A DNA stretch of 32,000 nucleotides from Cupriavidus necator (GTDB taxonomy: Bacteria > Pseudomonadota > Gammaproteobacteria > Burkholderiales > Burkholderiaceae). The notes beneath the pieces are model-generated. The model made no database searches. It had not been told where the DNA came from and was given only the letters and a program-made list of their open reading frames with translations. The position numbers and the translations under genes are program-made. Location of the stretch: positions 1,080,001 to 1,112,000 of the forward strand of contig NZ_CP066019.1 of the NCBI RefSeq assembly GCF_016127575.1, in the 5' to 3' direction. Positions 1-32,000 of this stretch are shown piece by piece; the first letter of the stretch is position 1, and the number at the start of each line of letters is the position of its first letter.

Positions 1-196
1 CGAGGTCGTGCTCCGCCAGCCGGGTCGACAAGCCGGCGCGCGCCGCCGCAGTGCAGAGCAGCGGCAACGTCAGGGCCTGCCCGTCCAGCGGCAGCCCTTC
101 CAGCAGGACCGCTGAAGGCACCGTCCGTTGCAGGGCCCGGTTCAGCAACAGCAGGCAGCCCAGCAACGGATCGTCCGCAGCCGTGAGCCGGCTCAT
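1..196 (-). CDS. Type I secretion system permease/ATPase, N-terminal fragment (gene continues beyond the window start)
   Basis: This ORF is not in the track because it runs off the edge. The minus-strand ATG at 196-194 opens MSRLTAADDPLLGCLLLLNRALQRTVPSAVLLEGLPLDGQALTLPLLCTAAARAGLSTRLAEHDL. That matches the DPLL...GLPL...L.P.L..AAARAGL..RL pattern of the C39-like N-terminal domain of LapB/HlyB-type T1SS ABC proteins. A GGAG lies about 12 nt upstream. Only 65 codons are visible. Confidence 0.5.
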   Translation of the reverse strand, partial: MSRLTAADDPLLGCLLLLNRALQRTVPSAVLLEGLPLDGQALTLPLLCTAAARAGLSTRLAEHDL

Positions 197-547
197 TGCG
201 GCAGGAGGCTCCCGGCGGCCAGCAATGAAATGCAGGTCGGAAGTGCCGGGATGCACCGTGGGCCTTATCCTGGGTTGCTGTGTGCGCCGCGATGGCGCTG
301 ATTCAGCTTCGATGTCTTTTGCTGGCGCCTCGCATCGTGCAAGGTCAGCCGACGCGTGTTGCCCGCGCGGATTCCGTTCACCCATGATTCCCCCCCCGGT
401 TTCAGTGGTGTGAGCTCTACTGCGAGGGTAGTGCACCAGGTTGCGCGAGCCCATCGTGCAAACAGGTTAGTGCAGCCGCAGCGAGACTGATTCAGGATTG
501 AAACGCCCGGGGCATGCCTGGTCCCTGGTGTGGACCGGCCGGCCCCC

Positions 548-1495
548 TCAACGCCGCTGCGCCAGCCAGATTCCCGCCGCGATCGCGGCCAGCCCCACCG
601 CGTGGTACCAGCGGGGCCAGTCGCCCAGCAGCAGCGTGGACAGCAGCGCCGCGAATACCGGCGTCAGGGTGATAAAGAACACCGGCAACTGAGCGCCCGC
701 GCGGGCGATGGCGCGGTCCCAGGCAAAGTAGGCGAGCAGCGAGGGAATGGTTGCTACATAGAGCAGGATGGCCGCGACCTTGCCGCTCCATTGCAGCGGC
801 TGGTCCAGCGTCATCAGCTCCCATGCCGTCACGGGAGCGCTTGCCAGTACGCCGGTGACGATCTGCGCGAACAGCAGCACGGGCAGGGGCACGGCGGGCC
901 GCTGTTTGCGCAGCAGCCAGGTATAGCCGCTCCAGGCGATGGTGGCGGCCAGCATGAACAGGTCGCCGGCAACCAGGTCCAGCTGGGCGAGCCGGCCCAG
1001 TTCGCCGCGTACCAGGACGAAGGTCACGCCGACCATGCACAGCAGTGCCCCGGTGACATGCCATGGCTTCACCCGTTCGCGAAAACAGATCGCGCCGATC
1101 ACGATCAGAAACAGCGGCGTGGATGCGCCGATCAGCGTCACGTTGATCGGGGTCGAGGTGGTCAGCGCCAGGTACTGCAGGGCGTTATAGCTGGCGATCG
1201 AAAGCACGCCCAGGGCGGTGATCACGCCGGCGTGCCGGCGCAGTGCCGCGCGGTGCTCGATCACGCCGCGCCAGGCAAAGGGTGCCAGCAGCAGCCCTGC
1301 CAGCACCCAGCGCACAGAGTTCAAGGTGATGGGTGGCACCGTGCCGGCGGCCAGGCGGCCGACGATGGCATTGCCGGCCCAGCTCAGTGGCGGGAAGGTA
1401 AGCAGGAACAGCGTTGTCCAGTCGATGCGTCCAGTGGTGTTGCTGCTTGCGGGCATGGGGAGGGAAGTGCTTGCAAATAGCGCATTATCCGCCAT
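548..1495 (-). CDS. EamA/DMT-family (RhaT-like) permease
   Basis: The track ORF 548..1522 is strongly hydrophobic with about 10 helices in two EamA-like halves (LSWAGNAIVGR..., ...LLAYFAWDRAIARAGA...). The track start is a TTG. The first ATGs are at 1495 and 1456 and neither has a clear SD, so the start is uncertain. Confidence 0.8.
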   Translation of the reverse strand: MADNALFASTSLPMPASSNTTGRIDWTTLFLLTFPPLSWAGNAIVGRLAAGTVPPITLNSVRWVLAGLLLAPFAWRGVIEHRAALRRHAGVITALGVLSIASYNALQYLALTTSTPINVTLIGASTPLFLIVIGAICFRERVKPWHVTGALLCMVGVTFVLVRGELGRLAQLDLVAGDLFMLAATIAWSGYTWLLRKQRPAVPLPVLLFAQIVTGVLASAPVTAWELMTLDQPLQWSGKVAAILLYVATIPSLLAYFAWDRAIARAGAQLPVFFITLTPVFAALLSTLLLGDWPRWYHAVGLAAIAAGIWLAQRR

Positions 1496-1639
1496 ATGCG
1501 GCGCCGGGGCGCCAGGCGCCAAGGGTCAGGCAGCCGGGCAGGGGCCAGCAAGCAAGGAAGCGCAAGAGGAAATCGGGCGGCGAATCAGCCCGCCCGTCGC
1601 AGGGGAATCGTCATGGCCTTGCGCAGGCCATGACCGCAG

Positions 1640-2959
1640 TCACATGTCAGGCGTCCCGAGCGCCCGGCTGATGCGCAAGGCGGCCAGCGTGCCGATCACG
1701 CCAGACAGCAGGTAGAGGCTGACCGCCGCGAGGCCGAACAGCGAAGACAGGCCCAGCGCCACCAGCGGCGCAAAGGCGGCGCCGAACAGCCAGCCGAAGT
1801 CCGTGGTCAGCGCGGCTCCGGTGTAGCGGAAGCGGCGTTCGAAGTTCGACGTCACCACGCCCGCAGCCTGTCCGTACGACAGGCCCAGCAAGCCGAAGCC
1901 GACCAGGATGAAGATGTCCTGGCCGGTCGCGCCGCCACCGAGCAGCCACGGCGTTGCCAGGCTGAAGATGCCGATCAGCACGGCCATTGCCGACAGCGTG
2001 GTGCGCCGGCCGACGCGGTCCGCGATCCAGCCGGAAAGCAGCGTGCCGATGAACGCGATGAAGCCGCCCACGATCTGCACGGCCAGCACGTCGGAGATGC
2101 TCTGCGAGCGGTGCAGGATCACCCAGGACAGCGGGAACACCGTGACAAGGTGGAACAGCGCATAGCTGGCCAGCGCAGCAAAGGCCCCCAGGAAGATGTT
2201 GAAGCCTTGCGCGTTCACCATCTGCAAGGTGCTGATCGGCTCCAGCTCGTCTTCTTCGAGCAGTTGCGTGTACTCATGGGTCACCACCAGGCGCAGCCGT
2301 GCAAACAGTGCCACGACGTTGATGGCGAAGGCCACGTAGAACGGATAGCGCCAGCCCCACTCGATGAATTCAGGCGGGGTCAGGCTGGCATGCAGGAACA
2401 GGTACAGCGAACTGGCGACGATAAACCCGGTGGGTGCGCCGAGCTGGCCCACCATCGCATACCAGCCGCGCTTGTCCTCCGGCGTGTTGAGCGCCAGCAG
2501 CGACGGCAGCCCGTCCCACGACCCGCCGAACGCAATGCCCTGAAGGAAGCGGAACAGCGCCAGCAGGTAGATCGACGCGGCCCCGATCGAGGCGTACGAC
2601 GGCAGGAACGCAATCCCCACCGTGGCCGTGCCGAGCAGGAACAGCGACGCCGTCAGCTTGATGCCGCGGCCCCAGCGCCGCTGGATGCGCATGAACAGCG
2701 CGGTGCCGAACGGGCGTCCGATAAACGCAAACGAGAAGATCGTGAAACTGAAGAGCAACCCCGCCAGCTCGCTCGCAAACGGGAAGTAGACCGCCGGGAA
2801 GACAAGCACGGAGGCGATGCCGTACACGAAGAAGTCAAAGTACTCCGAGGCCCGTCCGATCACCACCCCGGTGGCGATCTCGGCGGGTGCCACCTGGTGG
2901 TGGCCGGGCGCCGGAGGTGCAGTCGGCGATGCGCGATGCTGGTGGGTGAGGCTGGCCAT
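1640..2959 (-). CDS. MFS transporter, metabolite:H+ symporter (MHS) family
   Basis: The N-terminus IGRASEYFDFFVYGIASVLVFPAVYFP is typical of ProP/KgtP/ShiA-type MHS transporters, and there are 12 hydrophobic segments. The ATG at 2959 is preceded by AAGGAG with 7-nt spacing, so the 14-aa extension in the track is rejected. Confidence 0.85.
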   Translation of the reverse strand: MASLTHQHRASPTAPPAPGHHQVAPAEIATGVVIGRASEYFDFFVYGIASVLVFPAVYFPFASELAGLLFSFTIFSFAFIGRPFGTALFMRIQRRWGRGIKLTASLFLLGTATVGIAFLPSYASIGAASIYLLALFRFLQGIAFGGSWDGLPSLLALNTPEDKRGWYAMVGQLGAPTGFIVASSLYLFLHASLTPPEFIEWGWRYPFYVAFAINVVALFARLRLVVTHEYTQLLEEDELEPISTLQMVNAQGFNIFLGAFAALASYALFHLVTVFPLSWVILHRSQSISDVLAVQIVGGFIAFIGTLLSGWIADRVGRRTTLSAMAVLIGIFSLATPWLLGGGATGQDIFILVGFGLLGLSYGQAAGVVTSNFERRFRYTGAALTTDFGWLFGAAFAPLVALGLSSLFGLAAVSLYLLSGVIGTLAALRISRALGTPDM

Positions 2960-3136
2960 CGTCAAGTCTCCTTCTGGCAGGAGTGCGTCGATACTGCACA
3001 TGGAGCCGACCCCATTCCGATGAAATTGGCTCTTAAGTCTCGCACTGACAAGAATAGCGCCTAAACTGCCATAGAAAAACGAAAGGTGAGTTCGCCGGCA
3101 GTTTGCCGATATTCCTCAGACGCCACTTCCGAGACT

Positions 3137-4186
3137 ATGGGCCGCTTCGACTCTGTAGTGCCGCCAAGACGTGTGCAGGGAAGACTACTGCTGCGATGTG
3201 CCGCCGCAGTCATGCTGGCGTGCCTGGCCGGTTGTAACGCAGTGCTGCTTGCGCCATCCGGCGACATGGCCCTGCGCCAGCGCGACCTGATCATCATTGC
3301 CACCTGCCTGATGTTGCTGATCATCGTTCCGGTGATCATCCTCACGCTGCTGTTTGCGTGGCGCTATCGGGAAAGTGCGACCGATGCGCCCTACAACCCC
3401 GACTGGGACCATTCCACTGTGCTCGAGCTGGCGATCTGGGCCGCGCCGCTGCTGATCATCATCGCGCTGGGCGCCGTGACCTGGGTCAGCACCCACCAGC
3501 TCGATCCGTACCGGCCGCTGACGCGGATCGACGCAGGCCGGCCGGTCCCGGCAGACGTGAAGCCGCTGACGGTGGAGGTGGTGGCGATGGACTGGAAGTG
3601 GCTGTTCCTGTATCCCGAGCAGGGCATCGCCACCGTCAACGAGCTGGCGGCGCCGGTCGACCGGCCCATCGCTTTCCGCATCACCGCCACCTCGGTGATG
3701 AACGCATTCTTCGTCCCGTCGCTGGCGGGCATGGTCTACGCCATGCCCGGCATGGAAACCAAGCTGCATGCCGTGATCAACAAGTCCGGCGTGTATGAAG
3801 GCTTCTCGGCCAACTACAGCGGCGCGGGCTTCTCCCACATGCGTTTCAAGTTCCATGGGCTGTCCAACCAGGACTTCGAGAGCTGGATCCAGCAGGTCAA
3901 GTCGTCGGGCCAGGGCCTGTCCACGGATACGTACCTCAAGCTCGCGCAGCCCAGCGAGCGCGACGCGGTGCAACGCTATGCCAGCGTGGCGCCAGGCCTC
4001 TACGACCTGATCCTGAACCGTTGCGTGGGCGGCGGGCGGTGCATGGCAGACACCATGGCGCTTGACCGCAGCCGCGGCAAATTCGACCCGTTCGCCGGCA
4101 TCTGCACGGCGCGCAACACCGCGGCCACAGCGCCCGTGTTCGCGTCGGAGTCCGCGCGCAATGACGGCCGGGTGCTGCTGCAGTAA
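3137..4186 (+). CDS. cyoA: Cytochrome bo3 ubiquinol oxidase subunit II
   Basis: A lipobox (LAGC) is followed by the two N-terminal TM helices and the motif FAWRYRE...YNPDWDHS...E..IW..P, colinear with E. coli CyoA. It is the first gene of a cyoABCD array. The start at MGRFD (3137) was chosen over the GTG at 3086, and this choice is uncertain. Confidence 0.9.
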   Translation: MGRFDSVVPPRRVQGRLLLRCAAAVMLACLAGCNAVLLAPSGDMALRQRDLIIIATCLMLLIIVPVIILTLLFAWRYRESATDAPYNPDWDHSTVLELAIWAAPLLIIIALGAVTWVSTHQLDPYRPLTRIDAGRPVPADVKPLTVEVVAMDWKWLFLYPEQGIATVNELAAPVDRPIAFRITATSVMNAFFVPSLAGMVYAMPGMETKLHAVINKSGVYEGFSANYSGAGFSHMRFKFHGLSNQDFESWIQQVKSSGQGLSTDTYLKLAQPSERDAVQRYASVAPGLYDLILNRCVGGGRCMADTMALDRSRGKFDPFAGICTARNTAATAPVFASESARNDGRVLLQ

Positions 4187-4267
4187 GGTGCGGATCCGGA
4201 TCTTCCCTTGCGGTACTGGCCAGCCCCATCGGCCATGGTTGGTTAATTCAGGCCCCAGGTGACAAAC

Positions 4268-6271
4268 ATGCCCGAGCGCTCGGAACTCGCCAATTTGATC
4301 TTCGGCCGGCTTTCGTGGGAGGCCCTCCCGCTGCACGATCCCATCCTGCTCGGCACCTTCATCGTGGTGGTGATCGGTGGGGGCGCAATCGTCGCGGCGC
4401 TCACCTACTATCGCCTCTGGGGCTACCTGTGGCGGGAATGGTTCACCAGCATCGACCACAAGAAGATCGGCATCATGTATGTGATCCTGGGCATCGTGAT
4501 GCTGCTGCGGGGTTTTGCCGACGCGATCATGATGCGCATCCAGCAGGCCATCGCGTTCGGCGACAACCTTGGCTACCTGCCGCCGCACCACTACGACCAG
4601 ATCTTTACCGCGCACGGCGTGATCATGATCTTCTTCGTCGCCATGCCGCTGGTCACGGGGTTGATGAACTTCGTCATGCCGCTGCAGATCGGCGCGCGCG
4701 ACGTGGCCTTCCCGTTCCTGAACAACTTCAGCTTCTGGATGACCACGGGCGGTGCCATCCTGGTCATGATGTCGCTGTTCGTGGGCGAGTTCGCGCGCAC
4801 CGGCTGGCTGGCCTATCCGCCCTTGTCCGGCATCATCCACAGCCCTGACGTCGGCGTCGACTATTACATATGGGCGCTGCAGGTGGCCGGGGTAGGGACC
4901 TTGCTATCCGGCATCAACCTGCTGGTGACCATCGTCAAGATGCGGGCGCCCGGCATGACGCTGATGCGCATGCCGATCTTCACCTGGACCGCGCTGTGCA
5001 CCAACGTGCTGATCATTGCCGCGTTCCCGGTGCTGACCGCGGCGCTGGCGCTGCTTGCGCTCGACCGCTACGTCGGCACCAACTTCTTCACCACCGAGCT
5101 GGGCGGCAGCGCCATGATGTACGTGAACCTGATCTGGATATGGGGCCATCCGGAGGTGTACATCCTTGTGCTTCCGGTGTTCGGGGTGTTCTCGGAAGTG
5201 GTCGCCACGTTCTGCCGCAAGCGCCTGTTCGGGTACGCGTCGATGGTCTACGCCACGGTAGTGATCACCGTGCTGTCGTACCTGGTCTGGTTGCACCATT
5301 TCTTCACGATGGGATCGGGCGCCAGCGTCAATTCGTTCTTCGGCATCACCACCATGATCATATCGATCCCGACCGGTGCCAAGATCTTCAACTGGCTGTT
5401 CACGATGTACCACGGCAAGATCCGCTTCGAGCCCCCCATGCTCTGGACCATCGGCTTCATGGTCACGTTCGTGATCGGCGGCATGACCGGCGTGCTGCTG
5501 GCGGTGCCGCCGGCTGACTTCTCCTTGCACAACAGCCTGTTCCTGATCGCGCATTTCCACAACGTGATCATCGGCGGCGTGCTGTTCGGCCTGATGGCAG
5601 GCATTACTTACTGGTTCCCGAAGGCATTCGGCTATCGCCTGGTCTCGTCCTGGGGCAAGGCATCGTTCTGGTTCTGGCTGGTCGGCTTCTACTTTGCGTT
5701 CATGCCGCTGTACTGGCTGGGGCTGCATGGCGTGACCCGGCGCATGAGCCATTTCGAGGACGCGACGCACCAGGTCTGGTTCCAGCTGGCTGCGTTCGGC
5801 GCCTTGCTGATCGCCATCGGCATTGCCTGCTTCCTGGTCCAGCTGGTGGTCAGCTTCATCCACCGCGAGGAGCTTCGGGACCTGACTGGCGATCCGTGGA
5901 ACGGCCGCACGCTCGAATGGTCGACTTCATCCCCGCCGCCGCAGTACAACTTTGCCTTTACGCCGGTAGTGCACGACACCGACGCCTGGTGGCACATGAA
6001 GCAGAATGGCTACGCGCGGCCGCAGCAGGGCTTTATTCCGATCCATATGCCGAAGAACACCGCGGCCGGCATCGTGCTCGCGGGGTTCTCCACGCTCTGC
6101 GGTTTCGCGTTGATCTGGCACATCTGGTGGCTGGCTGCAGCATCGTTCGCGGCGACGATCATCGGCGCGATCATCCATACGTTCAACTACCAGCGCGACT
6201 ATTACCTCCCGGCCGACCTGGTGGTCCAGACCGAAGCGGCGCGCACACAACGGATGGCTGGCCATGGCTGA
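4268..6271 (+). CDS. cyoB: Cytochrome bo3 ubiquinol oxidase subunit I (heme-copper oxidase)
   Basis: Heme-copper oxidase subunit I signatures are present: [35 protein letters not shown]. The N-terminus [19 protein letters not shown] aligns with E. coli CyoB FGKLSLDAVPFHEPI. AGGTGA lies 5 nt before the ATG at 4268. The track start at 4259 is a GTG inside that SD. Confidence 0.95.
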
Positions 6272-6920
6272 CACGACCTTTCCCAACCATGTGAGCGGCA
6301 CCGGCACCGCGGACGCGGCCCCGCCGGGAGGCTACCAGTTCTACCTGCCCGAAGACCATCACCCGCAGAACGGGACGCTGCTGGGGTTCTGGCTTTACCT
6401 GATGAGCGACTGCCTGATATTCGCTTGCCTGTTCGCCGCGTATGGCGTGCTGGGCCGGGAGTATGCGGGGGGACCGAGCGGGGCAGAGCTGTTCGAGCTG
6501 CCGCTGGTGGCACTGAACACCTCGTTCCTGCTGTTGTCTTCGATTACCTACGGCTTTGCCATGCTGCAGATGCAGCAGAACCGCATCGCCGGAACCCAGA
6601 TCTGGCTGGCCATCACGGGGGTCTTCGGCGCGGGGTTCCTGGCGGTCGAGCTTTATGAGTTCGCGCACCTGATCAATGAGGGCGCAGGGCCGCAGCGCAG
6701 CGCGTTCCTGACCTCGTTCTTCGCACTGGTCGGAACCCACGGGCTGCATGTCACGTGCGGCATCATCTGGCTGGTCGTGCTGATGACCCAGGTGGCGCAG
6801 CACGGGCTGATCACGGCCAACAAGCGCAGGCTGATGTGCCTGTCGATGTTCTGGCACTTTCTTGACGTCGTCTGGATCGGCGTCTTTACCTTCGTCTACC
6901 TGATGGGAGCGTTGCCATGA
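6264..6920 (+). CDS. cyoC: Cytochrome bo3 ubiquinol oxidase subunit III
   Basis: CyoC-like sequence: [44 protein letters not shown]. It overlaps the cyoB stop by 8 nt. Confidence 0.93.
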
Positions 6921-7342
6921 GCGCGCACGACGAAACGCTGGACAGCCACGGACACAGCCACGGGCATGACGAGGACGTGGGGCCGCATGCCACGCTGGGC
7001 GGCTACCTGACGGGCTTCGTGCTGTCTGTCTTCCTGACCGCGATCCCGTTCTGGCTGGTGATGGGAAAGGTGTTCGACAAGTCGTCCACCACCGCCATCG
7101 TTATCCTGCTGATCGGGGCCGTGCAGATCGTGGTGCACATGATCTACTTCCTGCACATGAACGCGCGGTCGGAGGGCGGCTGGAACATGCTGTCGCTGAT
7201 GTTCACGCTGGTGCTGGTGGTGATCACGCTGACGGGTTCGCTCTGGGTGATGTTCCACCTGAACAGCAACATGATGCCGACCATGCAGCATGAGCGCACC
7301 ACCGACGCCGGCACTGCGATCGTGCCGCCCAGGACCAAGTAG
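6917..7342 (+). CDS. cyoD: Cytochrome bo3 ubiquinol oxidase subunit IV
   Basis: CyoD-like core: [20 protein letters not shown]...[14 protein letters not shown]...GWN. It overlaps the cyoC stop with ATGA. The N-terminus is His-rich ([12 protein letters not shown]), and there is a C-terminal tail of about 20 aa relative to E. coli CyoD. Confidence 0.9.
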
Positions 7343-7357
7343 GAACAGGTCCACGCA

Positions 7358-7377
7358 GGCGGGAATCGGATCCCGCC
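7358..7377 (+). other. Short GC stem-loop between cyoD and the downstream ORF (possible attenuator or mRNA end)
   Basis: GGCGGGA (7358-7364) pairs with TCCCGCC (7371-7377) across a 6-nt loop. No clean U-tract follows. Confidence 0.25.
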
Positions 7378-7401
7378 TCATTCCCGTTCACGGAGCCTGG
7401 C

Positions 7402-8388
7402 ATGCGCGCAACGCGCCTTGTCGCGACCCTGTGCCTGGCGCTGCTTTCCGTGCCGGCTTGCGCGCAGCGGCTGGCCGTGGAGGTCGAGAACTTCAGCACG
7501 CCAGGCCCATGCGCGGAAGAAGACAATGTCTCGTTCGCGCTGTCCGCCGCCGCGGTTGGCAGGTTCCGCATCCAGGCATTGCATCCGCCCTACGTCAACG
7601 CCATCCGCATTGACAGCTCCGCGCCGGATTTCTCCGGGTGCAACTTCGGCAAGACGCCTCACCCGACTGATCCCCGCCATGTCTTTGTGCCGCGCACGGT
7701 CACCCTTTACGACGGCAGGGACATTGCCATTGTCGGGATCACGTTCGCAAGCTTCTGGCGGCCACATCGGGTGCCGGTCACGGTAGCGGGCAGGGCCGAT
7801 GCCGGTTTTCACCTGATCCAGGTGTTCCGGAAATCCGGGCGGACCCGTACCGAGGTCCTGGTGCTCTATCCCGCCGATGGCTACTGGCGGGCGAAACCGT
7901 TGCCGGCCCGCCACCTGGGTGTCAATGCCTATGGCTCTTCGTTCCTGCTGGGGCCGATAGAGCAGGAGGGGCGCCCGGTGGTCAACATCGCTCGGATAGA
8001 AATCGAGCCGCAGCCCTTGGCTTTCACGCTGCATTTCACTGGCGGAGGCCAGGCAACGGTCGCGATCACTGAAATCAGCGACATGCGTACTGCGCTCGAT
8101 GTCCGGTTCCTGCCGGCCTATGACGCCAAGCGCGCGTTCGCGATGCTGCGCTCCATGTATGTTGCCGACGACAACGCAGACGCGAGCGAGGTCACCTGGA
8201 CGACCGGGCCGGCTGGTGAGGCCATCAGGAAGCCGGTGATGGCAGTTACTTCAATGCAGGCAACCGCGGTGCGATTCGGCCGTACCGTCCGGTCGCGCCA
8301 CAACACCAGCGCCCCCGATTTTTTGTTCGATGCCTTCGAGGCGCCCGCGACGGAGGGCACGGCGCCAACGGGCAAGAAGCCGGGCTGA
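7402..8388 (+). CDS. Exported protein of unknown function (signal peptide, beta-rich, no family recognised)
   Basis: 328-aa ORF with an N-terminal signal peptide, MRATRLVATLCLALLSVPACA-QR. CGGAG lies 7 nt upstream of the ATG. Composition looks like real coding sequence, unlike the R/G/P shadow ORFs. It sits 60 nt after cyoD on the same strand. I recognise no family motif. Confidence 0.7.
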   Translation: MRATRLVATLCLALLSVPACAQRLAVEVENFSTPGPCAEEDNVSFALSAAAVGRFRIQALHPPYVNAIRIDSSAPDFSGCNFGKTPHPTDPRHVFVPRTVTLYDGRDIAIVGITFASFWRPHRVPVTVAGRADAGFHLIQVFRKSGRTRTEVLVLYPADGYWRAKPLPARHLGVNAYGSSFLLGPIEQEGRPVVNIARIEIEPQPLAFTLHFTGGGQATVAITEISDMRTALDVRFLPAYDAKRAFAMLRSMYVADDNADASEVTWTTGPAGEAIRKPVMAVTSMQATAVRFGRTVRSRHNTSAPDFLFDAFEAPATEGTAPTGKKPG

Positions 8389-8431
8389 ATCGATCCCCGG
8401 CAACCTCGCGACCCAGCCAAATATATTCATG

Positions 8432-8460
8432 TCGACAATAAAAATTGCGACTGCTATGAT
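8432..8460 (+). promoter_or_regulatory. Candidate sigma70 promoter for the Bug-family SBP gene
   Basis: TCGACA (8432-8437), a 17-nt spacer, then TATGAT (8455-8460). It lies in the only strongly AT-rich stretch of this intergenic region, about 100 nt upstream of the ATG at 8563. Confidence 0.4.
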
Positions 8461-8562
8461 TTGCGCACGATAGCCTGAGCCGGTAGCAATCGCTGGCCGC
8501 CCAATGGTGGGGCTGGCAGCACTTTTCAGGCTGGGGAATAGTCGAGAGAACTGGGGACGACA

Positions 8563-9555
8563 ATGTCATCACTGAAGAAGCTGCTCGCCATCACATTGTG
8601 CGCAGAGGCAATCATTGCCCTGTGCGCGCCAGGGCCGCTGCAGGCACAGGAAGCCTGGCCCGCACGCCCGATTCAAATGATCGTTCCGTCGTCTCCCGGC
8701 TCGGGAACCGACGCGCTGGCGCGGGCCATGGCGCAGCGCCTTTCCGAATCGCTGAAGCAGGCCGTGGTCGTGGAGAACCGGCCGGGCGGCAGCGGGGTGA
8801 TCGGAACCAATGCCGTTCTCAAGGCGGCGCCGGACGGCTACACGATTCTCTACACAACGGCATCCAACATGGTGGTTGCGCCTGCCGTCATGAAGTCCAT
8901 ATCCCAGGAGGCAAGAAAGGGCCTCATGCCGATCGCGCAGACAGCCGCGGGTGGGGTGTTGCTGCTGGTGAGCCCGGACCTGCCGGTGCACGACTTGCCA
9001 GGACTCATCGAGCTGGTGAAGGCGAATCCGGACAAGTACAGCTATGGCAGCTGGGCCACCGGCTCGTCCGCGCACTTGACCATGGAATGGCTGAAGAAGC
9101 AGACCGGCATGAAGACCGAGCACGTCGCATATCGGACAACAAGTCAACTGCTCACCGAGCTTTCCTCAGGGGTGCTGAAGATCGGCTGGACCGATCCCAG
9201 CGTCGCGGTTCCGTTCCTGCGTTCCGGGAAGGTGCGTGGCATTGCCATCGTCGGCAACGTGCGCTCGCCACAGCTTGCCGACGTCAAGACCATGAGTGAA
9301 CAGGGCTACAAGTTCAACACGGTGGGATGGTTCGGCATGTTCGCCCCGGCCGGAACCAGTCCGGCGATCGTGAAGCGGCTGTCCGATGAGGCCAACAAGG
9401 TGCAGGCATTGCCGGAGATCGCGGCGCTGATGAAGAAACTGAACTTCGAGCCGCCGCCGGTAAAGACCTCCGCGCAGCTGGGCGAGATCGTCCGCAGCGA
9501 TCTGCAAGTCTGGTCGAAGATCGCTAGCGACGCAGGGATCAGGGTCGACGAATAG
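8563..9555 (+). CDS. Bug-family (TctC-like) tripartite tricarboxylate transporter substrate-binding protein
   Basis: A signal peptide is followed by the Bug hallmark WPARPIQMIVPSSPGSGTDALAR...VVVENRPGGSGVIG...APDGYTILY. No tctA or tctB gene is adjacent. Confidence 0.9.
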   Translation: MSSLKKLLAITLCAEAIIALCAPGPLQAQEAWPARPIQMIVPSSPGSGTDALARAMAQRLSESLKQAVVVENRPGGSGVIGTNAVLKAAPDGYTILYTTASNMVVAPAVMKSISQEARKGLMPIAQTAAGGVLLLVSPDLPVHDLPGLIELVKANPDKYSYGSWATGSSAHLTMEWLKKQTGMKTEHVAYRTTSQLLTELSSGVLKIGWTDPSVAVPFLRSGKVRGIAIVGNVRSPQLADVKTMSEQGYKFNTVGWFGMFAPAGTSPAIVKRLSDEANKVQALPEIAALMKKLNFEPPPVKTSAQLGEIVRSDLQVWSKIASDAGIRVDE

Positions 9556-9845
9556 GGGCTGGCGCCCCGTCATTGCGGCCTGCCCAGCGGCCCACTGCCC
9601 GCCATGATGGCAGCCGGCCGTCAACGATCCAGTGCGCCTGCACCAGCGAATCCTTGTCATAAGAAGGAAAGTTCAAGGCGTGCCAGGTAAAGCGGAACGT
9701 TGCCCCCTGCCAGATGATTCGATCGTCGCGAAACACACCCAGACATCAACCCATCCACTGCATCCCCAAACCGGTTTGTCCTTCGGCGAGCTCAACCGCC
9801 GATCCGCAGGTGAACGGTCATATTCGATAGAGAACAGGAGACGGC

Positions 9846-10826
9846 ATGGCGAAAATCGTTAAGTTCTATGAAACCGGCGGACCCGACGTCCTTTGTCTTG
9901 AGGACGGCAGCGTTGGTGAGCCCGGAGCGGGGGAGGTCCGCGTCCGCCACGTGGCGGCAGGCCTGAACTTCGCCGATACCTACTTCCGCAGCGGCACGTA
10001 CAAGGTGCCGCTGCCCAGCGGCATCGGCAACGAGGCCGCTGGCGTGATTGAGGCTGTCGGTGCCGGCGTCACCCATCTGGCGGTCGGCGACCGTGTGACC
10101 TACACCGGATTTACCAACACGCTGGGCGCCTACAGCACGGAGCGGCTGATCTCTGCCGGTCCGCTGATCAGGCTGCCGCAGGCAATCAGTTGCGAAGTCG
10201 CGGCGGCCATGACCATGCGCGGTTTGTCGGCGGCCTACCTGATGCGCCGGATCTACCCCTTCAAGGCGGGCGACTCCATCCTGCTGCATGCCGCGGCAGG
10301 TGGTGTTGGCCTGATCGTTGCGCAGTGGGCCAAATTGTTGGGGCTGACGGTGATCGGCACGGTTTCGACCGATGCCAAGGCCGAAGTGGCGCGCGCCCAC
10401 GGCTGTGACCACACCATCAACTACAGCCATGAGGACGTGGCCAGGCGCGTGCGGGAACTGACCGACGGCGTGGGCGTGAACGTGGTCTTCGACAGCGTGG
10501 GCAAGGACACCTTCATGTCCTCGCTGGACTCCCTCAGGCGCCGCGGCCTGCTGGTGTGCGTGGGTTTCGCCTCCGGCCCGGTAACCGGGTTCGATCCGGC
10601 AATTCTGGCCCGCAAGGGCTCGGCGTTCCTGACACGCCCGGGCCTGGCCGACTATATCGCCGATCCTGCCGAGAAGGCGGAACTGGTCGGCGAGCTGTTC
10701 GGCCACGTGGCGGCTGGCCGCATCCGCATCGGGATCAATCAGCGCTATGCCCTGGAGGATGCCGTGCAGGCACACCGGGACCTGGAGTCGCGGAAGACCA
10801 CCGGCTCGTCCATTTTCGTGATTTGA
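9846..10826 (+). CDS. qor: NADPH:quinone oxidoreductase (zeta-crystallin-like MDR)
   Basis: It is colinear with E. coli Qor along the whole length (GGPDVL, GLNFADTYFRSGTY, LPSGIGNEAAGVIEAVG, LLHAAAGGVGLIVAQWAK, ...HRDLESRKTTGSSIF). AGGAGA lies 4-5 nt before the ATG. Confidence 0.85.
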   Translation: MAKIVKFYETGGPDVLCLEDGSVGEPGAGEVRVRHVAAGLNFADTYFRSGTYKVPLPSGIGNEAAGVIEAVGAGVTHLAVGDRVTYTGFTNTLGAYSTERLISAGPLIRLPQAISCEVAAAMTMRGLSAAYLMRRIYPFKAGDSILLHAAAGGVGLIVAQWAKLLGLTVIGTVSTDAKAEVARAHGCDHTINYSHEDVARRVRELTDGVGVNVVFDSVGKDTFMSSLDSLRRRGLLVCVGFASGPVTGFDPAILARKGSAFLTRPGLADYIADPAEKAELVGELFGHVAAGRIRIGINQRYALEDAVQAHRDLESRKTTGSSIFVI

Positions 10827-10895
10827 CGGCACGAAGCAGCTGTCTCATCCATCGACCTTCTCAAGATTCACATCTCAACCCGGAGATCCACCAAC

Positions 10896-11957
10896 ATGAA
10901 CTTCCTTGACGGCCACCTGTATCCCGAGAACCAGCAGCCTCTGATCATCACCGCCGCTCCCTATGCGCCGGGCTGGATCCCGTCAGACTTCCCGGAAGAT
11001 ATCCCGGTCACCATAGCGGACCAGATCCAGAAGGCGGTGGATTGCTATGAAGCCGGTGCGAGAGTGCTGCATCTGCACGTGCGCGAAGAGGACGGCAAGG
11101 GCAGCAAGCGCCTGTCCAAGTTCAATGAGCTGATCGCCGGCGTGCGCAAGGCCTGTCCTGAAATGGTCATCCAGGTGGGCGGCTCCATCAGCTTCGCGCC
11201 TGAAGAGGGCCAAGGCGCCAAATGGCTTAGCGATGACACGCGGCATATGCTGGCCGAACTCGATCCTAAGCCCGACCAGGTGACGGTGACCGTCAACACC
11301 TCGCAGATGAATGTGACGGAGCATGCCGGTGTGGATGATTTCAAAGGACTGTCGCGAGGGTTCGCGCACCTCTACGATACCTACAAGGACATGGTCGTGC
11401 CCTCGAATCCCAGCTGGTTCGAGGAGCACGTTCGGCGTCTGACAGCCGCCGGGATTCAGAGTGAGTTTCAGTGCTACAACATCAACAGCTTTGAAACGAT
11501 TGAGCGGATGATTCGCCGCGGCGTCTACAAGGGCCCGCTGGTGATGAACTGGGTGGCTATCAGCGGCGGCATGGATCAGGCGAACATCTACAACCTGGCA
11601 AACATCCTGCGCGCTGTGCCGGACGGAGCCGTGGTAACGGTGGAGAGTTCGGTGTTGAATGTGCTTCCCATCAACATGATCGGCATGGCCTTGGGCCTGC
11701 ATGTGCGGTGTGGCATCGAGGACGTGCTCTGGAACCAGACCCGCACGGGAAAGATGAGCACCGTCGAGCAGATCAAGCAACTGGTGCGTATCGCCGGCGA
11801 ATTTGGTCGCCCCATCGCGACGGCGCAGCAGACCCGCGAGATCTTGCAGCTTGGGGTCTTCTACGACACGGTGGAAGAGACGCTTCAGAAGAATGGCTTC
11901 GCACCCAATCGTAACGGTGGCCACCAGGGCTTCCTGCGCAAGGCCGAATGCATGTAA
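10896..11957 (+). CDS. BKACE-family (3-keto-5-aminohexanoate cleavage enzyme-like, DUF849) beta-keto acid cleavage enzyme
   Basis: The N-terminal pattern PLIITAAPYAPGW...IPVT..DQIQKAVDCYEAGARVLHLHVREEDGKGS is characteristic of DUF849/BKACE TIM-barrel enzymes. The substrate cannot be inferred from the sequence alone. Confidence 0.8.
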   Translation: MNFLDGHLYPENQQPLIITAAPYAPGWIPSDFPEDIPVTIADQIQKAVDCYEAGARVLHLHVREEDGKGSKRLSKFNELIAGVRKACPEMVIQVGGSISFAPEEGQGAKWLSDDTRHMLAELDPKPDQVTVTVNTSQMNVTEHAGVDDFKGLSRGFAHLYDTYKDMVVPSNPSWFEEHVRRLTAAGIQSEFQCYNINSFETIERMIRRGVYKGPLVMNWVAISGGMDQANIYNLANILRAVPDGAVVTVESSVLNVLPINMIGMALGLHVRCGIEDVLWNQTRTGKMSTVEQIKQLVRIAGEFGRPIATAQQTREILQLGVFYDTVEETLQKNGFAPNRNGGHQGFLRKAECM

Positions 11958-12014
11958 AGAGCCCTTGGAGGAACTGACGGCCCGGCATCCCGGACCCAAC
12001 ATGTGATGGCGAAG

Positions 12015-12048
12015 GCGGGACCCGCGACGGTGTGGGTCCCGCTCTTTC
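12015..12048 (+). terminator. Candidate intrinsic terminator after the BKACE gene
   Basis: GCGGGACCC (12015-12023) pairs with GGGTCCCGC (12034-12042) across a 10-nt loop, followed by TCTTTCGCCTT. Confidence 0.5.
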
Positions 12049-12216
12049 GCCTTGCTGCCGTGGACCCCCCAGACCTCAATTGCCGTGTGGCCGATACCGC
12101 GAGCAGGGTTTTCCCTCTGTTTGCGCGAATCGACAACAACTTGGCGTGATCGGTCAAGCCGGTTGACGCGTGGCGATCCGAGAATTGAGAAAAGACGGCA
12201 ATCAAGAGGTACAGAC

Positions 12217-13212
12217 ATGAGGAAGCGAACCAATAACCTATGGTGGCGCGGATACGCCCTGGCGATCGGAGTCGGTGTCGTCGGTGGGGTGCCCGTGGCT
12301 CACGCCCAGGAGGATTGGCCAAGCAAGCCGATCCGCCTGGTGGTGGCGGGGCCTGCCGGCGGCAGCGCCGACGCCCTGGCGCGGCTGCTGGCGGAAGGCC
12401 TGCAGAAGGCGTGGAGCAAGCCGGTGATCGTGGAAAACAAGCCTGGTGCCGCCGGCGCGCTGGCGATCAGCGATTTGCAGGCCACCGGCAAGGATGGCCA
12501 TACCCTTCTGGTCATCCAGGGCGGTGTCGTCAGCGAAGCGCCGTTGGCCTACAAGGTCTATTACAAGCCCTTTGCCGACCTGAAGCCCCTGGCCCAGGTC
12601 AGCCGCACGGGGTTGGTGCTGGTTGCCAACAAGGATGTGCCGGTCTCTAACCTCAAGCAGTTGGTGGACTACGGCAAATCGCAGAAGGACGGCCTGGTTT
12701 TCGCTTCCTACGCTGCGGGATTGAGGGGCCACACCTCGGGCATACTGCTCGGGCAACTCACCCACGTGCCAATGCGGCATGTTGGCTACAAGGGCTCTCC
12801 TCCGGCATTGAACGACCTGATGGGCGGCCATGTGCCGCTGATGTTCGATGGGGTGACTACCTCAATGCCGCTGATCAAGGCGGGGAAGATCAGAGCGATT
12901 GCCGTGGCCTATCCGACCCGGATTGCCGGATTGGCGGATGTGCCGACGTTCAAGGAGCTCGGTTACCCGCAGCTGGCGCAAGCGGGCTGGTTCGCCGTGT
13001 GGTCGCGCCCGGATGTCGCTCCGGCGGTCCAGCAAAAAATCCGCGAGGCGACGCTGGCGTATTTCAAGCAGCCCGCAGTGCAGAACCGCGTCAAGGATAT
13101 GGGCATGGAGCAGGGGAATGCCGCCACCTCGGAAGAGATGATGGCGGACCTGAAGCAGGCATACCAGCAACAGGCCGCGCTGCTGAAGTCCATCAACTAC
13201 CAGCCGGAATAA
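12217..13212 (+). CDS. Bug-family (TctC-like) substrate-binding protein
   Basis: The Bug hallmark is present: WPSKPIRLVVAGPAGGSADALAR...VIVENKPGAAGALA. The ATG at 12217 has AAGAGG 7 nt upstream and gives a proper signal peptide (MRKRTNNLWWRGYALAIGVGVVGGVPVAHA). The 55-aa extension in the track (12052) is rejected. Confidence 0.9.
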   Translation: MRKRTNNLWWRGYALAIGVGVVGGVPVAHAQEDWPSKPIRLVVAGPAGGSADALARLLAEGLQKAWSKPVIVENKPGAAGALAISDLQATGKDGHTLLVIQGGVVSEAPLAYKVYYKPFADLKPLAQVSRTGLVLVANKDVPVSNLKQLVDYGKSQKDGLVFASYAAGLRGHTSGILLGQLTHVPMRHVGYKGSPPALNDLMGGHVPLMFDGVTTSMPLIKAGKIRAIAVAYPTRIAGLADVPTFKELGYPQLAQAGWFAVWSRPDVAPAVQQKIREATLAYFKQPAVQNRVKDMGMEQGNAATSEEMMADLKQAYQQQAALLKSINYQPE

Positions 13213-13290
13213 TACGGCAGTCACCCGGCCGCGCAACTGGGCTGGGTGGTGACTACCGTTGCGGCATGCCCGACCGGTCGTGTCGATCTT

Positions 13291-14202
13291 TCAGTAAGGC
13301 GCGTCACCGATAATTGCGGTGCGCTCCATCTTCCGGTGGCACGGGGGGTAATCCATCACTGCGTAGTGCTGGGTCGAACGGTTGTCCCAGAACGCAACAC
13401 TGTTTTTCTTCCAGCGAAAACGCACCTGGTACTCGGGGATGGTGGCCTGGCTGACCAGGTAGCTAAGCAGATTTGCGGCACCCGGCGCCTTGTCGATGCC
13501 GAAGCGCACATTGGCCGGCACGTTGTAGTTGGTGAAGTGCGTGGTAAAGCTTCCATTGACGAACAGCACTTTCTCTCCGGTTTCGGGATGGGTGCGCACC
13601 ACCGGGTGCTCGGCGTCCGGGTACTGGGCCTTCAGCGCAAGACGCTTTTCGATCGGCATGGCGGCACCGAAGCTCGCCTCGATGCCGTGGCGCGCGCGCA
13701 ATGTGGCGATCTTCGTCTTGATATCCTCGGGCAACTGGTTGTAGGCCTCGACCATGTTGACCCACATGGTGTCGCCGCCCACGGGTGGGCACTCGATACA
13801 GCGCAGCACGCAGCCTAGCGGTGGCTTCTCGCGCCAGGTGGCATCGGTATGCCAGGAATTCTCGTTGCGGTCGGGAGGACTGTCCGGGGTTTTGTAGATC
13901 TGGACCAGCCCCGGGTAATCGGGATGGCTGCCCACCACCGGATGGTCCTCCAGCTCGCCGAAGCGGCGCGCAAAAGCTACGTGCTGCGCGCGCGTGATGT
14001 CCTGGTCGCGGAAGAACAGCACGCGATGTCTGAGGAGCAGGGCGCGGATTTCAGCCATCAGCTGCTCGTCTTCGGCAGCCGCGCCGAGGTTGACGTTGCT
14101 GAGCTCAGCACCGATCGTGCAGGTGACTGGCTCGACCTGGATCGAATTGCCCAGAGAGGTTGCGCGGACCACTGCGGGTGCCGCTTTGAGGCGTTGGATC
14201 AT
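13291..14202 (-). CDS. TauD/TfdA-family Fe(II)/2-oxoglutarate-dependent dioxygenase
   Basis: It is colinear with E. coli TauD (FARRFGEL..HP, NSWHTDATW..PP.G..L......P..GGDTMW, HPVVRTHPETGEKVLFVN, WDNRSTQHYA). The ATG at 14202 has GGAGA 8 nt upstream. The upstream 33 codons in the track are rejected. Confidence 0.9.
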   Translation of the reverse strand: MIQRLKAAPAVVRATSLGNSIQVEPVTCTIGAELSNVNLGAAAEDEQLMAEIRALLLRHRVLFFRDQDITRAQHVAFARRFGELEDHPVVGSHPDYPGLVQIYKTPDSPPDRNENSWHTDATWREKPPLGCVLRCIECPPVGGDTMWVNMVEAYNQLPEDIKTKIATLRARHGIEASFGAAMPIEKRLALKAQYPDAEHPVVRTHPETGEKVLFVNGSFTTHFTNYNVPANVRFGIDKAPGAANLLSYLVSQATIPEYQVRFRWKKNSVAFWDNRSTQHYAVMDYPPCHRKMERTAIIGDAPY

Positions 14203-14330
14203 GAAGGTTGTCTCCGATTTTTCGAACAGGCCGATCGATTCCTGCGAGTCTGGATCCAGCGGGTTTCTCCCGCTTGACACTACATGACCGGGATTTATCA
14301 TTCCATGTCAATGTTCCACTCTGCTCGCTA

Positions 14331-15356
14331 ATGTCGTCACTTGTCCGCGCTGCGGCCCTCACCAACTACAGCGAGGTCGCCCGAGCCGCCGGACTGGACC
14401 CGGTGCGGATGCTCCTTGACGCGGGTTTGAGTCCGGGCGTGCTGCGCGAGCCGGACCTCATGATTCCGGTTGAGCGTGTCGGACGACTGCTGCAGGCGTC
14501 GGCAACCATGTCAGGCAACGAGAGTTTCGGACTGTGCATGGCCGAGTCGCGCCTGTTGTCCAATCTTGGGGCCGTAGGATTGCTGATCCGCGACCAGGCG
14601 ACGCTGCGCGACTCGCTTCGCATGCTGATGCGCTATCAGGCGTTGCTCAACGGTGCGCTGTCGCTGGCGGTAGAGGAGTGCGGCGAACTGGTCATTATTC
14701 GCGAGGCGGTCATCGCTGGCAGCGCACATCAGCCCACGCGCCAAAGGGTTGAACTGGCGCTGGGGGTAATGGTGCGGCTGATACGCCAGCTTCTCAAGCC
14801 CGACTGGGAGCCGCGGCGCGTATGCTTCGAGCACCCGGCGCCGCGCGACCTTGGTACGCACCAACGGTTTTTTGGCCCTTGCGTCGAGTTCGACTATGAC
14901 TTCAACTGCATCATCTGCGCGAAGGCCGATCTCGATGCACGCAACCCGTCTGCCGATCCGGCCATGGCGCGCTACGCGCAGCAGCTGATCGACGCGTCTG
15001 TCATGTCGCAGCACGCGACCATGCTAGAAGACGTGCGGCGCATTGTCCTGCTGCTGTTGCCCAGCGGACGTTGCAGCATCGAGCAAGTGGCGGACCATCT
15101 GGGCGTGGTGTGCCGTACGGTCCAGCGCCGGCTGGCGGAAGAGGGACAAAGCTTCTCGTCGATCGTCAACGACATCCGCACGGAGCTTGCCGCGCGTCAT
15201 GTCATCGAGAGCGATCGTTCGTTGACCGAGGTGGCGACCCTGCTCGGGTTTTCCGCGCCGAGCGGATTCTCGCGCTGGTATCACGCGCAATTTGGTTGCA
15301 GCCCCAAGGAGAGCCGGTCCACGCGCGGCACAGTGCGCCGAAAGACCACTGCTTAG
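14331..15356 (+). CDS. AraC-family transcriptional regulator (N-terminal arabinose-binding-like domain type)
   Basis: The N-terminus MSSLVRAAALTNYSEVARAAGLDP..LL is typical for this AraC subgroup. The C-terminal HTH pair is present: IEQVADHLGVVCRTVQRRL ... LTEVATLLGFSAPSGFSRWYHAQFGCSP. It is divergent from the TauD-family gene. Confidence 0.85.
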   Translation: MSSLVRAAALTNYSEVARAAGLDPVRMLLDAGLSPGVLREPDLMIPVERVGRLLQASATMSGNESFGLCMAESRLLSNLGAVGLLIRDQATLRDSLRMLMRYQALLNGALSLAVEECGELVIIREAVIAGSAHQPTRQRVELALGVMVRLIRQLLKPDWEPRRVCFEHPAPRDLGTHQRFFGPCVEFDYDFNCIICAKADLDARNPSADPAMARYAQQLIDASVMSQHATMLEDVRRIVLLLLPSGRCSIEQVADHLGVVCRTVQRRLAEEGQSFSSIVNDIRTELAARHVIESDRSLTEVATLLGFSAPSGFSRWYHAQFGCSPKESRSTRGTVRRKTTA

Positions 15357-15496
15357 CCTGCACCGACCGTGATGCCACCCTCGGCCATCCGCCCGATACG
15401 CCACGTAAGGTAAGATCTTGGGCGCTGCGAGCGGTGCAGCGCCGATCGAGGGCAACACCCGACCGGTTCCCCAATAATCGGAAGGACTTACCCCTC

Positions 15497-16309
15497 ATGG
15501 GCAGACTCAAGACTACCAACACGCCAGAACTGCAGTCGCTGCTTGCGCCGCAAACACCGCAGAATCCGGTCACGCTGGCGGTCGAGCAGGCGCTTATGCA
15601 TGGACGCGACTGGTCGGCATCCGTCGCCGACCAGATTGCGGTGCGGCTGGCGGGACTGATTACGATCGACGTGATCCACGCAGGCCAACGCCTGCTTGAG
15701 AAAGACATCAGCGAGGTCCTGGAGGTCAGCCGCGCTCCTGTGCGCGAGGCCTTGCGCATCCTGGAGCGGGAGCGGCTGGTCGAGTTCCGCGCGCGGCGCG
15801 GCGCCATTGTCACCGAGCCCAATGCCCAGGACCTGCGGGATATCTACGTGGTGCGGGACGCACTGTTTGCGATTCTGCTCAGGCAGTTGATGGAAGAACG
15901 CGCGGACGCGCTTGATGCGTTATTCGAGCAATTCATGCCGCGGCTCGGCAAGGCTGTCGAGGAATCGGTGGACGCCTATATCAGCGTGACCTTCCTGGCG
16001 AACATGGCCATGGCAGACCTGTCGAGCAACCGGCTGGTCGGGGAGCTGCTGAATTCCATCTCGCTGCGGGTCCTGCGCTATGTGCGGCTGGGGCTCGCAT
16101 CCCGTCCCGGGTCGCTGGAGAATTCCTTCAAGACCTGGCGTGCCCTGCAGCGCGCCGTGACCAGGCGGGACATCGATGCGGTCCTGGAGACCGCGCACAA
16201 GCGCATCGGAAACTCCCGCGAAGCCGCCATCCGTGCCCTGGCATCCGGCGTCCGGAAAGGCAAGGCCGGCCCTGCCGGCAACGACGCTGTGCCAGCCGGC
16301 GCTTTCTGA
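15497..16309 (+). CDS. GntR-family (FadR/FCD-type) transcriptional regulator
   Basis: A winged HTH (LLEKDISEVLEVSRAPVREALRILERERLVEFRARRGAIV) is followed by a helical FCD-like C-terminal domain. The start is at MGRLKT (15497). The upstream 142 codons in the track overlap the AraC gene and are rejected. Confidence 0.85.
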   Translation: MGRLKTTNTPELQSLLAPQTPQNPVTLAVEQALMHGRDWSASVADQIAVRLAGLITIDVIHAGQRLLEKDISEVLEVSRAPVREALRILERERLVEFRARRGAIVTEPNAQDLRDIYVVRDALFAILLRQLMEERADALDALFEQFMPRLGKAVEESVDAYISVTFLANMAMADLSSNRLVGELLNSISLRVLRYVRLGLASRPGSLENSFKTWRALQRAVTRRDIDAVLETAHKRIGNSREAAIRALASGVRKGKAGPAGNDAVPAGAF

Positions 16310-16346
16310 GTCCGCGCGGGCGGGACTGCCCGCTTAGGCTCTCCGG

Positions 16347-16679
16347 TCAGGGGACCCGCGCCCGGCTGGCGAATGCATTCCACTCCCGGAAGACCGTGTC
16401 CAGGCACGATGCCGAATCGCAGCGGTCCCGCTTCTTGCGGAATGCTGCAATGTCGGCGTCGGTGATTGCCCGCGCCTTGAGCAGGCGCTGCTGGTCGGCA
16501 TAGATGCGCTGGTAGCCCATGGAAAACAGCGCGGATTCGCAGATCAGGCGCTGCGCCTGCGTAGCGTTGGCGGCGGTGGCGGACGGATCGCAGTCGATGT
16601 CGGTGGCATGCGCGGTGCTCAGGAACATGAGGCTTGCGGATGCCAGGGTGTGGAGGGCGATGCGGACAATGCGGGTCAT
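16347..16679 (-). CDS. Small exported cysteine-containing protein (tentatively LprI/DUF1311-like)
   Basis: 110 aa with a signal peptide ending AHA-TD and four Cys. The pattern C..........Q..IC.S.L......RIY and the C-terminal R..C.S.SCL are reminiscent of LprI/DUF1311-type periplasmic proteins. There is no obvious SD, so the call is weak. Confidence 0.4.
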   Translation of the reverse strand: MTRIVRIALHTLASASLMFLSTAHATDIDCDPSATAANATQAQRLICESALFSMGYQRIYADQQRLLKARAITDADIAAFRKKRDRCDSASCLDTVFREWNAFASRARVP

Positions 16680-16793
16680 GACGGGTTGGGGGCAGGGCTG
16701 ACGCTCGACGCAAAGGCGCCGTGTCAGGCGAATAGTAGCGCGCCCCGATAGCGGGCCGACAGGTTCACTGCATGCCGGCCCGCTTCGCCGCGC

Positions 16794-18353
16794 TTAGCGG
16801 AACACGCTGACCGCCTCCACCAGCCGTGTTGCCTGCTGCTTCAGGCTTTCGGCCGCAGCTGCGCTTTGCTCGACCAGCGCGGCGTTCTGCTGGGTGATGT
16901 TGTCAAGGTCGCTGACCGCGCCCCCTACCTGGGATATTCCGCTGCTTTGCTCGGTGGTGGCGGCGCTGATCTCGGCGATCAGGTCGGATACGCGTTTGAC
17001 CTGCGAGACGATGTCGTCCATGGCCTTGCCGGCTTCGTCGACCAGCTTGGCGCCGGACGCGACGTTGTGGACGCTGACATCGATCAGTCCCTTGATTTCC
17101 TTGGCGGCATTGGCGCTGCGCTGCGCCAGGCTGCGCACCTCGCCGGCCACCACGGCAAAGCCGCGGCCCTGTTCGCCGGCGCGGGCGGCTTCCACCGCCG
17201 CATTGAGCGCCAGGATATTGGTCTGGAAGGCAATGCCATCGATCACGCCGATGATATCGGCGATGCGCCTGGAGCTCTCGGTGATCTCGTTCATGGTGTT
17301 GACGACCTCCGACACCGCCTGCCCGCCGCGCTCCGCGGCGACGCTGGCGGAGCCGGACAGCTTGTTGGCTTGCGCCGCGGTCTCCGCGTTGCTCTGCACC
17401 GTGGAGGTCATCTGCGCCATCGACGCGGAGGTTTCCTGCACGCTGGACGCCGCCTGTTCGGTGCGCGCGCTCAGGTCGATATTGCCGCGCGCGATTTCAT
17501 TGCTGGCGGTCTGGACATTGACGACCTGGCCGCTGACGTCGTCGATCAGCCAGCGGAACATCAGGCCGAGCTGGCTGATCGTGCGCAGCGTCATGCCGAT
17601 CTCGTCGACCCGGTTCATGTGCACGGCCTTCTGGCTTTCGCCGGACGCCACGCGCAGCGCCTGCTGCAGGACCTGTTCCAGCGGGGTGGTGATCTGCCGT
17701 TGCAGCCACCAGGATGCCAGCAACGTGGCAAGCGCCATGACCCCTGCAAAGCCTGGTAGTGCCATGCCGGAAAGGCCCATGCCCCAGGCGCCGATGATAC
17801 TGACGGGGAGCAGGGCGGCCAGCGCCAGCCGCACGCGCCAGCGTACCGGCATGGTCTGGAACAGCGAGGTAAAGGCCATCAGGCCCGTGCGCACGATCAG
17901 TCCCTTGTGGAATTTCCGGCTGCCGGCCTGGCCCTCGCGGAAATCGCGATACAGCTTTTCCGCTGCCGCTATCTCCTCGCGTGTTGCCTTGGTGCGCACC
18001 GACATGTAGCCGGCGGGCCGGCCGTTGCGCACCACGGGCGTGGCATTGGCGCGGACCCAGTAATGGTCGCCGTTCTTGCGGCGGTTCTTGACCAGCGCGG
18101 TCCATGGCTCTCCGCCCTTGAGGGTGGCCCACATGTCGGCAAAGGCTTCGGCGGGCATGTCGGGATGGCGCACCAGGTTGTGCGGCTGCCCCTGGATTTC
18201 TTCCCGCGTGAATCCGCTGACCTCGACAAACGCGGCGTTGGCGTAGGTGATGTAGCTCTGCGTGTCGGTGGTCGACATCAGCGTGGCGTTGTCCGGGAAA
18301 TCAAACTCGCGCTGGGTGACGGGCTGGTTGTCGCGCACGGCATTCCTCCTCAT
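16794..18353 (-). CDS. aer: Aer-like aerotaxis/energy-taxis receptor (PAS domain + HAMP + methyl-accepting signalling domain)
   Basis: The N-terminus [56 protein letters not shown]...[16 protein letters not shown] is nearly colinear with E. coli Aer. This is followed by a membrane hairpin, HAMP and the conserved MCP hairpin ([37 protein letters not shown]). The upstream 134 codons in the track are rejected. The true start may be the GTG at 18338, because ATGAGGAGGAAT would then serve as its SD. Confidence 0.9.
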
Positions 18354-18564
18354 TCTCGATGGGCAGGGGGCGCATGCCTTGTTTGCTTTGCATGGATTCC
18401 GGCGCGCCACGGCTGCCGGACCGCGCCCCCTTCTCCCCGCCATGTCGGCCGCAGTTCCCTGGCGCTGATCCCCTCTTCCGTAGGGGAGGGGTTGAATACA
18501 CTCAAACGAGTGAGGGCGACACCGTGGCGCAGGGCGTGGGTGTGGATCTGGCGTGCCTGGCTTG

Positions 18565-21006
18565 CTACATCCGGAACACCGCCCCCAGCCAGAAGCTGCG
18601 CGGCGCGCCCGGTGCCACGAACAGCGCGCTGGCGGCATCCCCCGGTGCCACGTGCGGGCGCACCAGGCTACCGCCGGGGAACACATCGTTCGCGATCTGT
18701 CCGTAGGTCTCGTAGCGCCGGTCAAAGACATTGGCCAAGCGTGCATAGATCTCAAACCGCTTGTTCACCTTGTACGCCGCGCGCAGGTTCAGGGTGGCGT
18801 AGCCGGGCACATGCCAGTCGGCGGTCTTCGGCGGCGCGCCCGGCTGCGGGTCGCTGCGCAGGCCGTCTTCGTTGCCGCTGGAGACGGTGCCTGACACCGC
18901 CACCAGGTCGGCGCCAAGCGTCAGGCCGGCCAGTGCCTGCCAGTCGAGGCCCAGCTTGAGCGTATGGCGGGGCAGGCCCGCCATGCGCATGCCGGGCCGG
19001 ATGTCGATGGTGCGTTCGCCGGCGGCAAGCTGGCCGGCGGCCTGGTAGGTGGCCTGCAGATAGCTGTACGCAAGCCGCAGCGTGACATCGCCCACGCGCT
19101 GGCGGGCGGTGAGGTCCAGACCCTGGTTGCGGGTGCGGTCGAAGTTGGCGAAGTAGCCGAGCTGGGTGTTCGGCGCGCGCAGGAAGAGGATGTCGTCGTG
19201 ATTGTCGACGCGGTAGAGCGACGCGGTGACTTCGGTGTCCTTGCCGCGGTGCCAGCGCACGCCTGCTTCATAGGAGTGTGAGACCACCTGCTTCAGGTAG
19301 GGATCGGCCTGCAGGCCGGCCGGCAGGCGGCAGGGCCGCGTCGGGTCGGCGCAGCCGAGTTCGAGCACGGTCGGTACGCGGTTGTTCTGCGCGTAGCCCC
19401 CGAACACGGTGACGCCGCCGCCCAGCTTCTGCGAGAGTCCCAGCGCGGGGTTGAGGCGGCGGTAGGTAAAGCTTTCGCGCGGCTGTCCGCTGCCGTCGCT
19501 GTTGCGCAGGGTATTGCTTACCTCGACGTGGTTCCACCTGGCCGAGGCGGTCAGGAAGGTGCTGGGGGTCAGCGACCAGGTGTCGGACAGGTACAGGCCG
19601 AGCATGCGCGAGCTGCCGCCGACGCCGGAGAACAGGGCATTGGGGGCGTCCGGGTCGGCCACGGCGCCGCGGTCGTCGGTGAAGGTGCCAGGCTGCGCGT
19701 ACTGCGAATAGGTCAGGCGGCTGCGGTCCAGGGTCAGGCCGGCGTTGAGCAGGTGGCGGTCGGTCTCCCTGGCCATGCTCAGCGCCATGCCGACGGTCTG
19801 CTGCCACATATGGGTGGTGTTGATCACGGCGGGATGCAGCGCGGCGCCTTCGGCCCGGGTCATGCCGCAGTCGGCGCCGAGCGGGCTGCCGTCGGGCGCA
19901 AAGCCGTCCTCGCAGTCTTCGGCATAGGCCTCGTAGGCGGGGTTGACATCGCCGTTGGTGGTGTCGCGGCGGCTGGTGCGCACGTAGGCCAGCGCGGCGG
20001 CGCTGGTCTTGTCGTCGAACCAGTGGCGGCCGTTGACGACGACCTGGGTCACCTGGTTGCGGGTCTGGTCGGGGTAGGTGTACACGGCGTGGCGGTTGGC
20101 CTGGTAGAGGTCTGGCAGCGTGCCATTGGCGCTGGCGTGGAAGCTGGGCACCAGCCCGTTGCCGGTCAGCGTGCTGCGGCCGTGCAGCACGGAGACGTCC
20201 AAGCTGTCAGTGTCGCCCGCATAGCCAGCCTTGGCGAAGACGTTGCCAAGCCGGCCGCCCGACTGGTCACGCCAGCCATGCTCCTGAAACAGGGTGCCGG
20301 CCGCGAATGCGTGCCAGCCGCTGTCGCTGCGCACGCCGCCGGACAGGTCGGCGCGCTTGCGGGCGCCGCTGCCGTAGGACAGGTCGGCCTCGAAGCCGGG
20401 CGAGTCCAGCCCGGAACGAGTGGTCATGGCCAGCGCCCCGCCCAGGGTATTGAGGCCGTAGGCCGGGTTGGCGCTGGACACCAGCGACACGCTCGCCAGC
20501 GCGGCTTCCGGGATCATGTCCCAGCTGACCACGTCGCCGAAGGGCTCGTTGACGCGGATGCCGTCCAGGTAGACCGACAGTCCCTGCGGCACGCCCGGAA
20601 TGGATGAGGCACGGAAGCCGCGGTAGGTGATGTCGGTCTGGAACGGGCTGCCCTGGATGTCGTTGACGTTGACGCCGGCCAGGTTGCGGGACAGGTACTC
20701 GGCCAGGTTGCCGGCGCGCGACCGATCCAGGTCGTCGCCGCGCACGGTCTGCACGGTGTAGGGCACCAGGTCGCTGTCGACGCCGATGCCTGGCAGCGGC
20801 GCGGCGGCCACCACCAGGACTTCCGGCAGCATGGCGCTGTCCTGGTTTGGGACAGCGGTGTCGTGCTGCGCAACAGCGGGCCGCTGGGTCATCAGGGCGA
20901 CCGCCATGGCAATCGCGGTGGCGGCGCCGCGGCTGGTCCTGCGGCGGCAAGCCACGGTGTCGCGCGGCGCCTGCCCTGGCGGTGCGGGGCGCGGGTTGGC
21001 TGGCAT
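18565..21006 (-). CDS. TonB-dependent outer-membrane receptor
   Basis: It has a signal peptide and a TonB-box-like [11 protein letters not shown]. The plug motifs are present: [16 protein letters not shown]...QTDITYRGF...[17 protein letters not shown] long beta-barrel region follows. GGAGGAG lies about 8 nt upstream of the ATG at 21006, and the 107-aa extension in the track is rejected. The protein ends ...VFRM, whereas most TBDRs end with an aromatic residue. Confidence 0.9.
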
Positions 21007-21328
21007 GGTTCCGTCTCCTCCGGATAAGCGGCGCGATACCTGCATTGGGTAGCGCCTGCCCGGAGCTGAGCAGGTTTCGTACCGTGCATCGGGAGTCCGG
21101 CACTTGCGCGGTGAGCGGCCCGGGAACGCGCTGGCCGAACCCGCCTTGCGCCGATGCCTGTCACAAAACAGGACAGCTGCGGACACAAGCAGCGGGCCGG
21201 TGCTCAACCATGGGACAGTCGTTCGCAGCGCACCGCACAAGGCACGGCCTGGCTGCAGCGTCCGGCAGTGCGTCCGGCGCGGCCAGGCAACGGCTGGCAT
21301 GGAGCGCGGCCTGATGCTGCGCTGCACA

Positions 21329-21343
21329 TGGTATCGGCCTTGC
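21329..21343 (+). promoter_or_regulatory. Possible sigma54 (-24/-12) promoter upstream of the Bug/ABC operon
   Basis: TGGTAT-cggcc-TTGCT has the correct GG-to-GC spacing of 12 nt and lies about 40 nt upstream of the ATG at 21383. The -24 half is only a partial match to TGGCAC. Confidence 0.3.
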
Positions 21344-21382
21344 TCTGTTCACCTGCATCAACACTCTGCCTGGTGCTTAGCC

Positions 21383-22378
21383 ATGTTCCGCCGCCTTGGT
21401 CGCTGCCTTGCCTGCCTGCTGTTGCCGTGCCTCGGCCTGGTCCATGCGGGCGCAGCGCTGGCCGAGGGCGCGCACGGGTATCCGTCGCGGCCGATCACGC
21501 TGGTGGTGCCATGGCCAGCGGGCGGCGCCACCGATATCTCCATGCGCATCCTGGCGGAGCTGGCCGGGCGCGAGCTGGGGCAGCCGGTCGTGGTGGAGAA
21601 CCGGCCGGGCGCCGGCGGCACGCTGGTGGGAGGCTTGCTTGCCGCGGCGCGGCCGGACGGCTACACCATCGGCCAGCTGCCGCTGACGGTATATCGCTTC
21701 CCGCATCAGCAGAAGACCGCCTGGCAGCCGCTGCGCGACATCCAGCCGGTGCTGATGATCTCGGGCTATACCTTCGGCATCGTGGTGCCCGCAGACAGCC
21801 CGTTACGCTCGCTGCGCGACCTGGTCGCCTGGGGCCGCGCGCATCCGGGCGAGCTGACCGTGGGCTCCACCGGCATCGGCACCACCGCCCATCTGGCGAT
21901 GGAGGACGTGCTCGGGCGCAGCGGCGTGCGCTATATCCACGTGCCGTATCACGGCACCGCTGACCAGATGCTGGCGGTGGCCAACGGTTCGCTGATGGCG
22001 GGGGTCAATTCCACCGGCTTCGCGCCTTTCGTCGAGACCGGCAAGCTGCGCTTGCTGGCCGTGTTCAGCGCGCAGCGCTCACCGCGCTGGCCCGAGGTGC
22101 CGACGGTAAGCGAGCTGGGCTTTGCCGATGCGGTTCATAACTCGCCCTACGGCATCGGCGTGCCGCGCGGCACCGATCCGGCAATCGTCCGCCGCCTGCA
22201 TGACGCATTCCGTGCCGCGATGCAGCAGCCGCGCCACCTTGCGGAACTGGCCAGGTACGACCAGGAGCTGACCTACCTGAATACCGCGCAATACGATGAC
22301 TTCCTGCGCCATGCGTGGGAGACCGAGCGGAGCTTTGCCGAGCGCGTGGGCACCGCGCGGCCCAGGGGGCAGCTGTGA
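21383..22378 (+). CDS. Bug-family (TctC-like) substrate-binding protein, first gene of the quinoprotein-associated operon
   Basis: A signal peptide (MFRRLGRCLACLLLPCLGLVHAGAALA) is followed by the Bug hallmark YPSRPITLVVPWPAGGATD...VVVENRPGAGGTL...RPDGYTIG. The stop TGA at 22376-22378 overlaps the next ATG (TGATG). The 93-aa extension in the track is rejected. Confidence 0.9.
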   Translation: MFRRLGRCLACLLLPCLGLVHAGAALAEGAHGYPSRPITLVVPWPAGGATDISMRILAELAGRELGQPVVVENRPGAGGTLVGGLLAAARPDGYTIGQLPLTVYRFPHQQKTAWQPLRDIQPVLMISGYTFGIVVPADSPLRSLRDLVAWGRAHPGELTVGSTGIGTTAHLAMEDVLGRSGVRYIHVPYHGTADQMLAVANGSLMAGVNSTGFAPFVETGKLRLLAVFSAQRSPRWPEVPTVSELGFADAVHNSPYGIGVPRGTDPAIVRRLHDAFRAAMQQPRHLAELARYDQELTYLNTAQYDDFLRHAWETERSFAERVGTARPRGQL

Positions 22379-23154
22379 TGGCCATGCAAGCGCCGCCGGC
22401 GCTGTGCTGCGATGCCGTGCGCAAGGCCTTTGGCAGCCGCGTGGCCCTGGATGGGGTCTCGCTCAGCGTGCGGCGCGGCGAGTTCGTGGCACTGCTCGGC
22501 CCCAACGGGGCGGGCAAGACGACGCTGTTCCAGATCCTCAGCGGCCTGTTCGTGGCCGATACCGGGCAGGTCACGGTCATGGGCAGCGACATGCGGCGCG
22601 ATCCGGTGCGCGCGCTGGCGCGGCTGGGCATCGTGTTCCAGCAGCCGGCCATCGACCTGGACCTGCCGGTGCTGGCCAACCTGCGCTTTCACGCGGACCT
22701 GCACGGGCTGCCGCGCGGCGTGGCGGCGCTGCGCATCGCCCGGCTGCTCGATGACTTCGGGCTGGCGGCGCGTGCGCGCGCACCGGTGCGCGAGCTTTCG
22801 GGCGGCAACCGGCGCAAGGTGGAACTGGCGCGCGCGCTGCTGCATGAACCGGCCATGCTGCTGCTGGACGAGCCGACGGTGGGGCTGGACCCGGCCTCGC
22901 GCGCGCAACTGGTGGCCGATGCGCGGCGCCTGACGGCGCGGGCGCAGGCCGGCGTGCTGTGGGCCACCCACCTGGTGCAGGAGGTGGAGCACGCCGACCG
23001 CGTGATCGTGCTGGACCGCGGCATGGTGCGTTTCGACGGCACCCCGGCCGCACTGCGCGGCGCCGCTGCGTGCGACACCCTGGAGGGCGCTTTCCTGGCC
23101 ATGACGCCGCGGGCCCCTGTCACTGACCCGGCCGCGAGGCGCGTACCCGCATGA
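22378..23154 (+). CDS. ABC transporter ATP-binding protein (PQQ-dependent alcohol dehydrogenase system type; PedB/LutE-like)
   Basis: Walker A GPNGAGKTT, signature LSGGNRRKVELARAL, Walker B LLLDEPTVGLD and H-loop WATHLV are present. It is a single-NBD ABC-2/DrrA-like ATPase. The start is coupled to the upstream stop. Confidence 0.9.
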   Translation: MAMQAPPALCCDAVRKAFGSRVALDGVSLSVRRGEFVALLGPNGAGKTTLFQILSGLFVADTGQVTVMGSDMRRDPVRALARLGIVFQQPAIDLDLPVLANLRFHADLHGLPRGVAALRIARLLDDFGLAARARAPVRELSGGNRRKVELARALLHEPAMLLLDEPTVGLDPASRAQLVADARRLTARAQAGVLWATHLVQEVEHADRVIVLDRGMVRFDGTPAALRGAAACDTLEGAFLAMTPRAPVTDPAARRVPA

Positions 23155-24179
23155 ACAAGATGCCATCTCCCCGCTGGTTTGCCGGCGCCTTGCTGCTGGT
23201 CACGACGCTGCTGGTTGCCGCCGGCCTGGCCGAAGGCGCGCAGGGCGGGGCCGCGCGACCCGCCGGCCAGGCTGGCAACCAGGTCTTTGTCTCGAGCGAG
23301 AAGGACGATGCCCTCGCCGTCTTCGATGCCCGCAGCCGGCAGCTGGTCGCGGTATGGCGGCAGTGCAAGCGCCCGCGCCACCTGCAACTGTCGCCCGACC
23401 GGACGCGCCTGTACGTGGCCTGCAGCGACGACAACCGGGTGGATGTGGTCGACGTGGCCAGCCGCAAGACCGTGGCATCGCTGCCGGTGGGGGATGATCC
23501 GGAGTTGTTCGATCTCAGCCAGGACGGCCGCACGCTCTATGTCTCGAATGAAGAGGACGGGCTGCTGTCGGCCTACGACACGGCGTCGGGCAAGCGCGTG
23601 TTCGCGGTCAGGGTGGGCGAGGAGCCGGAGGGCGTCAAGGTCAGCGCCGACGGCAGGCATGTGTACGTGACCTCGGAGGTGGCCAACCTGGTCCATGTCA
23701 TCGACGTGGCCTCGCGCAAGGTGATCCGCAATATCCAGGTCGGCAACCGGCCGCGGCGGCTGCTGCTGGTGCGCGACGGCAAGGAGCTGTGGGTATCCAA
23801 CGAGCTCTCGGCCAGCGTCAGCGTGATCCGTACCGATACCTTCGAGGTGGCCCAGACCATCGCCTTCGCGCCGCGGGGCTTTCGCGCCGAGGACGTGACC
23901 CCGGTGGGCATGGCGGCCAGCGGCGACGGCACGCGCGCCTATATCGGGCTCGGCCGCGCCAACCATGTCGCGGTGGTCGAGGTGGCGTCGCGCCGGGTGC
24001 AGGACTATGTGCTGGTCGGCCGCCGCGCATGGGGGCTGGCGCTGAGCCGCGACAACGCGCGGCTGTATGTCGCCAACGGCCTGTCCGACGATGTCAGCGT
24101 GGTGGCCACCGCCAGCCGCAAGGCGGTGGCCACGCTCAAGGCGGGCCGGGTGCCGCATTCGGTGGCGATCGATGACTGA
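23151..24179 (+). CDS. Periplasmic YVTN-repeat beta-propeller protein (PQQ-dependent catabolism-associated beta-propeller; PedA2/LutB-like)
   Basis: After a signal peptide, repeated units follow the pattern P..L..S.DG..LYV.N...D.VSV.D (for example LSPDRTRLYVACSDDNRVDVVD, LSQDGRTLYVSNEEDGLLSAYD, VSADGRHVYVTSEVANLVHVID, LSRDNARLYVANGLSDDVSVV). It overlaps the ATPase stop with ATGA. Confidence 0.85.
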   Translation: MNKMPSPRWFAGALLLVTTLLVAAGLAEGAQGGAARPAGQAGNQVFVSSEKDDALAVFDARSRQLVAVWRQCKRPRHLQLSPDRTRLYVACSDDNRVDVVDVASRKTVASLPVGDDPELFDLSQDGRTLYVSNEEDGLLSAYDTASGKRVFAVRVGEEPEGVKVSADGRHVYVTSEVANLVHVIDVASRKVIRNIQVGNRPRRLLLVRDGKELWVSNELSASVSVIRTDTFEVAQTIAFAPRGFRAEDVTPVGMAASGDGTRAYIGLGRANHVAVVEVASRRVQDYVLVGRRAWGLALSRDNARLYVANGLSDDVSVVATASRKAVATLKAGRVPHSVAIDD

Positions 24180-25377
24180 GCGCTCGCGTGCGTGGTGGCA
24201 GTGGTGGCGTGCCGGGCTGGGCGCCGTGGCGCTGGGGTGGCTGCCTGCCGCGGTGCACGCTGCCGAGGTGCGCGTGGCGGTCGTGTCGCAGGCCGACGAC
24301 GCGCGCTATGCGCCCCGGCGCCTGGCGCAGCGCTATCCCGGCCAGCCGCAGGGCCGTGCGCTCGACGGCGCCCAGGTGGCGGCCGCCGAAGCGCGCGTGG
24401 CGCTCGGGGCCGCGGGCCAGTCGCTCAGGCTGGAAGCACAGGAAGCCCGCACTGAAGCCGAGGTGGCCCCGCTGGTCGCGGCGCTGGCGCGGCAGGGCAC
24501 GCGCTATATCCTGCTGGACCTGCCGCCGGCATCGGTCAGGGCGGCCACGGGCGCGGTCAAGCCGGGCGAGGCCTTGTTGTTCAACGTGTCGGCCGACGAC
24601 GACGCGTTGCGCGGCGCCGGCTGCGCGCCGGTGCTGCTGCACACGCTGCCCAGCCTGCGCATGCGCGCGGATGCGCTGATGCAGTACCTGGCACTGCGCA
24701 AATGGCGCCGCGCCCTGCTGCTGAGCGGCCCGTCCGCGGCCGATGCGGCGCAGCGCGACGCGCTGGTGGCGTCGGCGCGGCGCTTTGGCATTGCCTGGTC
24801 GGCGCAGCGCGCCTTCCGGCTGTCCAACGACCCGCGTGAGCGCGACCAGGCCAACCTCGGCCTGCTGACCGGCGGCGTGGACTATGACGTGGTGGTGGTG
24901 GCCGATGCCGACGGCGAGTTCGCCCGCGGCGTGCCCTACGCCACGCTGCTGCCGCGCCCGGTGGTGGGCGCCGGCGGGCTGGGCGCGCAGGCGTGGCACT
25001 GGGCCTGGGAGCGCAATGGCGGGCCGCAGCTCAACCGGCGCTTCATGCGCGCGGCGGGCCGTCCGATGACCGGCTACGACTGGGCTGCCTGGGTGGCGGT
25101 CAAGGCCATTGCCGAGAGCGTGGCGCGCCTGCCCGGGGCCGGGTTTGCCGGACAGGCGCAGGCGCTTGCCGCCGGGCAGGTGGTGGTGGACGGCTTCAAG
25201 GGGCCGCCGCTGTCGTTCCGCCGCTGGGACCGCCAGCTGCGCCAGCCGGTGTTGCTGGCCCACCCCGACGGCGTGGCCGGCATGGCCCCGGTGGAAGGCG
25301 TGTTGCATCCGAAGAACAACCTCGACACCCTGGGCGCCGATGAAGCCGACACGGCGTGCCGGGCCCCATCCGCGTAG
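24172..25377 (+). CDS. Type-1 (LivK-like) periplasmic substrate-binding protein of the PQQ-ADH-associated ABC system (PedA1/LutA-like)
   Basis: The start at MTERSRAWWQWW gives a signal/anchor segment ending AVHA-AEVRVAVV. The fold-level pattern of branched-chain-type binding proteins is present (RYILLDLP..., ...LQYLALRKWRRALLLSGP...). It overlaps the previous gene by 8 nt. The 35-aa extension in the track is rejected. Confidence 0.75.
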   Translation: MTERSRAWWQWWRAGLGAVALGWLPAAVHAAEVRVAVVSQADDARYAPRRLAQRYPGQPQGRALDGAQVAAAEARVALGAAGQSLRLEAQEARTEAEVAPLVAALARQGTRYILLDLPPASVRAATGAVKPGEALLFNVSADDDALRGAGCAPVLLHTLPSLRMRADALMQYLALRKWRRALLLSGPSAADAAQRDALVASARRFGIAWSAQRAFRLSNDPRERDQANLGLLTGGVDYDVVVVADADGEFARGVPYATLLPRPVVGAGGLGAQAWHWAWERNGGPQLNRRFMRAAGRPMTGYDWAAWVAVKAIAESVARLPGAGFAGQAQALAAGQVVVDGFKGPPLSFRRWDRQLRQPVLLAHPDGVAGMAPVEGVLHPKNNLDTLGADEADTACRAPSA

Positions 25378-25384
25378 CGCACCC

Positions 25385-26197
25385 ATGGCCTCCATCCTGA
25401 TCCATCGCTGGCGCGCGCTGCGCGCGGTTTGCGGGCGCGAGCTGCGCAAGTACCTGCGCCAGCCCGGGCGCCTGCTGTCGTCGCTGGTGCGCCCGCTGCT
25501 GTGGCTGCTGGTGTTTGCCGCGGGCTTCCAGAACGCGCTGGGCGTCGCCATTGCGCCGCCCTACGACACCTACATCGAATACAAGGTCTACGTGGCGCCC
25601 GGACTGCTGGGCATGATCGCGCTGTTCAACGGCATGCAGTCGTCGCTGGCCATGGTGTACGACCGCGAGATGGGCGTGATGCGGCTGCTGCTGACCGCGC
25701 CGCTGCCGCGGGGCTGGCTGCTGGCTTGCAAGCTGGCGGCGGGTACGGTGCTGTCGCTGCTGCAGATGGCCGCGTTCCTGCTGGTGGCGATGGCCTTCGG
25801 CATCCGCTTCGAGTCCCTGCACCTGCTGGCGGCGACGGGCGCCATGGCGCTGGCCGCGCTGATGCTGGGTGCGCTGGGCCTGCTGCTGTCGGTTCATGTG
25901 CGCCAGCTCGAGAACTTTGCCGGCACCATGAACTTCGTGATCTTCCCGATGTTCTTCATCAGCTCGGCGCTGTATCCACTGTGGAAGCTGCAGGAGTCGG
26001 GCGCGGAGCTGGTGTACCAGCTGGCCCGCTTCAATCCGTTCACCCACGCGGTCGAGGCGATCCGCTTTGCGCTGTACGGGCAGGTGGCGCCGCTGAGCCT
26101 GGCGGTGGTGGCGGGCAGCGCGGTGGTGTTCTTCGCGCTGGCGCTGCAGGGCTACGACCCGCAGCGCGGCATGGCGCGCCGGGGGCAGCAGGCATGA
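25385..26197 (+). CDS. ABC-2 type transporter permease (PedC/LutF-like)
   Basis: 270 aa with about 6 TM segments. The ABC-2 N-terminus is typical: RELRKYLRQPGRLLSSLVRPLLWLLVFAAGF. It starts 7 nt after the SBP stop. The 92-aa extension in the track is rejected. Confidence 0.85.
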   Translation: MASILIHRWRALRAVCGRELRKYLRQPGRLLSSLVRPLLWLLVFAAGFQNALGVAIAPPYDTYIEYKVYVAPGLLGMIALFNGMQSSLAMVYDREMGVMRLLLTAPLPRGWLLACKLAAGTVLSLLQMAAFLLVAMAFGIRFESLHLLAATGAMALAALMLGALGLLLSVHVRQLENFAGTMNFVIFPMFFISSALYPLWKLQESGAELVYQLARFNPFTHAVEAIRFALYGQVAPLSLAVVAGSAVVFFALALQGYDPQRGMARRGQQA

Positions 26198-26994
26198 GGC
26201 GGCGGACGTGGGGCATGCTCCTGCTGATGGCGGCCGCACTGGGCCTGGCCAGTGCGGCGGTAGCGGCTGCCGGGGCAGCGGGCGCCGTCATCGCGCACAG
26301 CGATCCGCTGCAGTCGCCGCAATGGGCCTGGATCCACAAGGAGCTGCTGCAGTCTGGCCCGGTGGTGTTCGACAGCCGCGTCAGGGTGACCGGGCCGGCG
26401 TTTGCGGAAGACCCCATGCGCGTGCCGATCGCCTTCGATGCCTCGGCGCTGGGCGAAGTGGATCGCATCGTGGTGGCGGTCGACCGCAACCCGATCCGCG
26501 AGGTGCTGGCGTTCGAACCGCTGCGGGTGCGCCCGTCGCTGTCGTTCCGCTTCAAGCTGGAACAGGCTTCGCCGGTGCGGGTGGCGGCGCGCACGCGCGA
26601 TGGCACCTGGCATGTCGGCAGCGTGCTGGTCAATGCCGGCGGCGGGGGCTGTACGGTGCCCGGCGCCACCCGCCGCGACGGCAGCTGGAGCCGCACGCTC
26701 AATCGCGTGGACGCGCGCGTGTTCCCGGGCTTCGGCGGGGCCGCGGCACGCGTGCGGCTGCGCGTGATGCATCCGATGGATACCGGACTGGCAGCGGGCA
26801 TCCCGGCGTTCCACATCGAGACCCTGGTTCTTGCCGACGCGGCCCGGCAGCCGCTGCTGCGCCTGACGCTGCATGAGCCGGTTGCCGAGAATCCGATCTT
26901 CTCCTTCGACCTGCGCGATGCCGTGCCGCCGGGCATGACGGTGGCCGGCCACGACAACAACGGCAACCGCATCGCGGCGCGGGTGTCACCATGA
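26194..26994 (+). CDS. SoxY-SoxZ fusion-like periplasmic carrier protein (quinoprotein dehydrogenase-associated SoxYZ-like carrier)
   Basis: An RR-containing signal peptide (MRRRTWGMLLLMAAALGLASA) is present. The N-terminal half fits the SoxY pattern (VTGPAFAEDPMRVPI...VAVDRNP...SFRFKLEQASPVRVAART.DGTWH..SVLVNAGGGGC). The C-terminal half fits SoxZ (RVRLRVMHPMDTG...IPAFHIETLVL...EPVAENPIFSFDL). It overlaps the permease stop with ATGA. The 255-aa extension in the track is rejected. Confidence 0.75.
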   Translation: MRRRTWGMLLLMAAALGLASAAVAAAGAAGAVIAHSDPLQSPQWAWIHKELLQSGPVVFDSRVRVTGPAFAEDPMRVPIAFDASALGEVDRIVVAVDRNPIREVLAFEPLRVRPSLSFRFKLEQASPVRVAARTRDGTWHVGSVLVNAGGGGCTVPGATRRDGSWSRTLNRVDARVFPGFGGAAARVRLRVMHPMDTGLAAGIPAFHIETLVLADAARQPLLRLTLHEPVAENPIFSFDLRDAVPPGMTVAGHDNNGNRIAARVSP

Positions 26995-27962
26995 AGCGGC
27001 GATTGCTACTGTGGTTGCTGCTATGCCTGGCGGGCCAGCCCGTGCCGCCGGCATTCGCCCAGCAGGCTGCGCTGCAGCCTCCTGACTATCGCCTGGCCCC
27101 GCGCGAGATCGCCGCGGGCGTGTGGCTGCTGGAAGGCGCCAATGCCGACTTCGCGCCCGGCAACGGCTGCAACATCATCAATACGGCGTTCATCGACACC
27201 GGCGACGGCATAGTGGTTATCAACACCGGCCCGTCGCGGCTGTATGGCGAGCAGCAGCGCAAGGCGATTGCATCGGTCACGGCCGCCCCGGTGCGGCTGG
27301 TGCTGAACCTGAACCTGCATCCCGACTATTTCTTCGGCAACCAGGCCTATGCCGATGTGGGCGGCAGCGCCCTGGCCGGCACCATCGACGGGGCGCGGCG
27401 CGAGGGCGCCGCTTATGCCGACAACCTCTACCGCCTGTGCGGCGACTGGATGCGCGGCACCGAGCCCGTGCCGGCTGCGCACGCGCTGGCGCCGGGCCGG
27501 CTCACGATCGGGCGCCATACGCTGGAGATGGTGCGCCTGGACGGCCATACCGGCGACGACCTGGTGGTGCTGGACCACAGCGCGGGCGTGGTCTTTGCCG
27601 GCGGGCTGGTGTTCCGGCAACGCATTCCGACCACGCCGCACGCGGATATCGGCCGCTGGCTGGCCAGCCTGGGCCGGCTGCAGGCGCTGCTGGCCGACAG
27701 CGGGGCGCGCGTGCTGGTCCCCAGCCACGGGCCAGTGCCTGCGGCCGGCGGCGGCGCTGAGGCCATCGCGCAGACGCGCGGCTACCTGCAATGGCTGGAC
27801 ACGCGCCTGCGCGAGGCCGCGGCGCAGGGGCGGGACCTGGCCGAGGTCATGGCGATGCCGGTGCCGCAGCCCTACGCGCACTGGGCCGCGATGCCCGCGG
27901 AGTACCTGCGCAACGTCGGCCATCTCTACCCTGCGCGTGAGGAAGCCGCGCTTGGCCACTGA
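26991..27962 (+). CDS. Periplasmic metallo-beta-lactamase-fold protein (quinoprotein relay system metallohydrolase-like)
   Basis: It has a signal peptide ending PAFA-QQ and an MBL-fold layout: GCNIINTAFIDTGDGIVVINTGPS, then LNLNLHPDYFFGN at the HxHxDH position, GHTGDDLVVLD, VFAGGLVF and LVPSHGP. It overlaps the carrier gene stop with ATGA. Confidence 0.8.
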   Translation: MKRRLLLWLLLCLAGQPVPPAFAQQAALQPPDYRLAPREIAAGVWLLEGANADFAPGNGCNIINTAFIDTGDGIVVINTGPSRLYGEQQRKAIASVTAAPVRLVLNLNLHPDYFFGNQAYADVGGSALAGTIDGARREGAAYADNLYRLCGDWMRGTEPVPAAHALAPGRLTIGRHTLEMVRLDGHTGDDLVVLDHSAGVVFAGGLVFRQRIPTTPHADIGRWLASLGRLQALLADSGARVLVPSHGPVPAAGGGAEAIAQTRGYLQWLDTRLREAAAQGRDLAEVMAMPVPQPYAHWAAMPAEYLRNVGHLYPAREEAALGH

Positions 27963-28081
27963 CGCTGGCCAGCCGAGGCGGGCTGTTCAGTTCTGGAGCA
28001 ACTGCAACGCAGTGTTGCGCGCTGGCACGGCCGTCATCACGCAACCGGGCCGCAACCGGCGTGCTGGTGCGGGGATGCGAC

Positions 28082-28096
28082 TGGCATGGGAATTGC
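28082..28096 (+). promoter_or_regulatory. Candidate sigma54 (-24/-12) promoter for the PQQ alcohol dehydrogenase gene
   Basis: TGGCATG-ggaa-TTGCC matches the consensus TGGCACG-N4-TTGCW except at one -24 position, and the GG/GC spacing is exact. It lies about 68 nt upstream of the ATG at 28164. Confidence 0.5.
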
Positions 28097-28163
28097 CAAA
28101 GGCGTGTCTGGTGGGTGGCGCAGTGGCGCACCTGGGAAACCCAAAACAAGAGAGGAGATGGCA

Positions 28164-29906
28164 ATGAGGACGTTACGAGTAGTGATGGCGGTTGCGGCTG
28201 CCGCGGCCAGTCTGGCCGCGCAGGCGGCTGTGACCGATGCCATGATCGAGAACGACGCAAAGAGCCCCGGCGATGTGTTGTCGTGGGGCATGGGCCCGCA
28301 AGGCCAGCGCTATTCCACGCTGTCGCGCATCAATACGAAGAACGTCGGGCAGCTGGTGCCGGCGTGGTCGTTCTCGTTTGGCGGCGAGAAGCAGCGCGGG
28401 CAGGAATCGCAGCCGCTGATCCATGACGGCAAGATGTTCGTGACGGCCTCGTATTCGCGCATCTATGCGCTGGACCTGAAGACCGGGCGCAAGCTCTGGA
28501 AGTATGAGCACCGGCTGCCCGAAGGCATCATGCCGTGCTGCGACGTGGTGAACCGCGGTGCGGCACTCTACGACAACCTGGTGATCTTCGGCACGCTCGA
28601 TGCGCAGCTGGTGGCGCTGGACCAGAAGACCGGCAAGGTGGTGTGGAAGGAGAAGCTGGAGGACTACGCCGCCGGCTATTCGTACACGGCGGCGCCCATG
28701 ATCGTCAAGGGCATGGTGCTGACCGGCATCTCGGGCGGCGAGTTCGGCGTGGTGGGCCGGGTCGACGCACGCGATGCCAAGACCGGGCAGCTGGTGTGGT
28801 CGCGGCCGGTGGTCGAAGGCCATATGGGCTACAAGTACGACAAGGACGGCAACAAGACCGAGAACGGCGTGACCGGCACCGCCAACGCAAGCTGGCCGGG
28901 CGAGACCTGGAAGACCGGCGGCGCCGCCACCTGGCTGGGCGGCACCTACGATCCGGCCACCGGGCTGGTGTACTTCGGCACCGGCAATCCGGGGCCGTGG
29001 AACAGCCATATCCGCAAGGGCGACAACCTCTACTCGGCCTCGACGGTGGCGCTGGATCCCGCCACCGGCAAGATCGCCTGGCACTACCAGAACACCCCGA
29101 ACGACGGCTGGGATTTCGATGGCGTCAATGAGTTCGTGACCTTCGACCTGGACGGCAAGCGCATGGGCGGCAAGGCCGACCGCAATGGCTTCTTCTACGT
29201 CAACGACGCGGCCAGCGGCAAGCTGGTCAACGCCTTCCCCTTCGTCAGGAAGATCACCTGGGCCACCGGCATCGACCTGAAGAGCGGCCGCCCCAACTAC
29301 ATCGCCGAAGGCCGCCCCGGCGACCCCGCCGCCGGCAGCGACGAGAAGAAGGGCAAGTCCGTGTTTGCCGCGCCGGGCTTCCTTGGCGGCAAGAACCAGC
29401 AGCCGATGGCCTACAGCCCGCAGACCGGCCTGTTCTACGTGCCCGCCAACGAGTGGGGCATGGATATCTGGAACGAGCCCATCAGCTACAAGAAGGGCGC
29501 TGCCTTCCTGGGCGCGGGTTTCACCATCCGTCCGCTGAACGAGGACTATATCGGCACGCTGCGGGCCATCAACCCCAAGAGCGGCAAGATCATGTGGGAG
29601 GTCAAGAACAGCGCGCCGCTGTGGGGCGGGGTGATGACCACCGCCGGCGGGCTGGTGTTCTGGGGCACGCCGGAAGGCTACCTGAAGGCGGCCGACGCCA
29701 GGACCGGCAAGGAGCTGTGGCAGTTCCAGACCGGCAGCGGCGTGGTGGCGCCCCCGGTCACCTGGGAAGAGAACGGCGAGCAGTACGTGGCGGTGGTGTC
29801 CGGCTGGGGCGGCGCGGTGCCGCTGTGGGGCGGCGAGGTGGCCAAGCGCGTGAACTTCCTGGAGCAGGGCGGCTCGGTGTGGGTGTTCAAGCTGCACAAG
29901 AGCTGA
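28164..29906 (+). CDS. PQQ-dependent (type I quinoprotein) alcohol dehydrogenase, ExaA/PedE/PedH family
   Basis: It is nearly colinear with Pseudomonas quinoprotein ethanol dehydrogenase. Shared elements are [43 protein letters not shown], the vicinal disulfide [58 protein letters not shown] and GGSVWVFKL. Signal peptide: [28 protein letters not shown] ends 6 nt before the ATG at 28164, so the ATG at 28158 and the track start at 28086 are less likely. Confidence 0.95.
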
Positions 29907-29929
29907 GCTGGCGGGAGATGACACTGCCA

Positions 29930-29966
29930 GGCGCCCGCATCGCATCATGGGTGCGATGCGGGCGCC
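29930..29966 (+). other. Perfect 15-bp GC-rich hairpin between the dehydrogenase and cytochrome c genes
   Basis: GGCGCCCGCATCGCA (29930-29944) pairs perfectly with TGCGATGCGGGCGCC (29952-29966) across a 7-nt loop (TCATGGG). No U-tract follows. Confidence 0.6.
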
Positions 29967-29984
29967 GGGCGCGGGTGCAACAGG

Positions 29985-30326
29985 ATGAAACGGGACTCAG
30001 GTATGAAGAAGGAATGGATGGCGCTGGCGGTGGCTTCGGCGCTGCTGCCGGGCGCGGCGCTGGCCGGCACGGCCGCCGACATGCAGGCCCTGGCCGACAA
30101 GAGCGGCTGCTTTTCCTGCCATGGCATGCAGTCAAAGCTGGTGGGCCCGGGGTTTGCCGAGGTGGCTGCCAAGTACAAGGGCGACAGCCAGGCGGCGGAG
30201 CGGCTGGCAAAGAAGATCCGCGAAGGCGGCAAGGGCGCGTGGGGGCGGATTCCGATGCCGCCGCATGGCAGCCTTGCTGAGGACGATGCGAAGAAACTGG
30301 CGGAGTGGGTGTTGAGTGCCAGCTGA
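29985..30326 (+). CDS. Class I c-type cytochrome, c551/c552 (c8) family; likely electron acceptor of the PQQ dehydrogenase
   Basis: The heme motif CFSCH and the distal Met context GAWGRIPMPP are present. The sequence is colinear with Pseudomonas cytochrome c551 (KxGCxxCH....K.VGP.....AAKY.G........LA..I..G..G.WG.IPMPP........A..LA.WVLS). The start may be the ATG at 30003 (MKKEWMAL...) rather than 29985. Confidence 0.85.
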   Translation: MKRDSGMKKEWMALAVASALLPGAALAGTAADMQALADKSGCFSCHGMQSKLVGPGFAEVAAKYKGDSQAAERLAKKIREGGKGAWGRIPMPPHGSLAEDDAKKLAEWVLSAS

Positions 30327-30366
30327 GGCCGGCGACTGTCTTGACGATGCCGGCATGCCGGCAAGG

Positions 30367-30405
30367 AACCCCGGCTGGCGCCTGCCATGCCGGGGTTTTT
30401 CCTTT
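30367..30405 (+). terminator. Rho-independent terminator after the cytochrome c gene, at the convergence point with pqqE
   Basis: AACCCCGGC (30367-30375) pairs with GCCGGGGTT (30389-30397). An inner TGGC/GCCA extension is possible. TTTTTCCTTTCTT follows. The pqqE stop codon (30407-30409, minus strand) directly abuts it. Confidence 0.75.
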
Positions 30406-30406
30406 C

Positions 30407-31558
30407 TTAGCGCTGGCCGCTGCTCAGCCGCAGCGAGTTGCCATCGCTGCGAAATACCATCGCTTGCTCGCGTGCCTGCGCCACGGCCAGCCGGCCCTGC
30501 AGCACGATCTCGCTGACCTTGTCGTGCGCGCCGGAGCGCTCGCACACCGGGTCCGTGGCGGTGGCGTCGCCGGTGACCAGGAACGCCTGGCAGCGGCAGC
30601 CGCCGTAGTCCTGCTCGCGCTGGTCGCAGGAACGGCAGGGTTCCTGCATCCACTGCGTGCCGCGGAAACGGCGGAAGGCATCGCTTTCGGTCCAGATCTC
30701 GCGCAGCCCCTGCGTGGCGACATTGGGCAGCGCCAGGCCCGGCAGCATGCGCGCCGCGTGGCAGGGCAGCGCGGTGCCGTCCGGCGCCACGCCAAGGAAG
30801 GTGGTGCCCCAGCCGTTCATGCACTTCTTGGGCCGCGCCTCGAAGTAATCAGGCACGACGAACAGGATCTGGCATTGCCTGCCGATGCGCGCGCGGTACT
30901 GCCGGACCACGGCCTCGGCCTCGCGCAGCTGCTCATGGGTGGGCAGCAGCGCCAGCCGGTTCTCCCAGGCCCAGCCGTAGTACTGCGTGTTGGCCAGTTC
31001 CAGGTATTCGGCGCCCATCTGCAGGGCCATCTCGATGATGGTGCCGACATGCGGCAGGTTATGCCGGTGCAGCACGCAGTTCATCACCATCGGATAGCCG
31101 TGCGCCTTGATCATGCGCGCCACGCGCTGCTTCAGGTCGAAGGTGCGGGTGCTGGACAGGAAGTCGTTGAGCTCGCGGGTGGAGTCCTGGAACGACAGCT
31201 GGATATGGTCCAGGCCGGCGTCGCGCAGGGCGGCAAGGCGGGCGTCGGTCAGGCCCACGCCCGAGGTGATGAGGTTGGTGTAGAAGCCCAGGCCATGCGC
31301 ATGCCTGACCAGTACTTCAAGGTCCTTGCGCAGCAGTGGTTCGCCGCCGGACAGCCCGAGCTGCACCGCGCCCAGCGCCCGCGCCTGGCTGAACACGTCG
31401 CACCATTGCACGGTGCTCAGCTCGGCCGTATGCCGGGCATAGTCCACCGGGTTGGAGCAGAAGGCGCAATGCAGCGGGCAGCGGTAGGTCAGCTCGGCCA
31501 GCAGCCACAGCGGCGGGCCGGGCGCGGCCTCAGACCAGCCAGCCGCGTTCGATCGCAT
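30407..31558 (-). CDS. pqqE: PQQ biosynthesis radical SAM/SPASM protein PqqE
   Basis: PPLWLLAELTYRCPLHCAFCSNP contains the CxxxCxxC radical SAM motif. GGEPLLRKDL and a Cys-rich SPASM C-terminus (CRSCDQREQDYGGCRCQAF) are present. It is colinear with Klebsiella PqqE. The start was chosen at MRSNAAGW (31558), which overlaps the pqqD 3' end by 29 nt. The ATG at 31573 is also possible. Confidence 0.93.
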   Translation of the reverse strand: MRSNAAGWSEAAPGPPLWLLAELTYRCPLHCAFCSNPVDYARHTAELSTVQWCDVFSQARALGAVQLGLSGGEPLLRKDLEVLVRHAHGLGFYTNLITSGVGLTDARLAALRDAGLDHIQLSFQDSTRELNDFLSSTRTFDLKQRVARMIKAHGYPMVMNCVLHRHNLPHVGTIIEMALQMGAEYLELANTQYYGWAWENRLALLPTHEQLREAEAVVRQYRARIGRQCQILFVVPDYFEARPKKCMNGWGTTFLGVAPDGTALPCHAARMLPGLALPNVATQGLREIWTESDAFRRFRGTQWMQEPCRSCDQREQDYGGCRCQAFLVTGDATATDPVCERSGAHDKVSEIVLQGRLAVAQAREQAMVFRSDGNSLRLSSGQR

Positions 31559-31802
31559 GTTTGACAAAGGCATGTACCTCCGGGGCGATTCCCTGCACGC
31601 CAAACGCGGCCTGCAGGTCGTCGATCAGCATGTCCAGCGTGTGGCTGCCGTCGCAGCGCTGCAGGATCGCGGCGGCGCTGTCGTTGAGGGTGACCATGCC
31701 TTCCGGGTACAGCAGCACCCAGCTTTGCTGGGAGGCTTCCCATTGCAGGCGAAAGGTCCGGTGCAGGGTCGGTCTGGCGAGGTCTTGCGTGCTGGCTGTC
31801 AT
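31530..31802 (-). CDS. pqqD: PQQ biosynthesis peptide chaperone PqqD
   Basis: The 90-aa product [52 protein letters not shown]... matches the PqqD core (FRLQWE....H.LLYPEGM..LN..A..IL). The 64-aa extension in the track is rejected because it would overlap pqqC. Confidence 0.9.
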
Positions 31803-32000
31803 GGGTTGGCTTGCTGGATGGCGTCGAGCATCGACCAGAGCACGTCGAGCTTGAACTGCAGGATGTCGAGGGCGCGCTGCTGTTGCGCCGCGCTGCGGAA
31901 ATGGCCCAGCGTCACGCGCAGGCCATGGTCCACGTCGCGCTGCGCGAGCGGAATGCGAGAGCGGAAGTAGTCCAGCCCGGCGGCCTCGATCCACGGGTAA
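31799..32000 (-). CDS. pqqC: Pyrroloquinoline-quinone synthase PqqC, C-terminal 66 codons (gene continues beyond the window end)
   Basis: This ORF is not in the track because it is open at the edge. My minus-strand translation from 31999 gives [66 protein letters not shown]. This is the conserved PqqC C-terminus (YPWI...LDYFR.R.....RDV.HGL......ALD.L.FK.D.LW.MLDA). The stop overlaps the pqqD ATG (ATGA). Confidence 0.9.

Follow-up and report, generated by a model that had tools for sequence, protein, structure and literature searches.

The 32,000-nt window, that is, the whole stretch of DNA analysed here, belongs to a Cupriavidus replicon, and its right half is, judging from the genes it holds, a well-annotatable lanthanide-dependent alcohol-oxidation island whose metal dependence is predicted. 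Seven genes lie on one strand between positions 21383 and 27962, all of them as in-frame open reading frames, and the following features were identified in and around this block:

18565..21006, minus strand: TonB-dependent outer-membrane receptor, divergent from the operon (Pfam TonB_dep_Rec_b-barrel, 139.8 bits; Plug, 52.5 bits)
21329..21344, plus strand: sigma-54 type -24/-12 element TGGTATCGGCCTTGCT, 39 nt upstream of the gene 1 ATG
21383..22378, plus strand: gene 1, Bug/TctC-family periplasmic binding protein with a signal peptide (PF03401, 245.6 bits)
22378..23154, plus strand: gene 2, ABC ATPase of the PedB/LutE type (TIGR03864, 337.7 bits; cut-off 302.25)
23151..24179, plus strand: gene 3, exported YVTN seven-bladed beta-propeller of the PedA2 type (TIGR03866, 321.6 bits; cut-off 287.3)
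24172..25377, plus strand: gene 4, periplasmic substrate-binding protein of the PedA1/LutA type (TIGR03863, 465.1 bits; cut-off 413.6)
25385..26197, plus strand: gene 5, ABC-2 type permease of the PedC/LutF type (TIGR03861, 359.7 bits; cut-off 241.35; PF01061)
26194..26994, plus strand: gene 6, exported SoxY-SoxZ fusion carrier (TIGR04557, 214.4 bits; cut-off 140; PF13501, PF08770)
26991..27962, plus strand: gene 7, exported MBL-fold 'quinoprotein relay system hydrolase 1' (TIGR04558, 403.8 bits; cut-off 300)
28082..28097, plus strand: sigma-54 type -24/-12 element TGGCATGGGAATTGCC, the dehydrogenase promoter
28158..29906, plus strand: PQQ alcohol dehydrogenase of the PedH, lanthanide type (TIGR03075, 777.3 bits; cut-off 480.05)
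29985..30326, plus strand: small exported class I c-type cytochrome, CFSCH (PF00034, E 7e-10)
30375..30393, plus strand: terminator-like hairpin and T-run 3' of the cytochrome gene (consensus scan only)
30407-31603, minus strand, convergent: pqqE (TIGR02109, 531.8 bits)
31533-31802, minus strand, convergent: pqqD (TIGR03859, 98.1 bits; tblastn with syntenic PqqD)
31802-31999, minus strand, convergent: 3' end of pqqC (tblastn with syntenic PqqC)

The seven identities proposed in the initial annotation were borne out by the HMM check against NCBIfam and Pfam, in which six genes score above curated NCBIfam cut-offs and gene 1 is recognized by Pfam TctC. The PQQ dehydrogenase, the cytochrome c and the convergent pqqE, pqqD and pqqC 3' end that it had placed downstream are all there as well. 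It was silent on the lanthanide type of the dehydrogenase, on the upstream receptor and on the dehydrogenase's own promoter.

Gene junctions and transcription units

All six junctions that had been described are present in the sequence: TGATG at 22376-22380, where the TGA stop of gene 1 shares one nucleotide with the ATG of gene 2; ATGA at 23151-23154 (genes 2 and 3), 26194-26197 (genes 5 and 6) and 26991-26994 (genes 6 and 7); an 8-nt overlap of genes 3 and 4 at 24172-24179; and a 7-nt gap between genes 4 and 5 at 25378-25384. Gene 2 has an alternative GTG start at 22375, with which the first overlap would be 4 nt. Tight gene packing is ordinary for bacterial operons and is no statistical anomaly on its own; what goes beyond chance is that the packing is conserved. 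Most junctions other than that of carrier and hydrolase also occur in the syntenic Cupriavidus loci, and among betaproteobacterial loci the hydrolase gene lies directly 3' of the carrier gene in 74 of 77, with the 4-nt ATGA overlap in 52 of these 74.

The proposal of a seven-gene operon fits the promoter scan, since a single conserved sigma-54 element lies upstream of the block and the plus strand within it holds neither a terminator-like site (consensus scan) nor a good sigma-54 site, which makes one transcript plausible. Of 26 betaproteobacterial loci, 13 retain the gene 1 element ahead of their Bug gene, every one of them of the Cupriavidus necator/basilensis type, and 66 of 71 retain the one before the dehydrogenase, with GG/GC fixed and a variable spacer sequence; about 0.04 matches are expected per 390-nt interval from background density. 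Separate conserved elements at gene 1 and at the dehydrogenase indicate two transcription units.

Genes 1-5 and the TonB-dependent receptor

Gene 1 has no NCBIfam match, and its best PDB matches are Bug27 and a terephthalate-binding protein (~1e-40). It shares 29-31% identity with two paralogues in the window, compared with 56-62% for cluster-embedded orthologues, which in Hydrogenophaga, Rhizobacter and others again lie upstream of the ATPase gene. A Bug orthologue that accompanies the ATPase gene across genera is a new, minor point.

Genes 2-5 had been equated with PedB, PedA2, PedA1 and PedC and their Lut counterparts, and both the NCBIfam matches and the literature (PMC6839425, PMC7391723) agree. 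Gene 3 also matches TIGR02276 repeats and has a hydrophobic segment at its N-terminus, while gene 5 contains multiple hydrophobic segments. Gene 4 matches no Pfam family and has no PDB relative by sequence, which leaves its former label, 'LivK-like', unsupported. Nor does 'largely uncharacterised' describe the block well, because four of its seven genes belong to a lanthanide importer with genetic characterisation. In P. putida, La-dependent growth requires PedA1A2BC, and the mutant needs at least 10 µM La (PMC6839425); in M. extorquens, La builds up in the periplasm of lutA/E/F mutants, its uptake into the cytoplasm is dependent on the system, and the receptor in the outer membrane is LutH (PMC7391723). 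By analogy with these homologues, which are known from the literature, the Cupriavidus ABC system would import lanthanide.

A point against import is that both the ATPase and the permease are ABC-2 proteins resembling DrrA/DrrB, usually an exporting type. Outside their own families they best match the daunorubicin exporters DrrA/DrrB (204.5 and 121.3 bits, the former being the second-best NCBIfam match of gene 2), and the ABC genes adjoin pqq genes, as might suit a system that exports PQQ, a chelator or a toxic product instead of importing lanthanide. However, dedicated periplasmic binding proteins are encoded here, and the periplasmic La build-up and system-dependent uptake in M. extorquens and the La requirement of the P. 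putida mutant also speak against export, which we regard as improbable.

The four families found here above cut-off (TIGR03863/03866/03864/03861) are those of PedA1A2BC in P. putida KT2440 (PP_5538, PP_2669, PP_2668, PP_2667), and, as far as can be told from the genes, they again share one operon adjoining a PedH-type lanthanide dehydrogenase. The Cupriavidus locus departs from that of P. putida in its gene order, in the Bug/TctC binding protein that leads the operon, in the extension of the operon into the genes for carrier and hydrolase, in its sigma-54 promoter elements, and in an adjoining TonB-dependent receptor, which P. putida does not have nearby. With the Lut cluster of Methylorubrum extorquens AM1 (lutA, lutB, lutE, lutF, lutH and others) the locus shares the logic of outer-membrane receptor, periplasmic binding protein, ABC importer and link to a lanthanide quinoprotein, the receptor being a putative LutH counterpart; however, the window showed no homologue of lanmodulin or LanD/LutD, and the partner enzyme is not XoxF but a PedH-like dehydrogenase of the ethanol type.

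The receptor gene probably starts at ATG 21006 (MPANP...), with 21045 as the alternative, and its longest open reading frame, of 920 aa, is over-extended. Its PqqU score is far under the cut-off (102.8 vs 1200). Orthologues in syntenic Cupriavidus are 80-95% identical to the receptor. One subfamily of TonB-dependent receptors adjoins the carrier gene in several genera; for Ralstonia, Polynucleobacter and others, the full-length identity of these receptors with the Cupriavidus protein is 30-37%.

Dehydrogenase, carrier and hydrolase

The top-scoring solved relative of the dehydrogenase is the lanthanide-dependent ethanol dehydrogenase PedH (PDB 6ZCV/6ZCW), with 832.7 bits for 6ZCV against 676.2 bits for ExaA (1FLG). 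Its WDFDG motif (29109-29123) aligns as DGWDFDG, as in PedH, whereas ExaA reads DAWDFSG, and the vicinal Cys-Cys is also present. With this lanthanide-ligand Asp the enzyme is PedH-like and predicted to be of the lanthanide type. Translation starts at ATG 28158, with GAGAGGAG before it and a signal peptide after it, and not at the first ATG, 28086, which falls within the sigma-54 element. The adjacent cytochrome, whose sole NCBIfam match is a weak c551 one, lies outside the PedF family, in contrast to the setting of PedH; it is presumed to be the electron acceptor of the dehydrogenase.

Gene 6 carries an invariant cysteine, Cys153, in GGGGC (codon 26650-26652), and the GGGC is kept in 18 of 18 relatives. 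This residue aligns with the carrier cysteine of SoxY (4UWQ_B), to which it is, by this alignment, homologous. The predicted model (pLDDT 83.8 overall, 55 in the Cys loop) finds its best folds in SoxY chains of SoxYZ, with TM values of 0.72-0.85 on the target. Gene 6 shares with the SoxYZ, SoxB and SoxH proteins of Paracoccus pantotrophus the SoxY and SoxZ folds, the cysteine on a flexible segment, export, and a periplasmic metallohydrolase as partner. With SoxY and SoxZ fused, however, the cysteine is internal (GGGC-T) and not C-terminal (GGCGG). Some sources call the relatives 'sulfur-oxidizing protein SoxY', and these names, together with the Pfam SoxY and SoxZ domains, could be taken to mean that genes 6 and 7 are a remnant or variant of thiosulfate oxidation with no tie to the dehydrogenase. 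We consider this extremely unlikely: gene 6 falls under the cut-offs for true SoxY (51.4 vs 125) and SoxZ (26.7 vs 76), the window holds no soxAX, soxB or soxCD, and the genomic partner is a PQQ dehydrogenase, found in the retrieved flank at 117 of 166 related loci, with many of the remaining contigs ending early.

The gene 7 product has a non-canonical metal motif, NLHPDY (27312-27329), with Gly205 in place of the motif-4 Asp and an additional invariant His217. Motif analysis finds three canonical ligands missing, so that hydrolysis is not assured; the metal site is remodelled, again a new, minor point. Its predicted model (pLDDT 91) comes closest in structure to 8D2Z (function unknown), to chlorothalonil dehalogenase (6UXU) and to B1/B2 lactamases. 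The same two families, TIGR04557/TIGR04558, make up the 'quinoprotein relay system' of P. putida (PP_2677/PP_2678) and M. extorquens (META1p1703-1705), where the pair also lies immediately upstream of a lanthanide-type dehydrogenase. The Cupriavidus pair differs in having no PedG/XoxJ-type binding protein, rhodanese/CXXCW or thioredoxin-like gene near it, and its hydrolase has NLHPDY/Gly205/His217 instead of the canonical HxHxDH...D. That both proteins bear comparative-genomics names only still holds, as the literature searched offers little beyond one paragraph of a review (PMC12997753, section 15), and the gap in their biochemistry has already been pointed out in print. The P. putida homologues gave minimal RB-TnSeq phenotypes in a screen without lanthanides (PMC12997753, section 15), and the homologues are absent from the hits of an M. 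extorquens transposon selection (PMC7391723, Table 1), which makes the role of the pair accessory at most.

Weak knock-out phenotypes are what would be expected of repair factors, and a 2026 ped review hypothesizes that the carrier, the hydrolase and their relatives are maturation or redox-repair factors of the dehydrogenase, forming or repairing its vicinal Cys-Cys disulfide or shielding PQQ from sulfur nucleophiles, rather than carriers of a substrate-derived intermediate. The Cupriavidus enzyme has the vicinal cysteines, and rhodanese-like/CXXCW proteins lie beside the carrier in alphaproteobacterial plasmids and in P. putida (PMC12997753, section 15). Nevertheless, no rhodanese/CXXCW gene occurs in the window or within 10 kb at 80 betaproteobacterial loci, Ca-type enzymes with the same disulfide are usually without the pair, and a metallohydrolase is no obvious disulfide catalyst; we therefore hold this explanation to be possible but rather unlikely.

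Modularity and proposed mechanism

Across the 166 related loci, carrier and hydrolase are near-invariant and adjacent in nearly all. About a third of the betaproteobacterial loci (~25-27 of 80) have ABC genes close by, and such genes are rare at the other loci, the count for metagenome loci being 1-3 of 80; Ralstonia, Polynucleobacter, Limnobacter, Methylibium and most metagenome loci have the pair without them. The Bug and ATPase genes of Hydrogenophaga are inverted as a pair with respect to the remaining genes, and in other genera a sigma-54 element stands before whichever gene heads a module. In addition, P. putida carries the two sets in different ped-cluster operons (PMC12997753, Table 1). 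These observations do not support the earlier idea that the seven proteins together make up a single stoichiometric machine of periplasm and membrane, with carrier and hydrolase as obligate parts of the ABC transporter. The overlapping or near-abutting junctions throughout the block, their retention in syntenic Cupriavidus genomes and the sole promoter-like element upstream would suit such a machine, but with modules that separate in this way it is very improbable. The seven-gene block is a lineage-specific fusion of separable modules.

We consider it likely that the locus is a lanthanide-dependent alcohol-oxidation island in which one sigma-54-driven transcript joins two such modules. The gene identities, the lanthanide-type active-site residue, the conserved cysteine, the promoter elements with their conservation, and the modularity across loci are the observations behind this reading. 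In module A (genes 1-5), the Bug protein and the PedB, PedA2, PedA1 and PedC homologues would act like PedA1A2BC/LutAEF: lanthanide, or a chelate of it, would cross the outer membrane through the divergent receptor, be passed by the propeller and the binding protein(s) of the periplasm to the ABC transporter, and be brought by this into the cytoplasm, where the lanthanide switch and PedH-dependent growth would require it. In module B (genes 6-7), a SoxYZ-like carrier, exported via Tat/Sec and having a mobile cysteine loop, would be made in translational coupling with a SoxH-like metallohydrolase. The module would service the adjacent PedH-type dehydrogenase, whose transcription, together with that of a c-type cytochrome, would be driven by a separate sigma-54 promoter next to the genes for PQQ biosynthesis. 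By analogy with SoxYZ/SoxB, a covalent adduct may be made on the carrier cysteine and then released by the hydrolase. We infer the receptor substrate, the role of the Bug protein and the nature of this adduct, for which our leading guess is the aldehyde product held as a thiohemiacetal, or a sulfur/redox adduct at the dehydrogenase. The nearest dehydrogenase is of the WD[FY]DG type in ~110 loci and of the WDFSG type in 8, and these eight loci, with the carrier beside a Ca-type enzyme, make a strictly lanthanide-specific role of the carrier unlikely.

The seven-gene operon and its setting

The initial annotation described seven closely packed genes on one strand between 21383 and 27962, and the reading frames and their junctions (TGATG, ATGA, an 8-nt overlap, a 7-nt gap, ATGA and ATGA) were recovered exactly. 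HMM searches, using NCBIfam for genes 2-7 and Pfam for gene 1, returned for every gene the identity that had been proposed, and the four families TIGR03864, TIGR03866, TIGR03863 and TIGR03861 all scored above cut-off, so that the equivalence of the ABC part to PedA1A2BC/Lut holds. A PQQ dehydrogenase, a cytochrome c and convergent pqq genes (pqqE, pqqD and the end of pqqC) are also present downstream, as had been reported.

Features of the operon and its flanks
18565 to about 21006, divergent, upstream of the operon: TonB-dependent receptor
21329-21344, coding strand, 39 nt before gene 1: predicted sigma-54 -24/-12 element TGGTATCGGCCTTGCT
21383-27962, + strand: genes 1-7
Gene 1: Bug/TctC binding protein (PF03401, 245.6 bits)
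Gene 2: PQQ-system ABC ATPase (TIGR03864, 337.7 bits; cut-off 302.25)
Gene 3: beta-propeller (TIGR03866, 321.6 bits; cut-off 287.3)
Gene 4: binding protein (TIGR03863, 465.1 bits; cut-off 413.6)
Gene 5: permease (TIGR03861, 359.7 bits; cut-off 241.35)
Gene 6: SoxYZ-like carrier (TIGR04557, 214.4 bits; cut-off 140)
Gene 7: relay hydrolase 1 (TIGR04558, 403.8 bits; cut-off 300)
28082-28097, coding strand, before the dehydrogenase: predicted sigma-54 -24/-12 element TGGCATGGGAATTGCC
Downstream of gene 7: dehydrogenase, methanol/ethanol-family PQQ enzyme (TIGR03075, 777.3 bits; cut-off 480.05)
Downstream of the dehydrogenase: small c-type cytochrome (CFSCH)

Hydrophobic N-terminal export segments were found in the products of genes 1, 3, 6 and 7, in the dehydrogenase and in the cytochrome, while gene 5 encodes several membrane segments. 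All of these families are already curated, close RefSeq homologues bear the same names, and the locus reveals no new system. What is new here is the lanthanide-type call for the dehydrogenase and its corrected start, the pair of predicted, conserved sigma-54 promoters, the analysis by modules, a Bug orthologue kept across genera and a clade-specific change in the hydrolase metal site. The description of the genes as largely uncharacterised does not fit four of the seven, whose ABC-system families are known; for the biochemistry of the carrier and the hydrolase it stands. Receptor, importer, carrier, hydrolase, enzyme, cytochrome and cofactor genes lie within 13 kb, with two predicted sigma-54 promoters, in a genus that is open to genetics. 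Lanthanide-dependent alcohol oxidation is still a young field, not least as regards the periplasmic steps that connect uptake across the outer membrane, metallation of the enzyme and handling of its product.

Among the matches listed, the homologues nearest to the carrier come from Cupriavidus, with Cupriavidus sp. UYPR2.512 at 95% identity on a fully syntenic contig (L001 of our collection of related loci). The G+C content steps near 16 kb of the window, from about 62-64% on the left to about 70% on the right, and the left 16 kb encodes functions unrelated to the island, among them EamA and MFS transporters, two other Bug proteins, BKACE, TauD, and AraC and GntR regulators. A cyoABCD-like (cyo-type) quinol oxidase is encoded at 3086-7342. 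The receptor gene is adjoined by a gene for a PAS-domain methyl-accepting chemotaxis protein (16794-18755, - strand), whose position is not kept in the syntenic Cupriavidus loci examined. An Rfam search of the 16-32 kb part of the window gave zero matches.

Predicted promoters and the downstream dehydrogenase

Predicted sigma-54 promoters were defined by GG-N10-GC with flanks resembling TGGCAC-N5-TTGCW, at a suitable upstream distance and kept at orthologous positions, and both elements listed have these properties. The whole window holds four sigma-54-type matches, a raw count that is not above chance; it is the conservation of the elements that exceeds it. Against a background expectation of about 0.04 matches per 390-nt window, the dehydrogenase element is kept in 66 of 71 betaproteobacterial loci, where the spacer varies and the GG and GC are fixed, and the gene 1 element is kept in 13 of 26, all 13 from Cupriavidus.

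Consensus scans inside the seven genes gave neither a + strand terminator-like site nor a good sigma-54 site; sigma-54 matches with two mismatches are no more frequent than chance predicts and thus give no ground for an internal promoter. A terminator-like hairpin lies 3' of the cytochrome gene. The simplest reading of this arrangement is that there would be two transcription units, genes 1-7 and the dehydrogenase with the cytochrome. The two promoter regions were compared for upstream activator sites or inverted repeats in common, and nothing convincing was found. In syntenic loci a sigma-54 activator gene is located beyond the pqq genes, a position outside the window. In five related loci (L002 and L008-L011) a histidine kinase and a LuxR-type response regulator are inserted between the receptor and Bug genes; this pair, seen in some Cupriavidus genomes, is absent from the window.

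The dehydrogenase follows the end of the seven-gene operon after a gap of 195 nt. Its longest open reading frame opens at 28086, inside the second sigma-54 element; because the element overlaps this first ATG, the real start is placed at ATG 28158, which has the Shine-Dalgarno sequence GAGAGGAG in front of it and opens into a signal peptide, and 28086-28157 is an over-extension. Against PDB entries the protein scored 832.7 bits with the solved PedH and 676.2 bits with the Ca-dependent ExaA. The active-site stretch DGWDFDG is common to the window enzyme and PedH, whereas ExaA has DAWDFSG; the WDFDG motif thus contains the extra Asp, two residues past the catalytic Asp (WDxDG, within TIGR03075), that marks lanthanide enzymes. 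On these residues, the window dehydrogenase is classed as a PedH-like, lanthanide-type enzyme.

Separable modules and the transport genes

Related loci, 166 altogether, were collected. They comprise genome loci, which are the best 80 of at least 592 carrier-alignment matches and are all from Betaproteobacteria, six annotated loci on alpha- and betaproteobacterial plasmids, and 80 metagenome loci obtained with the hydrolase alignment. Genes were called with our own positional-GC log-odds caller, combined with clustering and a tblastn cross-check.

The carrier and hydrolase genes are neighbours in nearly all of the 166 loci. For genome loci, from the best 80 of at least 592 matches, the hydrolase comes directly after the carrier in 74 of 77, with a 4-nt overlap in 52. 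ABC genes were found within 10 kb in about 25-27 of the 80 betaproteobacterial loci (again the best 80 of at least 592); of the 80 metagenome loci, only 1-3 have them this close. Gene order varies: in Ralstonia, dehydrogenase, receptor and ExaC genes diverge from carrier, hydrolase and hydrolase paralogue, and ABC genes are missing from the vicinity; receptor-carrier-hydrolase-dehydrogenase is the order in Polynucleobacter and several others; and in Hydrogenophaga an inverted Bug-ATPase pair stands beside (propeller-)binding protein-permease-carrier-hydrolase-dehydrogenase. In these genomes a predicted sigma-54 element precedes the first gene of the unit, be it carrier, propeller or binding protein. 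Separable modules have thus been strung together into the seven-gene operon, in Cupriavidus specifically: a predicted transport module (genes 1-5) and a carrier-hydrolase module (genes 6 and 7). The initial annotation had taken the tight packing to imply one stoichiometric quinoprotein machine; as other loci keep the modules apart, the operon is no evidence for such a machine and the claim is unsupported.

The nearest PQQ dehydrogenase carries WD[FY]DG in about 110 of the 166 loci and WDFSG in eight, which include a Paracoccus seriniphilus plasmid (L086) and loci L087-L089. These eight loci dispose of a strict tie between the carrier-hydrolase pair and lanthanide-type enzymes; in L086-L089 the pair lies directly upstream of the Ca-type (WDFSG) dehydrogenase, so it is not confined to lanthanide enzymes. 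The conserved, translationally coupled core is thus the carrier-hydrolase pair, which is separable from the transporter and not strictly bound to a lanthanide enzyme, and these comparative results narrow which experiments deserve doing.

Other gene contents were also observed. The P. seriniphilus plasmid has rhodanese-like and pentapeptide-repeat genes; a rhodanese/CXXCW partner was found neither in the window nor in the 80 betaproteobacterial loci (best 80 of at least 592). In Cupriavidus gilardii CCUG 38401 (L025), genes for a PedF-type cytochrome and a binding protein come after the carrier and replace hydrolase and dehydrogenase. A conserved four-gene set, absent from the window, adjoins the lanthanide-type dehydrogenase or pqqE in other related loci (L061:16352-18988, - strand; L055:14678-17246, - strand; and about 14 more). 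It encodes a lipoprotein-like protein of ~230 aa, a membrane protein of ~170 aa and proteins of ~203 and ~240 aa, the last with a weak MotA/ExbB match (E 0.0026); none of the four matches at Pfam or NCBIfam threshold.

Regarding transport, P. putida requires the PedA1A2BC operon to grow La-dependently when La is low (PMC6839425), and when the Lut homologues of M. extorquens are deleted La deposits stay in the periplasm (PMC7391723). From these homologues, for which roles in growth and cytoplasmic uptake are known, a lanthanide import function may be carried over to genes 2-5 (PMC6839425, PMC7391723). The outer-membrane receptor of M. extorquens is LutH (PMC7391723). In Pfam and NCBIfam the window receptor matches only generic TonB-dependent receptor families, and its only PDB relative is a weak match. 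Its Cupriavidus orthologues are 80-95% identical, and a receptor subfamily at 30-37% identity adjoins the carrier gene in other genera; from this gene context the receptor putatively belongs with the lanthanide system.

Gene 1 has Bug27, BugD and BugE as PDB relatives, at 1e-36 to 1e-40. Its identity is 29-31% to the two other Bug proteins of the window and 56-62% to cluster-embedded copies in other genera, which again lie directly upstream of the ATPase; two gene arrangements show the Bug gene ahead of the ABC ATPase. No TctA or TctB components were found among the annotated window ORFs. Judged by these identities, gene 1 is a specific Bug orthologue, and it is a candidate extra importer component in Burkholderiales. 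Staphyloferrin B-type hydroxycarboxylate siderophores, made by Ralstonia, solubilise lanthanide oxide and are required for growth of Methylobacterium aquaticum on methanol (PMC9301485). Because these siderophores solubilise lanthanide oxide, it is reasonable to infer that the carboxylate-binding Bug fold may handle a lanthanide-carboxylate complex. PQQ, being a tricarboxylate, would be another candidate ligand. For the propeller (23151-24179) a local match to AztD was weak (E 9e-5) and fell far short of the cut-off. This zinc metallochaperone passes metal to an ABC binding protein, and the hand-over suggests, as a lead only, a possible functional analogy for PedA2-type propellers.

The carrier-hydrolase pair

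Cys153 of the carrier aligns with the carrier cysteine of SoxY, and the GGGC motif that holds it is invariant across 18 relatives. The fold of the AlphaFold model (pLDDT 83.8) matches SoxY chains of SoxYZ complexes, and model confidence falls to 55 exactly at the Cys loop, which is consistent with a mobile arm. The protein differs from true SoxYZ in scoring under both the SoxY (TIGR04488, 51.4 against 125 bits) and SoxZ (TIGR04490, 26.7 against 76) cut-offs, and no sox genes, soxAX and soxB included, were found among the window ORFs; the carrier is predicted to act like SoxYZ, yet it is no Sox system. Its family is small: a search of 1.84 billion representatives gave 508 clusters at 50% identity (E <= 1e-3). 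Twin-arginine-like N-termini (MRRRTW in the window, 26194-26230; SRRDWL and GRRTFL in relatives) suggest that the carrier may be Tat-exported, like SoxY.

The hydrolase gene lies directly 3' of the carrier via an ATGA overlap. The nearest folds to its model (pLDDT 91) are 8D2Z (an uncharacterised MBL protein of Burkholderia), chlorothalonil dehalogenase and B1/B2 lactamases; the fold search did not place it near glyoxalase II or persulfide dioxygenase, which weakens a thioesterase reading. The canonical binuclear MBL site (HxHxDH and the motif-4 Asp), which the name 'zinc metallohydrolase' would imply, is not preserved, as gene 7 has NLHPDY (27312-27329), Gly205 and an extra His217. In the hydrolases of Burkholderiales and Azospirillum three of the canonical ligands are gone and an invariant His217 has been added, whereas the alphaproteobacterial and most metagenome relay hydrolases keep THHHPDH...GD. 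A co-variation of the N108/Y113/G205/H217 remodelling with lanthanide-type dehydrogenases, which would have pointed to lanthanide binding by the hydrolase, was also considered and rejected: 41 metagenome loci have a hydrolase with the canonical HxHxDH...D beside a WD[FY]DG enzyme, and the remodelling thus follows clade, being specific to Burkholderiales and Azospirillum.

The literature found on the pair consists of one review section (PMC12997753) and one remark (PMC11582611). The review proposes disulfide or cofactor maturation, or PQQ protection, and gives minimal RB-TnSeq phenotypes, recorded without lanthanides (PMC12997753); the remark assigns the Hyphomicrobium copy to an alcohol-oxidation cluster (PMC11582611). 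The mechanism that we prefer, by analogy only, is that the hydrolase would release a covalent adduct from the carrier cysteine, for which, by the same analogy, an aldehyde-derived thiohemiacetal or thioester would be most attractive. Two bolder proposals, which we regard as speculative and rather unlikely to hold, are that the pair forms a periplasmic relay in which a protein thiol takes over the product of the dehydrogenase and, second, that the Bug protein binds a lanthanide-hydroxycarboxylate (lanthanophore) for the ABC-2 importer. In the relay, the newly formed aldehyde would be captured by the mobile Cys153 as a thiohemiacetal, the quinoprotein would convert this by oxidation into a thioester and the hydrolase would then free the acid. 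Such a relay, if true, would be a glutathione-free periplasmic counterpart of thiol-dependent formaldehyde/glyoxal detoxification.

The window contains no second relay hydrolase (TIGR04559). A SoxH-related MBL paralogue is encoded beyond the pqq genes in Cupriavidus and right after hydrolase 1 in Ralstonia (for example L004:19178-20149, + strand, and L012:11729-12604, + strand, of the related loci). In syntenic Cupriavidus it reaches 150.3 and 141.4 bits; overall it scores under both relay-hydrolase cut-offs (150-159 bits against 280 and 141-152 against 300) and thus represents a third subfamily rather than hydrolase 2.

What the first reader, a model, noticed from the sequence alone, without database searches (positions are those of the whole stretch)
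26194..27962. Single-cysteine SoxYZ-like carrier paired with an MBL-fold protein whose metal motif is degenerate (NLHPDY instead of HxHxDH): candidate periplasmic thiol relay
The 266-aa SoxY-SoxZ fusion contains exactly one cysteine in the whole protein. That Cys sits in NAGGGGC (codons at 26638-26652) at the end of the SoxY-like half. This is the position of the GGCGG swinging-arm cysteine that carries covalent sulfur intermediates in SoxY.

The ATGA-coupled next gene encodes an exported MBL-fold protein. At the canonical HxHxDH position it reads N-L-H-P-D-Y (27312-27329). The later GHTGDD and PSHG histidines are retained, but the usual Asp in the xxGDLxF strand reads AGGLVF. The first and last His of the motif are therefore replaced. 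An Asn at the first position also occurs in mono-zinc subclass B2 enzymes.

My hypothesis is inference only. The carrier Cys captures the reactive aldehyde product of the neighbouring dehydrogenase as a thiohemiacetal. That is oxidised to a thioester, and the MBL protein acts as a glyoxalase-II-like thioesterase. This would be a protein-bound periplasmic analogue of glutathione-dependent aldehyde detoxification. Alternative roles are persulfide chemistry or metal chemistry. No aldehyde dehydrogenase gene is present in this window.
Basis: partly seen in the sequence, partly recalled or inferred. Interest (0 to 1): 0.8.

Follow-up and report, generated by a model that had tools for sequence, protein, structure and literature searches.

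The report
Known PQQ-linked carrier pair, remodelled hydrolase
These two genes are a Cupriavidus copy of an already catalogued but never tested accessory pair of lanthanide-type alcohol dehydrogenases, and in this bacterial order the "zinc hydrolase" partner has lost three of its seven metal-binding residues and gained two cysteines, so it probably does not work as its database name implies.

Summary
The 266-aa SoxY-SoxZ fusion has one cysteine (Cys153, GGGGC-T). It is ATGA-coupled to a 323-aa MBL-fold protein that reads N-L-H-P-D-Y where HxHxDH is expected and G where the usual Asp sits.

The pair is not new. [quoted passage not shown] These correspond to PP_2677/PP_2678 of the P. putida ped cluster, which are discussed in recent papers but uncharacterised. 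Here the pair lies between a PedA1A2BC-like ABC transporter and a PedH-type lanthanide ADH.

What I add:
- The degenerate motif is a fixed, monophyletic Burkholderiales variant nested inside a canonical HHHPDH/D/PGHG family.
- It changes H116N, H121Y and D221G, and also the conserved second-shell Asp (D78N).
- It comes with a gained invariant Cys pair (C60, C150).
- The rhodanese-like CXXCW partner, common next to canonical systems, is absent.
- A second remodelled MBL paralog with an invariant CxxC often accompanies it.

The carrier Cys is present in 148/148 loci.

The partner genes point to sulfur or thiol chemistry on the carrier Cys. Function remains untested.

The parts
22315..23154 (+). 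ABC transporter ATP-binding subunit, PedA1-like. The likely start is near 22375.
   Evidence: TIGR03864 PQQ_ABC_ATP, 338 bits against a cut-off of 302.
23151..24179 (+). Periplasmic YVTN beta-propeller protein, PedA2-like. Its start overlaps the previous stop.
   Evidence: TIGR03866, 322 bits against a cut-off of 287.
24193..25377 (+). ABC substrate-binding protein of the PQQ-dependent alcohol dehydrogenase system, PedB-like.
   Evidence: TIGR03863, 465 bits against a cut-off of 414.
25427..26197 (+). ABC-2 permease, PedC-like. Its stop overlaps the carrier start (ATGA).
   Evidence: TIGR03861, 354 bits against a cut-off of 241. Sequence read.
26194..26994 (+). SoxY-SoxZ fusion carrier, 266 aa, exported, with a single Cys.
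   Evidence: TIGR04557, 214 bits against a cut-off of 140. Pfam SoxY 90 bits and SoxZ 36 bits. AF2 pLDDT 86.6; best fold match is SoxY.
26638..26655 (+). G-G-G-G-C153-T arm; the Cys codon is at 26650-26652.
   Evidence: Invariant GGGCT in 121/121 close homologues. A GGC Cys is present in 148/148 loci, including carriers of 24-30% identity. It aligns with the SoxY GGC Cys.
26991..27962 (+). SoxH-like MBL-fold protein (MBL1), 323 aa, exported, belonging to the N-Y-G clade of TIGR04558.
   Evidence: TIGR04558, 404 bits against a cut-off of 300. AF2 pLDDT 90.9. Fold neighbours are 8d2z, 6uxu and B1/B2 MBLs.
27312..27329 (+). N108-L-H110-P-D112-Y113 in place of HxHxDH (H116N and H121Y in standard MBL numbering).
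27603..27605 (+). G205 at the position of the bridging Asp (Cys221 in B1/B2 enzymes).
   Evidence: G in 124/124 clade members and D in 138/138 canonical members.
27168..27170 (+). Cys60 in the conserved N-G-x-N-I loop. It is clade-specific.
   Evidence: C in 124/124 clade members; G in 135/138 canonical members.
27438..27440 (+). Cys150 in the conserved Y-R-x-x-G-D-W-M helix end. It is clade-specific and the likely partner of Cys60.
   Evidence: C in 124/124 clade members against V/I/L/A in canonical members. There are exactly two Cys in the mature region in 123/124 clade members and none in 131/138 canonical members.
27546..27548 (+). H186, the retained H196-equivalent ligand in G-H-T-x-D-D.
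   Evidence: Invariant in both clades.
27726..27728 (+). H246, the retained H263-equivalent ligand. The motif reads P-S-H-G here and P-G-H-G in canonical members.
28086..29906 (+). PedH-type lanthanide-dependent PQQ alcohol dehydrogenase. The likely true start is near 28158, after GAGAGGAG.
   Evidence: TIGR03075, 777 bits. Best solved relatives are PedH 6zcv/6zcw at 833 bits, against ExaA 1flg at 676 bits. It carries W-D-F-D-G and the vicinal PCC.
29985..30326 (+). Cytochrome c (c550/PedF-like electron acceptor), followed by a terminator-like hairpin at 30375-30393.
   Evidence: Weak cytochrome c551/c550 matches. Conserved position in the loci. Terminator-like site.
30407..31603 (-). PqqE, followed by PqqD at 31530-31994 (-). 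This is the start of a convergent pqq operon that runs off the window.
   Evidence: Synteny and tblastn across the loci. PqqB was identified further on in L002.
18565..21327 (-). TonB-dependent receptor, upstream on the opposite strand (a TctC-family gene lies between it and the operon). Listed as context.
   Evidence: Pfam Plug plus TonB_dep_Rec. Conserved next to the cluster in 11 Cupriavidus loci; homologues of 30-37% identity sit in Ralstonia and other loci.

Best explanation
What it is. [quoted passage not shown] They are translationally coupled to a PedA1A2BC-like ABC transporter and sit directly upstream of a PedH-type lanthanide PQQ alcohol dehydrogenase.

Proposed working model. The steps below are inferred unless marked as shown.
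- The exported SoxY-SoxZ fusion presents one invariant cysteine on a flexible glycine-rich loop (shown).
- As in SoxY, that thiol carries a covalently bound group. I think this is most likely a sulfur-linked one: a persulfide, S-sulfonate or mixed disulfide.
- The SoxH-like MBL-fold partner docks on the arm and removes or passes on the group. This regenerates the carrier and keeps reactive sulfur or thiol species away from the PQQ enzyme.

The lineage-specific point.
- In this lineage the partner has been rebuilt (shown). Three of seven metal ligands are replaced: H116N, H121Y and D221G. A second-shell Asp is replaced as well. Two invariant cysteines are gained.
- The rhodanese-like CXXCW partner is absent from the locus (shown).
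- The unloading step here is therefore unlikely to be classical di-zinc hydrolysis. It more likely uses either a single metal held by H110/D112/H186/H246 or thiol-disulfide exchange.
For: Family membership and synteny.
- HMM scores are above the curated cut-offs.
- The same gene order occurs in 78/80 genome loci.
- The Pseudomonas ped locus reads pedF-pedG-SoxYZ-MBL-pedH-pedI.
- The neighbouring ADH always carries W-D-[FY]-D-G wherever it was detected, and it is closest to PedH.

Carrier role.
- SoxY fold and Cys register.
- A GGC Cys in 148/148 loci.
- A low-confidence, flexible Cys loop.

Partner acts on the carrier.
- Strict adjacency and ATGA coupling.
- SoxH has been proposed to release sulfate from SoxY in Campylobacterota (PMC10045233, PMC11237559). 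This is a proposal, not a demonstration.

Sulfur or thiol flavour.
- The TIGR03865 rhodanese-like CXXCW protein occurs in 30/83 canonical loci, often within 1 kb.
- A carrier-MBL-CXXCW trio occurs without an ADH in Thiolinea.
- An FCSD-like flavocytochrome is present in 4 loci and a second SoxYZ fusion in one of them (L086).
- YeeE-like genes lie nearby in Hyphomicrobium (PMC11582611).

Remodelling.
- The N-Y-G clade is monophyletic inside canonical TIGR04558.
- Eight of the ten clade-defining positions sit in the metal-ligand motifs or next to them.
- The Cys pair was gained.
- The rhodanese-like gene is in 0/79 clade loci.
- The MBL-X paralog has an invariant CxxC in 31/31 sequences.
Against: - No experiment exists for any member of the family.
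- RB-TnSeq in P. putida gave minimal phenotypes, though it was done without lanthanides (review PMC12997753).
- The nature of the adduct is pure inference.
- The mSystems 2024 authors argue that these SoxYZ fusions serve carbon metabolism rather than sulfur metabolism (PMC11237559).
- No sox, rhodanese or FCSD gene lies in this window.
- I could not obtain model coordinates. Whether C60 and C150 lie near each other or near the active site is untested.
- The rhodanese contrast rests on one evolutionary event (one clade), so its p-value overstates the evidence.
Confidence: 0.45

Rival explanations
1. The carrier Cys traps the aldehyde made by the PQQ-ADH as a thiohemiacetal. This is oxidised to a thioester, and the MBL protein hydrolyses it like glyoxalase II.
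For: - The pair is tightly linked to PQQ alcohol dehydrogenases.
- The curated name 'relay system' implies a carried intermediate.
- No aldehyde dehydrogenase is in this window.
- A weak sequence match to the glyoxalase-II-type YcbL 2xf4, E 0.004.
Against: - MBL1 lacks 3 of the 7 ligands that glyoxalase II uses.
- Its fold neighbours are B1/B2 lactamases, Chd and 8d2z.
- ExaC/PedI aldehyde dehydrogenases sit beside the orthologous systems in Ralstonia and Pseudomonas.
- The co-travelling genes are of thiol or sulfur type.
- The Cys loop is tethered at both ends in the fusion. Reaching the buried PQQ site would therefore be hard (inference).
- PedE/PedH-type enzymes are said to oxidise aldehydes directly (abstract of PMC12997753).
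Confidence: 0.12
2. Maturation or upkeep factor of the lanthanide-type ADH. The pair would form or repair the vicinal Cys-Cys disulfide, or protect or repair PQQ, rather than process a metabolite.
For: - The pair is always next to DxD-type ADHs that carry the PCC motif.
- It is absent from P. aeruginosa, which has only the Ca-type ExaA (review PMC12997753).
- Cysteines were gained in MBL1, MBL-X carries a CxxC, and the canonical systems have a CXXCW partner. All of these fit thiol-redox chemistry.
- A thioredoxin-like gene lies in the M. extorquens operon (review PMC12997753).
Against: - The Thiolinea trio has no ADH on its contig.
- Ca-type enzymes have the same disulfide and manage without the pair (review PMC12997753).
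- No direct evidence exists.
Confidence: 0.15
3. In this lineage MBL1 is a catalytically dead pseudoenzyme. It would be kept as a docking or adaptor protein for the carrier, with any chemistry done by the MBL-X paralog or other proteins.
For: - Loss of three ligands and of the motif-1 Asp.
- MBL-X keeps a full H116/H118/H196 site and is common in Cupriavidus and Ralstonia.
- Natural loss or damage of MBL1 in L009 and L025.
Against: - The replaced positions are themselves invariant: N, Y, G and C in 98-100% of 124 sequences. The four remaining ligands are invariant too. This looks like a selected new site rather than decay.
- By contrast, a related clade shows variable, decayed motifs.
- MBL-X is missing within 10 kb in many clade-A loci.
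Confidence: 0.18
4. Lanthanide handling. The harder N/Y/D ligand set of MBL1 and its place in the PedA1A2BC-type uptake operon would mean it binds or passes on Ln3+ for the ADH.
For: - Translational coupling to the ABC transporter genes, whose P. putida counterpart is needed for REE-dependent growth (PMC6839425).
- A TonB-dependent receptor lies nearby.
- His was replaced by O-donor residues.
Against: - Canonical all-His orthologues sit next to the same kind of ADH.
- The site has few carboxylates compared with known Ln sites (established knowledge).
- The invariant carrier Cys has no obvious role with a hard metal ion.
Confidence: 0.06

Closest known systems
[quoted passage not shown]
   Same: - HMM scores above the cut-offs.
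- A SoxY-SoxZ fusion with a GGGCT Cys.
- Carrier-then-MBL order.
- Position next to a PedH-type ADH, a cytochrome c, the ped ABC genes and pqq genes.
   Different: - The MBL has N/Y/G instead of H/H/D at three ligand positions, N for the motif-1 Asp, and two extra Cys.
- No CXXCW rhodanese-like gene and no pedG in the locus.
- The pair is fused to the ABC transporter operon rather than following pedF-pedG.
SoxYZ thiosulfate-oxidation carrier complex (Paracoccus 2oxg, Thermus 4uwq)
   Same: - The fold of the SoxY half.
- The carrier Cys is in register after a Gly run.
- It is periplasmic.
   Different: - One polypeptide, with the Cys on an internal loop (GGGCT...R) rather than a free C-terminal GGCGG arm.
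- Below the TIGR04488/TIGR04490 cut-offs (51 against 125 bits; 27 against 76 bits).
- No soxXA, soxB or soxCD in the window.
SoxH, the periplasmic MBL-fold protein of sox clusters (function unproven; proposed to release sulfate from SoxY)
   Same: - An exported MBL-fold protein encoded beside a SoxY-type carrier.
- The family models are named SoxH_rel (PMC10045233, PMC11237559).
   Different: - It is associated with a PQQ-ADH, not with a sox operon.
- The ligand set is incomplete in this clade.
- I did not compare it directly with a bona fide SoxH sequence.
Subclass B2 mono-zinc metallo-beta-lactamases (CphA, Sfh-I)
   Same: - Asn at position 116, with H118, D120, H196 and H263 kept.
- Good structural superposition, TM on target 0.83.
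   Different: - Gly instead of Cys221, so the B2 catalytic Zn site (D120, C221, H263) is incomplete.
- About 90 extra residues, including a long helix and a C-terminal helical bundle.
- Lactamase HMM scores are far below the cut-offs.
Glyoxalase II (hydroxyacylglutathione hydrolase)
   Different: - Only 4 of 7 metal ligands are present.
- The sequence match is marginal (2xf4, E 0.004).
- It is not among the top 50 structural neighbours.

Membership tests
[quoted passage not shown] | Whole-protein HMM score at or above the curated cut-off (140 bits) | tested here: met
   214.4 bits, covering profile positions 1-225 of 226.
[quoted passage not shown] | SoxY and SoxZ domains fused in one chain, with the carrier Cys after a Gly run | tested here: met
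   Pfam SoxY at residues 49-153 and SoxZ at 182-262. GGGC153T is present. A GGC Cys occurs in 148/148 related loci.
[quoted passage not shown] | Encoded next to a PQQ-dependent dehydrogenase of the methanol/ethanol family | tested here: met
   The ADH lies about 1.1 kb downstream. The same arrangement holds in most of the 80 genome loci.
TIGR04558 quinoprotein relay system zinc metallohydrolase 1 | Whole-protein HMM score at or above the curated cut-off (300 bits) | tested here: met
   403.8 bits.
TIGR04558 quinoprotein relay system zinc metallohydrolase 1 | Complete MBL metal-ligand set (H116, H118, D120, H121, H196, D221, H263), as in the canonical members and as the name 'zinc metallohydrolase' implies | tested here: not met
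   N108, H110, D112, Y113, H186, G205, H246, so 4 of 7. Canonical members read HHHPDH in 117/118 and PGHG in 118/118, and D at position 221 in 138/138.
TIGR04558 quinoprotein relay system zinc metallohydrolase 1 | Binds zinc and hydrolyses a substrate | not testable with these tools
   No member has been assayed according to the papers found (PMC12997753). This needs ICP-MS and enzymology.
True SoxY/SoxZ of the Sox thiosulfate-oxidising system (TIGR04488, TIGR04490) | HMM scores above the cut-offs and a C-terminal GGCGG arm | tested here: not met
   51.4 bits against 125 and 26.7 bits against 76. The Cys is internal and followed by T-V-P-G-A-T-R and the SoxZ half.
True SoxY/SoxZ of the Sox thiosulfate-oxidising system (TIGR04488, TIGR04490) | Neighbouring soxXA, soxB (and soxCD) | tested here: not met
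   None appeared among the ORFs scanned in the window.
Glyoxalase II | Binuclear site formed by HxHxDH plus His, a bridging Asp and His | tested here: not met
   The first His, the last His and the bridging Asp are replaced.
Glyoxalase II | Closest sequence or structure relatives are hydroxyacylglutathione hydrolases | tested here: not met
   The best PDB sequence hit is 8d2z; 2xf4 reaches only E 0.0044. The Foldseek top 50 holds 8d2z, 6uxu and B1/B2 lactamases.
Subclass B2 metallo-beta-lactamase | N116 together with the D120-C221-H263 zinc site | tested here: not met
   N116, D120 and H263 are present, but position 221 is Gly. The class B HMMs score 22-38 bits against cut-offs of 100-520.
Persulfide dioxygenase (ETHE1 type) | Mononuclear iron held by two His and the Asp equivalent to position 221 (mapping from my own knowledge of ETHE1) | tested here: not met
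   Position 221 is Gly in 124/124 clade members. Canonical TIGR04558 members keep it, so this reading stays open for them but not for this protein.

The most novel reading that the evidence does not exclude
In Burkholderiales the relay-system MBL protein has been converted from a metal-dependent hydrolase into a cysteine-based partner of the SoxYZ-like carrier. The gained C60/C150 pair lies in two family-conserved segments that probably line the active-site groove. It would exchange a disulfide or persulfide with carrier Cys153, taking over the job of the lost rhodanese-like CXXCW protein. The CxxC-bearing MBL-X paralog would be a second such convert. This would be an MBL scaffold repurposed for thiol-redox chemistry in the service of a lanthanide enzyme.
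Probability: 0.15. Interest if true: 0.65.

Novelty: new variant of a known kind. Interest (0 to 1): 0.42.

Why it matters
The carrier/MBL pair is one of the few conserved genes around lanthanide-dependent alcohol dehydrogenases (PedH, ExaF, XoxF contexts) that still has no known function. Recent reviews list it as an open item.

This window does not solve that question, but the comparison narrows it in three ways.
- The one feature conserved everywhere is the carrier cysteine.
- The 'zinc hydrolase' chemistry implied by the database name cannot be general, because a whole bacterial order has dismantled the binuclear site while keeping the protein under strong selection.
- The gains and losses of cysteine-bearing partners (the CXXCW protein, the Cys pair and the CxxC paralog) suggest thiol or sulfur transfer as the common currency.

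This gives concrete, cheap experiments: mass of the carrier adduct, metal content, and ligand-restoring mutants. It also warns against transferring the annotation 'zinc metallohydrolase' to the Cupriavidus/Ralstonia proteins.

If the pair turns out to be ordinary housekeeping, the result is still a clean example of active-site remodelling inside one curated 'equivalog' family.

Tried and rejected
- Rhodanese/CXXCW, pedG-like, FCSD-like and ExaC-like genes. I searched the window by tblastn and found none.
- Promoter and terminator scan of 21000-30500. It was uninformative apart from a terminator-like hairpin after the cytochrome c gene. It gives no evidence for or against a separate ADH promoter.
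- Distances between C60, C150 and the ligand cluster. I wanted to measure them, but the structure tool returns no coordinates, so the disulfide and active-site proximity stay inferred.
- Carrier-MBL complex prediction.
- TIGR04559 ('metallohydrolase 2') as the degenerate partner. Rejected. A true TIGR04559 member (L151, 393 bits) is fully canonical and belongs to a separate MBL-then-carrier architecture.
- The second MBL of Cupriavidus and Ralstonia as TIGR04559. Rejected. It scores below both cut-offs at 152-160 bits.
- Simple decay or pseudogene for the NLHPDY motif. Rejected, because the substituted residues are invariant across 124 sequences down to 56% identity.
- Literature. A search for SoxH plus metallo-beta-lactamase plus thiosulfate returned nothing. 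The 2024 KT2440 lanthanide transcriptome paper does not mention PP_2677, PP_2678 or PP_2666 in its main text.
- The genome-collection scan returned only Burkholderiales, because it keeps the best 80 hits. I therefore used the metagenome scan and exact-protein look-ups to reach canonical systems.

Full report
**1. What is in the sequence**

The finding's coordinates hold.
- ORF 26194-26994 (+) encodes a 266-aa protein with a signal-peptide-like N-terminus and exactly one cysteine, Cys153 (codon 26650-26652), in N-A-G-G-G-G-C-T.
- Its TGA overlaps the ATG of ORF 26991-27962 (+), which encodes a 323-aa protein with its own signal-peptide-like start.
- Pfam finds SoxY (residues 49-153) and SoxZ (182-262) in the first protein and Lactamase_B in the second.
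- The MBL protein reads N108-L-H110-P-D112-Y113 (27312-27329), G-H186-T-G-D-D, F-A-G-G205-L-V-F and P-S-H246-G.

In standard MBL numbering it therefore keeps H118, D120, H196 and H263. It has Asn, Tyr and Gly at positions 116, 121 and 221. That mapping is mine, made by alignment to the motif order.

The carrier Cys aligns with the GGC cysteine at the C-terminus of solved SoxY 4uwq_B.

AlphaFold models are confident.
- MBL: mean pLDDT 90.9.
- Carrier: mean pLDDT 86.6.
- The carrier's best structural matches are SoxY chains of the Paracoccus SoxYZ complex.
- The ten residues around the Cys have the lowest confidence of the folded body, as expected for a mobile arm.

**2. It is a catalogued pair**

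NCBIfam gives the following:

| Protein | Family | Score | Cut-off |
|---|---|---|---|
| MBL protein | TIGR04558, 'quinoprotein relay system zinc metallohydrolase 1' | 404 bits | 300 |

The neighbours are the curated companions:
- PQQ-system ABC ATPase, beta-propeller protein, substrate-binding protein and PedC permease upstream. The first junction (ATPase/propeller) and the last (permease/carrier) overlap; the other two are separated by short gaps.
- A PQQ alcohol dehydrogenase and a cytochrome c downstream.
- pqqE and pqqD convergent at the window end.

The dehydrogenase is of the lanthanide type.
- Its best solved relatives are PedH 6zcv/6zcw (833 bits), against the calcium enzyme ExaA 1flg (676 bits).
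- It carries W-D-F-D-G, with an Asp two residues after the catalytic Asp. I take this as the lanthanide signature from my own knowledge of XoxF and PedH.

The closest database proteins are from Cupriavidus.

A 2026 review of the ped cluster lists PP_2677 (SoxYZ-like) and PP_2678 (SoxH-like) between pedG and pedH.
- It calls them poorly characterised.
- It reports minimal RB-TnSeq phenotypes obtained without rare earths.
- It offers disulfide formation, cofactor stabilisation or protection of PQQ from sulfur nucleophiles as guesses (PMC12997753).

Two other papers note the same synteny in Hyphomicrobium and in lucinid symbionts (PMC11582611; PMC11237559). The 'candidate periplasmic thiol relay' is therefore the existing in-silico hypothesis, not a new one.

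**3. The degenerate motif is a lineage-specific, selected variant**

Among 120 close homologues the odd residues are themselves conserved:

| Position | Conservation |
|---|---|
| N108 | 118/121 |
| Y113 | 119/121 |
| G205 | 121/121 |
| H110, D112, H186, H246 | 121/121 each |

A search of 50%-identity cluster representatives showed that the wider family splits.
- Many proteins 37-51% identical to the query read H-x-H-P-D-H, G-D-L-V-F and P-G-H-G.
- These canonical proteins also score as TIGR04558, at 315-414 bits.
- They come from Pseudomonas, Stutzerimonas, Alcanivorax, Algiphilus, Thiolinea and Methyloversatilis.
- 117 of 118 read HHHPDH and all read PGHG.

A neighbour-joining tree places all N-H-D-Y-H-G-H sequences in one clade, nested among H-H-D-H-H-D-H sequences. 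The tree is a quick distance tree and was not bootstrapped.

I compared 124 clade members with 138 canonical ones. Only ten positions are fixed differently: G60C, V63I, D78N, T107L, H108N, H109L, H113Y, D205G, G245S and M283L.
- D78N replaces the motif-1 Asp of VIDTG.
- Eight of the ten lie in the ligand motifs or next to them.
- The mature clade proteins have exactly two cysteines (C60, C150) in 123 of 124 cases.
- The canonical proteins have none in 131 of 138.
- Both cysteines sit in segments conserved across the whole family: N-G-x-N-I and Y-R-x-x-G-D-W-M.

By homology with B1 enzymes, the N-G-x-N-I segment is the base of the loop that flanks the active site. That placement is inference, because I had no coordinates.

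All 78 MBL genes next to carriers in 80 Burkholderiales genome loci are of this type.

**4. Changes elsewhere in the system**

*The rhodanese-like partner.* In Pseudomonas the locus also holds a 179-aa rhodanese-like protein. NCBIfam names it 'PQQ-dependent catabolism-associated CXXCW motif protein', TIGR03865.
- It occurs in 30 of 83 loci with a canonical MBL, often within 1 kb.
- It occurs in 0 of 79 loci with the N-Y-G form.
- With at least 5 kb on both sides the counts are 13/30 against 0/61, Fisher p = 6e-8.
- Because the N-Y-G loci are one lineage, this amounts to one evolutionary event, not 61.

*The second paralog.* In Ralstonia a second SoxH-like gene follows MBL1 directly. In Cupriavidus it lies about 8 kb further on, past the pqq operon, and so outside this window.
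- This 'MBL-X' is 27-31% identical to MBL1 and falls below both family cut-offs.
- It reads H-A-H-P-E-[HN] and A-H-S, has Gly at 221 and lacks the last His.
- It has an invariant C-x-x-C in 31/31 sequences.

*Other neighbours met now and then.*
- An FCSD-like flavocytochrome c in 4 loci.
- A second SoxYZ fusion.
- A Thiolinea contig with carrier, canonical MBL and CXXCW protein in a row, and no PQQ dehydrogenase on its 13.7 kb.

*A separate architecture.* MBL then carrier, often with the CXXCW gene upstream, corresponds to TIGR04559. It is canonical in its ligands.

The carrier's GGC cysteine is present in all 148 loci where a carrier was found. This includes carriers only 24-30% identical.

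**5. How it most likely works**

Shown:
- One invariant thiol sits on a flexible loop of a SoxY-like fold.
- An obligately adjacent MBL-fold partner accompanies it.
- The pair is linked to lanthanide-type PQQ dehydrogenases.
- The partner's active site has been rebuilt in this lineage.

Inferred:
- The thiol carries a covalent group and the partner removes or transfers it. This follows the analogy with SoxY and its processing enzymes, and with the proposal that SoxH releases sulfate from SoxY (PMC10045233; PMC11237559).
- I favour a sulfur-linked adduct because every optional companion gene is a thiol or sulfur protein. This is a lean, not a demonstration.

For the Cupriavidus protein specifically, classical di-zinc hydrolysis is unlikely. 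Three possibilities remain, all untested:
- a single metal held by the four surviving ligands;
- thiol-disulfide or persulfide exchange through the new cysteines;
- a purely binding role.

**6.

A thiohemiacetal-thioester relay ending in a glyoxalase-II-like thioesterase is not excluded, but nothing found here points to it.
- The ligand set required by glyoxalase II is incomplete.
- The structural neighbours are an uncharacterised Burkholderia MBL (8d2z, TM 0.74), chlorothalonil dehalogenase and B1/B2 lactamases.
- Orthologous loci carry ordinary ExaC/PedI aldehyde dehydrogenases.
- The ped-cluster review states that these PQQ dehydrogenases oxidise aldehydes as well as alcohols (PMC12997753).

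The comparison with subclass B2 is apt for Asn116 but fails at position 221.

**7. Verdict**

- Observation: confirmed.
- Interpretation: right in outline, and the outline is already the curated view. The specific chemistry is unsupported.
- Novelty: the pair is known. The monophyletic ligand-loss and cysteine-gain variant, and its coincidence with loss of the CXXCW partner, did not appear in the papers I found. I class it as a new variant of a known kind.
- Interest: moderate. It sharpens an open question about the accessory genes of lanthanide enzymes and gives clear experiments, but it does not answer the question.

Noticed in passing
L013:11717-12685 (Ralstonia); L002 about 18600-19517 (C. 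necator); the equivalent would lie near 34.9 kb, beyond the window end: A second SoxH-like paralog ('MBL-X') is 27-31% identical to MBL1 and falls below both TIGR04558 and TIGR04559 cut-offs. It reads HAHPE[HN] and AHS, has Gly at 221 and lacks the last His. It has an invariant CxxC in 31/31 sequences. It follows MBL1 directly in Ralstonia and lies past the pqq operon in Cupriavidus.
   Followed up: partly
window 18565-21327 (-): A TonB-dependent receptor lies upstream of the ped-like operon on the opposite strand, separated from it by a TctC-family gene. It is conserved there in 11 Cupriavidus loci (74-91% identity). Homologues of 30-37% identity lie beside the system in Ralstonia, Polynucleobacter and others, and one follows the ADH in Alicycliphilus (L087). 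It is a candidate uptake receptor for lanthanides or a lanthanide chelator.
   Followed up: partly
window 21386-22378 (+): A TctC/Bug-family periplasmic binding protein gene sits immediately upstream of the ABC ATPase gene. It is conserved at that position in Cupriavidus and lies next to the ABC genes, on the opposite strand, in Hydrogenophaga-like loci. Two further TctC-family genes are at 8563-9555 and 12052-13212.
   Followed up: no
L084:7173-9522 (Thiolinea MAG contig, 13.7 kb): A SoxYZ-like carrier, a canonical MBL and a CXXCW rhodanese-like protein form a compact three-gene unit. No PQQ dehydrogenase is anywhere on the contig.
   Followed up: partly
L086:12167-14172; also L087:17455-19073, L040, L072: An FCSD-like flavoprotein (with a small cytochrome c in L087 and L040) lies near the system. 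In L086 it is followed by a second, divergent SoxYZ fusion just after the PedH-type ADH.
   Followed up: partly
L087:8542-10990 (Alicycliphilus denitrificans): The N-Y-G type MBL gene is preceded by a phage-type integrase and other island genes instead of the carrier gene. The carrier appears to have been displaced by an insertion.
   Followed up: no
L009:10753-11612 (C. basilensis OR16); L025:10768-12214 (C. gilardii CCUG 38401): In L009, MBL1 is split into two frames, either a frameshift or a draft-assembly error. In L025 only the first 73 residues of MBL1 remain. They are followed by cytochrome c and pedG-like genes, with no adjacent ADH.
   Followed up: no
window 28086-28160: The mechanical ORF for the ADH starts at 28086. 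A GAGAGGAG ribosome-binding sequence precedes ATGGCAATGAGG near 28158, and the signal peptide begins there. The real start is probably about 24 codons downstream, which leaves an intergenic gap of about 195 bp after MBL1.
   Followed up: no
window 3086-7400 (+) and 16794-18755 (-): Genes that look unrelated to the finding: a cytochrome o ubiquinol oxidase operon (cyoA and cyoB identified; the smaller downstream ORFs were not scanned) and a PAS-domain methyl-accepting chemotaxis protein.
   Followed up: no
representatives P0341, P0354, P0361, P0363, P0380, P0389, P0390: A further clade of SoxH-related proteins has strongly and variably degraded motifs, for example T-H-A-V-R-E-F and A-S-G-P-G-D. 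This looks like true decay towards a pseudoenzyme, in contrast to the fixed N-Y-G clade.
   Followed up: no
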